Part shown: positions 1 through 64,000 of the stretch, piece by piece
How positions within the stretch are numbered: the first letter of the stretch is position 1
How the letters are laid out: every line of letters starts with the position of its first letter
The notes under the pieces: generated by a model
Told to the model about the DNA's origin: nothing
The model's database searches: none
What the model saw: the letters and a program-made list of their open reading frames with translations, nothing else
Program-made: the position numbers and the translations under genes
Virus record (IMG/VR): IMGVR_UViG_2721755710_000007
Span: 11,410 to 75,409 of that record
Reading direction: 5' to 3' (one strand)
From: a virus
Lineage: Duplodnaviria; Heunggongvirae; Uroviricota; Caudoviricetes
DNA: 64,000 nt

Positions 1-1
1 G

Positions 2-1039
2 GCTGGTGAACACGCCGATCATCTCTTGTATATCATCGACGAAGCGTCGGGTGTGAGTGATAAAGCATTCAGTGTGATAACAGGTGCGCTGACCGGTAAG
101 GATAACCGTATTCTGCTTCTTTCCCAGCCTACGCGACCTTCAGGCTATTTCTACGATTCACACCACAGACTAGCTATTCGCCCGGGAAATCCTGATGGAT
201 TGTTTACTGCGATAATACTGAATAGTGAAGAATCTCCGCTTGTAGATGCAAAATTTATACGAGCAAAACTTGCGGAGTATGGCGGTCGTGATAACCCCAT
301 GTACATGATCAAAGTACGTGGTGAATTTCCCAAATCTCAAGATGGCTTTCTTCTTGGTCGTGATGAGGTTGAGCGGGCGACGCGGCGAAAGGTCAAGATT
401 GCCAAAGGATGGGGCTGGGTTGCATGTGTTGACGTTGCTGGTGGCACAGGACGAGATAAGTCCGTTATTAATATCATGATGGTGTCCGGCCAGCGAAATA
501 AACGCCGTGTAATCAACTATCGTATGCTGGAATACACAGACGTTACAGAAACGCAGTTAGCCGCCAAGATTTTCGCAGAATGTAACCCAGAACGGTTCCC
601 GAACATAACCATAGCTATTGATGGCGATGGCTTGGGGAAATCGACGGCTGATCTAATGTACGAACGCTATGGCATTACCGTCCAGCGTATCCGCTGGGGT
701 AAAAAGATGCACAGCCGTGAAGATAAAAGCCTTTATTTCGATATGCGCGCTTTCGCGAATATTCAGGCGGCAGAAGCTGTAAAATCAGGGCGTATGAGGC
801 TTGATAAGGGGGCTGCGACTATAGAGGAAGCATCAAAGATACCGGTAGGGATAAATTCCGCAGGTCAATGGAAGGTGATGTCAAAGGAAGATATGAAGAA
901 AAAACTCAACCTGCACTCACCGGACCATTGGGATACATATTGTTTCGCTATGTTGGCGAACTATGTTCCCCAGGATGAAGTGCTTAGCGTCGAAGACGAA
1001 GCGCAGGTTGATGAAGCTCTGGCATGGCTTAATGAATAA
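2..1039 (+). CDS. pacB: phage terminase large subunit, C-terminal part (PacB-like); 5' end lies outside the window
   Basis: ORF runs from window edge; IIDEAS Walker-B-like and CVDVAGG nuclease-like motifs; sits next to c1 as pacB does in P1. Confidence 0.6.
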
Positions 1040-1063
1040 CTCATTAACCATGCCGGATAGAAA

Positions 1064-1915
1064 CTATTGCGCGCTTTCGGGGTTGTCGTTTACTGGCTGC
1101 CCCTTCTTAGTTTTACGGCTGCGCGTAACTGATGCGGCTGATTTGACCTTTTTCTCTTCGCGAGTGATGGCAATTTGTTTTTTTACATTTTCAATATCTG
1201 CCAGGCGATATATTTTTGCCTGCGGCCAGCGGTCGCAGATGATCGGTTCTATAGAGTCATAAAGGCTAAATTTTGCTTTCTCGAATTCACCGTTGATGAT
1301 GATTCCATCACGGAGAGTTTCATCGCAGATAAACACACCACACAGCGGCACATGGTAACTAACTGATTTACCATCATTGTAGTTAGGGCTACTGGAAATG
1401 TAATGGACGCGCAGCATTGTTTCGCTAAAGCCGTGTACACGCATACGGAATTTTTCATCCTCCGGGTACTGCTTCATTAGCTCTTTTGTTGCTTCCAGGT
1501 TCTCTATGTATTTCGCACTGTGCTCATTGATCCCCGCGCTTTTCTGGATGCGAATGTCCTTATCAATCAGATGAATAATGCGGCCAGCGGTCATGTTGAC
1601 GCTGTTCACAGCTTCTGTCTGATAAGTTGTAACCTTACGCACACCGCGAAGGATGTTAGGCACTGGATATAAAATAGTCTTTGGGATATTGAGGTCTGGG
1701 TACTGTTCCAGTTCTCGCGCCATTAAAGTCCATTTATCAATTTCAGCCTGAATGCTGTCCGTTTCTTTGAACGGCAGAACGACAACCGGGCGTACAGGAC
1801 GACCGTCGCTGGCGGCATCAACGTGTTGGGCGCGTGCAACAGCTTTTTTTAGAAAGAGATCCCTGAAGCTGACGAACTCCTGGTACAGTTGTTCGCCGTA
1901 GACATAATTTATCAT
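1064..1915 (-). CDS. c1: C1 repressor of lysogeny
   Basis: 283-aa ORF starting MINYVYGEQLYQEF, matching recalled P1 C1 in length and N-terminus; cognate operator sites occur across the window. Confidence 0.85.
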   Translation of the reverse strand: MINYVYGEQLYQEFVSFRDLFLKKAVARAQHVDAASDGRPVRPVVVLPFKETDSIQAEIDKWTLMARELEQYPDLNIPKTILYPVPNILRGVRKVTTYQTEAVNSVNMTAGRIIHLIDKDIRIQKSAGINEHSAKYIENLEATKELMKQYPEDEKFRMRVHGFSETMLRVHYISSSPNYNDGKSVSYHVPLCGVFICDETLRDGIIINGEFEKAKFSLYDSIEPIICDRWPQAKIYRLADIENVKKQIAITREEKKVKSAASVTRSRKTKKGQPVNDNPESAQ

Positions 1916-2009
1916 TGATCCTCCTCCAGAATTGACATGGTCAATAACGCCCGGCTGAGAAAACCGGTCATTACTGACCTATATTATAGAGGGATCAAAC
2001 GAAAATAAT

Positions 2010-2026
2010 AGATTTATTAGTGCATT
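2010..2026 (-). promoter_or_regulatory. C1 operator-like site between coi and c1
   Basis: 13/17 match to reverse complement of ATTGCTCTAATAAATTT. Confidence 0.3.
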
Positions 2027-2235
2027 TATTGTGAGTCTAACTGGTTAGTTGCCATGAGATATTCGATTGTGTCAGTGAGGTCATCCAGGTCGTCTTGGGT
2101 GATGCGGTACTCCTGATTGGATATCTTTGAGTAGTGTTCAGCAATGGCGCGGGCTGCGTCGGTTTCGGCAGGGTCTACAGATAAAGCGTTAGAGCAATGT
2201 CTAACGTCGTCGATGGTTGGTTGAATGAAAGCCAT
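2026..2235 (-). CDS. coi: Coi-like small protein (C1 inactivator)
   Basis: 69-aa ORF immediately upstream of c1 on the same strand, as in the P1 immC region. Confidence 0.55.
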   Translation of the reverse strand: MAFIQPTIDDVRHCSNALSVDPAETDAARAIAEHYSKISNQEYRITQDDLDDLTDTIEYLMATNQLDSQ

Positions 2236-2599
2236 AATTATGCCTCACTGTATTGACAACACAGAGCCTGAAGCTCTGACCTACTGTTTCACCCATGATC
2301 CATGCTGGGGTAATCTAACAACATTGCGCTGTGTGTAAGATGAGCAATGCGGTGATGCTGCCAACTTACTGATTTAGTGTATGATGGTGTTTTTGAGGTG
2401 CTCCAGTGGCTTCTGTTTCTATCAGCTGTCCCTCCTGTTCAGCTACTGACGGGGTGGTGCGTAACGGCAAAAGCACCGCCGGACATCAGCGCTATCTCTG
2501 CTCTCACTGCCGTAAAACATGGCAACTGCAGTTCACTTACACCGCTTCTCAACCCGGTACGCACCAGAAAATCATTGATATGGCCATGAATGGCGTTGG

Positions 2600-4052
<1,453 letters not shown>

Positions 4053-4176
4053 ATAGCTGTAATGCCGTTGTATAAGGTTTCCCTGTTTGCTCATTTCCTT
4101 CTGAGCCGCTCTACAACGCTGAAGACACATTAAATAGTGAATCCAAAGTCGTATTACGTAACGGCGGCAAAACTAT

Positions 4177-4193
4177 AATTTATTAGAGCAATT
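4177..4193 (-). promoter_or_regulatory. C1 operator
   Basis: AATTTATTAGAGCAAT, 16/17 match to operator consensus (reverse orientation). Confidence 0.5.
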
Positions 4194-4258
4194 GTCAAAC
4201 AACTATGAAAAACAATCCAGTTTTTGGCTGGTGGAGTGGGATTTTTCTCTCAAAATTT

Positions 4259-4275
4259 ATTGCTCTAATAATTAT
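4259..4275 (+). promoter_or_regulatory. C1 operator
   Basis: ATTGCTCTAATAATTAT, 15/17 match. Confidence 0.5.
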
Positions 4276-4318
4276 TGATTTTTATGCGCAGCTGGACGTA
4301 AACTCCTCTTCAGACCTA

Positions 4319-4352
4319 ATAACTTCGTATAGCATACATTATACGAAGTTAT
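4319..4352 (+). other. loxP recombination site
   Basis: Exact 34-bp ATAACTTCGTATA-GCATACAT-TATACGAAGTTAT. Confidence 0.97.
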
Positions 4353-4419
4353 CTTAGGGGTTATTGAACATGATCAATTTACCTGTAAATCTATACAGTT
4401 CAATACCTTATCAGGTCAA

Positions 4420-4445
4420 ATAGTGATCACTTGATCATTTGATCA
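4420..4445. promoter_or_regulatory. cluster of three GATC (Dam) sites in the cre upstream region
   Basis: GTGATCACTTGATCATTTGATCAAGG; cre promoters are Dam-sensitive in P1. Confidence 0.4.
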
Positions 4446-4770
4446 AGGTTGCGCTACGTAAAATCTGCGAAATGTTGGCAGTGTTAGTGCTCCAGATTTC
4501 GCGTAGCGCACTTAGCACCACCAATCAATCAGAGGTGAAAAATGGGATATTCAGCTGCTAAAGTGTCCACTCATCTTGAGCTTGAGAAAAATCGTGGTTA
4601 CTGGCGGGCAAAAGGGTTTGATCGTGATAGTTGTCAACTGTCATTATCGCGCGGTGAAGAAAAGATAGAACGCAGTCGCGGTCGTTGGCGTTTCTATGAC
4701 GAGAACCATAAACAGGTAAAGGCAGAGCCGATCCTGTACACTTTACTTAAAACCATTATCTGAGTGTCAA

Positions 4771-5802
4771 ATGTCCAATTTACTGACCGTACACCAAAAT
4801 TTTCCTGCATTGCCGGTCGATGCAACGAGTGATGAGGTTCGCAAGAACCTGATGGACATGTTCAGGGATCGCCAGGCGTTTTCTGAGCATACCTGGAAAA
4901 TGCTTCTGTCCGTTTGCCGGTCATGGGCGGCATGGTGCAAGTTGAATAACCGGAAATGGTTTCCCGCAGAACCTGAAGATGTTCGCGATTATCTTCTATA
5001 TCTTCAGGCGCGCGGTCTGGCAGTAAAAACTATCCAGCAACATTTGGGCCAGCTAAACATGCTTCATCGTCGGTCCGGGCTGCCGCGACCAAGTGACAGC
5101 AATGCTGTTTCACTGGTTATGCGGCGGATCCGAAAAGAAAACGTTGATGCCGGTGAACGTGCAAAACAGGCACTAGCGTTCGAACGCACTGATTTCGACC
5201 AGGTTCGTTCACTCATGGAAAATAGCGATCGCTGCCAGGATATACGTAATCTGGCATTTCTGGGGATTGCTTATAACACCCTGTTACGTATAGCCGAAAT
5301 TGCCAGGATCAGGGTTAAAGATATCTCACGTACTGACGGTGGGAGAATGTTAATCCATATTGGCAGAACGAAAACGCTGGTTAGCACCGCAGGTGTAGAG
5401 AAGGCACTTAGCCTAGGGGTAACTAAACTGGTCGAGCGATGGATTTCTGTCTCTGGTGTGGCTGATGATCCGAATAACTACTTGTTTTGCCGGGTCAGAA
5501 AAAATGGTGTTGCCTCGCCATCACCCACCAGCCAGCTATCAACTCGCGCCCTGGAAGGGATTTTTGAAGCAACTCACCGATTGATTTACGGGGCTAAGGA
5601 TGACTCTGGCCAGAGGTACCTGGCCTGGTCTGGACACAGTGCCCGTGTCGGAGCCGCGCGAGATATGGCCCGTGCCGGAGTTTCAATACCGGAGATCATG
5701 CAAGCTGGTGGCTGGACCAACGTAAATATTGTCATGAACTATATCCGTAACCTGGATAGTGAAACAGGGGCAATGGTGCGCCTGCTGGAAGATGGCGATT
5801 AG
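4771..5802 (+). CDS. cre: Cre site-specific tyrosine recombinase
   Basis: 343-aa ORF MSNLLTVHQN...LLEDGD, near-identical to recalled Cre; 420 bp downstream of loxP. Confidence 0.97.
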   Translation: MSNLLTVHQNFPALPVDATSDEVRKNLMDMFRDRQAFSEHTWKMLLSVCRSWAAWCKLNNRKWFPAEPEDVRDYLLYLQARGLAVKTIQQHLGQLNMLHRRSGLPRPSDSNAVSLVMRRIRKENVDAGERAKQALAFERTDFDQVRSLMENSDRCQDIRNLAFLGIAYNTLLRIAEIARIRVKDISRTDGGRMLIHIGRTKTLVSTAGVEKALSLGVTKLVERWISVSGVADDPNNYLFCRVRKNGVASPSPTSQLSTRALEGIFEATHRLIYGAKDDSGQRYLAWSGHSARVGAARDMARAGVSIPEIMQAGGWTNVNIVMNYIRNLDSETGAMVRLLEDGD

Positions 5803-5819
5803 CCATTAACGCGTAAATG

Positions 5820-5836
5820 ATTGCTCTAATTCTTTG
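5820..5836 (+). promoter_or_regulatory. C1 operator-like site
   Basis: ATTGCTCTAATTCTTTG, 13/17, first 11 positions exact. Confidence 0.35.
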
Positions 5837-5852
5837 ATATTTATGGTGACAT

Positions 5853-6164
5853 ATGAGAAAGGATTTCAACATCGACGGAAAATATGTAGTGCTGTCTGTA
5901 AGCACTAATATTCAGTCGCCAGCCGTCATTGTCACTGTAAAGCTGAGCGATAGAATGCCTGATATTGATTCAATATCCGTTGCGTTCCCTGTCAAAAGTA
6001 TGCGTGGTGCTGAACATTTCGTGATGAATGCCACCGAGGAAGAAGCACGGCGCGGTTTTGCTAAAGTGATGTCTGAGTTTGGCGAATTTTTGGGGCACGT
6101 TGACAAAGCCCTCTCAATCAGTTCAGCAAGGTCCAAAGCGTTAACAGCTTCCATGATGAAATAA
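5853..6164 (+). CDS. hypothetical 103-aa protein downstream of cre (position of P1 cra)
   Basis: ORF only; preceded by an operator-like site. Confidence 0.4.
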   Translation: MRKDFNIDGKYVVLSVSTNIQSPAVIVTVKLSDRMPDIDSISVAFPVKSMRGAEHFVMNATEEEARRGFAKVMSEFGEFLGHVDKALSISSARSKALTASMMK

Positions 6165-6295
6165 AAAAAAGCCTGGCAAGGAGCCAGGCTGCACAAAAGA
6201 GCGGGTTTGTATTCCGCATCCAATCAATCAAGAAGGAGTATAGCACACAGGTACTGAAGTGAAAAAATGTGATTCGCGATAAATAAACAACTTTA

Positions 6296-6312
6296 ATTGC
6301 TCTAATTGGTTG
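6296..6312 (+). promoter_or_regulatory. C1 operator-like site upstream of ref
   Basis: ATTGCTCTAATTGGTTG, 13/17; ref is C1-repressed in P1. Confidence 0.4.
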
Positions 6313-6379
6313 ATATAATTGAGTCGCAGTTTTTGTCAACTACGAAGACGTTGCCATTACTTCACTCCTTGACATCATA

Positions 6380-6405
6380 GGCGGCCATTAGGCCGCCTTT
6401 TTTTT
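6380..6405 (+). terminator. GC hairpin plus T8 run immediately upstream of the ref start codon
   Basis: GGCGGCC-ATTA-GGCCGCC followed by TTTTTTTT. Confidence 0.4.
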
Positions 6406-6411
6406 GACCAT

Positions 6412-6972
6412 ATGAAAACAATCGAACAAAAAATTGAACAGTGCCGCAAGTGGCAGAAGGCAGCCAGAGAACGAGCGATCGCTCGGCAACGGGAGAAGTT
6501 GGCTGATCCGGTCTGGCGAGAATCTCAATATCAGAAAATGCGGGATACTATCGACCGCCGTATCGCTAAACAGAAAGAACGCCCACTAACCAGCAAAACG
6601 CGGAAAATCGCGGTAAAAATAAAATCTCGTGGCTTGAAGGGACGAACACCGACGGCAGAGGAACGGCGCATAGCCAATGCTCTTGGCGCTCTCCCCTGCA
6701 TTGCCTGCTATATGCATGGAGTAATATCTGAAGAGGTGTCTCTGCACCATATCTCCGGTCGTACCGCGCCTGGTTGTCACAATAAGCAATTGCCCCTTTG
6801 TAGATGGCACCACCAGCATGCAGCACCGGCTGAAGTAAGAGAAAAATACCCCTGGCTGGTCCCTGTTCATGCCGATGGTGTGGTTGGAGGCAAGAAAGAA
6901 TTCACCCTGCTGAACAAGTCAGAGATGGAGTTGCTGGCTGACGCCTATGAGATGGCAAATATCATGCACTAA
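6412..6972 (+). CDS. ref: Ref recombination enhancement function (HNH endonuclease)
   Basis: 186-aa ORF; Cys/His-rich HNH-like core (CIACYMHG...HHISGR...CRWHH); length and position match P1 ref. Confidence 0.8.
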   Translation: MKTIEQKIEQCRKWQKAARERAIARQREKLADPVWRESQYQKMRDTIDRRIAKQKERPLTSKTRKIAVKIKSRGLKGRTPTAEERRIANALGALPCIACYMHGVISEEVSLHHISGRTAPGCHNKQLPLCRWHHQHAAPAEVREKYPWLVPVHADGVVGGKKEFTLLNKSEMELLADAYEMANIMH

Positions 6973-7018
6973 TATATTTATTATTTTTAAAATATTGGGG
7001 CGCGTATGCCCCTGTTTG

Positions 7019-7573
7019 TTAATGTTTTTTGTCCTCTTCCAGACGAGCAACTTTTAATTGTTTGTCCGTGATAGTAAGCAATGCAACCCCTTCTTTTTCG
7101 TACAAATAACCAGCTCCATTAATCAATAATACAAACCGATCCTTTCCTCGGAATACTTCATAATACTTACCAGCACCACAGGTTTTAGTTTCAATGCAGT
7201 CCAAACCAGAGATTGCAGCCTTATCAAAGATATGGTCCTTCGTCGCAACAGGTTTCCCATACTCTTTTGTAAGCATTTCATCTAATTGCATAAAGGTATA
7301 TTTGCCAACTTTTGTTGTCATGCTCAACTCAACCTTGCCATTAATCAACATTCCTGTGGTATGTGGTTCCTGAGCGTCAGGTGACGATTTATCGTATAAT
7401 GCAAAAAGTTCTATGTCTGGAGTCCGTTTTTCAAAAGTGGCTTCGTCCTGTTCTTCAAGATAACTCTTGTCTTCACCGATAAGTGAGAGTTTATCAATCT
7501 CTGACTGGTTACACCCTGTTAACATTAGAGCCATAGCAATAGAAGCGATGATGTTGAAACTACGATTTTTCAT
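7019..7573 (-). CDS. putative lipoprotein
   Basis: 184-aa ORF with signal peptide and lipobox LTGC. Confidence 0.5.
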   Translation of the reverse strand: MKNRSFNIIASIAMALMLTGCNQSEIDKLSLIGEDKSYLEEQDEATFEKRTPDIELFALYDKSSPDAQEPHTTGMLINGKVELSMTTKVGKYTFMQLDEMLTKEYGKPVATKDHIFDKAAISGLDCIETKTCGAGKYYEVFRGKDRFVLLINGAGYLYEKEGVALLTITDKQLKVARLEEDKKH

Positions 7574-7855
7574 TAATCAATCTCCGTGATTTGTGGTCAT
7601 CAAGACCGGACGCAGGAATAGCCCAGACTCTACTACTGCAACCATATAAAAAATAATAGAAATATTGGTTTATAGCATTTTTACAGATAAAAAAATTGAC
7701 ATCTGACAAATTACTTCTGCCAAAATCACATCAAGCCCGGTACGGATGGATCCCTTTTCAAATATTCCATGGACGGCACAGTCTGAGTACCGGGCGCTAC
7801 CTTCAGTTGTATTGCTAAGCCGCCGCTGGTGGCTTTTCTTTTTTGTAGGGGCGCT

Positions 7856-8500
7856 ATGGATAAGAAAATATGCGTTGTTTCGATGAGCGTCGGCAAACCG
7901 GCGTCAATGACTGCTGCATGGATCAACAACGAGCTGATAATGGCTGATCGGACCAGCTACCCTGAACGCCGCCGCGATATGGAACTCCAGCTGCTGCGCG
8001 AATTGCGAGAAAAAGAGGAAAAGGGTTTTATCGTGCTGGTGGAAGAGGAAAACAGCTTTATTACCGGTCGAGTTGGCCAGCGTGTAAGGTTGCGCGATCC
8101 CTTCATGAACGGCAGGCCGGTACTAATTGAAGCAATGCAGATTTACAAGGAGTTGGAACGCCAGAAAGCGATCAAGTTACCGCGCAAGGAATCCGGCAAA
8201 TACATCCTCCACCAAAGCATCTTCGATTCCGAACACGATAAAAAAGGCGATGAGTTTTTCAACATCAACTGGAGCGAGATAACGACAGAGCATGTTCTAA
8301 CGTTGTTATGCTGCTTCGCAACAGAATACAACAACGTGGTAAGCGCAGACTACATCAGGACAATGACAAACACCGTTACTAAACAAGACAACGAATATTC
8401 ACCATATGAGCTATTTGTAAATATGATAAAAGCATTTTATCGGATGGAGCTCGCTAAAGTTCCTCAAGGTAAATTAACAGGTAAGGATAACATCTTTTAA
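7856..8500 (+). CDS. hypothetical protein
   Basis: ORF from ATG at 7856 (MDKKICVV...); no recognised motif. Confidence 0.4.
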   Translation: MDKKICVVSMSVGKPASMTAAWINNELIMADRTSYPERRRDMELQLLRELREKEEKGFIVLVEEENSFITGRVGQRVRLRDPFMNGRPVLIEAMQIYKELERQKAIKLPRKESGKYILHQSIFDSEHDKKGDEFFNINWSEITTEHVLTLLCCFATEYNNVVSADYIRTMTNTVTKQDNEYSPYELFVNMIKAFYRMELAKVPQGKLTGKDNIF

Positions 8501-8553
8501 GCACAGTAATAAGGTGCTTAGATGTTCATATCAATATCCTAACTCTCTGCATC

Positions 8554-9243
8554 TCATAAATCTGATAGCCACTTACTATCTATGGACTCAATCTCCGTCA
8601 GCGGAATTGATGGGAAAAAATATCCCTGAGCGCCCCATAGCCCTATCCCTTTTGATAACTTATGACAATCAATGTTTTCGACGCCTTCAGCGATGATATT
8701 CGGACATAACTTTTTTAAATTGCTAATAATGACATCAAAATGAGGCTTAATCATATGCTCTTGAAAAAATGACTTATCAAGTTTTATTGCATGATATTTA
8801 TTTTTAATTAATGCTTTCATGGTGGCGTTACCACTTCCAAAATCATCAAGCCAAACATTATCTGTCAAAGTCAGTAGAAAGGATATGACGTAATCCTCAT
8901 CGCTTAAATCAGGATAGTTTTCTGATATCTCAATCGCTATAAATTTATTGTTTATTAGTAGTTCTTGAATTTGTTTATTGCCATATATATATAAACAGGT
9001 ATCATAATCTACATTGATAGAGCATAATATATTATGGCATTCAAAAAAACACTTATATTTGATTATTGTGTTAAGTTGAGATTTTAGCAAGTTAATCTTC
9101 ATCTTGCTTGTAAATATACCTAATACTTTCTGAGTAGAAAGAATAGCCCCCTCGTTGGAATAAAATCTGCTCAACACTTCCACTGCTATCAACTTGTTAG
9201 TGCTTGTGGAAATGATTGGTTCTACTATGTAGATAACTTCCAT
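8554..9243 (-). CDS. EAL-domain protein (c-di-GMP phosphodiesterase-like, possibly degenerate)
   Basis: 229 aa with EVLSRF, EISE, DDFGSG, KLDKSF, EGVE, QGY motifs; AT-rich. Confidence 0.6.
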   Translation of the reverse strand: MEVIYIVEPIISTSTNKLIAVEVLSRFYSNEGAILSTQKVLGIFTSKMKINLLKSQLNTIIKYKCFFECHNILCSINVDYDTCLYIYGNKQIQELLINNKFIAIEISENYPDLSDEDYVISFLLTLTDNVWLDDFGSGNATMKALIKNKYHAIKLDKSFFQEHMIKPHFDVIISNLKKLCPNIIAEGVENIDCHKLSKGIGLWGAQGYFFPSIPLTEIESIDSKWLSDL

Positions 9244-9464
9244 GCTCCCACCCTCTATTTTTAAATTGGTTGGCTTTAGCAGATAAAGTGCCCTTTATAT
9301 TTACAGGGGTTACACACTATGTCAATTTATTTATCTGTAGTGAAATTGATAAAAATTCAATAATAAAAGCAGCAACTGTGACACAAATCAATATTTTTAT
9401 TTTTTGCACAACTTCTTGATTTCAGTGCTGCTGTATCTCTATTCTTGTTCAAAGCCTCTTTAGA

Positions 9465-10198
9465 ATGGTGGTAGCTATGTCAGGAGTCTGTTACTTCATC
9501 CTAATAAAGAAACCGATAAATTTTCAATTTCTTAAGGATTTCTTAATATTAAATTATGGTGATGTGCTGTTGCTTAAACATTCTGAACGCGAATTCTTAC
9601 AAACCTATTCAGATAAATATATCGAATTCGAACTTAATGATAGTGCCGTAAGAAACTATTTATCTTGTCACAATCACCAAGGGAAGCAACTTCTGGATAA
9701 ATGCCCACATTTGCTAAAAAAGTCTTTTGCTTATCCTGATTTATTAATCAGGATGATCGATAATATAAGTGACCAGAATCATATACATCCTGATTTTAAG
9801 GATGCTTTAACTTTTTCATTACTTTCAATTTTTAGTGATGTTGACAACCTTAGAGCTTTTCTTAAATCTGGTATGCCTACTTTCTCAGGGAAAGTACGCA
9901 GCATATTTCTTTCAGATGTATCTAAACATTGGAAACTAAGAGACTTAACTGATTATCTATACATAGTGAGAGTTTAATAAAGAAAAAACTCTTATTAGAA
10001 AACACCTCCTTCAGTAAGTTATTACTTGATACACAAATGGCTTTTGCTATTAAATTACTAAAGCAAAACCGCCCCCTCAAACAAGTATCAGAAAGTTGTG
10101 GTTTTAGTAGCATATCGTACTTTGTGTGCCTATTTAGGCAGTATTATAATTGTACACCATGTGAATATGTAAAACATCAGTTATCATCTGGGAAATAA
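9465..10198 (+). pseudogene. AraC-family transcriptional regulator, frameshifted
   Basis: 170-aa N-terminal ORF, then in another frame a C-terminal HTH (LKQVSESCGFSSISYFVCLFRQYYNCTPCEY) ending at 10198. Confidence 0.5.
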
Positions 10199-10236
10199 GA
10201 TGCATTTATCTCCCAGATAATATTGTAATATTAAAC

Positions 10237-10485
10237 TCAGTCAGCATTTAGTAGCAGAGCATTATCTATGATGATCTGCTCCCATTCTTCGAATGCCCGG
10301 TCGCGGACGCCCTGGGGAACGCTGTTTGTTTTGAAATCGACGACCGTCCGCCATTTCCCGTCCGGACGGTACATGCGCAGAGCTTTACTTCCCCCTTCCC
10401 TGCGCACCTCAACGTTATGCTTGTCAGCAAACTCTTGTAATGCTCGTAGCGTCCCATGCTTTACTGTGTAGTATCGCTTTTTCAA
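10237..10485 (-). CDS. hypothetical 82-aa basic protein, third gene of a three-gene operon
   Basis: Start overlaps the stop of the upstream gene by 4 bp; may be a 3'-truncated fragment because an AT-rich junction follows directly. Confidence 0.45.
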   Translation of the reverse strand: MKKRYYTVKHGTLRALQEFADKHNVEVRREGGSKALRMYRPDGKWRTVVDFKTNSVPQGVRDRAFEEWEQIIIDNALLLNAD

Positions 10486-10922
10486 GTTTTCTCTCCAGCC
10501 TGTGCCAAGGCTTCAACTTCCAAATCGTAAGACTCAAACTCATAGTCCTGGTCGTCAACTTCTTCAGGGACTGGCAGTAAATGCCAGGCTGAGTATATCT
10601 GACCATTATCAAAACGCTCCTGGCTGTAGAGCGTCGCGGCTATGAGTGTTAGCGCCGGGCGGTCATAACGGTAAAATTTGCGAACGTCACGGTCAACGAG
10701 ACGACCGAAATTACCATAACCGCGCTCCAGTAATAATTTTTTAATTTCCGGCCAGTATGGGCCATAGCTGCGGTACAGGCGGGGATTTTTCAGTAATCGC
10801 CCGCGTAGCCCTGACAGGAAGAAATCAACGTATTCGTCTTCTGTCTTTCCTAACAACGCTGTACGGAGTACCGCCTCAAGATATGTTTTATTCGGTTTTA
10901 TTGTATCAGATAGTGTGGCCAT
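10482..10922 (-). CDS. hypothetical 146-aa protein, second gene of operon
   Basis: ORF 33 bp downstream of the large gene; no recognised motif. Confidence 0.45.
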   Translation of the reverse strand: MATLSDTIKPNKTYLEAVLRTALLGKTEDEYVDFFLSGLRGRLLKNPRLYRSYGPYWPEIKKLLLERGYGNFGRLVDRDVRKFYRYDRPALTLIAATLYSQERFDNGQIYSAWHLLPVPEEVDDQDYEFESYDLEVEALAQAGEKT

Positions 10923-10955
10923 ATTATGCGACGCCCGGCGAACCGGGCGCTCCTG

Positions 10956-12887
10956 TTATGCGTATTGTTGGATGACGGCCAGAACGTCCGCCACGTTGTG
11001 TTTTGTCTCGATAATCCACCAGTTGCCCGGGAAATCGCTGTTCTTCGCCTTCGCTGGCAGCCAGCGAGCGCCGAATTTTTCCTTGATTGCGTCTTTAGCA
11101 CGGAAAAGAACGCCTTTCATGCCGGACGCCTCCTGAAGCCCAAATACCTCACCAGCGGCGAATTTTGGTGCGTACATCATCTTCAGGTCGGCGGTGGATA
11201 CGCGATAATTCAGACCAAGAGACTGAGCTATGCTGGTGGCATCACCCTGTATTGATGATAACTCTTCTTGTTTCTCGTTTCTGGCGGCAATTTCTTCCTC
11301 CGTGATGTTGCCTAGGGCCAGGTTTATCCGATCAGCGTCGGCCTGTTTCTCTTCATCGGTGCGCCCGGCAAGAACCGTGTTAATTCTCTGCAATATCTCA
11401 ACATGATTCTTGCGCATGCTAAGCAATTCCGGCGTAACCTCGTTAAGGTCCACCAGCCCAAGGATGGCAAGGTCGGAAAACATTGATACCAGGTTGTAGG
11501 TCATGCGATAGCTGAGTTGCCCATAGGCTGATGGCAACTGCACCGCATCCATTTGATAGGCATCCATAAATTTAGAGCCGTCGTTTACGACATCCGCAAT
11601 TGCCGGTGTGATTTTCCCTGTGGTGGCGGCCTCCCTGATTGCTGTTACCCACGATTGAGTCAGCGCGGCGACTGCATGATTCAGATTGGCTTTCCGTTCT
11701 GCTGCAATACGCGCGCTTGCAGCGTCCATTGCCTGCTTGATCTCGTCTTTATTGCTGTAAATGCCAATGGTGCCAAACTGTGCTGTGGTGATCTCATAAT
11801 CTGACGCCCGGAACTCATGGGTACCGAAAATGGCATTGGTGACCTCAAGTTCAGAATCCCCGTTACGAGTAGCCCCCTGGCTTGTTTTCTCCGGCATTCT
11901 GGCGATCGCATCCGCTATTGTCTCCTGAATTGCTTCAGGGGATAGCGTATCTCCGTATGACGCGATTACTTCGCCATAATTGGAGCCAAACAGTTCAGTC
12001 AGGAATACTTCTGCCAAACGGACCTGGCGGTTATTCCCTTCCGACATCATACCAAGCACCCATTTTGCAATTGACGACTTCAGCGCGCCGTCACGGCGAT
12101 CCGGGTAAACCGCATGCTTCAGTGGGTCCGTATAGGTACCAACAAAATCAATGCTATAGCCTGACTCTGTAGTCTGAACGCCGTATGAGTCAGTGATTTT
12201 GATCATGCCGCGCTGCTGGAAACGGTAGAAATCGTCACAGGAAATGATGTCGTTAATCCCGGCGATGGAGACGCCACCACTGATTTTCTGCATAACAGCA
12301 TCTTCATCGGGAGTTACATCCACCTGTTTATCCAGCGTCTTCACATCCCAGTTACCCGATTTGGTGCCTTTGAAGGTAAAGATGATCTCCACGTCTGCGC
12401 GCTGGCTGTCGAAGTCCAGCGACTTAATGCGAACGATATCACCGGCACAATCGTAGTATTGGCCTACACGCCATGAGCGATCGCCGATAACAAGGAACTC
12501 ATTCGCATGGTTAACCAGATCAGGATCAACATCCAGAATGCCTTTATTTATTGCATCCTCCACCAGCGGGCGCAGGCGTTTGATATCCGTCGCGGCCTTC
12601 TGAGTACGGTTCAATAATTTCTCATAGCGGGAGATGGCTTGAGTGATATTAGCCTTGCGCTGAATGGCGCTTTTCAACGACGCGCGATAATGTGCTAACA
12701 ACGTACGGTCTGTGTGATGGACGCTACCCCAGCGGGCCTTCCAGTCTGCATTATCAGCTGCTTTGGCCATTAACTGGAGTGCCATCAGTACCAAGAACAG
12801 GAGCACCTCCCACGCTAATAGACTGGCCCCCTGAATCTCACCGTTCTGAAACCACAACAAAAAAACATCAGGAATAAAAAACACCAC
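10956..12887 (-). CDS. hypothetical large protein (up to 643 aa), first gene of operon; true start probably internal (Met codon at 12785 or 12770)
   Basis: Long ORF; codons 17-23 are encoded by an IS2 IRL remnant so the annotated N-terminus is doubtful; no Walker or methyltransferase motifs seen. Confidence 0.5.
   Translation of the reverse strand: MVFFIPDVFLLWFQNGEIQGASLLAWEVLLFLVLMALQLMAKAADNADWKARWGSVHHTDRTLLAHYRASLKSAIQRKANITQAISRYEKLLNRTQKAATDIKRLRPLVEDAINKGILDVDPDLVNHANEFLVIGDRSWRVGQYYDCAGDIVRIKSLDFDSQRADVEIIFTFKGTKSGNWDVKTLDKQVDVTPDEDAVMQKISGGVSIAGINDIISCDDFYRFQQRGMIKITDSYGVQTTESGYSIDFVGTYTDPLKHAVYPDRRDGALKSSIAKWVLGMMSEGNNRQVRLAEVFLTELFGSNYGEVIASYGDTLSPEAIQETIADAIARMPEKTSQGATRNGDSELEVTNAIFGTHEFRASDYEITTAQFGTIGIYSNKDEIKQAMDAASARIAAERKANLNHAVAALTQSWVTAIREAATTGKITPAIADVVNDGSKFMDAYQMDAVQLPSAYGQLSYRMTYNLVSMFSDLAILGLVDLNEVTPELLSMRKNHVEILQRINTVLAGRTDEEKQADADRINLALGNITEEEIAARNEKQEELSSIQGDATSIAQSLGLNYRVSTADLKMMYAPKFAAGEVFGLQEASGMKGVLFRAKDAIKEKFGARWLPAKAKNSDFPGNWWIIETKHNVADVLAVIQQYA
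12819..12839 (+). mobile_element. 21-bp IS2 left inverted repeat remnant
   Basis: TAGACTGGCCCCCTGAATCTC identical to the IRL of the intact IS2 at 19645; similarity stops after 21 bp. Confidence 0.6.
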
Positions 12888-13385
12888 ACAAACACAGCAC
12901 TGTACCCCCCCTCATAACTGAAAAGCGCCGCCGCCCCCGCCCGAAGGGCGGGAACAACATCGCTTTTAATTATGAATGTTGTAAGTACATTGTCATCGCT
13001 GTCAGTCTTCTGGCTGGAAGTCCTCAGTACACGCTCGTAAGCGGCCCTCACGGCCCGCTAACGCGGAGATACGCCCCGACTTCGGGTAAACCCTCGTCGG
13101 GACCACTCCGACCGCGCATAAAGGCTCTGTCATGGCTGAAAACGGGTATGGCTTAGCAGGGCCGGGGGTGGGTAAGGTGAAATCTATCAGTCAGTACCGG
13201 CTTACGCCGGGCTTCGGCGGTTTTACTCCGGTATCATATGAAACAACAGAGTGCCGCCTTCCATGCCGCTGGCGCGGCATCAGGACAACTGAAGAGTGAC
13301 GGCGCACATTAACATCAAACAGACTTGTTAAGCAGTCTTTCAGGGTGTAATCTGAAGACCTGTTAAATAGTCTCAGAGGTGTGTT

Positions 13386-13637
13386 ATGCCCAGTATCATT
13401 TTGTCTGACACCAGTGCAAGCGTCAGTGAGCTGAAAAAAAATCCGATGGCAACTGTCAGTGCCGGAGAGGGGTATCCTGTTGCCATTCTTAACCGGAATC
13501 AGCCAGCATTCTACTGTGTCCCTGCTGAGCTCTATGAAAGAATGCTTGATGCCTTGGATGACCAGGAGCTGGTAAAACTGGTTACTGAACGCAGCAGTCA
13601 GCCTCTGCATGATGTGGACCTGGACAGTTATTTATGA
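13386..13637 (+). CDS. stbD: StbD/RelB-like antitoxin
   Basis: 83-aa ORF overlapping the toxin start by 4 bp. Confidence 0.75.
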   Translation: MPSIILSDTSASVSELKKNPMATVSAGEGYPVAILNRNQPAFYCVPAELYERMLDALDDQELVKLVTERSSQPLHDVDLDSYL

Positions 13638-13921
13638 CTTATACAGTAAAATTCCGGGATGATGCACTGAAAGAATGGCTCAGACTGGACAAGACCATTC
13701 AGCAGCAGTTCGCAAAAAAACTGAAAAAATGCAGTGAAAATCCTCATATAGCTTCTGCAAAACTACGTGGATTAAAGGACTGCTATAAAATCAAACTTCG
13801 CGCATCAGGTTTTCGTCTGGTTTATCAGGTTATTGATGATATGTTAATTATTGCGGTCGTCGCAGTAGGTAAACGTGAACGCAGCAACGTTTATCATCTC
13901 GCCAGTGAACGGATGAAATAA
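13634..13921 (+). CDS. stbE: RelE/StbE-family toxin (mRNA interferase)
   Basis: 95 aa; ...LRGLKDCYKIKLRASGFRLVYQVIDD...VGKRERSNVY closely resembles recalled E. coli RelE. Confidence 0.8.
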   Translation: MTYTVKFRDDALKEWLRLDKTIQQQFAKKLKKCSENPHIASAKLRGLKDCYKIKLRASGFRLVYQVIDDMLIIAVVAVGKRERSNVYHLASERMK

Positions 13922-14780
13922 TATCCTGGTCAGCACTCTTTCTTACCTGCTTCCATTTTTTCAGTGATTCTTTTCCTGCATGCAGAAAAAAAGCCTACCC
14001 TGTGGGCAGGCATAACAGACAATCGCACAGTCAGTGTTGAAATTAATGATGTCACGCATTATACCCGGTGGATACACAAACCATCCCTGCAAATGCATTG
14101 GCATCCTAATCAACGTCTGAAACAACTGCAATGGCCGGATCTGTGATTTCAGAGAAAGTTATTATGTTTATTGAATATAACCGAAGTGATAAATAAAAGT
14201 ATTATCACCTTTAATATTTATGCTTATTGCGTGGTTTTATCTGGTTATATAAAGCACAGATGTTCTTATTATTTTCTGAAAAATAACCATATGGATCGAT
14301 TTCCCCCACCCAGCCGAAGCGGTTCGGCTCGTTCGGCGTGTCGTCGACACTGAAGCGCTTATCCATTTCGTTCCAGCGGTAAGAGTTGTCGCTGTCGCTG
14401 ACGAATGCCATCGGGTCGCTAAACAGCGTGATCCGCCATGCGATCAAAAAGCGTAAGTGTTTCCGACAGACGAGCCGGTGAAAAAAGTGGTGTGTCTGGC
14501 AATACAGGCATCGTCCCCGAAATGGACGATGCCGTTGAAGGACTGGGGTATGGCAATAAGCCGCTTTATTATCGGATTCAGTGACCGCCTGGACGGTTAC
14601 TTTTGAGAAAAGGCATTTACACACAATCCTAAACAGACTCCTATATTTCAGATTTTGTTATCAACGCATTTCAAATCTCTTAGAAATCATTACTGTCGTC
14701 ATATTTTCCGAGGCAGCTCACCACCTAACTATGTTTTATCAACAATATTTTGTGAAGGATATTTATAATGTAAAGACACA

Positions 14781-17700
14781 TCAGAAACGATATTCCACAC
14801 TCAACATGGCAGATGTATTATGGTATCCATGTTCTCCAAGTTGAATGCCTGCATCAGCCCGGAATGCTACTTCTGGTGTTATCATTCCCACAACACCACC
14901 ATTTATTTCTCCGATATCACGCGCACCATCCTGGTATATACTTACACCATTCATACTGGTGCCGAAAACACGACTATTGTGCAACCAGTGTGCCTCCACA
15001 AATGGTCTGAACGGAACCGCATACCGCGTATTTTTACCGTTTTTGCTGGTAAGCCATGTTCTTGCTCCCAGGCGGGTGAGAATATTTCCGTTACCGGTAT
15101 TTTCAATACTGGTTCCGTTACTTTCATGATATTTGTCTGATTTTACATTCATCCGGACAACCTGAAGCTGCGGCTGAACATACCATTCATGACTTCCCTT
15201 GTAATTGTCGGTAAACTCTCCAGCCTTCCATGAATATCCTGCTTCCAGAGATACCGTAAACCCTTTTGACTTCCATGACTCAGCAGGCAGCCGTTCTCCA
15301 TTTATATGATTATCAAACCAGCTGTATTGCAGCCAGCTATCAAGATAAGAACCATTGTGTGTTTCATCATTGGCATACCATGTTGCATAAAGACCCGCTG
15401 TGTATCCATTCATTCTTCCTTCCGAATGGTATCCGGTGCTCAGGGCATTCGTACTGTTATTATTATGACCATAGCCAGCCATCATACCTGTATGCCAGCG
15501 ATCGGTACCATTCAGGCTCCACTGAGCTATATCTCCCCCTATTAACACAACGTAGCTATTCCCCCGGGTTCTCAGCTGACTACTGTTGTCACGCCAGCGA
15601 TTATGTTTTCCTTTATTATACATCCAGATACCTGCTTCATTTTCTTCTCCTGTCATGTGGCTGATATACAACTCCTGTCCCTGTCGTTCATACAGATTCG
15701 TTACAAACAGATTATTTGCAGCAGCAATACTGGCAACATAGCTACCTGCCTCAGGACGCAAATTATTATCATGGTTTTCCGGTACAGCTTCAGGTTGTGG
15801 TACAGGAATGTCTTTTCTGCTAATCAGATACCAGTTAGTGCTGTTAATCCCCTGACCACGTTTCAGTATGTAATCATAAGCTCCGGCTGTAATACGTTCC
15901 GTCTGAATGAATTCAGCATTATCAGCATTGCCACTGACGTGAATCACTTCAATCCCATTAAGTGTCTCTGCACCAGTACCACCGGCCTGAGTAACAGCGA
16001 CACGGGTACGGCCACTGGCATTACCTTTAATCACCAGACGATCTGTTTTCGAATTGTCACCACCTGTTTCTGTCTGGAGGAGAATAAGTCCATTTCTGCC
16101 AGTGTAATTCCCTCCGACAGTCAGTATATTACCCGGCATATATGTAGTGAGATCGACTATACCACTATTGCTCAGATTTCCTGCAACGCCCCCAAACCCG
16201 GAGAGTTTGCCCTGCTCTTCAACAATGACCTGGTTACTGCCGAGCATCACCGGTGAATCTGCGTTCCCCAGTATCACTGTCCCCTGAATAATATCTGTCA
16301 TCCCGGTCCATTTTGCGTTATCGCTAATGTTCAGTGCACCTGCTCCCGTCTTGCGAACATTACCATAACCACTGATATTGTTGGTAAGCTGCCATGCTGA
16401 TGTACTGTTCAGAGTTAATGTGCCATAGTTATCAACAAAGGCTGTCCCCAGATTATCAGCCGTGGATACAGCCAAATGAGCCCCCTTATTCACGGTAAAA
16501 ACACCGGAAAAATTACGATTATTACCCGTTATATCAAGCATTCCCCCATTTATGTTCAGAGAACCATCCCCTGCAATAGTACCTGCAGATTCTCCTCCAT
16601 TATTCAGTATCAGGCTTCCGCCATGAATGTTCAGCACAGAGCCTGCAGCCGTCAGTAGTTTGCTTATTGTCTGAGGATACCCATTCATATCCAGTTCTGC
16701 GCCACGGGATAAATATAAATACTCAGTCCGACCAAGAGCATCAGGTGCAGCAAGAATTAATACGCCAGATTTAACCTCTGTATTTCCTGTATAATTGTTT
16801 GTTGCAGAAAGTATAAGAGTACCATTACCTGATTTTGTCAGACTTTTGCCGTCCCAGCCATCATATAATAAAGGTGAAAGATTATCGGAAAGAGAAACAC
16901 CTATGTTCAGAGTGGCATCTTTTTCTATATTAAAGGTTCCATATCCCATGCCTTTTGTATTATTCCATCTCAGCATGGAGATCAGTTTGTTATCGTCGTC
17001 ATTTAAAGACGTATAAACATAACTTTCAGCACCTTCTGTCAGTAATACATTGTATTGTACAATGTGACTATTATCAGCGATCGAGATACCTGTGTCTGAC
17101 GACAATAATGTGTAATAGTCCTGAGTCCAGTTCTTAATTGATGTGTCTATATTAAGCCATGAATCACTTTTTAATGTAATAGTATTTGCGTGAACATTAG
17201 CATTTCCTACAGACAGGTTCATAGATGCGTCTTCATCAATACTTATATTTCCGTTAAAAATGGAGTTCTTGCCTGACAGATAAACAGATGAGCCATTCCC
17301 AATCATTAGCCCACCATTAATTGCTGTTGCGTTATTGATGTTTTTAATAATTAATTCATTTGTACCATTAACAGGTATACTAGCTAGTTTAATATCACCA
17401 TTAATCACAGAATCTGAATAAATATCTAATGAATTATACCCGCCAGAAAAAATTATTGATGTATTATAAGCATCTTTTTGGCTATTATATAATCCTGAAA
17501 GATTACCATGATTATTAATATGGATATCTTCTCCATAAACAGAGCAACCACCGTCGGGGCCATATCCCCCCTGAACAATACCGTTATTATTCAAAGTGAT
17601 TTGATTTCCAGAAATAGCATCTCCCCCTTGTTTTATTCCATATCCTCCAGATATCATGTTGTCGTTAGTAATGAAAAGATTACTACCATTAATACCATCA

Positions 17701-18278
17701 CCACCGTTTACGCCATTACCGCCCAATATTCCTCCGGAATTATGCACTGTAATATTGCTACCGGTTACACCGGAACCACCTGTCCCACCTACATCATCAC
17801 CTCCGTATATACTTCTGTAATTATCAACTATAATATCATCCCCGCTTAACCCTGCACCTCCGCTACTTCCTGAGCCACCAAGACCATTACCCCCATATAC
17901 ATTTCTGTAATTGTTTATAGATATTTTGTTGCCACTAACAGCAATTCCACCATTATATCCATCTCCTCCCCAAACACTACCATTATTATTTAGCGTAAAG
18001 TTTTCACCGTAGACACCTGCACCACCGATTGATGTATTGCTTGTTCCTCCTTTGATGTTAATACTGCTTTCAACAGATAGTATATTTTGAGTATAACTTG
18101 TTTTATACGGCACGCTGATATTAAGCGCCGCGTTTCCATCAACACCTGTAATACTCCTGGTTATACTTTTAGGTATACCATTACCATTCAGTTGTATTGT
18201 TTGCGCACCAGAAAAATGAGACTGCACAGAATAAATTATACTGACCAGAAATTGTAAAATTCGTATATTCTTATTCAT
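14781..18278 (-). CDS. autotransporter adhesin (AIDA-I/TibA/Ag43-like)
   Basis: 1165 aa; signal peptide, glycine-rich ~19-aa passenger repeats, C-terminal beta-barrel ending ...SVEYRF; AT-rich. Confidence 0.75.
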   Translation of the reverse strand: MNKNIRILQFLVSIIYSVQSHFSGAQTIQLNGNGIPKSITRSITGVDGNAALNISVPYKTSYTQNILSVESSINIKGGTSNTSIGGAGVYGENFTLNNNGSVWGGDGYNGGIAVSGNKISINNYRNVYGGNGLGGSGSSGGAGLSGDDIIVDNYRSIYGGDDVGGTGGSGVTGSNITVHNSGGILGGNGVNGGDGINGSNLFITNDNMISGGYGIKQGGDAISGNQITLNNNGIVQGGYGPDGGCSVYGEDIHINNHGNLSGLYNSQKDAYNTSIIFSGGYNSLDIYSDSVINGDIKLASIPVNGTNELIIKNINNATAINGGLMIGNGSSVYLSGKNSIFNGNISIDEDASMNLSVGNANVHANTITLKSDSWLNIDTSIKNWTQDYYTLLSSDTGISIADNSHIVQYNVLLTEGAESYVYTSLNDDDNKLISMLRWNNTKGMGYGTFNIEKDATLNIGVSLSDNLSPLLYDGWDGKSLTKSGNGTLILSATNNYTGNTEVKSGVLILAAPDALGRTEYLYLSRGAELDMNGYPQTISKLLTAAGSVLNIHGGSLILNNGGESAGTIAGDGSLNINGGMLDITGNNRNFSGVFTVNKGAHLAVSTADNLGTAFVDNYGTLTLNSTSAWQLTNNISGYGNVRKTGAGALNISDNAKWTGMTDIIQGTVILGNADSPVMLGSNQVIVEEQGKLSGFGGVAGNLSNSGIVDLTTYMPGNILTVGGNYTGRNGLILLQTETGGDNSKTDRLVIKGNASGRTRVAVTQAGGTGAETLNGIEVIHVSGNADNAEFIQTERITAGAYDYILKRGQGINSTNWYLISRKDIPVPQPEAVPENHDNNLRPEAGSYVASIAAANNLFVTNLYERQGQELYISHMTGEENEAGIWMYNKGKHNRWRDNSSQLRTRGNSYVVLIGGDIAQWSLNGTDRWHTGMMAGYGHNNNSTNALSTGYHSEGRMNGYTAGLYATWYANDETHNGSYLDSWLQYSWFDNHINGERLPAESWKSKGFTVSLEAGYSWKAGEFTDNYKGSHEWYVQPQLQVVRMNVKSDKYHESNGTSIENTGNGNILTRLGARTWLTSKNGKNTRYAVPFRPFVEAHWLHNSRVFGTSMNGVSIYQDGARDIGEINGGVVGMITPEVAFRADAGIQLGEHGYHNTSAMLSVEYRF

Positions 18279-18325
18279 ACTGTTTTTTCTTTAGTGATGC
18301 ATTTTTTATCAACCTGGATTTGCCC

Positions 18326-19231
18326 CTATATTTCCAGACACCTGTTATCACTTAACCCATTACTGGCTTGCTGCCGTAGATATTCCCGTGGCGAGCGATA
18401 ACCCAGTGCACTATGCGGATGCCATTCGTTATAATGCTCGAATGCCTCTGCAAGGTTCTTTGCTGCCGTTAACCCGTCTGGTTTGGGCATGACACTGATG
18501 TAGTCACGCTTTATCGTTTTCACGAAGCTCTCTGCTATGCCGTTACTCTCCGGACTCCGCACCGCCGTGTTCTTCGGTTCAAGCCCCAACATCCGGGCAA
18601 ACTGCCGTGTTTCATTAGCCCGGTAGCATGAACCATTATCCGTCAGCCACTCTACTGGAGACGCCGGAAGCTCGTTGCCGAAACGGCGTTCCACCGCTCC
18701 CAGCATGACGTCCTGTACTGTTTCACTGTTGAAGCCGCCCGTAGTGACCGCCCAGTGCAGTGCCTCACGGTCACAGCAGTCCAGCGCGAACGTGACTCGC
18801 AGTTTTTCTCCGTTATCACAGCGGAACTCGAACCCGTCAGAGCACCATCGCTGATTACTTTCTTTCACAGCCACTCTGCCGGTATGTGCCCGTTTCGATG
18901 GCGGTACAGCGGGTTTTCGCTCAAGCAACAGCGCATTCTGGCGCATGATCCGGTAAATACGTTTGGCATTGATCGCAGGCATACCATCAAGTTCGGCCTG
19001 TCTGCGAAGCAGCGCCCATACCCGACGATAACCATACGTGGGCAGCTCTCCGATAACATGGTGTATACGGAGAAGCACATCCGTATCATCTGAGTGACGG
19101 CTGCGGCGACCATCTTTCCAGTCATCGGTTCGTCTGAGAATTACGTGCAACTGCGCACGCGACACCCGGAGACAACGGCTGACTAAGCTTACTCCCCATC
19201 CCCGGGCAATAAGGGCGCGTGCGCTATCCAC
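18326..19231 (-). CDS. insD: IS2 OrfB transposase
   Basis: 301-aa IS3-family integrase-core ORF. Confidence 0.9.
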
Positions 19232-19554
19232 TTTTTTGCACGCCCGTATTCAACGGCTTCTTTAAGGAGTTCATTTTCCATCGTTTTTTTGCCGAGCAGG
19301 CGCTGGAGTTCTTTAATCTGCTTCATGGCAGCAGCAAGTTCAGAGGCAGGAACGACCTGCTCTCCTGCGGCCACAGCAGTAAGACTTCCCTCCTGGTATT
19401 GCTTGCGCCAGAGAAATAACTGGCTGGCTGCCACACCGTGTTGCCGGGCAACAAGGGAGACCGTCATTCCCGGTTCAAAACTCTGCTGAACAATAGCGAT
19501 CTTTTCCTGTGTAGTACGCCGTCTGCGTTTCTCCGGTCCTAAGACATCAATCAT
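19189..19554 (-). CDS. insC: IS2 OrfA
   Basis: Starts [24 protein letters not shown]; overlaps OrfB as in IS3-family frameshift arrangement. Confidence 0.85.
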
Positions 19555-19759
19555 CTGCTCTCCAATGACTAGTCTAAAAACTAGTATTAAGACTATCACT
19601 TATTTAAGTGATATTGGTTGTCTGGAGATTCAGGGGGCCAGTCTAATTTATTATAGAGTATATATATGTACTGCGTTTAAATCATGAAGACGACAACCTG
19701 TTTTACATAAATTATTCCTAAGTATTTTTCCAGAGAAGACCTAGGTATAATGATGTGCA

Positions 19760-20527
19760 GGTAATGACTCCAACTTATTGATAGTGTTTTATGTTCAGAT
19801 AATGCCCGATGACTTTGTCATGCAGCTCCACCGATTTTGAGAACGACAGCGACTTCCGTCCCAGCCGTGCCAGGTGCTGCCTCAGATTCAGGTTATGCCG
19901 CTCAATTCGCTGCGTATATCGCTTGCTGATTACGTGCAGCTTTCCCTTCAGGCGGGATTCATACAGCGGCCAGCCATCCGTCATCCATATCACCACGTCA
20001 AAGGGTGACAGCAGGCTCATAAGACGCCCCAGCGTCGCCATAGTGCGTTCACCGAATACGTGCGCAACAACCGTCTTCCGGAGACTGTCATACGCGTAAA
20101 ACAGCCAGCGCTGGCGCGATTTAGCCCCGACATAGCCCCACTGTTCGTCCATTTCCGCGCAGACGATGACGTCACTGCCCGGCTGTATGCGCGAGGTTAC
20201 CGACTGCGGCCTGAGTTTTTTAAGTGACGTAAAATCGTGTTGAGGCCAACGCCCATAATGCGGGCAGTTGCCCGGCATCCAACGCCATTCATGGCCATAT
20301 CAATGATTTTCTGGTGCGTACCGGGTTGAGAAGCGGTGTAAGTGAACTGCAGTTGCCATGTTTTACGGCAGTGAGAGCAGAGATAGCGCTGATGTCCGGC
20401 GGTGCTTTTGCCGTTACGCACCACCCCGTCAGTAGCTGAACAGGAGGGACAGCTGATAGAAACAGAAGCCACTGGAGCACCTCAAAAACACCATCATACA
20501 CTAAATCAGTAAGTTGGCAGCATCACC
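19760..20527 (-). mobile_element. IS1 copy 2
   Basis: 768 bp identical in ORF content to copy 1 (insB 19775-20278, insA 20197-20472); no 9-bp duplication. Confidence 0.95.
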
Positions 20528-20563
20528 CTTAAGAAGATCGCCCTGAAATTCATCAAATAATCC

Positions 20564-21286
20564 TTAGCGGCGTTTACCAGACAGTTCCGCAGCAATATAA
20601 GCCTGCACGCTTTTGTACTGTTTTACCTTTTCGATAAACTCATCGGGACTGTAAGCACCTTTTACACGACGGGATACGTTAAGTGTTTTCTTAACCCGTT
20701 CGATATACATGTTGAGACTTCGAATAATATTGTGCGCCATTACGTTGTAATCGCTAACCGGTAATTGACCCAGAGAGTTGAATTTGTACATCTGGGTCAG
20801 AAGGTTGTTCATTTCAAAGATGTGCTTATAAAAACGCATTGTATTTTGATTGTTGAAGTTTAACTGGACCGATTCAAATCGGAACGGAGAAAACTCAGTT
20901 GATGAGAAGAATGGATCACTTTCATCAACGTGAATAGTGGCGATATGATGTTCCAGATTCTCCTTCATTAAATTATTTTCGTCGTGCAATTCATTAAACC
21001 AGTCCTGAATTGCCTGCACCAATTCGGGGTGCCTTACCGCATTAACCGTCCTGAATAATGATGAAATAGCAATACTTACATCATCAAAGCCTCTAATTAC
21101 GGAACGATTCCGAGCCGTAAGGAAACGGTTAAAATCGGGAGTACCTGGCTTAATGGTTACTGTGGCCATGCCGTAAAGTTCATTTTTACTTTGCACGACT
21201 TTTCGGGTATTGTCAGATGCCTGAGAGGTGCGGGCATTTACATCAGGAGTTTTCTGCTCGGTTTCATTTATTGATACGTCGGTCAT
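20564..21286 (-). CDS. hypothetical 240-aa protein, second gene of two-gene operon
   Basis: ORF; start overlaps upstream gene stop by 4 bp; no recognised motif. Confidence 0.5.
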   Translation of the reverse strand: MTDVSINETEQKTPDVNARTSQASDNTRKVVQSKNELYGMATVTIKPGTPDFNRFLTARNRSVIRGFDDVSIAISSLFRTVNAVRHPELVQAIQDWFNELHDENNLMKENLEHHIATIHVDESDPFFSSTEFSPFRFESVQLNFNNQNTMRFYKHIFEMNNLLTQMYKFNSLGQLPVSDYNVMAHNIIRSLNMYIERVKKTLNVSRRVKGAYSPDEFIEKVKQYKSVQAYIAAELSGKRR

Positions 21287-21768
21287 TGTGCCACCTCATA
21301 TTTTGAGTATTTACGGATTTTCCGTCCCAGTTTGATATATGCAGCATGATAGAATTCAAGTAATTCTCTGTAGGGTTCCAGTAATCCCTCCGTTTTTTCG
21401 ATCATTTCATATTCCCAAGACGCGTGATTAACAAAGCAGCTTTTTGAATATTTTCCGTTTTTCATCGCAGAAACCCGTTTCGACATATAGCTGGGTGCCC
21501 TGGTTTTAAACGGACTGAACTTATGCCAGGTGATAGTGACTTTTTTCGCATTACCAATTAATTCTAGTTTCGGTGCATACGAACCCAGATACTCACGTTT
21601 TAGTGTATTGCTAGGCCGGGGTAAATTAATCTCCAGATGATTCCGTTCTTTCCACTCGATCCAGTAATTTGTACACAAGTCTTCAGCCTCCTCCCGCAGA
21701 GCCTCGATTTGTGAACGCATTAAGCTGCGCGATAATTCAAGTGACTTTATTAGTTTCGAATTAGACAT
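21283..21768 (-). CDS. hypothetical 161-aa protein, first gene of two-gene operon
   Basis: ORF; lysine-rich; no recognised motif. Confidence 0.5.
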   Translation of the reverse strand: MSNSKLIKSLELSRSLMRSQIEALREEAEDLCTNYWIEWKERNHLEINLPRPSNTLKREYLGSYAPKLELIGNAKKVTITWHKFSPFKTRAPSYMSKRVSAMKNGKYSKSCFVNHASWEYEMIEKTEGLLEPYRELLEFYHAAYIKLGRKIRKYSKYEVAQ

Positions 21769-22035
21769 GTGACCTCCTGATGTGAAATCACTATACCGAA
21801 GTGGTTTTTATTTTTTTTCACAAACAGGACTTTTTTCAGTGATTTTTTTCTGAGAATTATGAGGGGCGTGTCGTTGGTGCGATGCATACCGATAGTGAAT
21901 AACACCAGATGAGCTCGGGAACGGCATAGCGGGGTGTACTTATGTTCGGCAGAAAAGTAGCTTTTTCTGCAATGGGTATTCCTGATCCGGTGATTTGAAA
22001 AGTGCTGTTTTACTTACTAAGTTATACATATATCT

Positions 22036-22197
22036 AGTGCCACTTTTTAATCAAAAGTGACCCTAGGTTTTTTGCGCATAGTGCCACTTTTTAAAAAAGT
22101 GACCCTATGTCCTGTCTACATAGGGTCACTTTTCACAAAGAAGTGACCCTATGTCGAGGCTCCATAGGGCCACTTTTCAGCAAAAAGTGACCCTATG
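22036..22197. repeat. array of eight copies of a ~14-bp motif (AAAAGTGACCCTATG) in alternating orientation
   Basis: Copies at 22036, 22054, 22080, 22097, 22121, 22141, 22163, 22185 forming four or more inverted-repeat pairs. Confidence 0.8.
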
Positions 22198-22780
22198 TAA
22201 TAGCCATTGTTAATCAATCGGAAAAATATTCATGCTAGCTCGCTCTTATCGCTAAGGTTATTGCTGCTTTCTGCCGATAACAGTGCAAGTTTTGCGATTT
22301 TTTTAAGCGCTTCACAGTTCGTTAGCAAGCTCAGTTTTTTTTGATAAAATTCTGGTCAGTTTGTTTAAAAAGTGTTACAAGTAAGGCGAATGGTTGAATG
22401 GTTAGTTTTAAGACTCAAATCGGCAGTATTAAAATTCCAAAAGTAGCTTTTCATACTTCAAAAAACCAAACTTTAATTTCATGTAGAAGAGTTGTACTAT
22501 TGTATTGACTCAAGGACAATCCGACATGTCAGAATCAGATAACATAACGCGTAACTATTACGTACCGAGGTTTCGATTATTCGTAGTTACCGTGCATTCC
22601 TAATGTTATTGCCTATCCATGATCTTCTTCGTATCAATCAGGGTCTCCACTCTTGCAACGCCGTCTATTTGGAGACGGATTTGGGACAATGACTGATAAT
22701 GCATTTGAAGTTGAAACTCGTCCGGGAAGTTTCCTCGTTCCACGTTCTTTAGGCAAAGAGATTTCCTGGGATAATTTTTT

Positions 22781-23311
22781 ATGGCTGTTGTCGATGGTGA
22801 CACTAACGTTATTCGAGAATATGACAGTGACGATGCTGACTTCGGTATTTACAATGCTGGGGAAAAAGTTACTTTACTGTGTGGCCGGGAAGACTTTTAT
22901 AATCCGACAAAAATTCAGCAGTTACGCTCTAAGTGTGTAGATATACAAAATGATTACTTTATTCAAATCTTCTTTATGTCAATGCTTGCACCTGAGTTTG
23001 TCAGCATATTTTTTGGATTAAAGCCTGCCACCGCAGATGCAATAAAAGATGTTGGCGTTTCATCACTTAAAGCAATTAACGATGTTGTTCTCTTTCCGCG
23101 AACAATTGCCTTTACGCCAGGACTGGGGGATGATAGCACTACGTTAAAATCTAAAGTATTCGCCAGGGCATACGAATTATCTGCCGACATTCGTTTGGGT
23201 AAAGTTAGTGATGACTTAATGGAACTACTGCGTTACGACACTATGTTTACGTGTCACCGTCAGGATGTGTTTAACTCATTAGCAAATAAAGTGCTCTTGA
23301 AGGATTATTGA
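22781..23311 (+). CDS. hypothetical acidic 176-aa protein
   Basis: ORF only; stops 7 bp before IS1 copy 3. Confidence 0.3.
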   Translation: MAVVDGDTNVIREYDSDDADFGIYNAGEKVTLLCGREDFYNPTKIQQLRSKCVDIQNDYFIQIFFMSMLAPEFVSIFFGLKPATADAIKDVGVSSLKAINDVVLFPRTIAFTPGLGDDSTTLKSKVFARAYELSADIRLGKVSDDLMELLRYDTMFTCHRQDVFNSLANKVLLKDY

Positions 23312-23317
23312 ATATGG

Positions 23318-24085
23318 GGTAATGACTCCAACTTATTGATAGTGTTTTATGTTCAGATAATGCCCGATGACTTTGTCATGCAGCTCCACCGATTTTGAGA
23401 ACGACAGCGACTTCCGTCCCAGCCGTGCCAGGTGCTGCCTCAGATTCAGGTTATGCCGCTCAATTCGCTGCGTATATCGCTTGCTGATTACGTGCAGCTT
23501 TCCCTTCAGGCGGGATTCATACAGCGGCCAGCCATCCGTCATCCATATCACCACGTCAAAGGGTGACAGCAGGCTCATAAGACGCCCCAGCGTCGCCATA
23601 GTGCGTTCACCGAATACGTGCGCAACAACCGTCTTCCGGAGACTGTCATACGCGTAAAACAGCCAGCGCTGGCGCGATTTAGCCCCGACATAGCCCCACT
23701 GTTCGTCCATTTCCGCGCAGACGATGACGTCACTGCCCGGCTGTATGCGCGAGGTTACCGACTGCGGCCTGAGTTTTTTAAGTGACGTAAAATCGTGTTG
23801 AGGCCAACGCCCATAATGCGGGCAGTTGCCCGGCATCCAACGCCATTCATGGCCATATCAATGATTTTCTGGTGCGTACCGGGTTGAGAAGCGGTGTAAG
23901 TGAACTGCAGTTGCCATGTTTTACGGCAGTGAGAGCAGAGATAGCGCTGATGTCCGGCGGTGCTTTTGCCGTTACGCACCACCCCGTCAGTAGCTGAACA
24001 GGAGGGACAGCTGATAGAAACAGAAGCCACTGGAGCACCTCAAAAACACCATCATACACTAAATCAGTAAGTTGGCAGCATCACC
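23318..24085 (-). mobile_element. IS1 copy 3
   Basis: 768 bp; insB 23333-23836, insA 23755-24030; same orientation as copy 2; no duplication. Confidence 0.95.
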
Positions 24086-25559
24086 TATCAATGGCCTGGG
24101 CAATACTTTCCGTCGAAAATGATTGCAACATATTGCCGATATCCTCAAATCCAAGTGATTTGAGAGCCTCACCAATGGCGCTGCTAATACCAGATACCAG
24201 TCCCCCCATATCAAGAACATTAGCTAACGTATAAGCGGCTTTTTGCTGGAATGATGGATCTTGTCCTGATTTAAGCCCAAACGCTCGACGTTGCGCTTCT
24301 GTATCATTCCAACCGGTTACCGCATCATAAATACCTCCAGCCACTGTGCCGACTAGGGGAATTGCGCGTAACGCCCCTTTACCAACTGCCTTTAATCCAA
24401 GTTTACCTGCTGCCCGGGCAGCCAAATCTCCGCCTTCATGGGCGAGAGTCTTCTTGCCACCACCGCGTAGCATTCCTACAAGTTTCTTTGCCCCCAGAGC
24501 GCCAAAAGCGAGTGCTCCAGCTTTTTTCAGCATGCCACGCCCCATTAACAACGACGCGACGCCACCGGCCCCCTTCCCTAACAGGCTAAATAGTTTGGAC
24601 AGCAAGCCGCCCTTCTTTTTCCCGGTGTTTTTGGCTATCTGATCAAGGGCACGGAGAATCTTGTCATTGCCCTCTTTAATTTCGCTGGTCTGCTCCTGAA
24701 GTTCCTGAACCGTCCGTTTTTGGGTGTTAACCTGAACGACATCGGCACTATTTTGCGATTTACGCCTAAAAAAACCTTTTCTACGGCTGTTATCGTCGTT
24801 GCCACGAATCACATCGGCAATAGACTTTCTGGCACCATTAAGCGATCCACCAACTTCTTTTGATATCCCGCCAAGCTCCTTCCCTGCTGCCCACAATGGA
24901 CCAGCAACGGCATAACCTAACGCATCGACGGCACGAGTCTCTGAAGGGTTACCTATGCCTTCAGCTACTTTTGACAGTTTTTTTAATAAACCTGATTCAG
25001 CATTTAGACGCTCATCATCCTCTTTGCGCCTGGCCTTTTCAGCACGTTCAGCACGGGCATCTTCCGCTGCGGCCTTACTCCCTGACTTTCCAATAAAACG
25101 ACCACGCGCATCGCGTTGGTTTTGGCTTTTTTGCGCACCGCCTTTTTGACCGAACATTTCGCGAGCGTGTTCGGCTGCTTCGGTCCGTTGCGCCTTTACA
25201 TCTTCTGTTATAGCCTTCTTGCGTCGTTTTTTACCCTTTCGCGTAGTTGATTTGGCCTGCGGTTCCTGTAGAGCAACATCCTCCTGAACTACACGAGAAA
25301 CGTCCCCTAAATTAAGCCGTTTCATTGCCTCAACAATAGGGTCCACTGATGGCGCATTGGCCACAAAGTCTGGCCGGGAATTTTCGATTGTGCGATTTAA
25401 TGCCGACACACTGCGAGAGACAGGATCAACTGTAGCAACTCGCCCACCTTTCAAATCTTCAACGGCTTCCCGAATACCTGCAAGCTCTTCCAGCTCTTTT
25501 GCGCTGGCGGTTTCAACCGTCCTTATCACATCGTCAATGTTGGCGTTTTTTCTTTCCAT
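24081..25559 (-). CDS. Gly/Ala/Lys-rich phage structural-like protein; 3' end abuts IS1 and may be truncated
   Basis: 492-aa ORF whose stop codon lies inside the IS1 terminus. Confidence 0.45.
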   Translation of the reverse strand: MERKNANIDDVIRTVETASAKELEELAGIREAVEDLKGGRVATVDPVSRSVSALNRTIENSRPDFVANAPSVDPIVEAMKRLNLGDVSRVVQEDVALQEPQAKSTTRKGKKRRKKAITEDVKAQRTEAAEHAREMFGQKGGAQKSQNQRDARGRFIGKSGSKAAAEDARAERAEKARRKEDDERLNAESGLLKKLSKVAEGIGNPSETRAVDALGYAVAGPLWAAGKELGGISKEVGGSLNGARKSIADVIRGNDDNSRRKGFFRRKSQNSADVVQVNTQKRTVQELQEQTSEIKEGNDKILRALDQIAKNTGKKKGGLLSKLFSLLGKGAGGVASLLMGRGMLKKAGALAFGALGAKKLVGMLRGGGKKTLAHEGGDLAARAAGKLGLKAVGKGALRAIPLVGTVAGGIYDAVTGWNDTEAQRRAFGLKSGQDPSFQQKAAYTLANVLDMGGLVSGISSAIGEALKSLGFEDIGNMLQSFSTESIAQAIDR

Positions 25560-25640
25560 GATCTTATCGCCTACCGCTTCGGTTTAAGTTTTTCTTCCAG
25601 TTTCTCCAACAGGAAAAACGCATAGGATTCAGTGAGCCTT

Positions 25641-26522
25641 TCAGCGTCCTGAATCGGTATACCCCCATACAAAACCAGGTTGGACACTAAGGTCTGATAG
25701 CTTTTCAATCCCCACCTGTGGAATGAAGTCGGTAGCCCGAAAGGGCACCCACAGACGGGTATACGCACCCTCTGTGGACTCCTTTGTATCCTGGTTTGGG
25801 CATTTGTGCGGCGGGAGACGAAGACGCATTTCGCCTTTATCGATGTAGCACGGTAAACCATGTTCGAGCTTTTCATGAGCCAGCCGGATGTGTGCCGCCA
25901 GCTTCATAAATTCAGTATCAATGGCCATCCGTTTGATCGTTTCATAACGACGCTCAGCCTGCTCTTCACGAGTACCGCTAACATCGTTATAAAGTTCACA
26001 CTGATAAGCGAATTCCCAAAAACGCAAATCAACGATCGCTTCTTTGAATTCCGCGTCGTCTTCAGGTGGCAATGCTGCACGGCGCATCTCCAGCATTTCC
26101 ATTGCCCAACCATCAAGCGGCACGATACGCCATTGATAAGGCACGCCCTCTACAGACACCTCAATATCGTCAATGAACGGTTCCACTTCCAGGACCTGGA
26201 TATCTTCAGCCAGAGCATTCATATCGCAATCGTAATAATGCTCTTTACCGCAATGTTTACAGGTGTAGGTGAATGTCTCGACCGGTGTTTCACGGGAGCC
26301 GGTAAATATCCACCATAACGCGGTAATCCGGTCCTGCGCCGTCCATGTCAGGGGATCATGTTTCGCGGGTTCAGCCAGCAAGGCTTTTAAATACGCCGTT
26401 GTCTGTTGTTCTTGTTCCTCCGGTGTTATCGAGTTGAAACGCATCGCATCAGCAATATTTGGCTGACGGAACTGGATCAATTCAGTTGGCCGCGATGGTA
26501 GCGGGAAAAGGGGTAAAAGCAT
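25641..26522 (-). CDS. hypothetical phage protein (293 aa)
   Basis: ORF; contains CKHCGKEHYYDC Cys cluster. Confidence 0.45.
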   Translation of the reverse strand: MLLPLFPLPSRPTELIQFRQPNIADAMRFNSITPEEQEQQTTAYLKALLAEPAKHDPLTWTAQDRITALWWIFTGSRETPVETFTYTCKHCGKEHYYDCDMNALAEDIQVLEVEPFIDDIEVSVEGVPYQWRIVPLDGWAMEMLEMRRAALPPEDDAEFKEAIVDLRFWEFAYQCELYNDVSGTREEQAERRYETIKRMAIDTEFMKLAAHIRLAHEKLEHGLPCYIDKGEMRLRLPPHKCPNQDTKESTEGAYTRLWVPFRATDFIPQVGIEKLSDLSVQPGFVWGYTDSGR

Positions 26523-26536
26523 CCTTGCTCCTTAAT

Positions 26537-27148
26537 TCAAAGAGAAAAACTAAAGCCCAGAAGGGAAGCCAAAGAACTTGAGGATTGGTTAAACGTGCTG
26601 TGCAATGCGAAGGTCATTGGGAATGACTTAAATTCCGTAACCTGATCCCGCGCATAGGTGACATCGCCGGTAGTGACCGGGAATACCGTCATCTCATTTT
26701 CCAGTTTGGTTAAGCCGGAAGACAGCAACCGATAAATACGCACATTGAGCAAATATTTAGACGGTATATTCCCGGTACCGTCCGGATTGATCACCCGACT
26801 TTTTGCCGTCTTAAACCAGTCTAAAACGAGGCCATCAACGGTATCCCTGACCATCATTGTTATCTGCCCAGGCGAACGCTCCGTTGGTTGAAGGATATTC
26901 CCTCCGCCGATTTTAATCGTTTCATATTCGATGCTGTAATCGTGGTAGGTAATGTCTTTGGCAAAGAAGTCTGCCCCCTCCAGTCCATCAACTTCGACAG
27001 AGAACTGCCATCCTTGCGCGAACAGCATTTTGTTCATGATGATTGACGTCAGCTTACCAACTTCCCGCTCACCAACGCCGGAGCCAAATAATGTCGTCGT
27101 TAATGCCGAAGATACATAAGACTTTACTGAAGCAACATTAAGCCCCAT
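26537..27148 (-). CDS. hypothetical phage protein (203 aa)
   Basis: ORF in tight minus-strand array. Confidence 0.45.
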   Translation of the reverse strand: MGLNVASVKSYVSSALTTTLFGSGVGEREVGKLTSIIMNKMLFAQGWQFSVEVDGLEGADFFAKDITYHDYSIEYETIKIGGGNILQPTERSPGQITMMVRDTVDGLVLDWFKTAKSRVINPDGTGNIPSKYLLNVRIYRLLSSGLTKLENEMTVFPVTTGDVTYARDQVTEFKSFPMTFALHSTFNQSSSSLASLLGFSFSL

Positions 27149-27158
27149 ATCAGCCCCC

Positions 27159-27749
<591 letters not shown>

Positions 27750-27805
27750 TTAACAGATTCTACGAGTTGTCATTTGTGACAGTATGCTCGCAATCGTAGT
27801 GATTA

Positions 27806-28345
27806 CTACCACCAACTGCTAGCTTTCTTCTCTCTAGCTTTTCCTTCGCTTTGCAGTAAATCTTTACTTCCTGTAGAAATATTTCTATTTGCATCAGCCT
27901 CAGACTGAATTACATCTGTCTTAGCTGCTCTCTCCTTCAACTCCTGCTCTATAAAATCGTTTTCTCGCTGGACACGAGCCGCTTTTGCTTGCAGTTCGAG
28001 TTTCATGCTTTCGAGTTGCAGCTTGCGAAGCTCATCCTCATAAGCTTGATCTCGCTTCTTGTCATTTGCTAGCTCGGCTTCTCGTTTCGCTCTACGTTCA
28101 TTTTCTGCAGCAACACGCTGTTTTTCGCGTGCAGCAGCGGCAGATGCTGCTTTTTCTCTTCTAATACGTTCAGCTTGTGCTTGTTGGCGAATAAGTTCTT
28201 TTCTGGCATCCTCAGCTTGCTGCTCTTTAGCTCGCCCTTCATTTTCCGCTTGAGCAATAGCAGCAATTTGACTTTGCAACGAGTTAGCCAAGGCAGTGCC
28301 TACACTAAACGTAGAAAAGATTAGAAATAAAATAATTTTATTCAT
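27806..28345 (-). CDS. secreted coiled-coil protein
   Basis: 179 aa; signal peptide then Ala/Glu/Lys/Arg-rich coiled coil. Confidence 0.45.
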   Translation of the reverse strand: MNKIILFLIFSTFSVGTALANSLQSQIAAIAQAENEGRAKEQQAEDARKELIRQQAQAERIRREKAASAAAAREKQRVAAENERRAKREAELANDKKRDQAYEDELRKLQLESMKLELQAKAARVQRENDFIEQELKERAAKTDVIQSEADANRNISTGSKDLLQSEGKAREKKASSWW

Positions 28346-28348
28346 AAA

Positions 28349-28870
28349 TTATTTCTTTTCTGGACAAGTAGCATTTGGCTGAATTCGAGTTTCATTATCT
28401 TTAGTTGAAATAAGCACAGCAAGCCCCGTTGTAAACTGGCATGCTTTACCAACTTGAGTTGAAGTGAACACCTTAGTTCCTTCTTTATAAGTCAGTGAAA
28501 CACCTTCAACAATTGTTTTATCACTAACCAAAGAACCAGCCGCTGCACCAAGAGCCGCACCACCAGTACCGCCAGCTACAGCACCCAGTGTCGATGTGCC
28601 TTTAACATTATAACCGGCAACGCCCCCAGCAACAGCTCCCAGTACCGCACCAAATGTCTGTGCCGCTTCTTTATTAGCTTTATTATCAACTTTCACTTTA
28701 GCTGGAAGCACAGAGATAATATTGACTGTCTTTGTTTCCTGCTTCGAATTCAATTGAGCGGTATCATAAACATCGGCAGCATAATCAGCACCGCTAGATT
28801 GACACCCAGAAAGAAGAATTGCAGATACAACAAGAGCGCATAAAGTATACTTTTTAGACATAAGAATCAT
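28349..28870 (-). CDS. lipoprotein with glycine-zipper region
   Basis: 173 aa; lipobox LSGC; GAVLGAVAGGVAG repeats. Confidence 0.5.
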   Translation of the reverse strand: MILMSKKYTLCALVVSAILLSGCQSSGADYAADVYDTAQLNSKQETKTVNIISVLPAKVKVDNKANKEAAQTFGAVLGAVAGGVAGYNVKGTSTLGAVAGGTGGAALGAAAGSLVSDKTIVEGVSLTYKEGTKVFTSTQVGKACQFTTGLAVLISTKDNETRIQPNATCPEKK

Positions 28871-29379
28871 CCCAGAAAAACAAAAACCGGCGAGAAGTTA
28901 CCACGAGAACGGAAAGTAAACAAGAATACTCCCATTGACTTATATCAAATAATCAACTTTTTATAAGCTATCCCTAACTTATTGTGTATAGCTGAAAAGT
29001 CAGAGATAAGTTCACCATCTGCATTATTTCTTAAGTTAATAGTTTATTGCTAACTTAATTTATGTATCGACTATTGATATCCATCTTAAAGTAACAATAT
29101 CCCTCTGCATTATTTTTCATCACAAATAATACATCTATTGCACTACGCTCACCTGCTCTAATAAATTTGTATTTTTAAGTCGCGAATGCTATCTTTTCGC
29201 ATCATATTGACCTTTTAATCGTTCAGGCTTATAGTTTCGCCGTCGTAGCAAATTCTGCGACCAGGTTTGACAGCCTGAATGATTGTGCGGACAACCGCAG
29301 ATTTCCGATATTGCGGTATTTTTGTGTCCGTTAAACCGCGTTACGCCCAAATTATGGTGGGGCGTGATGGGGAGGCTTC

Positions 29380-29470
29380 GGCCTGCTGGTTTCACAATCG
29401 CCAGTCTGTCAACCCTGTCACGTCCTGCCACCTGTTTGACAGCGGGTAGCAGGTTGTTAAACCTGATTGT
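29380..29470 (+). ncRNA. c4: expected location of c4 antisense RNA (boundaries not determined)
   Basis: Positional inference only: structured non-coding stretch immediately upstream of icd-ant, as in P1 immI. Confidence 0.3.
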
Positions 29471-29482
29471 GAGGCCGTAACT

Positions 29483-29704
29483 ATGGTTAATGCCAATCCT
29501 TGCGCACGCCCAGAATTCATCTGGCGTTTCTATTCCTGTAAAAAACACCACTATCACTTCGTTATCGCAGCAACTGAAGACGAAGCACGCTCTCAATTGC
29601 CTGATGGCCCCTGCATTTTTACTGCCCGTTTTTCAACTAACTCGCGCAATTCACTTAGTTACTGGAGCCTCCCCTTCTCTGCCGACGTTCAGGGGGGTTT
29701 ATGA
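29483..29704 (+). CDS. icd: Icd-like small protein
   Basis: 73-aa ORF whose stop overlaps the ant start, matching P1 icd length and position. Confidence 0.5.
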   Translation: MVNANPCARPEFIWRFYSCKKHHYHFVIAATEDEARSQLPDGPCIFTARFSTNSRNSLSYWSLPFSADVQGGL

Positions 29705-30735
29705 AAACACCTCTCGTCACCCGTAATGAAATAGCCGAAGCGATCGCCTTGCATACTGCCTGTATGCCGACACGGGAGATCCCCGGCGCAATTGCTAACT
29801 ATTTCATGATAACCAGACGTTTTTATACCCGAACAGATAAGGCTGTGATCAACAGGCTACTGATAGCCGAGATCAGGGATTATTTGATTGAACAAGGACG
29901 TCTACGTTACGCAACAGTGGCAGCAGAAATGAGAAAGGAGGCACATAGAATGACCGGTAATAATTTAAATGTTGAAAAACCAGCACCTGTTGCTTCAGCT
30001 ACGCCAGCACCAGCCCTGAATGTCATCCCCAACACCGGAGACACAATCGACAGCCAAACATTGTTGAAGATGGTCAATGAGGCACGGAAATTATGTAGCG
30101 AAAAACCAGTTCGCAACAATGATTTCATTGCCAGAGTTAAGGATGAGCTTGAAGGAGAAACCTACGAAATTTTCGTAGGTCAAAAAAACGGCGCAGAAAT
30201 AGATATTATAACCATGACCTACAAACAAGCCCTGCGAGTTGCCGCGCGCGAGTCAAAAGCGGTCCGCCGTTCGCTGATCGACAAACTGGAAGAATTGCAG
30301 CAGGCAAACTCCCCTACCCCATCGATCCCCCAAACATTACCAGAAGCTCTACGCCTGGCTGCCGAGTTGGCAGAACAGAAAATGCAGTTGGAACAACAGC
30401 TGGTGGCCGCAGCCCCTAAAGTCGATTTTGCCGACCGGGTATCAGCGGCTAATGGAATCCTGATCGGGGACTTTGCAAAGGTCGTTGGACTTAAGCAAAA
30501 CGCCCTTTTCTCATGGTTGCGCCAGAACGGCATTCTCATGGCTTTTGGTGCGCGCAAAAACGTACCGCGCCAGCAGTACATTAACGCCGGGTATTTCACG
30601 GTGAAAGAAGTGGTGCTGGATGATGAAAATGGCTACCAGATACGGCTGACGCCCCAATTAACGGGTAAAGGCCAGCAGTGGTTAACTCGCAAGCTACTTG
30701 ATGCTGGTTTGTTAAAACCAGTAGCAATAGGTTAA
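29701..30735 (+). CDS. ant: antirepressor Ant
   Basis: 344 aa; C-terminal ~135 aa paralogous to KilA C-terminus. Confidence 0.7.
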   Translation: MKTPLVTRNEIAEAIALHTACMPTREIPGAIANYFMITRRFYTRTDKAVINRLLIAEIRDYLIEQGRLRYATVAAEMRKEAHRMTGNNLNVEKPAPVASATPAPALNVIPNTGDTIDSQTLLKMVNEARKLCSEKPVRNNDFIARVKDELEGETYEIFVGQKNGAEIDIITMTYKQALRVAARESKAVRRSLIDKLEELQQANSPTPSIPQTLPEALRLAAELAEQKMQLEQQLVAAAPKVDFADRVSAANGILIGDFAKVVGLKQNALFSWLRQNGILMAFGARKNVPRQQYINAGYFTVKEVVLDDENGYQIRLTPQLTGKGQQWLTRKLLDAGLLKPVAIG

Positions 30736-30812
30736 CAAAAGAAAAAACCTGCCAGCTAACTGGCAGGTTTCTGAGCAGATCGTCCAACCCGATCTGGATC
30801 GAGTCAGAAAAA

Positions 30813-30829
30813 TTTGCTCTAATAAATTT
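30813..30829 (+). promoter_or_regulatory. C1 operator upstream of kilA
   Basis: TTTGCTCTAATAAATTT, 16/17. Confidence 0.55.
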
Positions 30830-30898
30830 CGTTTTCTAAGTGCAAAGAATCACCATTTCGAGCTGGTGATTGAAGGTTGATGCAAATTTGGAGAAAAA

Positions 30899-31699
30899 AT
30901 GCAACAAACATTCAATGCGGATATGAATATATCAAACCTTCATCAAAATGTCGATCCTTCCACCACTCTGCCCGTTATTTGTGGTGTTGAAATTACGACC
31001 GACCGCGCTGGCCGTTACAACCTTAATGCTCTACACAGAGCGAGCGGACTCGGTGCCCATAAAGCGCCAGCTCAATGGCTAAGAACGCTGTCAGCCAAAC
31101 AGCTCATCGAAGAGCTGGAAAAAGAAACTATGCAGAATTGCATAGTTTCGTTCGAAGGCCGTGGCGGCGGCACTTTTGCCCATGAATTGCTCGCAGTGGA
31201 GTACGCTGGTTGGATTTCTCCCGCGTTTCGGCTGAAGGTAAACCAGACATTTATCGACTATCGCGCTGGAAGATTACAACCTGCTATTCCGAAGAGCCTC
31301 CCAGAAGCTCTCCGTTTGGCTGCTGACCTGGCAGAGCAAAAGCAACGGCTGGAGCAAAAAATGCTGATGGATGCACCTAAAGTCGAATTCGCCGAACGCG
31401 TTGCTACCGCCAGCGGGGTTCTAATCGGCAACTATGCCAAAGTGCTCGGCCTGGGCCAAAACTATCTCTTCACCTGGTTGCGTGATAACGGAATTCTGAT
31501 CGCAACCGGTGAACGCAGGAACGTCCCCAAACAAGAATACATATCCCGTGGGTATTTCACCCTTAAAGAAACCGTGATCGATACAAGCAATGGAAGCAGG
31601 ATTTCTTTCACGACTCGTATAACCGGCAAAGGTCAGCAGTGGCTGATGAAGCGATTGCTTGATGCTGGTGTGCTGGTACCTGTCGCGGCAACGCGCTAA
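30899..31699 (+). CDS. kilA: KilA (KilA-N domain protein)
   Basis: 266 aa; position upstream of repL and P1-matching length. Confidence 0.75.
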   Translation: MQQTFNADMNISNLHQNVDPSTTLPVICGVEITTDRAGRYNLNALHRASGLGAHKAPAQWLRTLSAKQLIEELEKETMQNCIVSFEGRGGGTFAHELLAVEYAGWISPAFRLKVNQTFIDYRAGRLQPAIPKSLPEALRLAADLAEQKQRLEQKMLMDAPKVEFAERVATASGVLIGNYAKVLGLGQNYLFTWLRDNGILIATGERRNVPKQEYISRGYFTLKETVIDTSNGSRISFTTRITGKGQQWLMKRLLDAGVLVPVAATR

Positions 31700-31728
31700 C
31701 AGACGTAGTAAGAACCACCAGCATTGTA

Positions 31729-32574
31729 ATGCTGGCTAAAGTCACTTTCCTGAGCTGTATAACGATGAGCGATTTTACTTTTTCTGGCTATGAATTGGCC
31801 TTCTTTGTAACACACTCCGGTCTATCCCGTAGCGCCGGGCATATCCTGTCGCAATGTGCAAATCTCGCGGCAACAACCAGTGAATACTTCATTCACAAGC
31901 CCCACCGCCTGATCGCGGCAGAAACTGGTTATAGCCAATCAACCGTCGTTCGTGCATTCCGTGAAGCTGTAAACAAAGGAATTCTATCTGTAGAGATTGT
32001 TATCGGCGATCACCGTGAACGTCGCGCTAACCTGTACCGGTTTACACCATCCTTTTTGGCCTTCGCACAACAAACCAAAAATGCGCTGATTGAAAGCAAA
32101 TTAAAGATCTCTTCAGCGGCAACCAAGGTTAAAGCTGTTCTCGCTAAGACATTGGCTTTATTTGATTTTTTATCCACACCCCCATGTCAAAATGATACCC
32201 CCTCCCCCTGTCAGGATGACGTGGCAATAAAGAATAAGAAGTCACAAGTTAAAAAAACAAAAAGATCAGTTTCCGGCGGTGCCGGAACGACCAGACTCAA
32301 AAAATTGACTTCATGGATCGCTGAGGCAAAAGCAAAGGCTGACAATCTGCGGTTATCCAAAAAACGCGCTCAAAAACATGAGTTCAAGCAGAAAGTAGAG
32401 GCGGCTGCGCGGAAATATGCTTACCTGAAGAACAAGCGTTCGCCTGATATTGGCGGGATATCAAACTTCGATAATCTACCGCATTGCATGACGGTAAACG
32501 AAGCTCTTAATGCGGTTTTAGCCAAAAATAAAGATAACGAAAAATGGGGTATACCGGCAGGATTCAGGGGGTGA
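31729..32574 (+). CDS. repL: RepL lytic replication initiator
   Basis: 281-aa ORF directly downstream of kilA, matching P1 repL length. Confidence 0.8.
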   Translation: MLAKVTFLSCITMSDFTFSGYELAFFVTHSGLSRSAGHILSQCANLAATTSEYFIHKPHRLIAAETGYSQSTVVRAFREAVNKGILSVEIVIGDHRERRANLYRFTPSFLAFAQQTKNALIESKLKISSAATKVKAVLAKTLALFDFLSTPPCQNDTPSPCQDDVAIKNKKSQVKKTKRSVSGGAGTTRLKKLTSWIAEAKAKADNLRLSKKRAQKHEFKQKVEAAARKYAYLKNKRSPDIGGISNFDNLPHCMTVNEALNAVLAKNKDNEKWGIPAGFRG

Positions 32575-32624
32575 TAGATTGCTCTAATCTGGAGTCACCT
32601 GGCGTTTTCAGTTTGAGGTCGGAG

Positions 32625-32870
32625 ATGCAATCTGATTTTTTACAGTTAGCGATCGCTTTTGCAGGATATGTTTGTATTGGCTTCTGTGTATACATGATCA
32701 GCCGAAAAATGCTTGTCGATATCTACCGCAAAGAACGAGCAGAGGAGATCTTAGTATGGATTTTCTTTGGCGCGGTCTGGCCATTAGGGATCATGTTTGC
32801 TGCAACATTTCTTCTGATGTGGATATTCACCCTTCCAGGTGATTTCTATAGAAAAAAAGCCAGACATTGA
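32625..32870 (+). CDS. small membrane protein
   Basis: Two hydrophobic helices; preceded by an operator half-site ATTGCTCTAAT at 32578. Confidence 0.35.
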   Translation: MQSDFLQLAIAFAGYVCIGFCVYMISRKMLVDIYRKERAEEILVWIFFGAVWPLGIMFAATFLLMWIFTLPGDFYRKKARH

Positions 32871-33561
32871 TACAATCGTTGCGGGTGCTTGAGGCTATCT
32901 GCTTCAGGCATGACCCGAAAAGCAGATAGAAGAAAGCCCCAGATAACATTACGCGTCCTGCAAGACGCTTAACATTAATCTGAGGCCATATCTATGCTTA
33001 GCATACGTAGATTAGCCTCTTACCGACCAAAAGGTCAAGGAGAAGCAGGCTATGAAGCAGCAAAAAGCGATGTTAATCGCTCTGATCGTCATCTGTCTAA
33101 CCGTCATTGTGACGGCACTGGTAACGAGGAAAGACCTCTGCGAGGTACGAATCCGAACCGGCCAGACGGAGGTCACTGTCTTCACAGCCTACGAATCTGA
33201 AAGGTAAGAGACCTGGCGGGGAGTGATCCCCGCCACTCTTCGTGTGTCTGGTAACCTCAATGCACCCTTTTCTCCCCAATAGTGTAAAACACAATGAAGT
33301 AGAAGGAGTTATTTCACATCATGCAAAGATTCAGACCATATCTCCCAATAGCCTTCGCGACATGATGACTTTCAGAAATATCTAGCTGTTAACAAAATTC
33401 CATACTTGCTTTGCTAATACCACCTAGATTATATATGGAAAAATACACCTAAAACTTAAACAAATTATATCCACAACAAACATCCATCTATTAGGATTAA
33501 AATTAATTTAATAATAAATAATACAACACCGGTTCATTTTCTAACAAACCGGTGGGCACCA

Positions 33562-34632
33562 TTATTGGAATAACTTACTGATTACATTAAAAACATTAAG
33601 GGCGTTACTTGCCACACTAGACATCTTGGCTGAATTTTTTTCGATTGAGTCAAGAACACTTTCGACTTCCGATAAAGTTCTTCTGCTATCTGCATCTTTT
33701 CCTGAGTCTATCGCATCTTTAATTGCAGATATAGCAGACTCTAAATTCTCCTTAAACTCACCTGTCGTCTCATCCTTCAAGAGAAGTTCTAACTCTTGTT
33801 TAAGTTTTTCCAATGATGCTCTTTTCTCATCAGTTTTACTAATCTTCCCTGAATAACTGACACAAACACATTCTCTTTTATTGCAGACAGGACAACCATT
33901 TAGATAATAACTTTCAAACGCCTCGCCAAGATCATCATCTTTAAAAATAATCCCCCATAAAGAAAACAACCAAGCATATATATCAGCACACTCTTCATGA
34001 AGATTTTCTTTGTTGTAATTTTTATCTTCAATTGATTTAGCATAAGCCTCTTGCAACTCACCCAACTCTTCGAATAACCTGGATGAATGATAAAACCCAC
34101 CAAAAGTAGACCAAATGGTTCTATTCGACGGATAGATGTCATTAATCATTCGTGGCGCATAAGGCGGAAATTGCATAGGTTTAATAGCGTTATATTTATT
34201 GAAAAGCTCATCTTTAATTCCTTTTGCGCTTCTTATTTTCTCTGGCTTTCTGTGTGTTTGAGAACAGGAACAAGGCGCCCCTAAGCAATAAGGACAGCAA
34301 CTAGGAAATTTTTTATAAAATGCTTCCTGTGGTTGTATTTCAAGTTTATCACAGATTGCAAAAAGCCAAGACAATGCTTCTATATAGGTATTTTTTAATA
34401 ATTCTTTATCCTGATTACCATCACGAATAAACTCACGTGTTAAATAAGCTGTTTTCCTTGTCAGATAAGAGTACATATACTCAAATGATTTTTCTTCATT
34501 TTTTTTGCTGTAAATACCTACAATAATATTGCTCATATCATTGATACGTAACATGACATTCCTCTTAAATAAGCCAATACTTCCTAGAACCATATATGTT
34601 TCGACAAAGATTAACGGACATCTTGCCTTCAC
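33562..34632 (-). CDS. MazG-like nucleotide pyrophosphohydrolase-domain protein with two Cys clusters
   Basis: 356 aa; EELGELQEA ... EECADIY motif; CCPYCLGAPCSCS and CPVCNKRECVCV; AT-rich. Confidence 0.5.
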   Translation of the reverse strand: MKARCPLIFVETYMVLGSIGLFKRNVMLRINDMSNIIVGIYSKKNEEKSFEYMYSYLTRKTAYLTREFIRDGNQDKELLKNTYIEALSWLFAICDKLEIQPQEAFYKKFPSCCPYCLGAPCSCSQTHRKPEKIRSAKGIKDELFNKYNAIKPMQFPPYAPRMINDIYPSNRTIWSTFGGFYHSSRLFEELGELQEAYAKSIEDKNYNKENLHEECADIYAWLFSLWGIIFKDDDLGEAFESYYLNGCPVCNKRECVCVSYSGKISKTDEKRASLEKLKQELELLLKDETTGEFKENLESAISAIKDAIDSGKDADSRRTLSEVESVLDSIEKNSAKMSSVASNALNVFNVISKLFQ

Positions 34633-34851
34633 AAACTTTGACGCTACATAAATTTAACCATGTGCATACTAAATATTTAAGGTAGAAAAGTATAGGAGTA
34701 TTTATTAATAGGTAACTGTTAGTTTACACTCACTTCATACCAGAGTATTTACAAGATGTTATTTTACTCTATTCGCTAGGCGGTGGAATGCGGTTGTATC
34801 AAGGGGAGGTAAACCTCCCCCGAAGAAGATTAAAAGTACAAGGGATAACAC

Positions 34852-35361
34852 TTAATCCCACTCAATCCAGTTGTAGACGATACGAAGTGACGGGCGCACA
34901 GCGGCAGTCACATCTTCGGTACTAAAGTCGATTGCATCACTGTAGATTTTGCAGTCCAACATTTCAATTGTTGTAGCAGCTTTTGTCACAGCGTTAACCC
35001 CGGAAGATTTGGATTCAGGGGTAGCAGCCATCGTGATATCAACATAGTCCTTCGCCGCAATGCGATCTTTAATGAACTGAAGAATATCGCCTTCGATAGT
35101 CTCCACGCACTGGACCTGGATTTCCCCAGAGTTTCGAATTGGACCGTGCTGGTTGAACTTCACACCATTCGGACCATAGTCCTCCACATCCTCGCGGGTC
35201 ATTTCAGGAATTTGCGACGTGCGAACCAGTACGCTGATATCTTCATGGCCTGCAAAAGTGAGCTGGAATTCAGAAGATACCAGTCGTTCGCCTTTGGCCG
35301 CGTTGGCAGTATAGCGGCCCTTAATAAATTTACGGTTTCCCTTAGTGTTATTGTGCCCCAT
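34852..35361 (-). CDS. phage structural protein (169 aa)
   Basis: ORF in minus-strand morphogenesis array. Confidence 0.4.
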   Translation of the reverse strand: MGHNNTKGNRKFIKGRYTANAAKGERLVSSEFQLTFAGHEDISVLVRTSQIPEMTREDVEDYGPNGVKFNQHGPIRNSGEIQVQCVETIEGDILQFIKDRIAAKDYVDITMAATPESKSSGVNAVTKAATTIEMLDCKIYSDAIDFSTEDVTAAVRPSLRIVYNWIEWD

Positions 35362-35372
35362 ATAAAATCCTT

Positions 35373-35954
35373 TTACTGGAACGCCCGAACAATATCGGAG
35401 CTGTTATATATCGAAGAACCGGTCAACTGGAGGTTGACGGTGTTTTTCAGGAAATGCCCATTGCTGTCCCTGGGTGCATCGAGATCGAAACTTATGTCCT
35501 GGATAGCGACATCAATGATGTTGATCCGGCGACCAATGTTTAGCGTCACACGCTCCGGGATTCGACCACCAATACTGGCATCTTTAAGTTCCGGGCTAAT
35601 CATCGCTGACAATGCGGCGATAGCTCCTGAAACCTCCGTGAATGGGTCAAACAAAGCGATGAAAGTTACTGGCAGCGTGAAAGTCGGCGGTGTTCCCCCC
35701 TCCCAAACCATTAAGCTATTCCAACGGGCCACCGACGTTGTTTCAGTACCAACCTGCGCAAAACCACTGAAAGCACCAGCAACAGACCCCATGGACATAC
35801 CGGTAAACGGCGCTTCCCAATTCTGGGCCATGTTCATTGCTGCCCCCTGGCTGATATATCCGGTAACCTGGTACTGAGAGTTCGTTAAAGTAACTTTCAG
35901 AAATGGCGATACACCATCAGCCTGGCTGTAAACCCCATAAGGTATAGGTGCCAT
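35373..35954 (-). CDS. phage structural protein (193 aa)
   Basis: ORF in minus-strand morphogenesis array. Confidence 0.4.
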   Translation of the reverse strand: MAPIPYGVYSQADGVSPFLKVTLTNSQYQVTGYISQGAAMNMAQNWEAPFTGMSMGSVAGAFSGFAQVGTETTSVARWNSLMVWEGGTPPTFTLPVTFIALFDPFTEVSGAIAALSAMISPELKDASIGGRIPERVTLNIGRRINIIDVAIQDISFDLDAPRDSNGHFLKNTVNLQLTGSSIYNSSDIVRAFQ

Positions 35955-35989
35955 TCAAGTTAAAGGCCGGAGTTCTCCGGCCTCCTCCT

Positions 35990-36805
35990 TTAGCCAAGGC
36001 GCTTACGGCGCAGTTTCATTGACTTTTTGCGGGCAAGTTTTGCCGCGCCGGTCTGGGCTTTTCGACGCGCTTTTTTCAGCGCCGATTTTTGAGCCGCAGT
36101 CAGACGTTTTTTCCGCAGGCGTTTACGGATGAGTTTGATCTCACCGTTACGAACAACCTTCTTAAATGCTTCAGTCAGCATTTCATCAGAAGTGCCAGCA
36201 ACAACAAACGCCGCTTCCAGTTCGTCGCGGTCGTCGCTATCTAAACCAGCGATAGAGGCACCAACATCAGCAGCAGCGTCGTCGTCTTCATCGTCAGCCA
36301 GTGCTTCGATCATGTCATCATCTACACCGCATGCTGCGAGGAAGTCAGCAACATTTGCCCATGCTTCGTTATAGGCATCGTCCTGTTCTTCTGTAACTTC
36401 GGAGTCGTCGTCATCAGAGATACCAGCGATAGCCTGAACGAAACCATCAAGGGAGTCGAAAGTCAGATCACCGCTATCAGCCCAGGCGAAAACGGCGTCG
36501 GCCGCATCACTCAACGCATTCTGCATCGCACTTCGATTTGCAGCTTCCAGAATCATCTGGTGCGCCTGTTCAACGGTCCATTCTTTACCGTCTTTCTCTT
36601 CCAGGATTTGCTCAGGAGCCGGATCAGATGGAACGTTATCGTTAGTCTGTGCCGCCGGTTCCGGATTATTATTAATAACCGGATCTGTTGGCGGTTCGGC
36701 GCTTGCTCGGGCAGACTCCATCAGCTGCACAGGATCAGAGTTCAAAGCGAAACGGGACAGTCCATTCCCCAAAAATGCCCCGGATTGAAAAAAGTTTTTG
36801 CTCAT
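35990..36805 (-). CDS. acidic protein with basic C-terminal tail
   Basis: 271 aa; Asp/Glu-rich body, Lys/Arg-rich C-terminus. Confidence 0.45.
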   Translation of the reverse strand: MSKNFFQSGAFLGNGLSRFALNSDPVQLMESARASAEPPTDPVINNNPEPAAQTNDNVPSDPAPEQILEEKDGKEWTVEQAHQMILEAANRSAMQNALSDAADAVFAWADSGDLTFDSLDGFVQAIAGISDDDDSEVTEEQDDAYNEAWANVADFLAACGVDDDMIEALADDEDDDAAADVGASIAGLDSDDRDELEAAFVVAGTSDEMLTEAFKKVVRNGEIKLIRKRLRKKRLTAAQKSALKKARRKAQTGAAKLARKKSMKLRRKRLG

Positions 36806-36814
36806 TGTATTCCC

Positions 36815-38404
36815 TTACTTAATAAGCAGCGGTACGCCCTGGATACGACGGGCTACGCCAGTCGGGCAGCAGGCCCAGACTACTTCCCATTTATCGAATT
36901 CCGCCTGCGTAACTTTCAGCACATACGGTTCTGTACCGTCAGCATCAGGATCACGAGGAGCCACCAGAGCGCCGGAGGCGACAAAGCGATCTAAAAGTTT
37001 GGTCATCCCTTTAGTCAGGCCAGCCGCAGTAATACCGTCCGGGCTATGCTTCATCTGTCGGGCTAACTGGACAAAGAAACGGCTGATTGCATTCATCAGG
37101 GATGGGACGTGCTGGAAGTGCAGATAGTTATCCTGCGTGCAGCAAGTTAAAGCATCGTCGATGATCATCTGGCCAGAGGTGCCAACAGATACTTTATTGA
37201 GACGGCCCTTGACCATTGCTTCTTCGTCCGGGGTATCTTCCGGATACAGCGGTTGAATTGACGCACGAGCAATGACGGCACGTTCTTCACCAGCCGGTGA
37301 GTAATGCCAACCGCCGACATCAGAGTTTTTCTTGACGCCACGAGCTTTCGCCGCATACGCCGAGCCAGACAGACCGAAGACCACACGGGATTGGGTCCAT
37401 TTGTCTTTGCAGGAGAACGGGAAGTGATAGACAGCACAGCTTACATAATCGGTACCAAGTAAACCGGTATCTTCAACAGCAGAGATCGCTTCCGTGTACG
37501 TCAATGTCGGTTTGACATCAAAGAAGCCATCAATCAGGCGATCTGCACAGATTTTACCTAATGCGGTGATAGCCGCATTGTCATAGCAGCCCAAGCCAAG
37601 AACAGCGGTGTACATGTACGGCGCATTATTCAGCACTTTAACCGCACGCAGGTAAGCAGCGGTTGAGATTTTCGACTGATCGCCATTGGTACCGCCAGTG
37701 AATGCCACCGATTTTTTATTTGTTACTTTCGCTGTCGAAATCAGCTCTTCATTAACAACCGCACGCAGATATTTAGAACGGGCTTCCAGAGCCGTAGGCA
37801 GATAACACAAGCGGCCCATGTCATCTTTCGCTTCTTCCGCCAAAGACACAGTGTGTGTCTCCAGGGTCGTTACCACACCGAGCGAAGTCGTCTGGGTCAG
37901 TTTTAAGAGGAAGCGTTCATTACCCGCGCTGTCCGCTGTTGCCGTTTCGATGGTTAACTCACGGGTAGGTGAAATACACGGATCACCATCATCAACGTAG
38001 ATAGCAAAGGCTTCGCCGCTATCAAGTTCAATTTCAGAACCGTATGGCAACGCACTGTAAGCCGGTTCGCCTGATTCATCGAACATAATAATCGGGAACT
38101 TCGCATCATCCGGAACAGCACGGACAACATAACCAGACGTTTGCTGAATAGCTTCGTACACATGGCGAATTGGTTCGAACTGTGAGCCGGAAGACGGCTT
38201 CAGCGGTTCGCCGAGAACATCTTCGTAATTGGACTCAGTAACCGCAAGAACAGTAAACGGCTTGCCACGCGCAAATACGCCAATACCAGCCCACAAGCTG
38301 CTATTTAATGCAACACCGGTAGATAACGTCGCATCGGCATTGATCGGGCTAACCGCGACGCCGGATGCATTACCTAATGACTGTTGAATTGAATATTGAG
38401 ACAT
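36815..38404 (-). CDS. contractile tail sheath protein
   Basis: 529 aa; GGWHYSPAG sheath-like motif. Confidence 0.55.
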   Translation of the reverse strand: MSQYSIQQSLGNASGVAVSPINADATLSTGVALNSSLWAGIGVFARGKPFTVLAVTESNYEDVLGEPLKPSSGSQFEPIRHVYEAIQQTSGYVVRAVPDDAKFPIIMFDESGEPAYSALPYGSEIELDSGEAFAIYVDDGDPCISPTRELTIETATADSAGNERFLLKLTQTTSLGVVTTLETHTVSLAEEAKDDMGRLCYLPTALEARSKYLRAVVNEELISTAKVTNKKSVAFTGGTNGDQSKISTAAYLRAVKVLNNAPYMYTAVLGLGCYDNAAITALGKICADRLIDGFFDVKPTLTYTEAISAVEDTGLLGTDYVSCAVYHFPFSCKDKWTQSRVVFGLSGSAYAAKARGVKKNSDVGGWHYSPAGEERAVIARASIQPLYPEDTPDEEAMVKGRLNKVSVGTSGQMIIDDALTCCTQDNYLHFQHVPSLMNAISRFFVQLARQMKHSPDGITAAGLTKGMTKLLDRFVASGALVAPRDPDADGTEPYVLKVTQAEFDKWEVVWACCPTGVARRIQGVPLLIK

Positions 38405-38464
38405 AACTTTCCCTGTTATGCGCCCCGCACGGGGGCGCTATGTTAAACGGAGAACTTCCCCTGA

Positions 38465-40192
38465 TTACTCAGAGTCACCGGCATCAATCGTGTCGCCGCT
38501 AATGAAGTTAAGCCCGCCTTTTTTGGCCATTGTCAGCGTTACACGAGTGAAGTAATCAGCGCCGTTGCGTGGGTGCATATCGTTGATAGCCGAACCCCAC
38601 AGCGTGGTACGGTTGACCAGCGCCGGAGTGGTCGGATGCTGGAACGGGATGGCCGGGACAGCATCACCAGTCACGAAGCCTGCTTTACCCGGATTTTCAT
38701 CACGGACGTAGCACAGCACATCCATCGAGCTGAACTGAATGTTCTCTGTCGTTAAGTTCTTACAAATACCAGCAGGTACTTCGTACACTTTCACGTTACC
38801 GAACAGGGTACCGATGTAGTGAACATACGGAGTCTGGATATAGTCTTCGGCTGGCTGGAAGAAATCCTTCGGCAACTGTTTGAAGAAAGATGCTGCATCA
38901 GCACCAGCAAACATCCCCATCGCACCAGAAGATTTAACGCGCTCAATAATGTCGCGATATACAGTCTGGAATTTGCCACGAATGATGGTTGCCCATACAT
39001 CAAAGGACTGGTTAACCGGCAGAGCGATGTCAAAGGTATCGGTCGCAAGAGTACGCCAGATCATGATGCGGAGACGCAACATATCCTGTTCATGGGACAG
39101 GTATTCTTTCAGGGTGCGGAACTGTAGGGAACCCAGGTCCAGACCAAATTCACGCTGTGCTTCATACGCCGCCTGTACCGTGTGCTCAGCCGCGATAACG
39201 AACTGGCTTGGGAACAGGGTGTATTTCTTCATTTCGTGGTTGATCAGCGGGATCAGCTCAGGAGCGGCTTCAATATTGATTTCCGTCTCAATTGCGATCT
39301 CAGTGCCTTTATCCGGCGCTTTGGAGAACGACAGGGCAATCTGACCAATGTTGTAGTTCAGAGAGCAGGTAACAGTGATTTGCTCACCAGCAGCATTAGT
39401 AAACGAGTGAAGTAGGCTGCCGGAACCGTTATCAACAACAGACTTAATACGGTTAACGTAGATGTTAGTACGACCTTTTCGGATTGGTACATTCTGGCCT
39501 TCGAAGTCTTCCATCTTGAAGGTTGCGGTTTTGCTGGTGCCATCGGAGCTTGCCACCAGCACATAGCGGCGACGTAACTGGCTGTACACACCGACGGATT
39601 GCATGTCCAGAACATCACCAGCAGCATAAGAACCAAAAGAGGAACCTGCCACGTTAAAGACTTCATAGATGTCGGACTGGTCACGCGTAACCGGAATGAA
39701 GGTACACGCATCAGCGGTAGCTGCCCCCAACTGAACCGGCAGGATCATCGCGAGGAATAAAGGCAGACGCATAACACCGTCAGAAACGCTCATCATCTCT
39801 GCTGCGACGGATTCCAGCATCGCTTTATTAGTGGCATCCATGCTATTGCGGGTGGACTCAATCAGGCAGTTTTCCAGCGTCTGGTGGCAGGAGGCCAGAA
39901 TTTCCGGACGCGGCATAGATTTATGTGCTGCGGCGTAGTCAGCCAGTGCACTTGCCCACGCTGTAGCGATTTGAGCGGTGGCATTATCAGAGATACCCGC
40001 AAAAACCGGGTCTTTACGTGCAGCTTCAAGGATAGATGCGGCACGCGCGGCATCATCTTTAATGAATTGGTTATCAGTACCGAACTGCGCAGTGCTTGCC
40101 CAGCCAAGCACAGCTTTAGAGCGTTTTGCGATATCTGCAATACGATTCTGGTATTCGCGTAAGTTACTCAATTTACTCTTCCTTAAACACAA
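38465..40192 (-). CDS. major capsid protein precursor-like
   Basis: 575-aa ORF adjacent to parB, the position of P1 gene 23. Confidence 0.45.
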   Translation of the reverse strand: MCLRKSKLSNLREYQNRIADIAKRSKAVLGWASTAQFGTDNQFIKDDAARAASILEAARKDPVFAGISDNATAQIATAWASALADYAAAHKSMPRPEILASCHQTLENCLIESTRNSMDATNKAMLESVAAEMMSVSDGVMRLPLFLAMILPVQLGAATADACTFIPVTRDQSDIYEVFNVAGSSFGSYAAGDVLDMQSVGVYSQLRRRYVLVASSDGTSKTATFKMEDFEGQNVPIRKGRTNIYVNRIKSVVDNGSGSLLHSFTNAAGEQITVTCSLNYNIGQIALSFSKAPDKGTEIAIETEINIEAAPELIPLINHEMKKYTLFPSQFVIAAEHTVQAAYEAQREFGLDLGSLQFRTLKEYLSHEQDMLRLRIMIWRTLATDTFDIALPVNQSFDVWATIIRGKFQTVYRDIIERVKSSGAMGMFAGADAASFFKQLPKDFFQPAEDYIQTPYVHYIGTLFGNVKVYEVPAGICKNLTTENIQFSSMDVLCYVRDENPGKAGFVTGDAVPAIPFQHPTTPALVNRTTLWGSAINDMHPRNGADYFTRVTLTMAKKGGLNFISGDTIDAGDSE

Positions 40193-40230
40193 GGCACTTG
40201 TGTGAATCCCTTTTCGGAAGAGATTTTATT

Positions 40231-40400
40231 GAAAGTCACTTGTTGACTTTCTCGCTAAAAGTAATTTTTTAAATTTTTTGTGCGGGGGAGGGGGGCAAGT
40301 AAAACAGGCGTGAAACCGTGGGAATTTCAGTCTGAAATTTTTCATGAATATCTATATATATCATATATTTATACATGAAATAGACGCGGGACATTTTAGA
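40231..40400. other. parS-like centromere region
   Basis: Downstream of parB; perfect palindrome GAAAGTCA-cttgt-TGACTTTC at 40231-40251 and ATTTCA/TGAAAT heptamers. Confidence 0.35.
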
Positions 40401-40437
40401 CAGGGGAGGGGGCTAAAGCCGCCTCCCACCAGCGGGA

Positions 40438-41403
40438 TTATTCCCCAGCAGACATTTTCCCAATGATTTTTTTTATTGCTTCGTCAATTTCAGTTTGCAC
40501 TTCAGACGGGAGTCTGGAGAACTCGTAGGCGACAACCCGTTTTTTCGGATCGGACTTCTTTCGGGCATATTGGCGACGGTCAGAGAAGTCTCGCAGCTTC
40601 TCAACCACCACAGATTTAACCGGCGCGGGCTTCAGGCTTTTGCTTTCCGCTTTGAAGATAGCCAGTATCTTCGCTTTATCCTCTTTCGCGCCCTCAGTCT
40701 CTGCAATTCGTTCGCGCACCGTATCAACCAGCTCTTCAATCGGCACGCTTTTAGCGTTAGCATCCTCGGCGATCTGGAGCAGTAACTGGTAATCTGGAAG
40801 GGCGAGCTCGCTGGCTACGGGGAAGACAGCAATCATCTCATCCGGCACCGCGGCAGCCTGGAAAGCTCGCGTCACTTTAGCCTTTGAGATGTTCTCAGCT
40901 CGGGCGATCTCTTCTTTGGTCATATTCTTACCGTACATAACCTCGAAGCGTTTACCCAGCTCGCGCAGAGTGTGTTCGCGGGCTGTCTGGATATCAATGG
41001 CCAGCTGGCGGGCATCCGCCAGGCTGATCTCATCTTTCGTCACCAGAATCTCAAATTTCGTTTCATTGAAGATACACGCAGCACGGCGACGCGATCCGTC
41101 CAATACCTCAATGCGCTCCCCAACCATACGACCGATAGCCGGGAAGAACTGTTGCAATTTAATGGTGCGGGAAATATCGCTTACCGACTCAGGGGTGAGC
41201 AGAGACTGATCGCGGCCGTTAACTGCCGGGTCAACGAACGTGCGCGACTCAATCTCACCACTCAGCACGACGGTAAGCAAGAATTTAGCCTGGCGGCCAG
41301 ATTTTAGGGTAAAGGTTTTGGTGCCTTCACTGCCTTCAAGCATGCGAGCAAACTCGGAGCTATTCTTGCCCAGCACTCGTCCACGGGAAACTATTTTTTT
41401 CAT
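40438..41403 (-). CDS. parB: ParB partition protein
   Basis: 321 aa; ILDGSRRR and HTH region; diverged from recalled P1 ParB. Confidence 0.8.
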   Translation of the reverse strand: MKKIVSRGRVLGKNSSEFARMLEGSEGTKTFTLKSGRQAKFLLTVVLSGEIESRTFVDPAVNGRDQSLLTPESVSDISRTIKLQQFFPAIGRMVGERIEVLDGSRRRAACIFNETKFEILVTKDEISLADARQLAIDIQTAREHTLRELGKRFEVMYGKNMTKEEIARAENISKAKVTRAFQAAAVPDEMIAVFPVASELALPDYQLLLQIAEDANAKSVPIEELVDTVRERIAETEGAKEDKAKILAIFKAESKSLKPAPVKSVVVEKLRDFSDRRQYARKKSDPKKRVVAYEFSRLPSEVQTEIDEAIKKIIGKMSAGE

Positions 41404-42611
41404 GCCGCCTCACCCCTAACAAACTCAATTCGATCAAACACAGCCTTAGTGAAACGCTCGGCCTCGGTTCGTGCCTTCTTCAGCGCCTCTGCACTGCCTG
41501 GATACGATTGCGGGTTGGCACTGATTACGGTGTCGAAAGACTCGCCGCATCGCTCAAATCCATCCAGACGAGGCAGAGAAGAGTCCAGAATGTTGCTGGC
41601 GTAAACCTCACGCGCAAGGCTGTGTGATGTCTCGTGATCGCGCTTGCCGGTCATCTTCGACATAAAACCAATGCTGGCGCTTAAACGCGGTTCTACGCCT
41701 TCCTCCTCCAGTTGCTCCAGCATTTCTGGCAGACGGGTGAGATATTTCAGTGTTGAGTGGAAGTCAACCTGGGCTGGTGGGGTAGGGGTAAGCAGCAAAT
41801 CGCTGGCCGCCAGACCGTTGAGCAGGAACGGATCCAGGTGTGGACCGGTATCAATAAAGATAAAGTCATAATCATCCGCAACACGATCAATGATATTGCG
41901 TCGAAGGATTTCGTACTGATTTTGTCCGGGAAGATGCTCTTCAACCAGCTCTTTCCATTGGCTGGCAACAAAGCCATCGTCGATAGAGGCTGGAATCACG
42001 TCTACGCCAGGAACGATGGTCGGACGAATCACCTCTTTGCGTAGCGTCTCCGCGTCCAGGTCGTTCAGCATCGCCTGCGCGGCGGTTTCCAGGATGGAAC
42101 CAATACTGTGAGTATGGTCGAGGAACATTGTGCTGGATGCCTGAGGGTCAAGGTCAATTACCAGAATGCGCAGATCGTGACGCAGTAAATCCTGATGCAC
42201 ACGCAGAGCGTGCGCCAACGTGACTGTGGAAACCGTTTTGGATACGCCACCCTTCAGGTTTACGACAAAAATAACGTAAGGCGATTTGTGAATGTCGCGA
42301 TATTTTGGGATCTTACGGTGGGCATAGATATCAATGACGTTCTGGATGGTCAGCGCGTACTGTTCAACGTTACCGACCTGTTTCTTGTTGAACTGGTACC
42401 CATCATCTTCCATCTCTTTGATGGCCTGCTCCACAATGCGGCGGCTCAGCTTCGGCAACTTTGCCACAGCGTTACGAGTGAACGTCTGATAATACTCGGT
42501 CTGATTGAACTCTTTGCGCTGATCTTCAATATCCTGGCTCATGGCCTTAAGTAATGCGCTTGCACGAAGAGCTATGGTGCCGACACCGCCGTAATCGCGT
42601 TTCATCATCAT
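41400..42611 (-). CDS. parA: ParA partition ATPase
   Basis: 403 aa; deviant Walker A NLKGGVSKT. Confidence 0.85.
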   Translation of the reverse strand: MMMKRDYGGVGTIALRASALLKAMSQDIEDQRKEFNQTEYYQTFTRNAVAKLPKLSRRIVEQAIKEMEDDGYQFNKKQVGNVEQYALTIQNVIDIYAHRKIPKYRDIHKSPYVIFVVNLKGGVSKTVSTVTLAHALRVHQDLLRHDLRILVIDLDPQASSTMFLDHTHSIGSILETAAQAMLNDLDAETLRKEVIRPTIVPGVDVIPASIDDGFVASQWKELVEEHLPGQNQYEILRRNIIDRVADDYDFIFIDTGPHLDPFLLNGLAASDLLLTPTPPAQVDFHSTLKYLTRLPEMLEQLEEEGVEPRLSASIGFMSKMTGKRDHETSHSLAREVYASNILDSSLPRLDGFERCGESFDTVISANPQSYPGSAEALKKARTEAERFTKAVFDRIEFVRGEAA

Positions 42612-42715
42612 CTCCTTATCATTTCGTATGAGTGAATTGTACGTTTGATTCTGCTACGTGCAACTTTTTTTGATTCGTGCGTCAATTATTGCACGTAAAG
42701 AAATGGCGATGAGGC

Positions 42716-43010
42716 TATTAGATGTGTGCTGGAGGGATGATGCAGGACCAGAATGTGCGAGAGAGGGAAGTCGCATTGAATTATGTGCTGTGGAGGGATC
42801 GCTGGTATCAAATATGTGTGCTGGAGGGAAAGGCAGAGAATTACATGTGCACTGGAGGGAAAAACGGATGGACAGATGTGTGCTGGAGGGAAAGTCTGGG
42901 CAAACTGCGGGGCGTCCCCCTCCAGCGCACATCAAAAACAGGAAATTGGACAAGCCTTCCCGGCAGCACACATTTTTTTAATGCAGCTTCCCTCCAGCAC
43001 ACACTTATTC
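42716..43010. repeat. incA iteron array
   Basis: About nine copies of GATGTGTGCTGGAGGGAAA-like 19-mers in both orientations. Confidence 0.8.
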
Positions 43011-43865
43011 TGGGAGTTTCAGCTTTGGATTGCGAGAATGGACGATTACAAAACTTTCCCGGCCTTTCTTCTCAATTGAACAGTCGAGATAGCCGATTGT
43101 TTTAAGCTGTTCTATCGCTTTCTTAATGATACGGTTTTGCTCGCCAACAGCTGACTGCAAAGCCAGGCGCTCACGGATTCGGGCGAAAGATAGCGGCAAC
43201 GGATTCTGCGGAAGGCTTTCGATGAAAGTGTAAATGGCTTGTGCAGCTTCTTTCTTCGGAAGGGCACGCAAGGCGTGGTGTTGCAACAGAACGCGATAAT
43301 CAAGCTGGAACAGCTCCCACAGCTTCGAATCAGCCTCCAGCTCTATCAGATCAAGGTCAGCATCAAAACGACCGACCTTTAGCAGACCAGTCTGATAGCC
43401 GCCTTTAGCATCTTTTCCGCGCTTAAAAGCGATACCCTTGTTACGTAAGCGTCCAAGTGATTCATGAATGGTTAAACGCAGTTTCGCATCCAGACGTTTT
43501 GAGGGGAAACCACAGGCTTTAGCGAATTCCTGAAACGATAACTGGATGGTGTTTGAGGACAAGCCGTATTTGCTGAACGCGTAGATGACACCGATCCACG
43601 TTTTGAAATCAGTATCCATATCGAGTCGAGGACCGGTGATTTTAATATCATCGTAACCCTCGGCTTTAGCTATCTCCAGCTGGGAAAACGCTTTGGTGGC
43701 ATCAATCTCTTTACTTTCTCCTTTGCTCTTTGATGGCTTCGGCACGAATACCCCCAAGCGCATCAACGCTACAGGCTGCACAGTGTTGTTTGAATTAACT
43801 GTTAGTTCTTTTGCCTTACTTTCAATGTCTGCGTAAAGAATATCGGAGATAAATGATTGATTCAT
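43005..43865 (-). CDS. repA: RepA plasmid replication initiator
   Basis: 286 aa starting MNQSFISDILYADIES, matching recalled P1 RepA; flanked by iteron arrays. Confidence 0.9.
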   Translation of the reverse strand: MNQSFISDILYADIESKAKELTVNSNNTVQPVALMRLGVFVPKPSKSKGESKEIDATKAFSQLEIAKAEGYDDIKITGPRLDMDTDFKTWIGVIYAFSKYGLSSNTIQLSFQEFAKACGFPSKRLDAKLRLTIHESLGRLRNKGIAFKRGKDAKGGYQTGLLKVGRFDADLDLIELEADSKLWELFQLDYRVLLQHHALRALPKKEAAQAIYTFIESLPQNPLPLSFARIRERLALQSAVGEQNRIIKKAIEQLKTIGYLDCSIEKKGRESFVIVHSRNPKLKLPE

Positions 43866-43914
43866 ATTACTTTTTCCGAATTATGTAGATAGTTTTTATA
43901 AGTGATGATAACTA

Positions 43915-44140
43915 CCCAGGCTTTCCCGTCAGCACACATCCTATATCCCGCCAGCACACATTAGCAACCCGTCAGCACACATTTTTATCCCGCCAGCACA
44001 CATCGTTTTCCCGCCAGCACACATCGCGATACACTTCTAGGCCAGACGTGGCGCGGCCTGCAACGATCAGGGATCTATATGGATCTAATTGGGATCTGTA
44101 TGGACCTAATTATTGGATCTATCCAGTGGATAATGTGGAT
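43915..44140. other. oriR plasmid origin
   Basis: Five CCCGCCAGCACACAT iterons, then GATC heptamer repeats and DnaA boxes (TGTGGATAA). Confidence 0.75.
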
Positions 44141-44183
44141 AAGTGAAAAACCGGCCAACAAAGCCGGTTGGAAGGAAGCTGTA

Positions 44184-44576
44184 TTATTCTATGCTTTCGA
44201 TGAGAAGACCATGTTCATAACATTTAAGCTCATCGCCTTCGTACAGGAATTGGTATCCAATACCACCATCTTCATGGACATTAGGGAATAACTCATAACT
44301 CACTGAAGAGCAAATCACACCAATACAGCGATCAACGCCTTCTCGTTCTTCAGTGCTGAAAAAATCCTCTTCGGTAAGAACATGAGTACATTGCTCATCA
44401 GCATAGGTCGGAAATACATGCTCAATGCAATCCGGGTGTTTTAAACCAAGCTGATCGGCAAGCTCGAAAGCACGACGGTATTGTTCAGATCCTGGCTTGC
44501 CAACAGTGATTTGCTCAATTTTGTAGATTGAAGTCGCTTTGTTGATAGTTTGCTTTACTGTTACTTTATCAGACAT
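44184..44576 (-). CDS. hypothetical protein (130 aa)
   Basis: ORF only. Confidence 0.4.
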   Translation of the reverse strand: MSDKVTVKQTINKATSIYKIEQITVGKPGSEQYRRAFELADQLGLKHPDCIEHVFPTYADEQCTHVLTEEDFFSTEEREGVDRCIGVICSSVSYELFPNVHEDGGIGYQFLYEGDELKCYEHGLLIESIE

Positions 44577-44587
44577 AAAAATCCCTT

Positions 44588-44839
44588 TTAGTTACCGCTA
44601 ATAGCTCGGTTGTAATCATTAACGTTGCGATTCTTCCTGTTAATCCCCATCAGCATCGTTTCTGTATCGAGGATATACGCTGGCAGATCATCAAAATATT
44701 CACTGCTAAACTCTGGCATCCTGCACATAAATGCACTTTTTGGGTCAGGGTGGTTAACCTTTGTCGGCGTCGGCGTTAAATTCGCTGATCGACTCCCGGA
44801 GCAACCGCTGAGTGTCAGCAGGAATACGCTGGCGAACAT
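44588..44839 (-). CDS. putative o-spanin-like lipoprotein
   Basis: 84 aa from internal Met; lipobox LSGC; 5' end embedded in the preceding gene in another frame. Confidence 0.3.
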   Translation of the reverse strand: MFASVFLLTLSGCSGSRSANLTPTPTKVNHPDPKSAFMCRMPEFSSEYFDDLPAYILDTETMLMGINRKNRNVNDYNRAISGN

Positions 44840-45176
44840 TACCCGCCGCAACCAGTTGTTTCTGAACTTCAGCTTTTCGTTCCATTTGCCTGTCAGCATA
44901 TTTGGCTTGTTCTGATTCATTTTTCACTTCCTGGCTGTGAAAATGTTGCTCTGCTTTGTTCATCGTCTCAATGGTCTGGTTAAGATCCATTATTGACTTA
45001 TCACGTTCCTTAACAGCCTGATCAAGACTGCCAATTTTCTCCATGGCTTGCTTTAGCTGATGACGTTCCCATGCAAACCCAGCACCAACAAGTGCGCAAA
45101 TCAGAACAAGAACACCAGTAGCAGCAAGTTTCTCCTTCAAAGACAAAGCTGTTTTTAACGTAGAAAAGAATGACAT
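44754..45176 (-). CDS. putative i-spanin-like protein
   Basis: N-terminal transmembrane helix then coiled coil. Confidence 0.35.
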   Translation of the reverse strand: MSFFSTLKTALSLKEKLAATGVLVLICALVGAGFAWERHQLKQAMEKIGSLDQAVKERDKSIMDLNQTIETMNKAEQHFHSQEVKNESEQAKYADRQMERKAEVQKQLVAAGNVRQRIPADTQRLLRESISEFNADADKG

Positions 45177-45215
45177 GTCTTCCTCCTGAAGAAAAATTAT
45201 CAATGAAGTCCTTTG

Positions 45216-46004
45216 TTACTGTGCCGCTTTGTTTAATTCATCAAGAACTGAATCAGGAACCAAAGCGGCAACTGCGCTGGCTGTGCTGGCCTTATTTGCT
45301 GATGCTTCCGCAAGCGCGGTACCGATAGCATGGTTATAAGCAGTTATGGCTACGTTGGCGCTTTCATTCGCTCGTTCATACTGCTGTTGTAACGCAGTTG
45401 TGGGCGCTGTTGTCTGGTTGAAAACAACCCCAAACTGTTCAGTTGCTACTTTCAGAGATTCAATTTGCTCTTCTGTTAGTGCTGGTGGGGGAGTGGCAGT
45501 GCCGCCGCCTGAACCAGAGCCTGACGAGCTTCCTGAGCCAGTGTTAAGGGTCTGGTTAATCTCCCCCATAGCAGCGACTAAACTTGATGTATTAAGCGCG
45601 TTAACAGCGTCCTCAAGCGATTTAGTAATATTCACATTACCAATGGCAATAGAGATCGGCAGTTCTGAAACTTCTCGCTCATTAGCACGGCAGTAAACAT
45701 CCCAACCAATATCGAGTTGAAGCAGCATTGACAGATCTGCATAACCAGCCAACAGGTCCGCGTGCTTAGTTGCCAGTTCTCCAATGTTCGTTAAGCCGGT
45801 TGTGGTTGTTCTGATCGTTGAAACATAGCTGGTAATAGTGTCGGGATAGACAATGGTATCCAGAATTAATCCGGTCAATTCTTCTGCAAGCAGTTTTGCT
45901 GTGTTAGCACTGTTTCGTGCCGATGTTATGGCACCAGGTGTTTTCATCCCACCGGCGGCGGCCAATTTTTTATATGCGGATAACTGGTAGTCTTTTTCCA
46001 GCAT
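45216..46004 (-). CDS. hypothetical protein with Gly/Ser linker
   Basis: ORF from internal Met (MLEKDYQL); GSGSSSGSGSGGG linker. Confidence 0.4.
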   Translation of the reverse strand: MLEKDYQLSAYKKLAAAGGMKTPGAITSARNSANTAKLLAEELTGLILDTIVYPDTITSYVSTIRTTTTGLTNIGELATKHADLLAGYADLSMLLQLDIGWDVYCRANEREVSELPISIAIGNVNITKSLEDAVNALNTSSLVAAMGEINQTLNTGSGSSSGSGSGGGTATPPPALTEEQIESLKVATEQFGVVFNQTTAPTTALQQQYERANESANVAITAYNHAIGTALAEASANKASTASAVAALVPDSVLDELNKAAQ

Positions 46005-46012
46005 GATATCTC

Positions 46013-46297
46013 CTAACTTACCTGAACCAGGCCGTCTCCGGACGCTACGGTAGATCCGCATGAAACAGGGTCACCAACGCATACGATCCCTTTACCATTG
46101 ACGGTAAACCATGCCCTGGTTGATATAGCTTGCCCACCGTGCGTACTGTTTCCATCGGTATGCTGTGCATATTGCTTACCATCAACTAACACTTCGACTC
46201 CGTTGACTTTAAGTAGTGGTTCACTCTCTACAGGAGGCCTGGATGGGAATCCTCCGTGCCCCGAACAAATGCTGTCTTTTGTTGCAATACTTGCCAC
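46013..46297 (-). CDS. small Gly/Cys/His-rich protein, possibly PAAR-like
   Basis: 94 aa; CSGHGG ... STHGG ... GDPVSCGS pattern. Confidence 0.3.
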   Translation of the reverse strand: MASIATKDSICSGHGGFPSRPPVESEPLLKVNGVEVLVDGKQYAQHTDGNSTHGGQAISTRAWFTVNGKGIVCVGDPVSCGSTVASGDGLVQVS

Positions 46298-46378
46298 GCC
46301 ATCACCAATTATTTGCTCTGATTTTCGTTATTTTAACTTAGGTTATTTGTGGTCTGTATGGCGTTTACTTATTACAAA

Positions 46379-46395
46379 ATTGCTCTAATAAATAT
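46379..46395 (+). promoter_or_regulatory. C1 operator
   Basis: ATTGCTCTAATAAATAT, 16/17. Confidence 0.55.
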
Positions 46396-46466
46396 TGTTT
46401 TTTATGTCGTATTTTCGGTACCATTCAGCCATCGCCCTTCAATGGGCATTTGTTTGGAGTCGTCAG

Positions 46467-46751
46467 ATGCAGATGGAGCTAATAAGCCGCAAAGAGTTCG
46501 ATAGCCGTGTAACCAGCGGTGAACTCGACAACTTGCAGGCTATCAAGGTGAAAGAAGGCTTTTGCCTCATTGGGAATCAGAGCGGAACAAATCGCGTTTT
46601 TATGCTTCGCCGTACGGATTTGAAGCCATTTGTCTGGAAGAACGAAATTGGTCCCAGCTCATACGCTCAAACGAGGGGGTGCCACAACCTGGCCTTTTTC
46701 TACAAAGACGAGCTTTCTGTGGTTGATATTCAAGGGTTACAACATGTTTAA
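46467..46751 (+). CDS. hypothetical protein upstream of hrdC
   Basis: ORF from [11 protein letters not shown]; stop overlaps hrdC start. Confidence 0.4.
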
Positions 46752-47649
46752 GCACTGGAAAAACATTACTATTTATAAACTTTCTCGTGAGGCGGATCTG
46801 ACCGACTTAGAAGATAAAAAGAAAATGATCCTTTTCACGCCATGCGGTAGTCAGGATATGGCCAAGTTCGGTTTTGTATCTCCATTTGGTGATAATTCCG
46901 AAGTTATCGCTATGCATGGAAATGGTTTTATCCTTGTTGAAGCAAAGCGCGAAACAAAAATTCTTCCCCCGCCGGTTATCCAGCGAGCTATTCAAGAAAA
47001 AATTGAAAAACTTGAGCAAGAACAAGCGTGTAAACTGAAGAAAACAGAGAAGGACTCCCTGAAAGACGAAGTTCTGCATTCTCTTCTGCCACGGGCTTTT
47101 TCAAAGTTTTCTGTTATCCAGGCGATCTACGACGGTTCAACTAAACGTATCTATATCAATGCCAGCGCGCGGCAGGCAGAGGATATGCTCGCGCTTATGC
47201 GTAAGTCTCTGGGTTCTCTTCCTGTTGTTCCCCTGAGTGTTGAAAATCCCATTGAATTAACGCTGACCGACTGGGTACGTGATGGTAGTGCTCCACAGGG
47301 ATTTCAAATGGGGGATGCGGCAGAACTTAAGGCAGTGCTTGAGGATGGCGGTATTGCCCGAGTGAAAAAGCAGGATTTGGGAAGCGATGAAATTTCCACA
47401 CACCTGGAAGCTGGCAAGCTCGTCACTAAGTTGGCACTCGACTGGCAGAACCGCATTAAATTTACACTGGACCATAACTTCAGCCTTACCAGCGTCAAAT
47501 TTGCGGATGAATTGCTTGAGCAGAACTCTGATATTGATAGTGAAGATGTAGCGCAGCGACTGGACGCAGATTTCTTCCTGTTGACCAGTGAAATTTCGTG
47601 CCTGGTTGATGCTCTGGTAAATGCCCTTGGTGGAGAGGCTAAGCAGTGA
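46744..47649 (+). CDS. hrdC: RdgC-like recombination-associated protein
   Basis: [19 protein letters not shown]...[11 protein letters not shown]...[23 protein letters not shown] closely resembles recalled E. coli RdgC. Confidence 0.8.
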
Positions 47650-50600
47650 AAGAGCTGTGCTATGGATCTGTTTGCAGTGGAATTGAAGCCGCGAGTATTG
47701 CCTGGGAACCGTTGGGTATGCGTCCGGTTTGGTTTGCTGAAATCGAGCCTTTTCCATCGGCCGTTCTTGCGCTCCGCTGGCCCCATGTCGCCAACCTTGG
47801 CGACATGACAAAACTTGCCAAAAAAGTCTAGGCTGGGGAAATCGAATCCCCTGACGTGCTCGTCGGGGGAACACCATGTTTTACCGCGGGGCATATGGTT
47901 CTTTGTAAAAATGGTTATAAACCAATAGAAGATATTTGCCCTGGCGATTACGTAGTCAGTCATCTCGGGCGGTTACAACAAGTAAAAAGAGTTGGTTCAA
48001 AAATAGCTAATACGGGGTTACTTAATGCCGTTGGGCAGCCTTTAGGTATAAGAACAACCAATGACCATCCCTTCCTGGCGGTTCGGTGGAAAGCCCAAAA
48101 CACCCGGAAAAATGGCACATATTTTAAGAGAGAGTTGTTGTCTGAACCGGAATGGCGAGCAGCATGTGATATGCCGGGATATCAATGGTGCGCTCTAACT
48201 AATTTCAATATTGCATCTCCAGATATTTGTTCTCGGTTCTTGTCTGAAGAACAGGCTATGTATCTTGCGGGCGCTTATGTTGGCGATGGATATATTAGGA
48301 GATGGAGAGGTAAATCTAAGAAGGCGGTTGTTTTTGGCATAAATTGCCAGAAATTGAGAAAGTTTCATTGCCGCATACCAGAAAACATATTTTCCGTGGC
48401 AAGCGAAATCCGAGGGAGCATCAAAGTAACCTTGAATGATACGTGTTATGCCAATTGGCTTAATGAACATTTTGGCGAGTTAAGCCATGCTAAGCGTATC
48501 CCTGCATGGGTGATGTCGCATCCATTGCGTCATGTGTTTTTACAAGGCTATCTTGATACTGATGGGACACCAAGTGGTAAAGCGGGATTTAGAATTAATA
48601 GTGTTAGTCCTGCGCTTGCTTGGGGCGTTGCGGGGTTGTCACAGACTTGTGGTTATGTTTCTTCGGTCAGCTTTATTGAAGTTGAGCCCAAAAAAGTGAT
48701 CGAGGATCGCGTGGTAAATCAACGGAATTATTATCAGGTAACAATCTGCCCGCAGAAATTGTCACGTAAATCAAGATTGGCTCATGGAATGCTTTTACGA
48801 ACAGTCAAAGAGTTTAAATCGGTAGGCCTAGATACTGTATACAACATAGAAGTCGAAGGTGATCATTCCTATATCCTCAATGGTGCGGTGGTCCATAACT
48901 GTCAGGCATTCAGTATCGCGGGATTACGTGGTGGGCTTGATGATGAGCGTGGCGCGCTAACTTTAAAGTATGTGGAGCTTGCAAATGCAATTGACGACAA
49001 ACGGGCTGAGTCATTTCTCAAACCAGCCGTTATCGTCTGGGAAAATGTCCCAGGAGTCTTGTCATCGGCAGATAACGCCTTCGGATGTTTCCTTGCCGGA
49101 TTGGCTGGAGAAGATGCGCCATTTGAACCAGGTGATCGACCTGAATCAGGAAAAAGTAACGCGTTCTGGCGGTGGGATGGCAAAACCGGTTGCCATGCTC
49201 CAAAGTGGCCGCAGTGTGGTTGTATTTATGGGCCGCAGCGAAAGGTGGCCTGGAGAATCCTTGATGCCCAATACTTCGGAGTGGCACAACGACGCCGACG
49301 CGTGTTTGTTGTCGCAAGTGCTCGAACAGACCTCGATCCCGCAACGGTACTTTTTGAGTTCGAAGGCGTGCGCCGGAATATTGCGCCGAGCCGAAAAAAG
49401 AAGGAAATCGCTTCCGCCATTACTGCAAATGGCGCTGCAATCAGTGGCGAAAGCCTAAATCCATGCCTACACGCTGGCATGTCCCCCGGTATGAAATCGA
49501 CGAAAGCCGTAAACGGTTTCAGGATGGCGGCATTTGGGGAATATATTGACGATGAAACCGCATCGACAGTAAAGGCAAGAGACTTTAAAGATGCCACTGA
49601 CCTTGCTGTTTTTAGCAGCACAGGAGCAGGTTTTTGGTCAGAAGGGCATGGTACATTGCGGGCTCGTGAGCAAGAAAGCCATGAGCATCTTGTTACATTG
49701 GCTTTTCCTGAGCGTATGAGCGGTACACAACATGCTGCAACTAAGAATACTTCACCATCTCTAATGGCTAAAAATCCAACAGCTGTTTGCTATGAAGTAA
49801 GAAACGCAGAAGTAGCTGTCCGCCGTCTTACCCCTGTCGAATGTGAAAGGCTGCAAGGTTTTCCTGATGGGCATACGTTGATCCCGACGGAAAAGCGTAA
49901 AAAAGTTAATTCAGATGAACTGGCATATCTTCGCAATCACTATCCAGATTTAAGCGAAGAAGAGGCCGCGATGCTTGCAGCTGACGGACCGCGTTACAAA
50001 GCGATCGGCAATAGTATGGCAATACCAGTAATGCGCTGGATTGGCGATCGGATTACTAAGGCCGTATGTCGGCAGAAAGAAGGAAGTGAAACAAAAGAGC
50101 GAAAAGTTAAACCAGCGGCAGAATTCGAACGGTCCATATTCAAATGGGCTGGTGGAAAATTTGGTGTTCTGGAACAAATCTTTCGCTATTTGCCAGAAGG
50201 GAAGCGCCTGATTGAACCTTTCGTCGGTGGTGGAGCTGTCTTCATGAATGCCGGATACCAGGAAAATCTGCTAAATGATGTGAATGCTGACCTGATTAAC
50301 TTTTACAAGACTCTGCAACGCGAGGCGCATTCACTTATCACTCTGGCTCATCGTTTCTTCTTGGACTACAACACCCAGGAGGGATTCCTGGCAGTACGGA
50401 ATGCGTTTAACAAACAAGTCTATGATGATTTACATCGCGCAGCGGCGTTTTTGTTCCTGAACCGACATTGTTTTAACGGATTGACGCGTTACAACCAGGC
50501 CGGTGAGTTCAATGTCGGTTATGGGAAGTATAAAACTCCGTATTTCCCATTACAGGAGATGGAAGCCTTCCTCGGTGCGGAAGGTCGTTCTGAGTTTGTA

Positions 50601-50933
50601 TGTGGTGATTTTGCTGCGGTGATTGAAGCTGCCGGAGAAGGAGATGTCATTTTTTGCGATCCGCCATATGAACCGCTTCCAAATACAGAGGGATTCACGA
50701 ACTATTCCGGTCATGACTTTAAGTTTGAAGAGCAACAACGCCTGGTGTCTCTGTTGACGGATGCTCATCGCCGAGGTGCAAAGGTTCTCATTACTAACAG
50801 TGGCGCGCCAAACATCAGAGAGCTTTATCATGACAATGGTTTCAGAGTGGAACCTCTTTTTGCCAGACGTTCTGTGTCTTGTAAGGGGGACACTCGAGGT
50901 GTTGCTCATGACGTTTTAGGTATATTGCTCTAA
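47646..50933 (+). CDS. dmt: Dmt-like bifunctional DNA methyltransferase (N-terminal C5-cytosine MTase, C-terminal Dam-like N6-adenine MTase), interrupted by an in-frame TAG at 47829-47831 and by an intein
   Basis: C5-MTase motifs I (CSGIEAAS), IV (GGTP-CQAFS), ENV, QRRR, GNS; Dam motifs KWAGGK, DPPY; exteins total about 753 codons. Confidence 0.75.
47877..48899 (+). mobile_element. intein with LAGLIDADG homing-endonuclease domain (341 codons) within dmt
   Basis: Starts with Cys after GGTP, ends HN followed by Cys; TTNDH block B; [11 protein letters not shown] and [11 protein letters not shown] blocks. Confidence 0.8.
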
Positions 50934-50940
50934 TAAATTT
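50924..50940 (+). promoter_or_regulatory. C1 operator, perfect consensus, overlapping the dmt stop codon
   Basis: ATTGCTCTAATAAATTT, 17/17. Confidence 0.65.
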
Positions 50941-51608
50941 ATTAGTGTAATATCGCCTCAATGAATCGTGATTTATAGAGCGATTTAGCTGTTAGCCGCG
51001 ACAGGCGCGGCGGCAAGTATGGCGGGGTAGTGACTCCTTCCCCATCATGACGCCGAGTTGCCAGGTTGACCATACGCCTAAGTGGCAACACCGAAGTGCG
51101 TTACGAGCTTCCAGTTTGCCCATCTTCGGGTGGGCGTTTTTTCAGGGTTTTCGTCATGGTTAGCGACTTTGCGGCGGTTTAGAAACTGACCATTAAAGTA
51201 AATGCAAACGATGATCTGATGATGGCAGCGGCCTAAGAAGCCTGATGCCACGGGGTATGAGTCGTCCCCCGTCAAAAAAATCGACCGCAGAGTGTCCCCG
51301 TCTGTGTATTAGGGAACGGGGAGGCACAACAGGTAAGGGCGCTGGTGTGATTAACCAGATGAACGAGAAGGGGCCATCTGTTGGTCAGCGTCCTTTCCTG
51401 TTGCGTCTTCTTTTCAGCGTAACAGCGGTGCTTAACAGCACTTTGGGTACAGTTCCACGAATTTACGGGTATATCCCGTCATGCTGAAAGCGCTAATCAC
51501 GCTGGAAGCCAGGGTTATGCATCCCCTGTTACCGAATTGCAGCCAGGGCGCGGTGCGCCGAAAAGCATACGGAGGTGGAAGCCCTCGCCGGAGACGTACC
51601 CGGCAAGT

Positions 51609-51684
51609 GATGGTGTAGCTCAGCGGTTAGAGCGGTTGACTGTTAATCAACGGGTCGATGGTTCAAATCCATCCACCATCGCCA
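51609..51684 (+). tRNA. tRNA-Asn (anticodon GTT)
   Basis: 76 nt; acceptor GATGGTG/CACCATC, anticodon loop CTGTTAA, T-loop TTCAAAT, encoded CCA. Confidence 0.85.
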
Positions 51685-51686
51685 AT

Positions 51687-51762
51687 GCCGGTTTAGCTCA
51701 GTTGGTAGAGCGCCTGCTTTGTAAGCAGGATGTCAGCGGTTCGAGTCCGTTAATCGGCACCA
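51687..51762 (+). tRNA. tRNA-Thr (anticodon TGT)
   Basis: 76 nt; anticodon loop TTTGTAA, T-loop TTCGAGT, encoded CCA; 2 nt after tRNA-Asn. Confidence 0.85.
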
Positions 51763-52493
51763 GCACAACAGGTAAGGGTATTTTGCGACGTCGGAGATCG
51801 CCGAGCTTGGCAGAGGGTTCGAATCCCTACGAAGTACCCTTACCGTTGTGAGGAAGTGCAGCTCTTTGAAGCAACCAGAAGATAAGCATCTGGCTTCACA
51901 ACATAAACCGCAGGAACGACCAATAAACGGTAGTCCGTATGGAGAACACCCCGTTGAGGAAGAGGCCTGGCCGGAACCGTAACCGGCACTACAACGTTGA
52001 GAACACTGGCGTAACGGGGTCATATCCCAATCTACGAATAAATGTTGCGTTGCAGCGTGACAACCAGTGTTCTCAACATTGTGGTGAATGCACAGGCTGA
52101 TGTGCCGCAACTACAGTAGTGCGCGCTTTGCGGGGCTTGCTACAACCCTGTGTCGGAGTTCAGCACCGACCATCACAGTTTGATTCTCTGGCATGAGCAT
52201 AACGCTGAAATAAGTCCAGTCTGGTGCGGCCCGATCACCCGCCGTTAGCTCCACGAAACGGAGCACGTAACAGGTAAGAGCATTCTCCTGTAACGGGTTC
52301 ATATCCCAATCTACAGGTCCACCAGGAATGCTCTTTCCGTTGCGGTGAATGCGGCTAAGCGCACGCGGAACAGTTAAAACAATCCTCCTTAATGGTTAAA
52401 CATTCCGGCGTTAATTGTTAACTGGTTAACGTCACCGGGAGGCACTCGGCACCGCAATCTAATAAATATGTCACTTTTATTGAGGGATAACCA

Positions 52494-52928
52494 ATGTTCG
52501 GTAAATTGTTCGGCAAGAAAGTCGCTTCTGCAAAAGTAGAGCTGAAAAAAGTTGAGAATCGCGATCTGATGGAGGCCATCATCGGTGGCTGTTTGTTGGT
52601 GTCTGCCGCTGATGGTGAAATCGAAAAAGAAGAAACAGCGAAACTTGATCAGCTTGTCCGCTCTAATCCGCGTCTTAGTCATTTTGGTAACGAAATTACT
52701 GCAACAATTACCCGCTTTACCGAGCAACTGGAAGCTGGCTTCCGTGTTGGTCGCATGAATATCCTTCGCGAAATTGAAGATATCAAAAACGATCCAAAAG
52801 AAGCGGAAGAAGTATTCGTTAACATGCTGACAATTGCAGAAGCGGACGGTGAAATCGAGCCAGCAGAACACAAAGTACTGGAAGAAGTAGGCCGTCGTTT
52901 AGGTCTTCGTGTGGAAGATTATCTGTAA
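52494..52928 (+). CDS. tciA: TerB-like protein (tellurite resistance / Tci family)
   Basis: 144 aa with paired ADGEIE acidic repeats typical of TerB. Confidence 0.65.
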   Translation: MFGKLFGKKVASAKVELKKVENRDLMEAIIGGCLLVSAADGEIEKEETAKLDQLVRSNPRLSHFGNEITATITRFTEQLEAGFRVGRMNILREIEDIKNDPKEAEEVFVNMLTIAEADGEIEPAEHKVLEEVGRRLGLRVEDYL

Positions 52929-53092
52929 TGGCAAGCAAGGCACGTATCGCAATCGCCATTGGTTTTCTCTTGCTGTCCGTGCTGGTGGATTTCACCAGCA
53001 CAATGCTGTCAGTTTTATCGGACGGGGCGTTGGTGGCAGTAGCTGTAACATTGGTATGGCCGATATTAAAAACAGCTTCTAAGGATCAGTGA
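52928..53092 (+). CDS. small hydrophobic protein (tciB position)
   Basis: 54 codons, translationally coupled (TAATG); below the ORF-track size cutoff. Confidence 0.4.
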   Translation: MASKARIAIAIGFLLLSVLVDFTSTMLSVLSDGALVAVAVTLVWPILKTASKDQ

Positions 53093-53199
53093 TGGGCTTC
53101 TGGGATTTTGCTGACAAGCATCCAATTGTTCTCGTTGTCATTGCTGGCATAGTTGTAGGCGGTATTGCTGGCGTCATAGAAGCACTCAGGAAACAGTAA
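53092..53199 (+). CDS. small hydrophobic protein (tciC position)
   Basis: 35 codons, coupled (TGATG); single transmembrane helix. Confidence 0.4.
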   Translation: MGFWDFADKHPIVLVVIAGIVVGGIAGVIEALRKQ

Positions 53200-53202
53200 T
53201 CC

Positions 53203-53278
53203 GGCCCTTTAGCTCAGTGGTTAGAGCTGGCGACTCATAATCGCACGGTCACCGGTTCAAGTCCGGTAGGGGCCACCA
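53203..53278 (+). tRNA. tRNA with CAT anticodon (Met, or Ile2 if lysidine-modified; P1 trnI position)
   Basis: 76 nt; acceptor GGCCCTT/AGGGGCC, anticodon loop CTCATAA, T-loop TTCAAGT, encoded CCA. Confidence 0.8.
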
Positions 53279-53558
53279 TATTTGGTTGTAACACGGCGTC
53301 TGGCACATGCGTCGTTAGCGGTCTGGTGACGTTAAAAGGGGGGAACCTTGCCCCTAGCTCAGGCAACGAACCAGGTAGCCGGAATGTGCAAGCCACCGTT
53401 TGTTGTTTCTCGGGTAAAGGGATTCACCATCCTGGCGATTCGGTGTGACAGCCGGGAAGAGTCCGGCGCATTAATCCTGATTTTCTGGTGATGACTCATA
53501 TCGTTAGGAGTGATTTGAGTATGCCGATTATATCTGACATTCAGCACGCCTGGGTGGA

Positions 53559-64000: not shown

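Follow-up and report, generated by a model that had tools for sequence, protein, structure and literature searches.

The operon yfgH-yfgI belongs to the core genome of Escherichia coli: it is present, between yfgF/yfgG and guaA, in 5,419 of 5,426 complete genomes. Outer-membrane stress induces it. Expression of yfgH rises on depletion of LpxC, LptD or BamA, its loss causes sensitivity to SDS/EDTA together with a loss of outer-membrane proteins, and the depletion strains recover when it is leakily overexpressed (bioRxiv 10.64898/2025.12.22.696046). In the same work BamA, LptD, OmpF/C/A, LamB and TonB-dependent receptors were pulled down with YfgH; rings of YfgH were modelled only and not demonstrated; slyB and yfgH did not complement each other, and their suppressors differed (Mla vs clsA). 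Aggravating genetic interactions are recorded between yfgH and lptD (PMC3219608), and the S. Typhi orthologues, srgI-srgL, are regulated by SdiA/AHL (PMC11619404).

On the phage and plasmid side, eight variable regions are described in P1-like phage-plasmids, the sim region among them (PMC9603915), and simABC is non-essential (PMC10695390). TraT, a family of chromosomal origin acquired repeatedly by mobile elements (PMC11733297), has been proposed to act by altering the properties of the outer membrane (PMC12658005).

The two adjacent genes described below, the counterparts of P7 upf50.5 and upf50.0, form on sequence grounds a diverged phage-plasmid paralogue of yfgH-yfgI (~69% nucleotide similarity to the chromosomal locus). 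This relationship, which the preliminary description missed, is the main fact about the pair: it is an accessory envelope module of an already known kind.

A cassette in the sim slot

In the window (the whole 64,000-nt stretch of phage DNA analysed) the two genes lie co-directionally on the minus strand, at 27806-28345 and 28349-28870, between pmgC (27159-27725; PHROG match 1e-102) and the c4-icd-ant block. This block comprises the c4-a1b1 targets (29229-29281, Rfam), the C4 antisense RNA of immI (29350..29435, plus strand; Rfam RF01695, 68.4 bits for a gathering score of 45), icd (29483-29704) and ant1 (29701-30735). The preliminary description had reported neighbouring genes for a signal-peptide protein and a lipoprotein, placed where P1 has sim, just before c4-icd-ant, and transcribed away from immI. 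Both ORFs are confirmed; one has a lipobox and the other a 20-residue signal peptide, and the comparison with P1 bears out their position and direction.

The comparison also delimits the exchange. P1 keeps simC-simB-simA in the same interval and the same orientation. Similarity to P1 ends after ...GTCATTTGT at 27777 and restarts with TGCTCTAATAAATTT at 29154, so that a replaceable cassette of 1,376 bp (27778..29153, no strand assigned) substitutes exactly for simCBA. Two conserved flanking elements mark its junctions. On the left is the late promoter LPsit (27757..27776, minus strand), placed from the P7 and P1 annotations and by alignment; on the right is the C1 operator Oc4 (29152..29168, plus strand), found by pattern search as CCTGCTCTAATAAATTT with two mismatches and annotated Op(c4) in P7. 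The AT-richness that had been noted relative to the neighbouring genes is more pronounced than was claimed: the GC content of the cassette is 40.5% against 48% in its flanks, and the GC3 of its two genes is 0.24 and 0.31 against 0.47-0.53 for pmgC, tub and pmgB.

A comparison with the P1 Sim proteins had been proposed. The alignment covered SimC; SimA and SimB were examined as translated sequences. In single pairwise comparisons BLASTP of the two proteins against SimC gave chance-level matches only (best E=0.044 and 5). The cassette is thus a non-homologous replacement and not a variant of sim. Counting this one, three types of cassette were seen in the slot, and all encode only signal-peptide proteins: SimA/SimB/SimC, two Ro157c2YLVW proteins, and the yfgHI-like pair.

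The pair is not made of chance ORFs. It occurs in identical or near-identical form in 11 phage records and ~167 plasmid records, with both frames intact and 99-100% conserved across these ~180 entries. Among the 495 P1-like plasmids of PLSDB, 137 have the full sim cassette and ~187 the yfgHI-like one (167 at >=95% identity and 20 at 84%). Between the two punavirus alleles the dN/dS is 0.06 and 0.04 for the two genes, approximate values because dS is saturated (>1.4), while the flanking pmgC is 99% identical.

More diverged copies are found outside the punaviruses. One type is cargo of a prophage with a P2-type tail; some genomes have this prophage integrated next to yecD, and another has it in ompW. 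The copy sits at the prophage end, adjoining the tail-fibre genes. This copy was met in only one of the 5,426 complete E. coli genomes, yet in 245 blocks of a large contig collection. Salmonella also carries a diverged copy, and another lies, together with genes for tail fibre, endolysin and Rep3, on a 102-kb Salmonella contig that resembles a phage-plasmid. On a small ColE1-type plasmid a stop codon interrupts the partner gene. We discarded the “phage” copies of TL-2011b and of ~60 IMG/VR contigs (66-69% identity). They are actually host yfgHI, and appear phage-borne as artefacts of prophage boundaries, because host yfgHI borders the prophages integrated between yfgI and guaA.

The lipoprotein, its helical partner and the upstream region

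The yfgH-like outer-membrane lipoprotein gene occupies 28349..28861 on the minus strand. Its ORF runs to an upstream ATG at 28870 (173 aa), but translation probably begins at the ATG at 28861 and yields a protein of 170 aa with MSKK at its N-terminus, since the homologues start there and GGGATGATTCT(T/A)ATG is conserved upstream. The product matches P7 Upf50.5 at every residue (100% identity), and its identity to E. coli YfgH is 67%. A lipobox L-S-G-C followed by Gln is read from the sequence at 28802..28813 on the minus strand (...A-I-L-L-S-G-C-Q), and its Cys (codon 28802-28804) is invariant in 65 homologues. Residues 74-112 (28535..28651, minus strand) form a predicted glycine-zipper helical hairpin, in which G74, G78, G82, G86, G100, G104, G108 and G112 are invariant or nearly so in the homologues. 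Three lines of evidence converge on this hairpin: a weak match to Pfam PF05433 over the same residues, under the cut-off; helices 64-88 and 94-113 of an AlphaFold2 model of low confidence (pLDDT 58); and the alignment of the segment to the SlyB hairpin in a profile search. That search, run with the lipoprotein family, retrieved SlyB 7ojf_A over its full length (E=1.1e-9, residues 9-163 vs 6-154), whereas the lipoprotein sequence alone had no match in the PDB. Foldseek with the low-confidence model gave the same top match (E=8e-8, TM-scores 0.54/0.64). The lipobox, the zipper glycines and two C-terminal cysteines are invariant between the lipoprotein and its YfgH homologues. Its architecture is thus that of the YfgH family: a lipobox Cys with an outer-membrane +2 residue, a glycine-zipper hairpin, a C-terminal beta domain and similarity to SlyB and YfgH along the full length.

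The Pfam family TraT (PF05818) also responded to the lipoprotein, at E=7e-5 and 23.1 bits for a cut-off of 31. Foldseek against the TraT structures 9e2v and 9fs5 returned E-values of 0.37 and 1.5, and no TM-score exceeded 0.26-0.27. With a score under the Pfam cut-off and a non-significant fold match, membership in the TraT family was rejected, and TraT is kept as a “works like” analogy only. NCBIfam returned noise for both proteins of the pair.

The yfgI-like gene (27806..28345, minus strand) lies 3 nt past the lipoprotein stop codon. Its 179-aa product is 100% identical to P7 Upf50.0 and belongs to Pfam DUF5384 (PF17358; E=3e-43, 147.8 bits for a cut-off of 25), residues 39-179 covering profile positions 4-145 of 145. 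A signal peptide of 20 residues (...T-A-L-A / N-S) is read from the sequence at 28286..28345 on the minus strand, and the P7 record annotates the identical 60-nt signal peptide. An AlphaFold2 model gives a single continuous helix for residues 3-178 (pLDDT 87.6). Sequence and model together describe a protein secreted to the periplasm and consisting essentially of one predicted helix of ~159 residues, which would measure ~24 nm if fully helical. Within it a short motif at the N-terminus and the C-terminal half are conserved, and a charged spacer is variable. The “coiled-coil” label given earlier holds in part: a moderate heptad pattern of hydrophobic residues is visible at residues ~90-130 and absent from the charged Ala/Glu/Arg/Lys-rich segment 40-90.

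Six DUF5384 partners were compared with this protein. The closest is that of the punavirus 84% allele (80%), then come the prophage-borne copies (66-68%), and E. coli YfgI is far behind (48% identity). Neither single-sequence nor profile searches of the PDB matched a solved structure for DUF5384, and the literature searched yielded nothing of relevance on DUF5384 or Upf50.0/50.5. The fold search covered the lipoprotein model, a lone long helix like that of the DUF5384 protein giving meaningless matches. The association of the two genes is itself conserved. In a sample of 80 loci from different genomes, ranging from Enterobacterales to Pseudomonas, Pasteurellaceae and Alphaproteobacteria, the DUF5384 gene lies directly downstream and on the same strand in 76. 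Across Proteobacteria, the lipoprotein has the DUF5384 protein as its obligate partner in the operon.

Database labels for these proteins are of another kind: phi456 carries “minor tail protein / tail tip protein”, and phrog_1277, with the RefSeq records derived from it, “DNA methyltransferase”.

Upstream of the pair we predict a sigma-70 promoter at 28895..28923 (minus strand), made of TTGTTT, a 17-nt spacer with TG at 28903-28902, and TAACTT. A consensus promoter/terminator scan called no minus-strand promoter upstream of the pair, and the match to consensus is weak. Its elements nevertheless keep their positions in the 84%-identity allele (TTGTTT-17-TAGATT with TGa) though the surrounding DNA has diverged, and it is on this conservation that we infer the promoter. 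Further upstream an inverted repeat, TTGATATAAGTCAA (28935..28948, minus strand), is conserved and aligns with ATTGATATACATCAAT in the 84% allele; it is possibly a regulator site. The pattern search for C1 operators found none inside the cassette and none overlapping the predicted promoter. Readings by eye of the upstream region as a PhoP box, an RcsB box or a sigma-E promoter were dropped for poor spacing or poor matches, and the region gave no convincing alignment with the upstream motif of chromosomal yfgH.

Proposed role and competing explanations

We propose, with a probability of roughly 0.6, that the pair is an accessory envelope-remodelling or envelope-stabilising moron with its own promoter, which benefits the plasmid-prophage and its host. 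The preliminary description had suggested envelope-modifying morons, and this suggestion is supported: the genes are accessory cargo of a variable region (PMC9603915) and are homologous to the experimentally characterised outer-membrane stabiliser YfgH and its operon partner. Recombination in the conserved sequences on either side, LPsit and Oc4, would have exchanged simCBA and the cassette. The pair would be transcribed from its own promoter near 28895-28923, and should be made in the lysogen because no C1 operator overlaps that promoter. By the established rules the lipoprotein would be sorted by Lol to the outer membrane, the residue after the lipidated Cys being Gln and not Asp. Following the work on E. 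coli YfgH and SlyB, it may then oligomerise through its zipper into rings around lipid patches and outer-membrane proteins, and these rings would stabilise the membrane against disturbances of LPS or OMP biogenesis. The DUF5384 protein may work in physical contact with the lipoprotein, probably tethering it or serving as a spacer in the periplasm. The carrier cell would thereby gain an extra supply of YfgH/YfgI-type stabilising or remodelling activity, outside the regulation of the host operon, and exclusion of incoming phages could follow from the same activity.

Against this proposal, every E. coli host has yfgHI, and it is not evident what would be gained from a second copy with 67% identity. 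Moreover an exclusion system is what the slot holds otherwise, and this speaks for a role directed at phages and not for housekeeping. The preliminary description had itself raised superinfection exclusion. It is only a hypothesis for the pair, and it stays plausible because all three cassette types of the slot encode only exported proteins.

In its strong form, that of a dedicated superinfection-exclusion system functionally analogous to Sim, in which rings of the lipoprotein and the partner block adsorption or DNA entry, exclusion is the main rival explanation, which we consider possible but rather unlikely. The targets could be relatives of P1/P7 or unrelated phages with OMP or LPS receptors, and the action could resemble that of TraT. 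The location argues for it: the pair is in the exact simCBA slot and orientation, its companions in that slot are exported proteins only, and the prophage copy lies at a prophage end next to tail-fibre genes. Genes for conversion and exclusion are typically located at such ends. The pull-downs of YfgH contain the phage receptors OmpC/F/A and LamB, and also TonB-dependent receptors. The receptor of P1/P7 is however the LPS core and not an outer-membrane protein, so that receptor encapsulation would not obviously block self-superinfection. Similarity to SimC is at chance level. Neither protein matches any model of PADLOC-DB v2 (E<=0.1), a search in which SimA, SimB and SimC also gave no hit, and the literature search found no precedent for a SlyB/YfgH-type lipoprotein in phage exclusion. 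The pair also remains highly similar to the housekeeping orthologue and keeps every invariant residue, which suggests that the biochemical activity has stayed the same. As for TraT, it offers a precedent (PMC11733297, PMC12658005) and a weak Pfam match (E=7e-5), but the Pfam score stays under the cut-off and the fold comparison is not significant.

A broader proposal can be advanced only tentatively. At least three temperate lineages (P7-type punaviruses, the prophage with a P2-type tail and the ~100-kb Salmonella phage-plasmid) may have repeatedly co-opted a host “armour” module, made of a SlyB-like ring lipoprotein and a periplasmic helix of ~24 nm, as a generic envelope exclusion or protection device, a phage counterpart of TraT. 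The pmgC|c4 slot of P1-like elements would then be a hotspot of interchangeable anti-superinfection cassettes encoding exported proteins only.

That the pair is a neutral passenger, foreign DNA hitch-hiking in a recombination hotspot by immI and under no selection for function, is improbable. Such a view fits with the variability, low GC and dispensability of the sim region, with the presence of yfgHI in the host, and with the partner gene broken by a stop codon on the ColE1-type plasmid. Against it, the frames stay intact and 99-100% conserved across ~180 phage and plasmid records, dN/dS is ~0.05 between the two same-slot alleles (approximate, dS being saturated), the promoter-like elements and the ribosome-binding region are conserved, and the pair is carried independently in at least three phage lineages.

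Highly improbable is a spanin-like lysis pair, in which the lipoprotein and a periplasm-spanning helix would disrupt or fuse the envelope late in the lytic cycle. The resemblance, a lipoprotein gene beside a gene for an exported or anchored long periplasmic helix, is superficial. The lipoprotein is a 150-residue protein of SlyB fold and not a short o-spanin; its helical partner has a cleavable A-L-A signal peptide and not a membrane anchor; and the orthologues form a core chromosomal operon in non-phage contexts in Proteobacteria. The pair is not part of a lysis cassette and has no late promoter upstream (LPsit is downstream and drives pmgC-sit), and its P1 allele, sim, has no lysis role.

Finally, virion tail proteins or a DNA methyltransferase, for which the labels themselves are the sole argument, are ruled out by the domain evidence (signal peptide, lipobox, SlyB homology, DUF5384 membership, no such domain in Pfam or NCBIfam) and by the formation of P1 virions without the pair; the homology to tail structural proteins that the preliminary description would have taken as decisive against its proposal was not found, and the “tail” labels of one GenBank record are unsupported.

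Significance and comparison with known systems

E. coli and Salmonella commonly harbour P1-like phage-plasmids, often with resistance genes, and about a third of the phage-plasmids of this type in PLSDB (~187/495) hold the yfgHI-like cassette instead of sim. If the pair does supply extra YfgH/YfgI activity, lysogens could better resist detergents, chelators, bile, serum and membrane-active drugs; alternatively they could resist other phages. Either effect would matter for the persistence of the plasmids and for phage therapy. As natural gain-of-function tools, the phage copies also give access to two proteins that are poorly understood: the characterisation of YfgH is confined to a 2025 preprint, and DUF5384/YfgI is tightly linked to yfgH across Proteobacteria. 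As a by-product, the misleading “DNA methyltransferase” and “tail protein” labels are corrected.

The nearest known system is E. coli YfgH-YfgI itself. The pair has the same gene order, the same lengths (about 171 and 179 aa) and the same tight spacing. It has kept the lipobox, the zipper and the two C-terminal cysteines of the lipoprotein, as well as the signal peptide and the conserved C-terminal half of the partner. It differs from the chromosomal operon by its place in an accessory slot of a phage-plasmid, by a different upstream region and by a much lower GC3. Also close is SlyB, a PhoPQ-regulated outer-membrane lipoprotein solved by cryo-EM (7OJF, 7OJG), whose lipid anchor, glycine-zipper hairpin and beta domain match the lipoprotein over its full length. 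Identity to SlyB is however only ~24%, and SlyB has no DUF5384 partner gene.

The other likenesses are functional or positional. Llp of T5 and Cor of phi80/N15 are small outer-membrane lipoproteins encoded by phages, and their site of action is the envelope of the lysogen or infected cell. They differ from the pair in binding a single receptor, FhuA, from the periplasmic side, and are not known to have a glycine zipper, a SlyB fold, a partner gene or a host orthologue. TraT, the surface-exclusion lipoprotein of IncF plasmids, and the lipoprotein of the pair are both helix-anchored outer-membrane lipoproteins from chromosomal families, and TraT forms rings; but TraT has a large extracellular ring domain, absent from the lipoprotein, and no DUF5384 partner. 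With P1 Sim the pair shares the LPsit-Oc4 slot, the orientation, a low GC content, dispensability and exported products. Sim nevertheless consists of three genes instead of two, and superimmunity, known for Sim, is for the yfgHI-like pair a hypothesis only.

The gene pair and its chromosomal relatives

The DNA around the two genes comes from a P1-family element (Punavirus) of P7 type, and the 1.8 kb at this position are 98.4-99.4% identical to phages JL22, RCS47, SJ46 and P7. The preliminary description placed two adjacent genes at 27806-28870, directly before the c4-icd-ant block and transcribed away from immI; ORFs (both on the minus strand) and neighbourhood are confirmed, with pmgC, tub and pmgB to the left. 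In the lipoprotein ORF (28349-28870, minus strand; 173 aa) a lipobox, L-S-G-C, with Gln after it, precedes a helical hairpin rich in glycine and a beta region at the C-terminus. Translation probably begins at the ATG at 28861 (170 aa), because homologues start there and GGGATGATTCT(T/A)ATG is conserved upstream. Three nucleotides separate its stop codon from the start of the partner ORF (27806-28345, minus strand; 179 aa). The partner begins with a signal peptide of 20 residues, ending A-L-A, and has a Pfam match to DUF5384 at 3e-43. Both genes already entered GenBank with the P7 record, where they are named upf50.5 ("outer membrane lipoprotein of unknown function") and upf50.0 and are noted as similar to E. 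coli K-12 proteins.

In a sensitive DNA search the pair shows ~69% nucleotide similarity to one chromosomal locus, between yfgF/yfgG and guaA, in 5,419 of 5,426 complete E. coli genomes. The lipoprotein is 67% and the partner 48% identical to the E. coli proteins, with no variation at the lipobox, the zipper glycines or two C-terminal cysteines. A lipoprotein profile of 65 homologues matches SlyB (PDB 7OJF) over its whole length (E=1.1e-9), and SlyB is also the sole significant Foldseek match (E=8e-8, TM-scores 0.54/0.64) of the AlphaFold2 model, whose confidence is low (pLDDT 58). The two genes are securely identified as a yfgH-yfgI paralogue that a phage-plasmid carries at an accessory position. 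A literature search found no paper tying the phage genes to YfgH function, to the yfgHI module as conserved in bacteria or to further copies on phages.

Existing database labels for these genes are wrong. The lipoprotein is called a DNA methyltransferase in phrog_1277 and in RefSeq annotations derived from it, and in the phi456 record the pair appears as "minor tail protein" and "tail tip protein" (records concerned: NC_050152, NC_042128, NC_031129 and OR339795). Domain evidence exists for none of these labels, and we reject the tail-protein and methyltransferase readings, as well as a spanin reading. TraT, hinted at by a sub-threshold Pfam match of the lipoprotein, was not significant by fold comparison.

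The partner is modelled as one unbroken helix (residues 3-178, pLDDT 87.6); the mature protein, of 159 residues and 41% charged, would measure ~24 nm if it were helical throughout. A short N-terminal motif (residues 21-40) and the C-terminal half (91-179) are highly conserved, the charged spacer (41-90) only slightly. Length in the DUF5384 family is tightly held (interquartile range 170-180 residues). Structure searches found no solved structure for this family, and the literature search no paper.

A cassette in place of sim

In P1 the interval between the late promoter LPsit and Oc4 is occupied by simC-simB-simA, on the same strand as the present pair. In the alignment, similarity to P1 stops at 27777, directly past LPsit, and restarts at 29154, within the C1 operator Oc4 (29152-29168); the 1,376 bp of the cassette (27778-29153) are unrelated to the 1,511 bp of P1 in this interval. 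To the right follow Oc4, the c4-a1b1 targets and C4 RNA (Rfam), icd, ant1/2, kilA and repL. The AT-richness reported in the preliminary description is real and marked: GC is 40.5% in the cassette and 31.8% in its intergenic leader, and GC3 is 0.24 and 0.31 in the two genes versus 0.47-0.53 in pmgC, tub and pmgB. The comparison with Sim proteins that it proposed gave, by BLASTP against P1 SimC, chance-level matches only for both proteins. P1-like phage-plasmids have eight regions that are variable and low in GC, the sim region being one (PMC9603915), and simABC is non-essential for P1 (PMC10695390).

In PLSDB, 495 plasmids match pmgC-tub with a query coverage of 80% or more. The full sim cassette is present in 137 of them and any sim match in 265; the present cassette occurs at ≥95% protein identity in ~167 PLSDB plasmids, and 20 carry at the same position an allele 84% (lipoprotein) and 80% (partner) identical. 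A third type occupies the pmgC|c4 slot of phage vB_EcoM-Ro157c2YLVW (585-1760 of locus L176); its two genes specify exported proteins 215 and 158 aa long. Every product of the three cassette types has an N-terminal signal peptide. The 215-aa protein opens with 36 residues that match residues 10-45 of P1 SimA (52 aa) exactly, and SimA may therefore be the truncated remnant of a longer gene. In a Cronobacter IncY P1-like plasmid with the 84% allele, an additional gene (L014:5389-6648) lies between the DUF5384 gene and pmgC; its 419-aa product has a nuclease-like DUF559 / REase_MTES_1575 domain and could be a defence or addiction protein within the same hotspot.

A consensus promoter scan found none on the minus strand for the pair. 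A promoter is predicted at 28923-28895 (minus strand), with TTGTTT, a 17-nt spacer containing a TGn extended -10, and TAACTT or TAGATT. Its elements are conserved between the two aligned punavirus alleles, within DNA that has diverged; the inverted repeat TTGATATAAGTCAA lies immediately upstream, and the ribosome-binding region is conserved. Oc4, ~230 bp upstream of the predicted -35, is the sole C1 operator in the vicinity, and we therefore expect C1-independent expression in the lysogen. Across the window the C1 operator consensus has 10 matches with at most 3 mismatches, versus 0.34 expected by chance, which fits an otherwise intact P1-type immunity network.

Left of the cassette, sit, whose product (tape measure / injection transglycosylase) has ~1,140 aa in P1 and P7, breaks off after codon 492 (24081-25559). 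Further left lie an IS1 (23333-24030), a fragment carrying an IncA/C-type mobI gene (21283-21768), another IS1 (19775-20472), a pair of IS3-family transposase genes (18326-19599) and a gene for an autotransporter (14781-18278). These features suggest that the window is a hybrid plasmid formed through IS1, with a prophage that is probably unable to make virions. Plasmid NZ_ON934557.1 matches both the 14781-25559 region and pmgC-tub.

Linkage, mobile copies and selection

With the lipoprotein as query we collected 80 loci from a one-genome-per-species collection, spanning Enterobacterales to Pseudomonas, Pasteurellaceae, Aeromonadales-like taxa and Alphaproteobacteria. The DUF5384 gene is directly downstream on the same strand in 76, and upstream in one more. 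Linkage as conserved as this argues strongly for joint action of the two products.

A prophage that has P2-type tail genes carries another copy at its end, adjoining a tail fibre and a DUF4376 protein. In several assemblies this prophage sits beside yecD, and in E. coli 52F4 it has integrated within ompW, so the pair travels with it; there is a Salmonella relative. An antirepressor-like ORF6N-domain gene precedes the pair there (L175:8066-10075 and L009:7159-9076, two such prophage loci). Further copies are found on a Salmonella contig of 102 kb that also has genes of tail-fibre, endolysin and Rep3 type, on 7.5-kb ColE1-type plasmids and on a Vibrio plasmid (48% identity). In the mobilisable 7.5-kb ColE1-type plasmid pYLMB10c (L013:2947-6042) the yfgI-like gene has an interrupting stop codon, and the yfgH-like and yfgI-like genes adjoin a phosphoethanolamine-transferase gene and an IS1; this small plasmid thus combines two functions related to the outer membrane or LPS. 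Both genes of a 7.7-kb contig labelled Acinetobacter (L098) have profile scores identical to those of pYLMB10c.

The copies of phage TL-2011b (L012) and of ~60 IMG/VR contigs (L032-L094; 66-69% identity) were rejected as phage cargo: prophage integration between yfgI and guaA leaves the host yfgG-yfgH-yfgI genes at one end of these sequences. Such host DNA inside prophage boundaries could mislead surveys of phage cargo.

The punavirus partner is 66-68% identical to prophage-borne copies versus 48% to E. coli YfgI. Comparison of the two punavirus alleles gives dN/dS values of 0.06 and 0.04 for the two genes, with synonymous sites saturated, and the adjacent pmgC is 99% identical. Both genes are thus under purifying selection, and the alleles were swapped by recombination and did not diverge in place.

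Host function and possible roles of the pair

In E. coli, yfgH loss reduces OMP abundance and leads to vancomycin-induced bulging, and yfgH has aggravating genetic interactions with lptD (PMC3219608). According to a December 2025 preprint (10.64898/2025.12.22.696046), yfgH deletion causes SDS+EDTA sensitivity and higher permeability and is suppressed by clsA mutations; depletion of LpxC, LptD or BamA strongly induces yfgH and is rescued by its leaky overexpression; BamA, LptD, OmpF/C/A, LamB and TonB-dependent receptors co-purify with YfgH; and AlphaFold3 suggests SlyB-like YfgH rings. Its text mentions neither yfgI nor phage copies. The S. Typhi orthologues srgIL are under SdiA/AHL regulation, and nalidixic acid sensitivity is reported for E. 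coli yfgI mutants (PMC11619404). Escherichia, Citrobacter, Pseudocitrobacter and Kluyvera share a conserved motif, TTTACTTT(T/C)C ... GATCTTAAAT, ~40-70 nt ahead of chromosomal yfgH (host loci L003:7895-7965, L096, L099 and L124). It probably represents the stress-inducible promoter of the chromosomal operon and has no clear counterpart in the phage cassette.

The biochemical activity of the pair is probably that of the host module, in which a SlyB-type glycine-zipper lipoprotein may assemble in the outer membrane alongside a long periplasmic helical partner, and so stabilise or remodel the membrane. From the homology and the overexpression data on host yfgH, the benefit that would follow most directly is extra envelope robustness for the carrier. 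Superinfection exclusion, one of two possibilities raised in the preliminary description, is a candidate role favoured by the slot, where every cassette type encodes exported proteins and that of P1 is an exclusion system, and by the analogy with TraT (PMC11733297, PMC12658005).

Follow-up and report, generated by a model that had tools for sequence, protein, structure and literature searches.

The MazG superfamily, represented structurally by SSO3215 (1vmg), AF_0060 (2p06), YpjD (2gta) and E. coli MazG (3cra), carries an EExxE...ExxD motif on a helical hairpin. E. coli MazG comprises two tandem MazG domains, only one of which has a fully active site. A phage-borne member of the superfamily, Atd1, is the MazG catalytic domain from Pectobacterium phage PcCB7V, chosen for its proximity to phage anti-defense genes, and is a pyrophosphatase; it depletes the (p)ppGpp pool and thereby relieves the toxicity of TIR-STING (10.1101/2022.06.09.495361). 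Nucleotide depletion is also a strategy of defense, as exemplified by dCTP deaminase and dGTPase (10.1101/2021.04.26.441389), and in the PUA-Calcineurin-CE-HAD systems a MazG-like domain rarely substitutes for the effector, a MazG-like phosphoesterase being a predicted immune effector (10.64898/2026.01.15.699771). MazG domains are further among the predicted, unvalidated candidates of DefensePredictor, whose example, a MazG domain plus a MazG-C kinase, has another architecture.

Here we analyze a MazG-like gene in the phage-plasmid sequence IMGVR_UViG_2721755710_000007, of which a stretch of 64,000 nucleotides was studied (hereafter the window). The encoded protein has the same EExxE...ExxD motif on a helical hairpin and, as in E. 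coli MazG, two tandem units. It differs from the superfamily in that a C-terminal four-helix bundle is added and the first unit is without any of the acidic motif residues, and its family differs in having fusions to TIR, CHAT, deaminase, GGDEF or kinase domains. We know of no characterized MazG protein with the CPxC-x4-CxC knuckle that ends each unit, and to our knowledge neither 1vmg and 3cra nor the dimeric dUTPases 5myd and 1w2y show anything comparable to the cysteine knuckles, the C-terminal bundle or the immune-domain fusions. Within the literature library searched, no paper on WP_000944483 or on its family was found, and the protein is absent from the DefensePredictor supplement.

Gene and protein architecture

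The open reading frame of the original prediction (33562-34632, minus strand) exists and encodes 356 residues from a GTG at 34632; the translated product, however, is a protein of 330 residues that starts at the ATG at 34554 (CDS 33562..34554, minus strand, stop codon at 33562-33564; RefSeq WP_000944483.1). This start was assigned from a Shine-Dalgarno site, AAGAGG (34561-34566), 6 nt before the ATG, and from the RefSeq annotation of an identical plasmid, which gives the 330-residue product. The ATG-initiated form aligns with the N-termini of its homologs in the family alignment, full-length homologs comprise 329-342 residues, and inspection of the sequence before the GTG revealed no ribosome-binding site; the 5' extension of the longer frame (34555..34632, minus strand) is probably an untranslated leader. 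The maximum 19-residue Kyte-Doolittle hydropathy of the 330-residue protein is 0.96, and thus it has no transmembrane segment.

Alignments and structure prediction describe a single-chain pseudo-dimer, in which two predicted helical units of MazG-like type, each with a four-cysteine knuckle as its cap, are followed by a four-helix bundle (all coordinates in this and the next paragraph refer to the minus strand). The first unit (residues 1-82; 34309..34554), delimited by family alignment, hhalign and predicted helices at residues 4-19, 24-44, 50-70 and 75-82 (pLDDT about 90), is a degenerate half that retains the IY..N, FEY and SW motifs, with Y15, N19 and W63 conserved, and from which the acidic metal-binding motif is missing. 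In the second unit (residues 133-216; 33907..34158) the putative acidic site is intact: E162-E163-x2-E166 and E188-x2-D191, encoded within 33982-34071, lie on consecutive helices in the EExxE...ExxD pattern and are kept in about 155-160 of 175 family sequences. Since the five acidic residues with which all-alpha NTP pyrophosphohydrolases bind Mg-triphosphate are retained in this unit only, one active site is predicted. Comparison of the two halves with each other by hhalign (probability 94%, E 1.2e-7) indicates an internal duplication.

The first cysteine knuckle, C87-x2-C90-x4-C95-x-C97 (CPYCLGAPCSC; 34264..34296), was scored as invariant in the family alignment, with C87 and C90 present in all 157 sequences that cover these columns, C95 in 156 and C97 in 155. 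The second, C221-x2-C224-x4-C229-x-C231 (CPVCNKRECVC; 33862..33894), was invariant in two family alignments, its cysteines occurring in 168-169 of 175 sequences and the remainder being gapped at those columns. The EELGELQEA...EECADIY motif and the two cysteine clusters first noticed in the sequence are therefore real and invariant or nearly so across the family, and this conservation is high enough to support the suggestion that the clusters are metal sites; the knuckles presumably bind zinc. Judged from the alignments, the clusters are the tails of the two duplicated copies and not independent features. The C-terminus (residues 241-330; 33565..33834) had been proposed to be a coiled coil; what is predicted is a four-helix bundle (residues 241-259, 262-284, 287-307 and 312-329; pLDDT 58-85) and not a simple coiled coil. 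The sequence of the bundle is variable; CHAT or GGDEF domains take its place in some relatives, and in others a TIR domain follows it.

Superfamily placement

Against Pfam PF03819 (MazG) the protein scored 14.5 bits (E 0.045), below the gathering score of 22 bits; its homologs P0159 (29.1 bits) and P0142 (27.1 bits) exceed this threshold, and two more, P0011 and P0016, carry precomputed PF03819 annotations. The family profile matched 1vmg with an E value of 1e-4 and, more weakly, 2p06, 5ie9 and 2gta, and phrog_2245 was matched at E 4e-6. The predicted structure has the all-alpha four-helix core fold common to MazG, HisE and the dimeric dUTPases. Foldseek searches with the window protein against the PDB and against the viral models of BFVD returned nothing significant. 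Identity to the dimeric dUTPases (S. aureus phage Dut, 5myd; C. jejuni, 1w2y; the trypanosomatid enzymes) is only 7-8% and Pfam dUTPase_2 was not matched, so that membership of that family is not supported.

No defense model of PADLOC-DB v2.0.0 was matched by the window protein, the sole hit being to LmuB (E 0.018), in the helical C-terminus, which we treated as noise.

Relatives and their genomic neighborhoods

A deep profile search recovered about 1,000 representatives from many phyla, among which the module is fused to TIR (nine cases), cytidine/dCMP deaminase (five), GGDEF (four), CHAT (four) and Ser/Thr kinase (three) domains, and in one further case to a sub-threshold PNP_UDP_1 domain. 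The fused relatives match the module at E values from 1e-71 to 1e-19. The module lies N-terminal to GGDEF, CHAT and TIR domains; deaminase and kinase domains are themselves N-terminal. The EEEED pentad is retained in all four GGDEF, all four CHAT and all five deaminase fusions and in most of the TIR fusions; a small subclade has the charge-swapped REKDD instead. A word-indexed protein search with a 117-sequence alignment returned 30 proteins, one of them new.

Chromosomal genes with the same 330-residue architecture occur in Pseudomonas, Aliivibrio and Celerinatantimonas. Among 50,697 phage records a single one carries a relative, in a cargo position of a filamentous, non-lytic phage (an inovirus), and no relative was found in the lytic phages of that collection. 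Close relatives borne by prophages occupy accessory positions: the P2 S-V slot (L010, L011, L069), prophage ends (L005, L064) and the lambdoid early region between the replication genes and Q, where one of them (L066) is inverted relative to the operon.

Several homologs adjoin restriction or defense genes. For example, one has a Type III methyltransferase (4e-166) on one side and a Res-like gene on the other (L031), and others adjoin HsdR (2e-181; L036), a Type IIG enzyme (2e-249; L021), the CBASS E1-E2 protein Cap2 (3e-200; L035), a GajB/DRT-like helicase, a PD-T4-6-like kinase or an IetS-like protease. Of two closer relatives, one adjoins a 1,234-residue reverse-transcriptase protein (L068), and the other, which belongs to a P2-like prophage and lies in its int-cI region, adjoins a DNA methylase and a 267-residue gene that are possibly a restriction-modification pair (L067). 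Strong defense-model neighbors were present at about seven of 30 genomic loci, about four of them unambiguous, as a raw count without a matched background; several of the PADLOC models (UvrD-type helicase, kinase, subtilase) also match housekeeping paralogs.

All-against-all BLAST of the neighbors of the 30 loci revealed no partner gene conserved across the family, which is consistent with a self-contained system. A partner of 245-248 residues with two hydrophobic, transmembrane-like segments is conserved at L007, L008, L009, L060, L064, L065 and L070 and is confined to a subfamily of roughly 54% identity. It had no convincing match in PADLOC, and tblastn detected no remnant of it in the window.

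The cargo slot and its expression signals

The window gene is the sole coding content of an AT-rich cargo insertion of 1,539 bp (33280..34818, no strand assigned; GC 0.339), delimited by composition and by its blastn junctions with the P1-like phage phi456, whose homology stops at 33279/33280 and restarts at 34819. With P1, DNA homology is lost shortly after repL and restarts at the same position, 34819. The GC content of the gene is 0.341, compared with a window mean of 0.467 (sd 0.046 in 993-nt windows) and flanks of 0.46 and 0.50, and together with these homology breaks it bears out the proposal that the gene is AT-rich relative to its neighbors and acquired. The site is the repL-bplB cargo slot of a P1-like phage-plasmid; in the annotations of P1, phi456 and RCS47, the insertion stands for about 11 bp in phi456 and for the rlfA-rlfB-pmgF block in P1. 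No meaningful direct or inverted terminal repeats surround it, and IS421 in NZ_LR883966 is a separate, later insertion.

Comparison with the rlfB locus of P1 had been suggested. Identity with P1 RlfB or RlfA was rejected, as BLASTP gave E values of 12 and 2.7, respectively, with no DNA similarity; the window gene is unrelated in sequence and replaces the rlfA-rlfB-pmgF cargo. P1 RlfA and RlfB share the repL-bplB slot but are encoded by two genes on the opposite strand, RlfA being a DUF3800 protein, and, unlike the window protein, they match the A and B components of the PADLOC defense-candidate system PDC-M04, at 1e-95 and 1e-51.

Adjacency to the lytic replicon, another feature of the original prediction, holds only loosely: repL ends at 32574, about 1 kb away, and between repL and the gene lie a small ORF that has hydrophobic stretches and, in addition, a hok/sok module, including its sok RNA (32883-33057; Rfam, 113.9 bits). 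Among 5,426 complete E. coli genomes searched, 707 (about 13%) carry a P1-type element, and the cassette is present in only 18 of these approximately 707 genomes; the gene is thus dispensable for P1 biology.

Both a ribosome-binding site and a terminator are part of the cassette itself. An intrinsic-terminator-like hairpin, found by terminator scan and in the sequence (33527..33554, minus strand), begins 8 nt past the stop codon of the window gene and has a 12-bp stem, CACCGGTT...AACCGGTG, followed by a T-rich tail. On the upstream side, reading of the sequence revealed a GC-rich hairpin, GGGGAGG-TTTA-CCTCCCC (34803..34820, minus strand), which follows the bplB stop codon at a distance of about 30 nt, straddles the cargo junction and may be a partial terminator between the late operon and the cargo gene; the terminator scan placed a second, weaker site at 34842-34859. 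A sigma-70 scan found sites no more frequently than in shuffled sequence and none in the 34555-34851 leader, and neither a C1 operator nor an LP23-type late promoter was found within 33200-34900. The annotated P1 'P1pmgF' promoter maps by hand, from the P1 annotation and the homology junction, to 34833-34865 and was not relied on because of its 21-nt spacer. The P1 late operon 23-22-21-pmgG-bplB is on the same strand and has the gene at its 3' end, and given this position and the lack of a convincing sigma-70 promoter upstream, it could be expressed late in the lytic cycle, which would suit a function that benefits the phage.

Discussion

We tentatively favor the view that the window gene encodes a prophage-borne, nucleotide-targeting defense protein, a candidate stand-alone accessory gene of immune type on a P1-like phage-plasmid. 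The fusions to immune domains, together with the restriction and defense genes beside its relatives, make protection of the lysogen from other phages likelier than the countering of host defenses. The recurrent accessory positions, found on temperate elements only among the phage-borne copies, likewise point to a defense-type gene, as does the match of P1's own slot occupants to PDC-M04. The conserved acidic residues and cysteines, the pentad kept in most fusions and the internal duplication also count in favor. Against this view stand the sub-threshold Pfam MazG score, the lack of significant Foldseek and PADLOC matches, the possible late expression and the REKDD subclade; moreover, GGDEF and kinase domains are typical fusion partners in ordinary signal transduction as well.

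As a defense protein it would be expressed from the plasmid prophage and would hydrolyze a nucleotide, in the simplest case (d)NTPs to (d)NMP and PPi or alternatively a nucleotide that appears on infection, such that replication of a superinfecting phage or competing element would be starved or blocked. The C-terminal bundle may serve regulation or oligomerization, and the relatives would couple the module to a second killing or signaling domain (TIR, CHAT, deaminase, GGDEF or kinase) or to the two-transmembrane partner. A difficulty for this view is that constant dNTPase activity would be toxic, and hence that some trigger is required. The proposed logic, a single protein removing (d)NTPs to halt phage DNA synthesis, is that of the known nucleotide-depletion defenses, from which the window protein differs in superfamily and architecture and in having no PUA or HAD partners. 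In the relatives fused to a deaminase, dCTP could be converted to dCMP by one activity and dCMP to dUMP by the other.

A broader proposal, which we consider possible but hold more loosely, is that the tandem MazG-like/Cys-knuckle unit is a widespread, unrecognized prokaryotic immune module that senses or destroys a nucleotide marking infection and that is wired alone, to the two-transmembrane partner or to TIR, CHAT, deaminase, GGDEF and kinase effectors. P1-, P2- and lambda-like and filamentous temperate phages would then trade the stand-alone form among themselves as a gene for superinfection exclusion by nucleotide pyrophosphohydrolysis, and the defense mechanism would rest on an enzyme superfamily so far only predicted to act in immunity.

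The counter-defense role of the original prediction, in which hydrolysis of a host immune or stress nucleotide ((p)ppGpp, cyclic oligonucleotides or TIR products) would let a P1-like phage establish itself or replicate in abortive-infection hosts, is possible but less likely. Its precedent is Atd1, a phage-borne enzyme of the MazG superfamily that is implicated in phage-host conflict through its effects on (p)ppGpp and TIR-STING toxicity. Exclusion of P1 mediated by mazEF has been reported and counts in favor of this role, as do the orientation of the gene with, and directly downstream of, the late operon with no strong promoter of its own, and the lytic replicon about 1 kb away. However, Atd1 is a single MazG domain borne by a phage near anti-defense genes, whereas the window family, compared with it by description, has tandem units with cysteine knuckles and a helical bundle, resides on temperate elements and chromosomes, is linked to defense genes and is represented in one of the 50,697 phage records. 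The absence of lytic-phage relatives from that collection and of close structural relatives from the viral protein models, the chromosomal occurrence of the 330-residue architecture, relatives with TIR, CHAT and deaminase domains or in restriction-modification or CBASS neighborhoods, the two-transmembrane partner of one subfamily and the inversion of the L066 gene relative to the phage early operon all argue against a counter-defense function. A counter-defense enzyme of this kind would be unusually elaborate and common to phages and chromosomes.

Less likely again is an immune sensor or regulator in place of an effector, a module that would bind and perhaps slowly hydrolyze a nucleotide reporting infection and then switch an output: the TIR, CHAT, GGDEF, kinase or deaminase domain in the fusions, the two-transmembrane partner, or, in stand-alone forms, the C-terminal bundle or an unlinked host factor. 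The position of the module N-terminal to GGDEF, CHAT and TIR is the usual place of an input domain, and the REKDD subclade, which is without the catalytic residues, hints that binding and not hydrolysis may be the core role; the partner conserved at seven loci and the conserved Y15, N19 and W63 of the degenerate half, which could shape a ligand pocket, also fit a sensor. Yet the stand-alone forms, including the window gene, have no recognizable effector, the retention of the catalytic pentad by more than 90% of members speaks for the importance of turnover, and the N-terminal placement of deaminase and kinase domains is not that of an output.

A house-cleaning enzyme or dUTPase analogue conditioning the nucleotide pool for phage-plasmid replication, with no role in conflict, is improbable, given the few P1-type elements that carry the gene, the lack of a dUTPase_2 match, the chromosomal relatives in defense neighborhoods, and knuckles, bundle and immune-domain fusions that are, as far as is generally known, foreign to the matched dUTPase and MazG structures, although house-cleaning is the classical association of the all-alpha NTP pyrophosphohydrolases (Moroz et al. 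2005, as cited in PMC9503650) and lambdoid prophage copies lie between the replication genes and Q.

Should the gene be a defense gene, as we favor, the MazG/all-alpha pyrophosphohydrolase superfamily would join the enzymes of nucleotide-based immunity, so far deaminases, dGTPases and calcineurin-HAD systems, with a compact example, one gene for 330 residues that E. coli carries natively and that standard phage panels could test. The TIR, CHAT, deaminase and GGDEF fusions would help to find the nucleotide cue that these proteins read. The repL-bplB interval of P1-type phage-plasmids, where rlfA and rlfB of P1 have long been unexplained, would be marked as a slot for defense cargo and, with P1-type elements in about 13% of complete E. 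coli genomes, would be relevant to phage therapy and plasmid ecology.

Gene Structure and Predicted Protein

The MazG-like gene occupies 33562-34554 on the minus strand and encodes 330 amino acids. The original prediction had placed it in an open reading frame at 33562-34632 (minus strand), which is present, but its GTG start at 34632 lacks a ribosome-binding site; a Shine-Dalgarno sequence (AAGAGG, 34561-34566) lies 6 nt upstream of the ATG at 34554, and RefSeq annotates the 330-residue product on an identical plasmid as a "MazG-like family protein" (WP_000944483.1). The AT-richness ascribed to the gene was borne out: its GC content is 0.341, whereas the flanks have 0.46 and 0.50 and the window averages 0.467 (sd 0.046). 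An intrinsic-terminator-like hairpin with a 12-bp stem (33527-33554) begins 8 nt past the stop codon. Two hairpins (34842-34859 and 34803-34820) separate the gene from the late operon, at whose 3' end it sits in the same orientation. Neither a C1 operator nor an LP23-type late promoter was found near it, LP23 being located at 40223-40241, and a sigma-70 scan gave no matches above the level of shuffled sequence.

Alignment of 24 homologs revealed that one pattern, IY-x3-N ... FE ... (S/A)W ... CPxC-x4-CxC, occurs twice in the protein, and hhalign comparison of the two halves supported the repeat (94% probability, E 1.2e-7). Five acidic residues, Glu162, Glu163, Glu166, Glu188 and Asp191 (the EEEED pentad), are kept in the second copy only; together with all eight cysteines they are conserved in ~90-100% of 175 family sequences and are nearly invariant across a 117-sequence alignment. 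The MazG-like assignment of the original prediction holds at the superfamily level, through matches to phrog_2245 (NTP pyrophosphohydrolase, E 4e-6) and, in a PDB search with the family profile, to 1vmg (E 1e-4; 2p06, 5ie9, 2gta and 2q73 were weaker), but the Pfam MazG model scores the protein at 14.5 bits, under its 22-bit threshold, which is exceeded by two homologs, P0159 (29.1 bits) and P0142 (27.1 bits). The AlphaFold2 model is all-alpha (pLDDT 82.8, pTM 0.72), with a C-terminal four-helix bundle at lower confidence; Foldseek found nothing significant in the PDB or among viral models, dimeric dUTPases and E. coli MazG being among the top non-significant matches. These results place the protein, as a divergent member with predicted pyrophosphohydrolase activity, in the all-alpha NTP pyrophosphohydrolase superfamily. 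Its two repeats are predicted to form a pseudo-dimer within a single chain, with one active site and a pair of four-cysteine knuckles that probably bind zinc.

A Cargo Slot in a P1-like Phage-Plasmid

The window element is a P1-like phage-plasmid in which kilA (30899-31699) and repL (31729-32574) are followed by a small open reading frame and a hok/sok module; the minus-strand genes bplB (34852-35361), pmgG, 21 and 22 come next. The small frame (32544-32870, plus strand; 108 residues mechanically, 81 in RefSeq) overlaps repL at its end, encodes hydrophobic, possibly membrane-spanning stretches and had no match in a PADLOC search; it is present in phi456-type elements and missing from P1. The type I toxin-antitoxin module (32883-33207) is complete, with a sok RNA (32883-33057; Rfam RF01794, 113.9 bits) and a hokD-like frame (33052-33207), and is shared with phi456 but not with P1. 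Directly to its right, homology with phi456 stops at 33279/33280 and restarts at 34819, where homology with P1 likewise restarts, so that 1,539 bp replaces ~11 bp of phi456. These sequence comparisons mark the MazG-like gene as a discrete insertion of cargo, which is not bordered by terminal repeats. In one otherwise identical plasmid (NZ_LR883966.1), IS421 (IS4-like) lies between hokD and the MazG-like gene (L002 3482-4820), and the blastn segments on either side share 12 bp of the window (33219-33230) in what looks like a target-site duplication.

The slot is occupied by hok alone in phi456 and by rlfA-rlfB-pmgF in P1. In RCS47, an unrelated 198-residue hypothetical protein is encoded downstream of bplB (NC_042128 57771-58367; locus L063 2653-3249) next to a transposase; the gene is a further cargo variant of the slot, and its product had no match in a PADLOC search. 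The P1 genes rlfA and rlfB (NC_005856 51740-52908; locus L003 3320-4488; counterpart slot in the window, 32589-34818) bear the annotation "possibly associated with lytic replication", but RlfA (DUF3800) and RlfB match subunits A (E 1e-95) and B (E 1e-51) of the PADLOC defence-candidate system PDC-M04. On the strength of these sequence matches, the classic rlf genes may encode a defence system instead of factors for replication, and the matches support reading the repL-bplB interval as a defence-cargo slot. The original prediction had named P1 rlfB as a comparison; the protein resembles neither RlfB (E 12) nor RlfA (E 2.7), and identity with either is dismissed.

Copies of the cassette with at least 99.7% identity occur on 16 plasmids in PLSDB and in 18 complete genomes of E. 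coli, plasmid-borne every time. Since 707 of 5,426 E. coli genomes carry the P1-type bplB-pmgG backbone, it is a rare accessory gene, present in ~2.5% of P1-type elements.

Two further AT-rich islands lie in the window. The second (GC < 0.38 across roughly 8.0-10.5 kb) encodes a 229-residue protein (8554-9243, minus strand) with EAL-domain-like motifs by eye (EVLSRF, EISE, DDFGSG, KLDKSF, AEGVE) and an adjoining 170-residue frame (9465-9977, plus strand). The third, which is additional non-phage cargo, encodes a 1,165-residue protein (14781-18278, minus strand) that by eye is autotransporter-adhesin-like, with Gly-rich repeats and a C-terminal Phe, beside an IS-transposase-like 301-residue frame (18326-19231, minus strand).

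Family and Genomic Neighborhoods

A word-indexed protein search returned 28 clusters, and an exhaustive profile search 993 representatives at E <= 1e-3, of which 101 reached E <= 1e-30. Genome scans located the family in Pseudomonas, Vibrionaceae, Chloroflexota, Acidobacteriota, Bacteroidota, Alpha- and Betaproteobacteria, Patescibacteria and one archaeon. The family is not described in PADLOC or the literature searched; DefensePredictor lists MazG domains as predicted, unvalidated defence domains, with an example of different architecture, and a preprint on PUA-HAD systems reports rare MazG-like effectors.

Many members carry additional domains, namely TIR (n = 9), cytidine/dCMP deaminase (n = 5), GGDEF (n = 4), CHAT (n = 4), Ser/Thr kinase (n = 3) and, sub-threshold, PNP_UDP_1 (n = 1), and nearly all fusion proteins keep the pentad. 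Short forms of ~220-240 residues lack the C-terminal bundle. In a small subclade (P0109, P0121, P0122, P0132) the pentad is charge-swapped to REKDD with both cysteine knuckles retained, probably marking a non-catalytic, binding-only form of the module.

Closer relatives (32-79% identity) reside on temperate elements: in the S-V accessory-gene slot of P2-like phages (L010, L011, L069), at prophage ends adjoining tail-fibre or integrase genes (L005, L064), in an int-cI region adjoining a DNA methylase and a 267-residue gene (L067), in lambdoid early regions (L007, L065, L070, and L066, where the gene runs opposite to the operon, with large gaps between genes), next to a 1,234-residue reverse-transcriptase protein (L068) and in a cargo position of a Vibrio inovirus, the sole match among 50,697 phage genomes. 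One homolog (35% identity) lies directly 3' of nrdA-nrdB (ribonucleotide reductase) and is followed by a 177-residue frame that by eye is REP-associated-tyrosine-transposase-like (L012 3769-10311); this tie to nucleotide metabolism may be coincidence.

No neighbor is conserved across 30 genomic loci. Strong defence-model matches among flanking genes comprise a Type III methyltransferase (L031, E 4e-166; a Res-like gene is on the opposite flank), HsdR (L036, E 2e-181), a Type IIG enzyme (L021, E 2e-249) and CBASS E1-E2 (Cap2; L035, E 3e-200), as well as a GajB/DRT-like helicase (L043, E 1e-108), a PD-T4-6-like kinase (L024, E 1e-89) and an IetS-like protease (L026, E 2e-34), whose models match housekeeping paralogs too. 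As a raw count, these flanks are suggestive of a defence link. In a subfamily of ~54% identity, from Pantoea and Pectobacterium genomes and also from lambdoid and P2-like prophage contigs, a downstream gene is always present (L008 11080-11826, L064 9077-9823, L065 9069-9806, L070 9069-9806, L060 5187-5921, L007 11068-11805). Its product of 245-248 residues combines a long non-hydrophobic center with a transmembrane-like segment at each terminus, gave no convincing match in Pfam or PADLOC and may be the membrane effector of a two-gene variant; the window lacks this gene.

Proposed Function

The balance of evidence favors a defence-type accessory gene, because its occurrence is restricted to temperate elements, relatives bear immune-type fusion domains and have restriction-modification and CBASS neighbors, one subfamily has a two-transmembrane partner, and other cargo of the same P1 slot looks defence-like. 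The simplest mechanism would be nucleotide pyrophosphohydrolysis that, upon attack by a second phage, depletes (d)NTPs or an infection-specific nucleotide; the deaminase fusions would be compatible with a route from dCTP through dCMP to dUMP. The active site could be the effector, as the stand-alone form and pentad conservation above 90% suggest, or a sensor, as suggested by the position of the module N-terminal to GGDEF, CHAT and TIR and by the REKDD subclade. The counter-defence role of the original prediction is possible, given the precedent of Atd1 and a gene orientation that matches that of the late operon. A simple role in housekeeping or as a dUTPase is unlikely for a gene so rare and of this architecture. 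Should the defence-type reading be correct, the gene would represent single-gene, nucleotide-targeting immunity carried out by an enzyme superfamily other than those of the known cases.

Follow-up and report, generated by a model that had tools for sequence, protein, structure and literature searches.

Inteins in which the Hint splicing domain is split by a LAGLIDADG endonuclease with two motifs are known from PI-SceI (yeast VMA1) and from the archaeal inteins TliVMA, PI-PfuI and PI-PkoII. Inteins have also been described in phage DNA methylase genes. The mycobacteriophage inteins DNMT-1 and DNMT-2 reside in orphan phage DNA methylase genes encoding N6_N4_Mtase enzymes of actinobacteriophages, and their sporadic occurrence was attributed to homing (Kelley et al. 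2016, PMC5050341), as was that of an intein in an actinophage DNA methyltransferase gene (PMC9957025). The Dmt protein of reference phage P1 (AF234172, 754 aa) and the Dam protein of P7 represent the host gene of the present study in the same hrdC-dmt-tRNA context, with no intein.

The intein in dmt analysed here shares Cys1, the TxxH motif, the terminal His-Asn and Cys+1 with PI-SceI and the archaeal inteins, but it is only 11 to 16% identical to them by structural alignment, is smaller than all four at 341 aa, follows a Pro at position -1 and is hosted by a DNA C5-methyltransferase (C5-MTase) of an enterobacterial phage-plasmid. Because its insertion site differs, lying at the catalytic Pro-Cys of motif IV, it is a different intein allele from DNMT-1 and DNMT-2, and its identification as one of these was ruled out by a host belonging to PF00145 rather than to N6_N4_Mtase. 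A search of open-access full text found no description of an intein in dmt or in any C5-methyltransferase; seeming matches in the BASEL paper, a Thermus phage paper, a plasmid review and the CASP14 paper proved unrelated. In Novikova et al. 2016, a methylase is unmentioned in the main text and the mobilome table gives only terminase, portal and secretion-system hosts. As an intein, the dmt element is ordinary, but no earlier description of its insertion site was found in open-access text.

The intein and its insertion point in dmt

The window, by which we mean the whole stretch of 64,000 nt that was analysed, comes from a P1-like IncY phage-plasmid of E. coli and matches plasmid A of E. coli D5 (CP010146). 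Its dmt gene begins at GTG 47646, the dmt start also annotated in RCS47, OP279344 and P1, and C5-MTase motif I lies at 47667-47696, within the first 61 codons. The features of the locus are as follows.

47646..47828, + strand: beginning of the N-extein (dmt codons 1-61); the GTG start overlaps the hrdC/rdgC stop
47829..47831, + strand: amber TAG in frame at dmt codon 62, 15 codons before the intein
47832..47876, + strand: last 15 N-extein codons, ending in the motif IV Pro and including GTG 47856-47858
47877..48899, + strand: intein, 341 codons, 38.3 kDa, Cys1 to Asn341
47877..47963, + strand: N-terminal splicing region with block A; residues 1-49 matched by Pfam Hint_2; region kept in homologues
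48054..48074, + strand: block B, TTNDHPF, with Thr61-x-x-His64 (codons T61-N-D-H64 at 48057-48068)
48264..48296, + strand: first LAGLIDADG motif, LAGAYVGDG, acidic residue kept; supported by the PI-PkoII alignment
48540..48572, + strand: second LAGLIDADG motif, LQGYLDTDG, acidic residue kept; Pfam LAGLIDADG_3 over residues 221-284
48834..48899, + strand: C-terminal splicing region, blocks F and G; TIGR01443 and alignment to the Spl DnaX mini-intein
48900..48902, + strand: +1 Cys codon TGT, catalytic Cys of the C5-MTase PCQ motif
48900..50933, + strand: C-extein, comprising the remaining C5-MTase domain, the Dam-type N6-adenine MTase domain and the stop codon
49041, 49287 and 50007, + strand: C5-MTase motifs ENV, QRRRR and GNS in the C-extein
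50142 and 50658, + strand: Dam-type motifs KWAGGK and DPPY in the C-extein

The preliminary description, made from the sequence alone, had proposed a full-length LAGLIDADG intein at 47877-48899, and these limits proved exact, with 341 stop-free codons (translation beginning CFTAGH and ending VVHN) followed by the TGT of the next residue. Excision of these codons restores GGTP/CQAFS, as had been claimed, so that in motif IV the insertion separates the Pro from the catalytic Cys, and this Cys takes the +1 position and is expected to act as nucleophile at the splice junction. What remains is a Dmt of 754 codons that needs no gap when aligned with intein-less alleles, including the reference P1 Dmt, to which 737 of 754 residues are identical (97.7%); codon 74 of P1 Dmt encodes Trp where the GGTPCQ motif has its first Gly. 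The host protein matched PF00145 followed by PF02086 (Pfam), is orthologous to P1 dmt and has the hrdC-dmt-tRNA context of a P1-type Dmt, and all of the host motifs named earlier were located. The GC content of the intein is 43%, compared with 48-55% in its flanks.

All of the quoted intein hallmarks were found, namely the N-terminal Cys (codon 47877-47879), TTNDH, two LAGLIDADG blocks and the terminal His340-Asn341, followed by Cys+1. The block A pattern reads CFTAGHMVL...GY.PIE.I..GD.V..H. Profile searches of the segment returned both splicing-domain and endonuclease matches, with Hint_2 at 29.6 bits (curated Pfam cut-off 28.4), LAGLIDADG_3 at 35.1 bits (cut-off 22.5) and the NCBIfam model TIGR01443 intein_Cterm at 25.9 bits (cut-off 15.6); since each exceeds its curated cut-off, the assignment is not due to chance. 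Sequence matches were to the Spl DnaX mini-intein and PI-PkoII. The AF2 model of the intein (pLDDT 91.6, pTM 0.89) had PI-SceI, the TliVMA intein, PI-PfuI and PI-PkoII as its top PDB matches in Foldseek (E values 5e-17 to 7.5e-9), and I-Tsp061I, I-SceI and I-OnuI were matched through the LAGLIDADG alpha-beta fold. The segment therefore has the attributes of class 1 (Cys1, TxxH, His-Asn then Cys+1, a Hint fold and in-frame insertion at a conserved site) together with those of a single-chain LAGLIDADG endonuclease (two motifs with their catalytic acidic residues and the corresponding fold). The complete Hint domain and the splice-junction residues ruled out both a group I intron and a 'ShiLan'-type in-frame insertion (PMC11855218).

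Related inteins with 27-54% identity were found at the same P/C(Q) site of C5-methyltransferases in many viral contigs. A Mannheimia haemolytica prophage (P0011) and IMG/VR contigs L031-L101 have their inteins at the identical point, with the same blocks for splicing and endonuclease, and one homologue (P0019) is a mini-intein version at this site. Cys1 is kept in all homologues listed, the TxxH, His-Asn and Cys+1 residues are likewise conserved across the family, and the T, H and P of block B are invariant in an alignment of 10 homologues. The hosts belong to other C5-methyltransferase subfamilies and the Dam fusion is absent from all that were inspected; no annotation or characterisation of these homologous inteins was found. 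In engineered inteins, a Pro at -1 is unfavourable to the initial step of splicing. The same Pro is kept throughout the dmt-intein family, which argues that the family would cope with this unfavourable residue. Profiles, modelled fold, precise excision and same-site homologues together uphold the original reading, and on this evidence 47877-48899 is a genuine canonical class 1 intein that contains a LAGLIDADG homing endonuclease with two motifs, and it is predicted to splice and to cleave.

An amber codon upstream of the intein

The preliminary description also took the host to be an intact Dmt fusion, and here it was mistaken. The reading frame expected of a P1-type Dmt is interrupted by a TAG at codon 62, a position that is Leu (TTG or CTT) in all relatives compared; one intact allele, with TTG at this codon, encodes WP_097428273 (NZ_LR883966). 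The stop had been missed, the quoted N-extein (DVLVGGTP) opening 4 codons downstream of it. Because the TAG interrupts the frame, the ORF program called the gene from GTG 47856, as did PGAP in the 100%-identical CP010146, where the shortened CDS encodes 1025 aa. The possibility of a sequencing error was ruled out by GCA_026619765.1, an independent assembly with the same TAG and 0 mismatches over 4.3 kb, and by the presence of the 1025-aa product of the TAG allele on 24-28 contigs. Given its occurrence in an independent assembly, the TAG is real, and dmt in this window is a nonsense allele.

Amber suppression by a phage tRNA was considered and rejected, as no suppressor tRNA was found within the window, which encodes only tRNA-Asn(GTT), tRNA-Thr(TGT) and tRNA-Met(CAT). 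Since the TAG ends translation 15 codons before the intein, the dmt allele of this window is null or truncated and most likely carries the intein as a passenger that is not expressed, barring read-through or re-initiation at GTG 47856. According to a review, dmt is required only in Dam- hosts (PMC12707154); its loss should be tolerable in Dam+ hosts.

Distribution, divergence and proposed homing

The same intein (at least 99.2% identical) was found in about a quarter of P1-like plasmids (approximately 127/498), the remaining three quarters or so (approximately 371/498) having an uninterrupted dmt. It was also present in 152 of 5,426 complete E. coli genomes (approximately 3%), where none of the 153 copies is shortened and identity is never below 99.2%, and in RCS47 and one GenBank "P1" record. 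The carriers include plasmids typed IncY and plasmids typed IncHI1B by PLSDB, and the host species are E. coli, E. albertii, E. fergusonii and Salmonella. The earlier remark that P1 dmt is not known to contain an intein holds for reference P1 but not for many public P1-like records. None of the inspected annotations bears an intein label, the gene being named 'Dam family methyltransferase' or 'Dmt'; the dmt intein, being common in public sequences, is unannotated rather than unseen.

Although the dmt alleles themselves differ by 2-10%, their inteins are approximately 99-100% identical. Among six intein-plus alleles, mismatches numbered 5-11 per 1023 nt in the intein and 19-155 per 2265 nt in the exteins. 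Divergence of the intein is 3-15 times lower than that of the exteins next to it, third positions included (Fisher p down to 1e-15). Between E. albertii and E. fergusonii, for example, the third codon positions differed at 7/341 sites in the intein and 99/755 in the extein. Differences in the flanks begin 7 nt upstream and approximately 21 nt downstream of the intein. Low divergence relative to the flanks, including at third positions, is the signature of recent homing, from which we infer that the intein has homed, although ordinary recombination instead of endonuclease-driven homing could in principle explain the pattern. In the P1-like copies, 12 synonymous and 12 non-synonymous changes were counted, which is weak evidence for purifying selection.

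The nucleotide at -1 is T in 6/6 empty alleles examined and A in 9/9 occupied alleles. In the 12 nt upstream of the site, the P1 and P7 reference alleles differ from occupied alleles by synonymous changes (GGT ACG CCT versus GGA ACA CCA). No empty site with flanks identical to those of occupied alleles was found in PLSDB, the best having 2 mismatches in 80 nt. Two types of empty junction are given below, a stroke marking the junction.

Empty dmt junction, MH422554 type: ...GGAACACCT/TGTCAGGC...
Empty dmt junction, P1-reference type: ...GGTACGCCT/TGTCAGGC...

We consider it very probable that a canonical intein at GGTP/CQ of dmt splices in intact alleles and homes, the copy in the window most likely being an unexpressed passenger. 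In intact alleles, the 1095-codon gene would produce a precursor of approximately 122 kDa, in which Cys1 would undergo an N-S acyl shift assisted by Thr61 and His64 of block B. The thioester would then be handed to Cys+1, the methyltransferase's own catalytic cysteine, and Asn341 would cyclise with the assistance of His340, freeing a 38-kDa intein and leaving an 83-kDa Dmt with its native GGTPCQ motif. The population pattern suggests that the freed intein may cut an intein-less dmt when two P1-like genomes share one cell, and that repair may copy the intein into the cut allele with very short co-conversion tracts. Such homing would account for the near identity of the intein across divergent dmt alleles.

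Alternative readings and significance

The principal alternative for the window copy is that the TAG is bypassed, either by re-initiation at GTG 47856 or by read-through, and that the precursor splices to give a free endonuclease together with a Dmt lacking motifs I-III, devoid of C5 activity but with its Dam domain intact. The GTG is in frame only 24 nt past the TAG, it was chosen by PGAP as the start of the 1025-aa CDS, and the allele persists on 24-28 contigs. Re-initiation would leave a 7-residue N-extein before the intein, a length that normally suffices for splicing. Nevertheless, there is no convincing Shine-Dalgarno sequence before the GTG (the sole purine-rich run, GGGGA, ends 17 nt upstream), and the window lacks a suppressor tRNA. 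Furthermore, the window intein is identical to that of an intact fox-plasmid allele, so the TAG must have arisen recently, and that it has persisted tells us little about function. We therefore regard bypass as unlikely, while giving it more weight than the alternatives for the intein as a whole. One of these, that the intein is a vertically inherited relic with a dead endonuclease, its uniformity stemming from ordinary recombination or recent plasmid ancestry, could draw on the 12:12 ratio and on the want of an identical-flank empty site in PLSDB, which may mean that susceptible targets are exhausted. It appears improbable in view of the intact acidic residues of both LAGLIDADG motifs, the full length of every copy in E. 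coli genomes, the lower divergence of the intein than of its exteins and the breakpoints 7-21 nt from its ends in different allele backgrounds. Vertical descent would not readily produce such a pattern, and general recombination is seldom so local.

That the insert does not splice at all, being a Hint/LAGLIDADG or BIL domain which is retained or only cleaves and so alters or inactivates the C5-methyltransferase, is very improbable. Pro at -1 might impede the first step, and the C5 domain of P1 is without demonstrated activity, the GenBank note reading 'perhaps at C5 cytosine'. However, the splicing residues are conserved across homologues as little as 27% identical, an unspliced enzyme with its catalytic Pro-Cys dipeptide split could not work, and most P1-like plasmids have an uninterrupted dmt. 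In BIL domains, which occur in variable proteins, a conserved +1 nucleophile is typically missing; the conserved +1 Cys and the insertion in the catalytic motif of a conserved enzyme do not fit such a domain.

A much wider reading, which we put forward as a long shot, is that the dmt intein may represent a large lineage, seemingly not described before, specialised in the catalytic Pro-Cys of enzymes that attack pyrimidine C6, using the host's own Cys as splice nucleophile and tolerating Pro at -1, with active homing and perhaps a conditional switch in P1-like phage-plasmids. The hosts in this reading are C5-DNA-methyltransferases and at least one thymidylate synthase. If it were true, the intein could be actively homing in P1-like phage-plasmids, where genetic work is very tractable, and it might delay C5-methylase activity as a conditional switch, for example through a redox-sensitive Cys1/Cys+1.

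The mechanism proposed for the dmt intein itself is textbook, and no new kind of biology is opened by it. For annotation, the finding means that the 1095-aa products named 'Dmt' or 'Dam family methyltransferase' are precursors containing a mobile intein. In methylome work on strains with P1-like plasmids, the state of dmt (intein-plus, intein-minus or null) matters. P1 is the classic transducing phage, and since dmt alleles with and without the intein exist for it, homing, co-conversion and splicing after a Pro at -1 can all be tested directly there.

Identity and insertion of the dmt intein

The preliminary description had proposed a full-length LAGLIDADG intein within the methyltransferase gene dmt, and on translation both its boundaries and the quoted motifs proved exact. 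The relevant features, all in the dmt frame, are as follows.

47877-48899: intein, 341 sense codons from Cys1 to ...NGAVVHN, with a Cys codon directly after
48057-48068: block B, Thr61-x-x-His64
48264-48296: first LAGLIDADG motif, acidic residue kept
48540-48572: second LAGLIDADG motif, acidic residue kept

The canonical catalytic set was complete, comprising Cys1, Thr61-x-x-His64, the two LAGLIDADG motifs, His340-Asn341, and Cys+1. In Pfam, Hint_2 matched residues 1-49 (29.6 bits; cut-off, 28.4) and LAGLIDADG_3 matched residues 221-284 (35.1 bits; cut-off, 22.5), while Intein_splicing gave a sub-threshold score. In NCBIfam, the intein C-terminal splicing region, TIGR01443, scored 25.9 bits (cut-off, 15.6), with weaker matches to the intein-containing parts of the RNR, GyrA, DnaB, and RFC models. 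A phmmer search of PDB sequences returned the Spl DnaX mini-intein (blocks F/G) and PI-PkoII (endonuclease region). An AlphaFold2 model built from an alignment of 12 homologues had a mean pLDDT of 91.6 and a pTM of 0.89, and its top PDB matches in Foldseek were PI-SceI, the TliVMA and PhoVMA inteins, PI-PfuI, and PI-PkoII (E values of 5e-17 to 7.5e-9), followed by the free-standing LAGLIDADG enzymes I-Tsp061I, I-SceI, and I-OnuI.

Excision of the segment, joining 47646-47876 to 48900-50933, restored GGTP-CQAFS and gave a 754-codon product whose alignment to reference P1 Dmt (AF234172) was gap-free, 737 of 754 residues being identical. The host protein contained PF00145 (C5-cytosine methyltransferase) and PF02086 (Dam-type) domains. 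The intein is preceded by Pro at -1 and followed by the Cys that, from established knowledge of C5-methyltransferases, we take to be the catalytic cysteine of motif IV (PCQ). Its GC content was 43.0%, compared with 54.5% and 48.4% for the flanks. The profiles, the structural model, the catalytic set, and the precise excision thus support reading the segment as a full-length intein of the LAGLIDADG type, inserted at the catalytic PCQ of dmt. Its mechanism is textbook, and what appears to be new is the insertion-site allele.

The amber codon in the host gene

The dmt start was placed at GTG 47646, overlapping the stop of the upstream rdgC/hrdC gene, as annotated in RCS47, vB_EcoM-Ro157c2YLVW, OP279344, and reference P1. 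From there the frame covers 3288 nt to the stop at 50933, corresponding to 754 Dmt and 341 intein codons. The host gene had been described as intact, which was wrong: it is interrupted by an in-frame TAG at 47829-47831, which is codon 62 and lies 15 codons before the intein, and the quoted translation began four codons past this stop. Codon 62 was Leu (TTG or CTT) in every aligned relative. Over the whole gene, the red-fox plasmid NZ_LR883966 differed from the window by one base, TTG for TAG, and its gene is annotated as encoding a 1095-aa protein.

The dmt region was 100% identical to that of NZ_CP010146.1, plasmid A of E. coli strain D5, a 112.9-kb IncY P1-like phage-plasmid from a dog, in which PGAP annotates a 1025-aa CDS from GTG 47856 (window coordinate). 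This exact product was listed for 28 blocks of the collection, with 24 contigs read, and the independent assembly GCA_026619765.1 matched the window over 4.3 kb with 0 mismatches, the TAG included. These repeated occurrences rule out sequencing error and show the gene to be a genuine nonsense allele in clonal circulation.

The only tRNAs encoded in the window were tRNA-Asn, tRNA-Thr, and tRNA-Met, and it therefore supplies no suppressor. These genes, with anticodons GTT, TGT, and CAT, lie downstream of dmt at 51609-51762 and 53203-53278, as in P1; the annotation of vB_EcoM-Ro157c2YLVW has an additional tRNA-Tyr between Asn and Thr. Two further loci identified with Rfam, at 29229-29435 and 32883-33057, fit a P1-like element: the C4 antisense RNA of P1 immunity together with its targets a1/b1, and a hok/sok-type addiction locus represented by its sok antitoxin RNA.

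A product initiated at GTG 47646 would be 61 residues long (6.7 kDa) and would reach neither motif IV nor the intein. No convincing ribosome-binding site was found upstream of the annotated alternative start, GTG 47856. Initiation there would give a 114-kDa precursor whose N-extein, of 7 residues, could still allow splicing to a 75.7-kDa protein lacking motifs I-III and retaining the Dam domain. The window copy of the intein is most likely unexpressed. The intact allele of the fox plasmid has exactly the same intein, so the TAG mutation is recent. Speculatively, McrBC+ hosts, in which C5-methylation can be costly, might favour dmt null alleles. Because dmt was reported to be necessary for P1 in Dam- hosts only (PMC12707154), its loss would be tolerable in ordinary E. 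coli.

Distribution and probable mobility

Five phage records, representing the three phages RCS47, vB_EcoM-Ro157c2YLVW, and OP279344 (labelled 'P1 del res del mod'), contained the 1023-nt intein at 99.3-99.8% identity, always within dmt and annotated as an intein in none of the five. The intein was absent from reference P1, P7, and MH422554. In PLSDB, 498 plasmids matched the dmt query, and 127 of these carried the intein, a carrier being a plasmid covering at least 80% of the query. Among RefSeq complete E. coli, 152 of 5,426 genomes contained it, in 153 places, of which 148 were on plasmids; every copy was full length, with an identity of 99.2% or more. Carrier plasmids included IncY-typed ones and ones typed IncHI1B by PLSDB, and the hosts were E. 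coli, E. albertii, E. fergusonii, and Salmonella.

The C-extein (window 48900-50933) differs in length by 246 nt, in frame, from those of OP279344.1, P7 dam, and MH422554; this polymorphism divides dmt genes into a 2265-nt class (P1, the window, RCS47) and a 2019-nt class (P7, SJ46, MH422554, OP279344) and occurs both with and without the intein. The locus at 61684-64725 of OP279344.1, a GenBank record titled 'Escherichia phage P1 isolate del res del mod', combines a 99.8% identical intein with the short C-extein, so its dmt differs from the one in reference P1.

In pairwise comparisons of six full-length intein-plus alleles, the inteins differed by 5-11 mismatches per 1023 nt and the exteins by 19-155 per 2265 nt. 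The contrast also held at third codon positions, where E. albertii and E. fergusonii differed at 7/341 in the intein versus 99/755 in the exteins; across the pairs, Fisher p values went down to 1e-15 and were below 0.05 in 14/15. Flanking haplotypes began to diverge just 7 nt before the intein and about 21 nt after it. The -1 Pro codon was CCA in 9/9 occupied alleles versus CCT in the 6/6 empty alleles examined. The P1- and P7-type empty alleles had three further synonymous changes within 12 nt upstream of the insertion point, and the P1 allele also had the non-synonymous G74W. No empty site in PLSDB had flanks exactly matching the occupied alleles, the best having 2 mismatches in 80 nt. The low divergence of the intein relative to its exteins, the nearby flank breakpoints, and the GC difference form the classic pattern of homing, from which we infer horizontal spread of the intein, with short tracts of co-conversion, between alleles that had already diverged.

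In reference P1 Dmt (AF234172, 66412-68676), Trp at codon 74 replaces the first Gly of GGTPCQ (VLVWGTPCQ); all intein-plus alleles, P7, and MH422554 keep Gly at this position. The C5 domain may thus be impaired even in reference P1.

A wider lineage at catalytic Pro-Cys sites

Protein searches revealed inteins 47-52% identical at the same GGTP/CQ junction of other C5-methyltransferases (the slash marks the insertion point), more distant ones (30-34% identity) at GGYP/CQPFS, and a mini-intein at the same site in a phage-like contig. The 47-52% identical group includes an intein in a Mannheimia haemolytica prophage C5-methyltransferase (859 blocks of the collection indexed, 25 contigs read). In three M. 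haemolytica chromosomes (L015-L017, 6001-8321), this gene is frameshifted directly after the intein; the remaining methylase is encoded by its own 177-aa ORF, and an HNH_3 endonuclease gene comes next, adjoining the integrase.

A scan of IMG/VR confirmed 295 relatives, and insertion sites were classified for the best 80. An xP/CQ junction (including one xS/CQ) was present in 67. Seven had apparent variant motif IV sites (five PD or PE before C[KT], one FP/CID, and one with Ser at +1), of which L052, the one checked with Pfam, was PF00145-positive. Four lay in host proteins without a Pfam match (based on L064, the one checked), one at the catalytic PP/CH of thymidylate synthase, and one in a large ORF starting with a PHP-like motif. 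The thymidylate synthase case (L069, IMGVR_UViG_3300033075_000708, 2501-3538) is a 30% identical intein before the catalytic Cys (LPP/CHYTYQ) of a PF00303 extein (E value of 2.5e-86); this enzyme shares its Cys-attack chemistry with C5-methyltransferases. At L045 (IMGVR_UViG_2898545487_000004, 1734-2780), a homologous intein occupies this methyltransferase site but is followed by Ser instead of Cys at +1 (VVHN/SQGFSLAGLRGG); such an intein could still splice but would yield a methyltransferase without its catalytic cysteine. Judged from the insertion sites of the best 80 IMG/VR relatives, the dmt intein is one member of a large phage-borne lineage apparently targeting the catalytic Pro-Cys of C5-methyltransferases.

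Phage DNA methylase inteins are already known in N6_N4_Mtase enzymes of mycobacteriophages (PMC5050341), whereas the host here is a C5-methyltransferase (PF00145); an actinophage methylase intein is also known (PMC9957025). In searches of open-access full text, we found no published intein in dmt, P1-like phages, or a C5-cytosine methyltransferase, and no methylase appears in the main text and mobilome table of a 2016 bacterial intein survey. Automated surveys may already contain these inteins, since Pfam domains are precomputed on the proteins. No description of the large lineage was found in the literature searched. The dmt intein is noteworthy for Pro at -1 and for using the host's catalytic Cys as its +1 residue, and it represents a widespread, unannotated, and probably active intein in the best-known phage family of E. 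coli.

Follow-up and report, generated by a model that had tools for sequence, protein, structure and literature searches.

The dmt gene of a P1-like IncY plasmid is interrupted by an in-frame amber codon, TAG, at codon 62. This stop is very probably a recent, vertically inherited mutation, a tolerated pseudogenisation that silences both Dmt and the intein encoded within its gene in a defective P1-derived IncY plasmid. The DNA analyzed here, referred to below as the window, is a stretch of 64 kb taken from an IMG/VR virus record, and all positions given are those of the window. The TAG allele itself is already in public records, and it is a case of ordinary pseudogenisation with nothing that departs from it.

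The interrupted dmt reading frame

The window reads AAA AAA GTC TAG GCT GGG GAA at 47820-47840, with gtc TAG gct at 47826-47834. Translation of 47646-50933 yields 1095 sense codons, with codon 62 as the sole internal stop, and apart from that codon the translation is identical to the 1095-aa protein WP_097428273.1 of plasmid NZ_LR883966.1. The frame is divided into an ORF of 61 aa that begins with GTG (47646-47831), whose product ends ...MTKLAKKV, and an ORF of 1025 aa (47856-50933). Chance cannot account for a 1025-codon open frame in continuation of a homologous frame of 61 codons. An earlier reading of this DNA from its letters alone (the sequence-only reading) had claimed that both ORFs lie in one frame, parted solely by the TAG, and that the TAG falls between motif I and motif IV of the methyltransferase. 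The sequence, the ORF list and the translation bear out the former claim; the latter agrees with the positions of the motif I sequence CSGIE (aa 10-14) and of the motif IV Pro-Cys (aa 77/419). The parts of the gene are as follows.

47646..47828, + strand: N-terminal dmt fragment, 61 aa, with C5-MTase motifs I-III (PF00145 profile positions 5-56)
47829..47831, + strand: amber codon TAG, dmt codon 62; ancestral codon TTG (Leu) and derived base A at 47830, as judged from relatives
47832..47876, + strand: remainder of the N-extein, 15 codons, containing the in-frame GTG 47856
47877..48899, + strand: intein, 341 aa, with Hint_2, LAGLIDADG_3 and intein_Cterm matches; Cys1...His-Asn, then Cys+1
47895..47897, + strand: in-frame ATG, six codons past intein Cys1; PGAP start of the 1012-aa "Dam family" protein WP_073511587.1
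48900..50933, + strand: C-extein, with C5-MTase motifs IV-X, a variable middle segment and a Dam (D12 class N6-adenine) domain

The GTG start of dmt overlaps the stop codon of hrdC (GTGA) and is preceded, about 9 nt upstream, by a Shine-Dalgarno (SD) sequence of the GGAG type. Beyond CSGIE, the 61-aa fragment contains the acidic motif AEIEP (aa 31-35) and LGDM (aa 51-54); in sibling plasmids PGAP labels this piece as a pseudogene, "DNA cytosine methyltransferase, missing C-terminus". Fifteen codons separate the TAG from intein Cys1 (47877) further downstream, which places the stop ahead of the whole intein. The 1025-codon ORF comprises 7 N-extein residues and the 341-aa LAGLIDADG intein, followed by what remains of the C5 domain and by the Dam domain.

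Boundaries of the intein were set by comparison with the inteinless 754-aa Dmt of P1. The insertion point is immediately before the catalytic Cys of motif IV (between P and CQ), and the two residues of the motif IV Pro-Cys are parted by the intein. Block B (TTNDH) is encoded at 48054-48068, and the two LAGLIDADG motifs at 48264-48290 (LAGAYVGDG) and 48540-48566 (LQGYLDTDG). The sequence has the features of a class 1 intein with a LAGLIDADG endonuclease, namely CFTAGH..., TTNDH, VVHN at the downstream boundary, LQGYLDTDG and a match to TIGR01443; splicing and homing are predicted from these. The C-extein matches PF00145, PF02086 (E = 2.8e-56) and TIGR00571 dam in searches of Pfam and NCBIfam. 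It encodes a DPPY motif at 50658-50669, and its stop codon ends at 50933. By its PF00145 and PF02086 domains in one frame and its place in a uhr-hrdC-dmt operon the gene belongs with the P1 Dmt family, from which it departs in lacking the uninterrupted ORF for a single polypeptide, owing to the TAG at codon 62. The ATG at 47895 is probably an annotation start rather than a proven one. In the open-access literature we found nothing specific on an intein in dmt, nor on C5 activity of Dmt having been tested.

Origin and spread of the amber allele

The plasmid closest to the window, NZ_LR883966.1, differs from it at 27 positions in 59.5 kb of common backbone. Among these differences the stop is created by position 47830 alone, which is T in NZ_LR883966.1 and A in the window. 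The base is not within a homopolymer; the T-to-A substitution follows AAAAAAGTC. Codon 62 is TTG in NZ_LR883966.1, in RCS47 and in the P1 isolate OP279344, and CTG in reference P1. The sequence-only reading had proposed a comparison with dmt alleles of related elements, which was made here as a census of codon 62 by frame-based translation of 75 P1-like dmt loci in IMG/VR. All 75 have a sense codon at this position, either Leu (66 alleles: CTG in 48, TTG in 16 and CTT in 2) or Gln (CAG, 9 alleles), and a stop was found in none of them (0/75). About 72 of these 75 alleles have an uninterrupted dmt ORF. The stop thus interrupts a frame that homologues keep continuous, as in a nonsense pseudogene. 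The N-terminal and middle parts of the protein vary among natural dmt alleles and the Dam domain is kept. Judged from these alignments, the TAG is a derived T-to-A change at 47830 that converted Leu62 (TTG) to amber.

Searches with the exact 59-mer that contains the TAG recovered three other annotated plasmids: NZ_JBVWFT010000002.1 (human, Canada), NZ_JCAPUC010000003.1 (frog-farm sediment, China) and NZ_ON934557.1 (no country given). The 59-mer is present in 2/436 complete E. coli genome records and in 1/419 PLSDB records (p22Q34-2), and the TAG was also seen on one JGI metagenome contig. In a collection of 15 billion proteins the exact 61-aa product occurs on 58 contigs (107 index blocks), and the exact protein downstream of the TAG is recorded on 32 + 28 contigs. 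Proteins of the TAG allele have been deposited as APK23025.1/APK23026.1, WP_073511587.1 and WP_170930426.1. The otherwise identical intact allele was found on 38 contigs, compared with about 58-60 for the TAG allele. The amber therefore carries no obvious cost; the TAG allele is no less common than the intact sister allele and may even have a small advantage.

Over 8-13 kb, the carriers of the TAG show 0-3 SNPs relative to the window, one of them having 3 further SNPs. In the carriers examined, the ORF downstream of the TAG shows one synonymous change and one A779T substitution, both in p22Q34-2; with two substitutions available, a test of selection on this ORF within the TAG clade has no statistical power. 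The low divergence and the occurrence in several records indicate a single recent origin followed by spread. Given such recency, an intact ORF downstream of the TAG is to be expected among near-identical carriers, and continued selection on the Dam part may also fit. These data bear out one of the options offered in the sequence-only reading, that of a recently inactivated gene: the nearest relative has TTG at a distance of 27 differences in 59.5 kb, the relatives all have sense codons, and the carriers are near-clonal.

A P1-derived plasmid lacking virion and lysis genes

The element is a P1-like IncY plasmid, and the region around the stop is its uhr-hrdC-dmt operon. The C1 operator and the promoter of this operon are conserved between P1 and the window. 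Other parts of the P1 genome have been replaced or lost.

10956-12772: darB remnant, 27% retained
12773..24067, no strand assigned: accessory DNA of 11.3 kb, replacing the P1 block from inside darB to inside sit (BLAST of P1 genes)
24068-25559: sit remnant, 41-44% retained
46379..46424, + strand: C1 operator Odmt (ATTGCTCTAATAAATAT) and promoter Pdmt of uhr-hrdC-dmt, by alignment with annotated AF234172.1

BLAST searches with all P1 genes showed that prt (portal), pro, lyz, ssb, the darA operon and lydA/B/C are absent from the window, as are cin, the tail-fibre genes S/U/R, gp16, bplA and pmgA. The loss of P1 virion and lysis genes amounts to about 24 kb, and PGAP pseudogene flags also accompany the deletion. 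The same P1 genes are missing, and darB and sit are likewise reduced to remnants, in two complete siblings, NZ_JBVWFT010000002.1, which has the TAG, and NZ_LR883966.1, which has TTG; the absence of virion genes beyond the 64 kb of the window rests on these siblings. NZ_JBVWFT010000002.1 is identical to the window over about 40 kb and has a different accessory region, and the accessory part of the window matches no retrieved complete record byte for byte. Since the deletion is common to TAG and TTG plasmids, it predates the amber.

The replication and partition genes repA, parA and parB are retained at 40438-43865. By its genes the element is therefore a P1-derived plasmid that is no longer a phage, with repA/parAB kept and head, tail and lysis functions lost; that is, judged from gene content, a phage made defective by deletion of the virion/lysis block. 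Gains in the sibling plasmids include IS elements, MobI/MobH fragments, an autotransporter and resistance islands. P1-like phage-plasmids are known to become plasmids through gene loss and the gain of mob functions and resistance genes (Pfeifer and Rocha, PMC10879196). A second nonsense mutation, CGA to TGA in pmgS (R296*), is found in the TAG plasmid p02B17002_B and not in LR883966, which fits an ongoing decay of leftover lytic genes. The loss of some 24 kb of P1 virion and lysis genes is the key context that was missing from the sequence-only reading.

Expression signals downstream of the stop

A weak consensus scan of 46000-51600 found no promoter-like (sigma-70-like) site on the + strand. 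Duplex strength with the anti-SD sequence and spacing were computed for the in-frame starts up to +470 nt, and none of these was a well-placed restart. The ATG at 47895 has an SD-like GGGG at a distance of just 2-3 nt (computed spacing 2). The GTG at 47856, which lies 24 nt past the stop, is no better, having its SD-like GGGG 15 nt upstream, and it is buried in a stable hairpin (81-nt fold, MFE -27.5 kcal/mol). From the missing promoter and the poor restart sites we infer that the protein product is absent. The intein lies downstream in the same frame, so that without full-length Dmt there would be no intein endonuclease either. The sequence-only reading had raised the prospect that the endonuclease persists while Dmt goes unmade, which finds no support here, the intein being in the same frame past the TAG with no promoter-like site and poor restarts.

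Probable reasons why the stop is tolerated

The following course of events would account for the observations. The change from TTG to TAG would have arisen once, recently, in a sublineage of a plasmid that was already without portal, head-protease and lysis genes. Tail-fibre and baseplate genes would also have gone beforehand, leaving a lytic cycle that could no longer be completed. Ribosomes that initiate at GTG 47646 would stop at codon 62 and release a 61-aa fragment with motifs I-III only. The 1025 codons that follow, having no promoter of their own and poor restart sites, would leave full-length Dmt and the intein endonuclease absent or present in traces, and the same probably holds for Dam activity. 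Termination followed by reinitiation at GTG 47856, or basal readthrough of the UAG, could still give some product. The intein would endure merely through vertical inheritance, copied along with the plasmid.

Several properties of P1 dmt bear on its dispensability. It was non-essential in a genome-wide CRISPRi screen of P1 (PMC10695390), it is a lytic gene repressed by C1 (PMC4713147), and it is needed only in Dam- hosts, for methylation of pac (PMC12707154). Host Dam can supply the pac methylation required for packaging, which is the known role of dmt, and the gene is dispensable in Dam+ hosts. In the present element the portal, head, tail-fibre and lysis genes are gone, and no packaging is left for dmt to serve. 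A gene that is silent in the plasmid state and has no task in this element would thus yield a near-neutral null allele, which could spread along with the plasmid.

Alternative explanations

A quite different outcome would follow if translation restarted past the stop. C5 function would be lost with motif I, and reinitiation at GTG 47856 or ATG 47895 would give a C-terminal protein comprising the intein and an active Dam domain. Starting from the GTG, the spliced product would be MLVGGTP-CQAFS...; the ATG is inside the intein, and from it the C-extein would be released by C-terminal cleavage only. Such a split gene would be a hypomorph or a change of function, possibly favoured if C5 methylation is costly. 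The position of the GTG only 24 nt past the stop speaks for this reading, as does the native coupling of the dmt start to hrdC termination (GTGA). The downstream ORF is intact in all carriers and is called a protein by PGAP, the TAG allele is no rarer than its intact sister, and natural dmt alleles keep the Dam domain while their N-terminal and middle parts vary. However, neither restart has good SD geometry, and a stable hairpin encloses GTG 47856. A recent origin, with 0-3 SNPs per 8-13 kb, would leave the ORF intact just as well. P1 Dam is known for its part in packaging, which has no place in an element devoid of portal, head and tail genes. The operon is also C1-repressed, and no other lineage shares the split. 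We therefore regard a stop-restart gene as unlikely. A more specific version, in which reinitiation at GTG 47856 and splicing or cleavage by the intein yield a Dam-active, C5-dead enzyme, a selected uncoupling with the endonuclease still expressed, appears distinctly improbable.

A change in how the stop is read, rather than where translation resumes, was another option offered in the sequence-only reading, that of a requirement for suppression or readthrough. Full-length Dmt would then be made by programmed or host-dependent decoding, through amber suppression or stimulated readthrough of UAG, with insertion of, for example, Gln. Codon 62 tolerates substitution, as the Gln (CAG) in 9/75 relatives attests, near-cognate or supE-type decoding of UAG inserts Gln, and a hairpin follows the stop. 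This hairpin is also encoded identically in every sense allele, and so may not be specific to the stop. Natural E. coli seldom carry amber suppressors, and neither the G after the UAG nor the Lys codon at position -2 is known as a leaky context. ARAGORN identified only tRNA-Asn(GTT), tRNA-Thr(TGT) and tRNA-Met(CAT) in the window, none with a CUA anticodon, leaving no suppressor tRNA encoded by the element within the window; the sibling plasmid has the same three tRNAs, the CAT one being annotated as Ile. Conserved readthrough stops would be shared among relatives, and this one is found in 0/75 IMG/VR alleles, 2/436 E. coli genome records and 1/419 PLSDB records. The allele also occurs in many unrelated hosts. 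Required suppression or readthrough accordingly lacks support, and decoding of the stop is very unlikely. The amber might instead have been selected since Dmt or the intein endonuclease harmed the host or plasmid, possible harms being m5C-dependent restriction (McrBC-type) and endonuclease toxicity. The TAG is somewhat commoner than the intact sister allele carried by that backbone (about 58-60 versus 38 contigs), but the difference in frequency is small, and clonal spread and sampling confound it. The gene is intact in more than 400 related plasmids, with or without the intein, and repression of the operon by C1 in the plasmid state leaves little exposure to selection; adaptive inactivation accordingly seems highly improbable. 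There is next to no chance of a sequencing or assembly error, another option that the sequence-only reading had offered, in which the true base at 47830 would be T and dmt intact. The single-base difference from a nearly identical intact allele would suit an error, but the same TAG stands in RefSeq plasmids, GenBank, an ENA metagenome, Logan SRA assemblies and a contig of the JGI collection, from records sequenced and assembled independently that differ in country, host and pipeline (58 contigs in total, and one carrier with 3 extra SNPs), at a site outside any homopolymer. Exact matches in complete E. coli genomes, PLSDB, JGI metagenomes and the 15-billion-protein collection led us to reject this candidate. 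Tolerated pseudogenisation of dmt remains the explanation that we favour.

Comparison with known systems

Among the closest known systems is Dmt of P1 (AAQ14041.1), a bifunctional C5-cytosine/Dam N6-adenine methyltransferase. Like the gene in the window, it is encoded in a uhr-hrdC-dmt operon, has a start that overlaps hrdC and combines PF00145 with PF02086; the exteins of the window are identical to it at 738/755 positions. Unlike P1 dmt, the gene in the window is broken by the amber, has a 341-aa intein inserted in motif IV and belongs to an element that, judged from its genes, would no longer package DNA. The dmt intein is also found in RCS47 and more than 100 plasmids. Intact genes that bear it include the 1095-codon gene for WP_097428273.1 in NZ_LR883966.1, identical apart from codon 62, and that for CDN90818.1 in RCS47, which is 98.6% identical with the intein included. 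These intact alleles (LR883966, RCS47) differ from the window in having TTG at codon 62 and in being annotated as one protein. The deposited copies in NZ_JBVWFT010000002.1, NZ_JCAPUC010000003.1 and NZ_ON934557.1 have the same TAG and 0-3 SNPs over 8.5-9 kb, in plasmids whose accessory regions differ.

Some C5 methyltransferases are naturally made as two polypeptides, with motifs distributed over two ORFs, as in M.AquI. In contrast to enzymes of this type, the window gene is split past motif III by one recent nonsense mutation, its second ORF has no good ribosome binding site, and the split is not conserved. Poor restart sites and the confinement of the split to one near-clonal lineage set it apart from a two-polypeptide enzyme.

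Beyond annotation the significance of the TAG allele is small. The "Dam family methyltransferase" entries WP_073511587.1 and WP_170930426.1 in RefSeq represent the C-terminal remainder of a broken gene, and the one annotated with a start inside the intein should therefore not be counted as a functional methyltransferase. Should the downstream part be expressed, contrary to expectation, the allele would be an experiment of nature on how an intein works with an N-extein of 7 residues. The element as a whole resembles the P1-derived ex-phage plasmids (PMC10879196), which likewise have kept the replication and partition functions of P1, lost lysis, head and tail genes, and gained IS elements and resistance islands; sibling records also contain a mob module of the MOBH/MobI type, as those plasmids do. 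To the picture of P1-derived plasmids the amber codon adds a step of point-mutational decay in a remaining lytic gene, and it is a small but clear instance of how a lytic gene left behind decays once a P1 phage-plasmid has become a plain resistance plasmid.

Codon 62 of dmt and the possible readthrough product

The dmt gene of the window (47646-50933), a P1-type C5-MTase/Dam methyltransferase gene, carries an amber TAG at codon 62 (47829-47831), a position that proves to be polymorphic in nature. Among the 75 alleles typed from P1-like relatives in IMG/VR (L012-L090), codon 62 specifies either Leu (CTG, TTG or CTT) or Gln, with CAG present in 9. UAG is decoded as Gln by supE-type or near-cognate tRNAs. 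Because Gln occurs naturally at this position, any Dmt produced by readthrough would resemble a natural variant.

Downstream of the amber codon, an in-frame GTG at 47856 lies inside a strong local hairpin (47847-47868; CCCCUGACG-UGCU-CGUCGGGGG). This hairpin is present in all alleles and is encoded within the conserved ESPDVLVGG stretch of dmt. Two RefSeq proteins from TAG-allele records have their annotated starts in this region, WP_170930426.1 at the GTG itself and WP_073511587.1 (1012 aa, "Dam family methyltransferase"; 47895-50933) at an ATG six codons into the intein described below. Both are tails of a broken dmt, and they are probably annotation artefacts rather than real proteins.

Condition of the P1-derived element

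The element of the window is a defective P1-derived plasmid. Within 10956-25559 of the window, 11.3 kb of accessory DNA stands where P1 has approximately 24 kb extending from inside darB to inside sit. The lost P1 block holds the portal and head protease genes, the lysis and Dar genes, cin and the tail-fibre genes. Features of the element include:

about 19759-20528 and 23315-24086, IS1 copies that bound the accessory DNA
51609-51762 and 53203-53278, three tRNA genes of the P1 type (Asn-GTT, Thr-TGT and one with a CAT anticodon)

The CAT-anticodon tRNA is called Met by ARAGORN but Ile by PGAP in the sibling plasmid; it is the P1 trnI, presumably lysidine-modified.

The sibling plasmid with the same TAG, NZ_JBVWFT010000002.1, has a second nonsense mutation, outside the window, in its pmgS homologue (59712-60974; L094 9712-10974), where CGA to TGA gives R296*. 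The homologue is uninterrupted in the TTG sister plasmid, NZ_LR883966.1. Also outside the window, hsdS, encoding the type I R-M specificity subunit, is half-length in the TAG plasmid (208 aa; 55004-55630) and full-length in the TTG sister (411 aa; 77022-78257); the S gene of the TAG plasmid may be truncated or recombined.

The dmt intein and allele size classes

Segments of dmt that vary among alleles include:

47877-48899, LAGLIDADG intein of 341 aa, inserted directly before the motif IV catalytic Cys of the C5-MTase
49395-49820, variable middle segment, in the C5-to-Dam interval

The junctions of the intein, for which we found no description in the open-access literature, are GGTP/C...HN/CQAFS. 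It occurs in 126 of the 497 matching plasmids in PLSDB and is also found in phage RCS47 and in a laboratory P1 isolate, OP279344.1; the dmt of reference P1 has no intein. The alleles of L012-L090 sort into several size classes (754, 1095, 1013, 862, 807, 672, 759 and 715 aa), in which the intein, present or absent, is combined with the variable middle segment. The middle segment spans 426 nt in the window, compared with 180 nt in OP279344.

Follow-up and report, generated by a model that had tools for sequence, protein, structure and literature searches.

The RNase III sites of phage T7 (R1.1 type) and the site in the lambda N leader share a plan in which an internal irregularity separates an upper stem of about 10 bp from a lower one of about 9 bp, and they lie between the units of polycistronic transcripts of the phage. 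In T7, the upstream RNA is stabilised by the 3' hairpin that remains on it after RNase III cleavage. Long stems cut by RNase III around a cargo RNA are also found in tRNA-bearing operons. The RNase III sites of the lambda late transcript reportedly lie in the late leader, and are probably located in the hairpin distal to the terminator tR' (44788–44862). Processing of this transcript by RNase III in vivo was reported by Daniels, Subbarao, Blattner and Lozeron (1988, Virology 167:568; reference 49 in PMC7547250). A further case is Qin dicBF, where the 190-nt DicF species is reported to need RNase III for its 5' end and to be gone in an rnc mutant (bioRxiv 10.1101/2023.04.14.536235, confirming Faubladier 1990); the same preprint describes the loss of the upstream ydfABC RNA without RNase III (Ragunathan et al. 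2023). The published dicBF cut is given as +813/+814.

Here, we analyzed a locus of a P1-like phage in which four long hairpins, M0–M3, accompany a pair of tRNA genes. These modules are members of a conserved family of hairpins, shared by temperate Enterobacterales phages, for which Rfam lacks an entry, and the family-level picture appears to be undescribed. The lambda tR'-distal hairpin is a member of the same family, with the same stem sequence, bulge and mismatch, and is likewise found in sense orientation in an untranslated operon leader. However, the single copy of lambda follows a terminator and has no tRNA in its vicinity, whereas the four copies of P1 bracket tRNAs. The modules also resemble the T7 and N-leader sites in plan and in their position between transcript units, but there is no sequence relation to the family (the lambda N leader is not matched by our covariance model R1), and the small apical loops of the T7 sites contrast with the variable interior of 40–110 nt in the family. 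Similarly, the RNase III-cut stems around cargo RNAs follow a plan like that of the modules, with the difference that the cargo of the modules is small and variable and that the tRNAs lie beside the stems and not inside them.

The ban leader and its repeated boxes

The window, i.e. the whole 64-kb stretch of DNA analysed, belongs to a P1-like phage (Punavirus), carrying the C4 antisense RNA and three P1 tRNAs and showing 98% identity to P1 over the region studied here. This region is the leader of the ban operon, a C1-controlled, untranslated plus-strand stretch of about 1.5 kb from Pban/Oban to the tciA start at 52494, in which no ORF found support. The Pban/Oban position coincides with a palindrome at 50922–50953; a simple promoter scan did not pick up Pban. 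The Pban transcript start lies upstream of the four modules and the tRNA-Asn/tRNA-Thr pair, so that one transcript contains them. In the P1 reference NC_005856, the region is labelled with a 'dicF-like region', tRNA-Asn, tRNA-Thr and the minus-strand ORFs plp and upl. The dicF-like region aligns with the part of the Qin precursor upstream of mature DicF, whereas unrelated sequence stands in place of mature DicF itself; the DicF model RF00039 gave no Rfam match at E<=10 in 50900–53400. The dicF-like region is closed by the sole intrinsic terminator that the terminator scan found in the region (51117–51142), and the same scan found no intrinsic terminator (G+C-rich hairpin and U run) after any module. 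An STnc100-like element at the distal end of the leader is homologous to the Qin dicF-dicB spacer and also to Rac-SA53. Homology between the P1 and dicBF leaders is found on either side of the modules; the place that DicF occupies in Qin is taken in P1 by another terminated RNA, behind which come tRNAs and extra modules. The ban leader of P1 is a dicBF-type early-left leader with tRNAs and extra hairpins built in.

A first-pass annotation of this DNA, made from the sequence alone, had described repeated boxes around the tRNA cluster and proposed a comparison with the tRNA region of P1. The boxes lie in the P1 ban leader, and the modules are conserved in relatives. The boxes themselves are real, although their positions had been given 2–3 nt off. 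The 15-nt box CACAACAGGTAAGGG occurs in exact copies at 51325–51339 and 51764–51778, with a variant of three mismatches, CGTAACAGGTAAGAG, at 52266–52280 and a complement arm at 51391–51405 on the minus strand. At up to three mismatches, five matches were found compared with 1.18 expected, and 0/100 shuffles reached five. The two further units thought to share a sequence indeed do so: the 25-nt box GTAACGGGKTCATATCCCAATCTAC is present at 52011–52035 and 52290–52314 (0 expected), and CRTTGYGGTGAATGC closes both units (52077–52092 and 52338–52353).

Four paralogous hairpins

Folding assigns the repeated boxes to the arms and interiors of four long paralogous plus-strand hairpins in the untranslated ban leader, all in sense orientation between Pban and tciA (Table 1). 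They bracket the tRNA-Asn/tRNA-Thr pair (51609–51762), with M0 upstream and M1, then M2 and M3 downstream. The long hairpin with a T-arm-like unit that had been recognised 3' of tRNA-Thr corresponds to M1 (arms at about 51764–51780 and 51833–51849). What had been missed is that the first box copy (51325) forms the 5' arm of a long hairpin as well, namely M0, that the units at 52008 and 52292 are the long hairpins M2 and M3, and that all four modules form one family.

The fold energies of M0–M3 range from -37 to -49 kcal/mol (z -4.1 to -6.5), and each module folds better on the plus than on the minus strand. Their stems comprise 17–23 pairs with small irregularities, corresponding to about two turns of double-stranded RNA, as in RNase III substrates. 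The covariance model R1 was built here with M0–M3 in the training set, whereas lambda, Qin and the Enterobacterales genomes were not part of it. Over the whole window, it gave exactly four matches, which are M0–M3, at full model length and with 36–68 bits; plus-strand scores were always higher than minus-strand scores.

Table 1 Features of the ban leader, with model scores and folds of the four hairpin modules
Feature	Position	Strand	R1 score, plus / minus (bits)	Fold (kcal/mol; z)	Basis and remarks
Pban promoters and C1 operator Oban (Op72)	50924..50953	+			transferred from P1 NC_005856 annotation (locus 1525–1554 plus offset)
Leader homologous to 5' part of Qin 190-nt DicF precursor ('dicF-like region')	50985..51142	+			alignment with Qin, terminator scan, P1 annotation
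M0	51321..51415	+	36.3 (E 5.5e-7) / 26.4	-46.1; -5.7	arms CAACAGGTAAGGGCGCTG / CAGCGTCCTTTCCTGTTG; U.U mismatch, no bulge
tRNA-Asn(GUU)	51609–51684	+			ARAGORN and Rfam
tRNA-Thr(UGU)	51687–51762	+			ARAGORN and Rfam
plp (ORF, 125 aa)	51733–52110	-			annotated in P1
M1	51760..51861	+	56.8 / 26.2	-42.6; -5.4	begins 1–3 nt past tRNA-Thr CCA end; bulge, but U-A pair instead of U.U
M2	51986..52093	+	55.4 / 27.4	-49.2; -6.5	second stem type CAACGTTGAGAACACTGG / CCAGTGTTCTCAACATTG; contains first copy of 25-nt box; neither bulge nor U.U
upl (ORF, 63 aa)	52111–52302	-			annotated in P1
M3	52262..52354	+	67.8 / 22.2	-37.4; -4.1 (minus strand z -1.7)	nearest to family consensus, with both the bulged A and the U.U mismatch; carries tail GGTGAATGC (52344–52352)
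STnc100-like structured element	52341..52456	+			Rfam RF02076, 43.0 bits, model positions 31–147 only

The modules differ in their interiors and in their relatives. The counterpart of M0 in D6 shows compensatory C-G to U-A changes. Besides a short arm and a hairpin with a 7-nt loop, the interior of M1 contains a perfect T-arm-like hairpin, AGGGTTCGAATCCCT (51814–51828); the same interior type is present in two lambdoid contigs (L024 and L073), where the changes preserve pairing. M2 carries the tail GGTGAATGC at 52083–52091, followed by a small hairpin (52090–52105), and is 97% identical in an SSU5-like phage-plasmid (L006), where it lies directly 3' of tRNA-Thr. The interior of M3 holds the second copy of the 25-nt box. 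A fifth module proposed by eye (about 51418–51545, box ACGGGTATATCCCGT) reached only 4.9 bits with R1, found no support in the fold and was discarded.

A conserved hairpin family in temperate phages

In the plan of the family, a bulged A separates the lower stem CA-CAAC/GUUG-UG from two G-C pairs, and a U.U mismatch then precedes an upper stem of about 10 bp. Its consensus reads (G)CACAACAGGTAAGAGCATTG, 40–110 hypervariable nt, then CAGTGCTCTTTCCGTTGTG-GTGAATGC, often with the tail GGUGAAUGC. Across 42 distinct full-length modules, 94.1% of the cells of the proposed 19-pair stem were paired, compared with 37–43% when the partner was slid by 1–2 columns, and compensatory changes were observed in 11/19 stem pairs; 0/500 shuffles reached any of the five measures, and the trimmed alignment gave the same covariation picture. 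The absence of any conserved structure, which had been named as a possible argument against the repeats, is contradicted by this covariation. Conserved features of the stem further include one mismatch position (mostly U.U) and one U.G wobble; the bulged A is found in 34/42 and U.U in 20/42 modules. The stems contain 54 G.U versus 10 A.C combinations, and therefore the pairing is selected on the sense strand, i.e. in the transcript.

Around 50 distinct interiors were sampled across the family. Strict T-arm-like hairpins occur in 5/56 distinct interiors versus 0.024 expected and are absent from the reverse strand. The 25-nt box of M2 and M3 represents a second recurrent interior type, which recurs with covarying closing stems. 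The covariance scans suggested at first pass returned no Rfam family for the hairpins, at the gathering score or at E<=10: the output comprised microRNA-like noise, YrlA on true tRNAs and a sub-threshold STnc100 match.

Next to P1-like phages, the hosts of the family include SSU5-like phage-plasmids and lambdoid prophages. A scan of IMG/VR with the 3' arm and tail retrieved at least 119 stretches, and most of those listed have a matching 5' arm around a quite different interior; R1 gave 146 matches in the IMG/VR loci. Further R1 matches were obtained in genomes of Klebsiella, Yersinia, Rahnella, Pantoea, Pectobacterium, Kluyvera, Citrobacter, Enterobacter and others. Lambda has a single match (44783–44872, 60.9 bits), whose hairpin lies directly after tR' in the late leader before S, and a common variant of the family matched BL21(DE3) and K-12 lambda lysogens. 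In the scan of the genome collection, 19/80 matches were set aside as lambda contamination in unrelated assemblies, and many others as chance matches in coding genes, presumably purA, encoding adenylosuccinate synthetase, with its G-x-T-G-K-G-I-G motif. R1 found no family member in P22, 933W, N4 and one T4-like phage, including the tRNA clusters of N4 and the T4-like phage.

The modules are nearly always co-oriented with the flanking genes, and every context in which they occur is an untranslated leader. In loci that can be oriented by lambda homologues, they are located either in the interval from nin/Q to the lysis genes or a short way downstream of a cI-type repressor. Immediately upstream, we found a terminator (in lambda and after IsrJ), a small hairpin or a tRNA 3' end. 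For example, in SSU5-like phage-plasmids and D6 the module starts 0–3 nt past the CCA of tRNA-Thr, tRNA-Asn or tRNA-Ser; therefore, module-bracketed tRNAs are a general trait of phage-plasmids. Relatives of P1 carry the same hairpins in varying number and order. Altogether, the family is widespread in Enterobacterales prophages, next to small RNAs such as DicF, STnc100/PasD and IsrJ, and its stems could serve as landmarks for the annotation of phage leaders and in the search for new phage small RNAs.

Processing by RNase III as the most probable function

We consider it probable that M0–M3 act as double-stranded RNA processing stems, most likely for RNase III, which separate the tRNA precursor from the flanking RNAs. 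A host factor, most likely RNase III, would read the stems as double-stranded RNA, and cutting would divide the tRNA-Asn/tRNA-Thr precursor from the short terminated leader RNA upstream and from the tciA-ban mRNA downstream. In addition, cleavage might leave a protective 3' hairpin on the upstream product and stabilise the upstream RNA.

For P1, we infer cleavage by RNase III because the published cut maps into the 3' arm of the Qin member and because RNase III sites have been reported for the late leader that contains the lambda member. The Qin member of K-12 (NC_000913, 1,649,169–1,649,265, plus strand only, 28 bits) is located between ydfC and dicF and has the architecture of the family, with 7 bp below the bulge, then 2 bp up to the mismatch and 10 bp above it. 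A distance of 190 nt upstream of the annotated 3' end of DicF (1,649,434) corresponds to about 1,649,245, a position that is calculated from a gel-estimated length and good to a few nt, and that falls inside the 3' arm of the Qin member, to which the rnc-dependent 5' end of the 190-nt DicF would map. The earlier suggestion that the repeats are processing elements would thus hold by homology with a member that coincides with the RNase III cut generating this species. Two old and isolated observations, the RNase III sites of the lambda late transcript and the one that precedes DicF, would be tied together as cases of a single conserved RNA family, and the arrangement in P1 offers a testable model for the release of phage-plasmid tRNAs from long operon transcripts. 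A P1vir transcriptome preprint does not treat the ban leader region, and RNase III cleavage atlases mention DicF only by citation.

Some observations count against this explanation. The CAAC/GUUG lower stem and the tail are conserved beyond the known needs of RNase III, which could point to another reader; the Qin member is divergent, with its low score; and P22 and 933W are without the element. In SJ46, M2 and M3 are fused to a chimera with non-matching arms, and therefore single modules are dispensable.

Alternative explanations

One possible alternative is a passive role of the structure, in which stable folds fill the 1.5-kb leader, block Rho loading and stall exonucleases without any specific cleavage. 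The leader indeed folds beyond its shuffles, with z -5.0 for 51985–52360 and z -2.6 for 51310–51615, and both the lack of a supported ORF and the constant placement of the modules in untranslated leaders would fit. However, passive structure leaves unexplained the bulge, the U.U, the U.G wobble and the near-invariant CAAC/GUUG across unrelated phages, as well as the coincidence of the Qin member with an RNase III-dependent end, and we regard it as unlikely.

The stems could also be stalks from which cleavage frees the interiors as small RNAs, including tRNA-like minidomains, to act in trans or as decoys for tRNA-binding enzymes or tRNA-targeting defences. This would be in line with conserved stems around hypervariable interiors, with a roughly 70-fold enrichment of T-arm-like hairpins in the interiors, with the M1 interior type common to P1 and lambdoid contigs, and with the recurrence of the 25-nt box within covarying closing stems. 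Most interiors, however, are without a recognisable motif and without a match to a tRNA model or by ARAGORN, and their variability is equally explained by a lack of constraint together with cassette recombination. Functional cargo, which is compatible with RNase III cutting, therefore appears quite unlikely as the main role.

A third explanation places the function at the level of DNA, with the inverted repeats as recombination linkers or a MITE-like mobile repeat that shuffle tRNA and small-RNA cassettes and have no role as RNA. Such exchange can be traced 3' of tRNA-Thr, where the window has module A, P1 OP279344 modules A and B, and Ro157c2 only module B, and in the chimera of SJ46, which is joined at the 25-nt box; moreover, the number of modules differs between P1 isolates, and tRNA-Tyr and tRNA-Ser come and go beside modules. 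On the other hand, in the one polymorphism compared the breakpoints fall inside the shared arms and there is no target-site duplication, and the G.U/A.C asymmetry, the compensatory changes and the constant sense orientation indicate selection on pairing in the transcript. A purely DNA-level function is accordingly judged very unlikely. The conserved arms do serve as substrates for recombination, by which interiors are swapped, more likely as a consequence of their conservation than as the reason for it.

Cargo and recombination could also be combined. The stems would then be 'sockets', serving both as RNase III stalks that free interior small RNAs (some of them D-arm-less tRNA-like minidomains, acting as trans small RNAs or as decoys for tRNA-modifying or tRNA-cleaving factors) and as DNA arms through which lambda-like, P1-like and SSU5-like elements exchange cargo and tRNA genes by homologous recombination. 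We rate this as rather unlikely; if true, it would represent an integrase-free cassette system for non-coding RNAs.

That the region encodes the minus-strand small proteins Plp and Upl, with the repeats being incidental, is hardly credible: the two ORFs exist and are annotated in NC_005856, but they have no Pfam match, a module insertion splits them in OP279344, SJ46 has truncated versions, and stops interrupt them in Ro157c2 and a further contig (L018), while the modules persist, plp runs antisense through tRNA-Thr (from a TTG start in the window), and conservation tracks the module boundaries and not the reading frames. Plp and upl are most likely not genes. The non-coding character proposed at first pass is borne out, a known small protein gene does not account for the repeats, and two doubtful P1 genes can be replaced by a defined non-coding architecture.

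Readings as antitermination or termination signals were discarded. The boxA consensus is UGCUCUUU(AACAA), and the consensus 3' arm of the family contains UGCUCUUU, which might suggest a boxA (NusB/NusE); the sequence is base-paired here, and covarying variants lose it but keep the pairing. Put-like antitermination and intrinsic termination do not fit either: a U run is missing, and in lambda the hairpin comes after tR'.

Relationship to tRNAs and neighbouring small RNAs

The view of the modules as degenerate tRNAs found little support. The three true tRNAs are the only ones called by ARAGORN and Rfam, none of the modules matches the tRNA model RF00005 even at E<=10, and ARAGORN in standard, relaxed and mitochondrial modes found no credible tRNA in the isolated modules. 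Identity as tRNA or tRNA pseudogene was rejected, with no cloverleaf above the model threshold. The likeness to a T-arm holds for M1 only, whereas the box GGGKTCATATCCC in the other two units does not meet the T-loop consensus. A T-arm-containing domain on top of a long basal stem, as in M1, is also found in YrlA (bacterial Y RNA-like). However, YrlA, unlike the modules, mimics a tRNA in permuted form and has a Ro-binding helix, and the only Rfam match to YrlA (25.9 bits versus 69) fell on real tRNAs and not on a module.

Further RNAs adjoin the modules in the same leaders, namely STnc100 (RF02076)/PasD and DicF, but represent separate structures. The STnc100-like element of the window, with a score below the RF02076 gathering score of 47, lies 3' of M3; elements of this type begin with GGUGAAU, the same motif as the module tail. 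Its outer stem and the closure of M3 share GCGGTG, so that the two pairings are mutually exclusive. In Rac-SA53, the order is module, DicF-like, STnc100-like and kil.

Order of non-coding elements in related prophage leaders

The non-coding part of Rac-type and Qin-type early-left leaders follows a common order, in which a hairpin module, a member of the temperate-phage leader hairpin family, is succeeded by DicF or a DicF-like RNA, an STnc100-like element and finally kil or dicB. Shortly upstream of tciA, the window has an STnc100-like element that shares homology with the spacer between dicF and dicB in Qin and Rac. The outer stem of this element (UGCGGUG...CACCGCA) also uses the bases that close M3, the fourth long hairpin of the ban leader, and the two structures are therefore mutually exclusive. 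At the promoter-proximal end of the same leader, the first ~180 nt from Pban are similar to the 190-nt precursor of DicF that RNase III processes in Qin. This stretch closes with a strong terminator. Where Qin has DicF in the 3' part, the window has a different sequence. P1 may make a small RNA of its own at the DicF position, analogous to lambda 6S RNA, StxS or IsrJ. In one further locus (L031), a hairpin module begins 7 nt past the end of the terminator of the Rfam sRNA IsrJ, which is the same layout as lambda 6S RNA/tR' followed by a module.

Coordinates of features in the window and in retrieved loci
Feature	Sequence	Position	Strand	Detail
sok antitoxin RNA	window	32883-33057	+	Rfam, full-length, 113.9 bits
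dmt	window	47856-50933	+	reading frame of at least 1025 aa
Pban-proximal RNA	window	50985-51142	+	
plp and upl	window	51733-52302	-	
STnc100-like element	window	52341-52456	+	
Module/DicF/STnc100-like order	L132 (Rac-SA53)	1319-1657		
Module/DicF/STnc100-like order	L223 (K-12 Qin)	2670-3090		
IsrJ and adjacent module	L031	9380-9571	-	
T-arm-like hairpins	L139 and L164 (Yersinia)			e.g. GUCUG-UUCGAUU-CAGAC
T-arm-like hairpin	L006 (SSU5-like phage-plasmid)	within 3025-3125		CAGAG-UUCGACU-CUCUG
Three long hairpins	L221 (N4)	~2264-2769		

Additional observations

Some module interiors hold T-arm-like hairpins with other stem sequences, two in Yersinia and one in the SSU5-like phage-plasmid. Phage N4 carries three long hairpins in a 1.5-kb non-coding stretch downstream of its tRNA genes; since they match just the generic hairpin part of the covariance model R1 (10-12 bits), they are unrelated in sequence to the modules but similar in layout.

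The P1 reference genome annotates plp and upl on the minus strand, and many records have taken over this annotation; the two are probably not real genes. The bifunctional DNA methyltransferase Dmt of the window contains, in its C5-methylase part, an intein (C...HN|C) with a LAGLIDADG homing-endonuclease domain (Hint_2, LAGLIDADG_3 and Intein_splicing matches). P1 reference Dmt is shorter (~754 aa, record coordinates 66412-68676).

In 19 assemblies of unrelated species (L137, L138, L140 and 16 other genome_contigs loci), including Pseudoxanthomonas, Psychrobacter, Bradyrhizobium and Kitasatospora, there are contigs that match phage lambda at 99% identity or more. Among those whose record title gives length and coverage, several are short with low coverage, and laboratory contamination is the most likely origin of these contigs. 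Finally, the full-length sok match implies a hok/sok-type toxin-antitoxin locus on the P1-like element.
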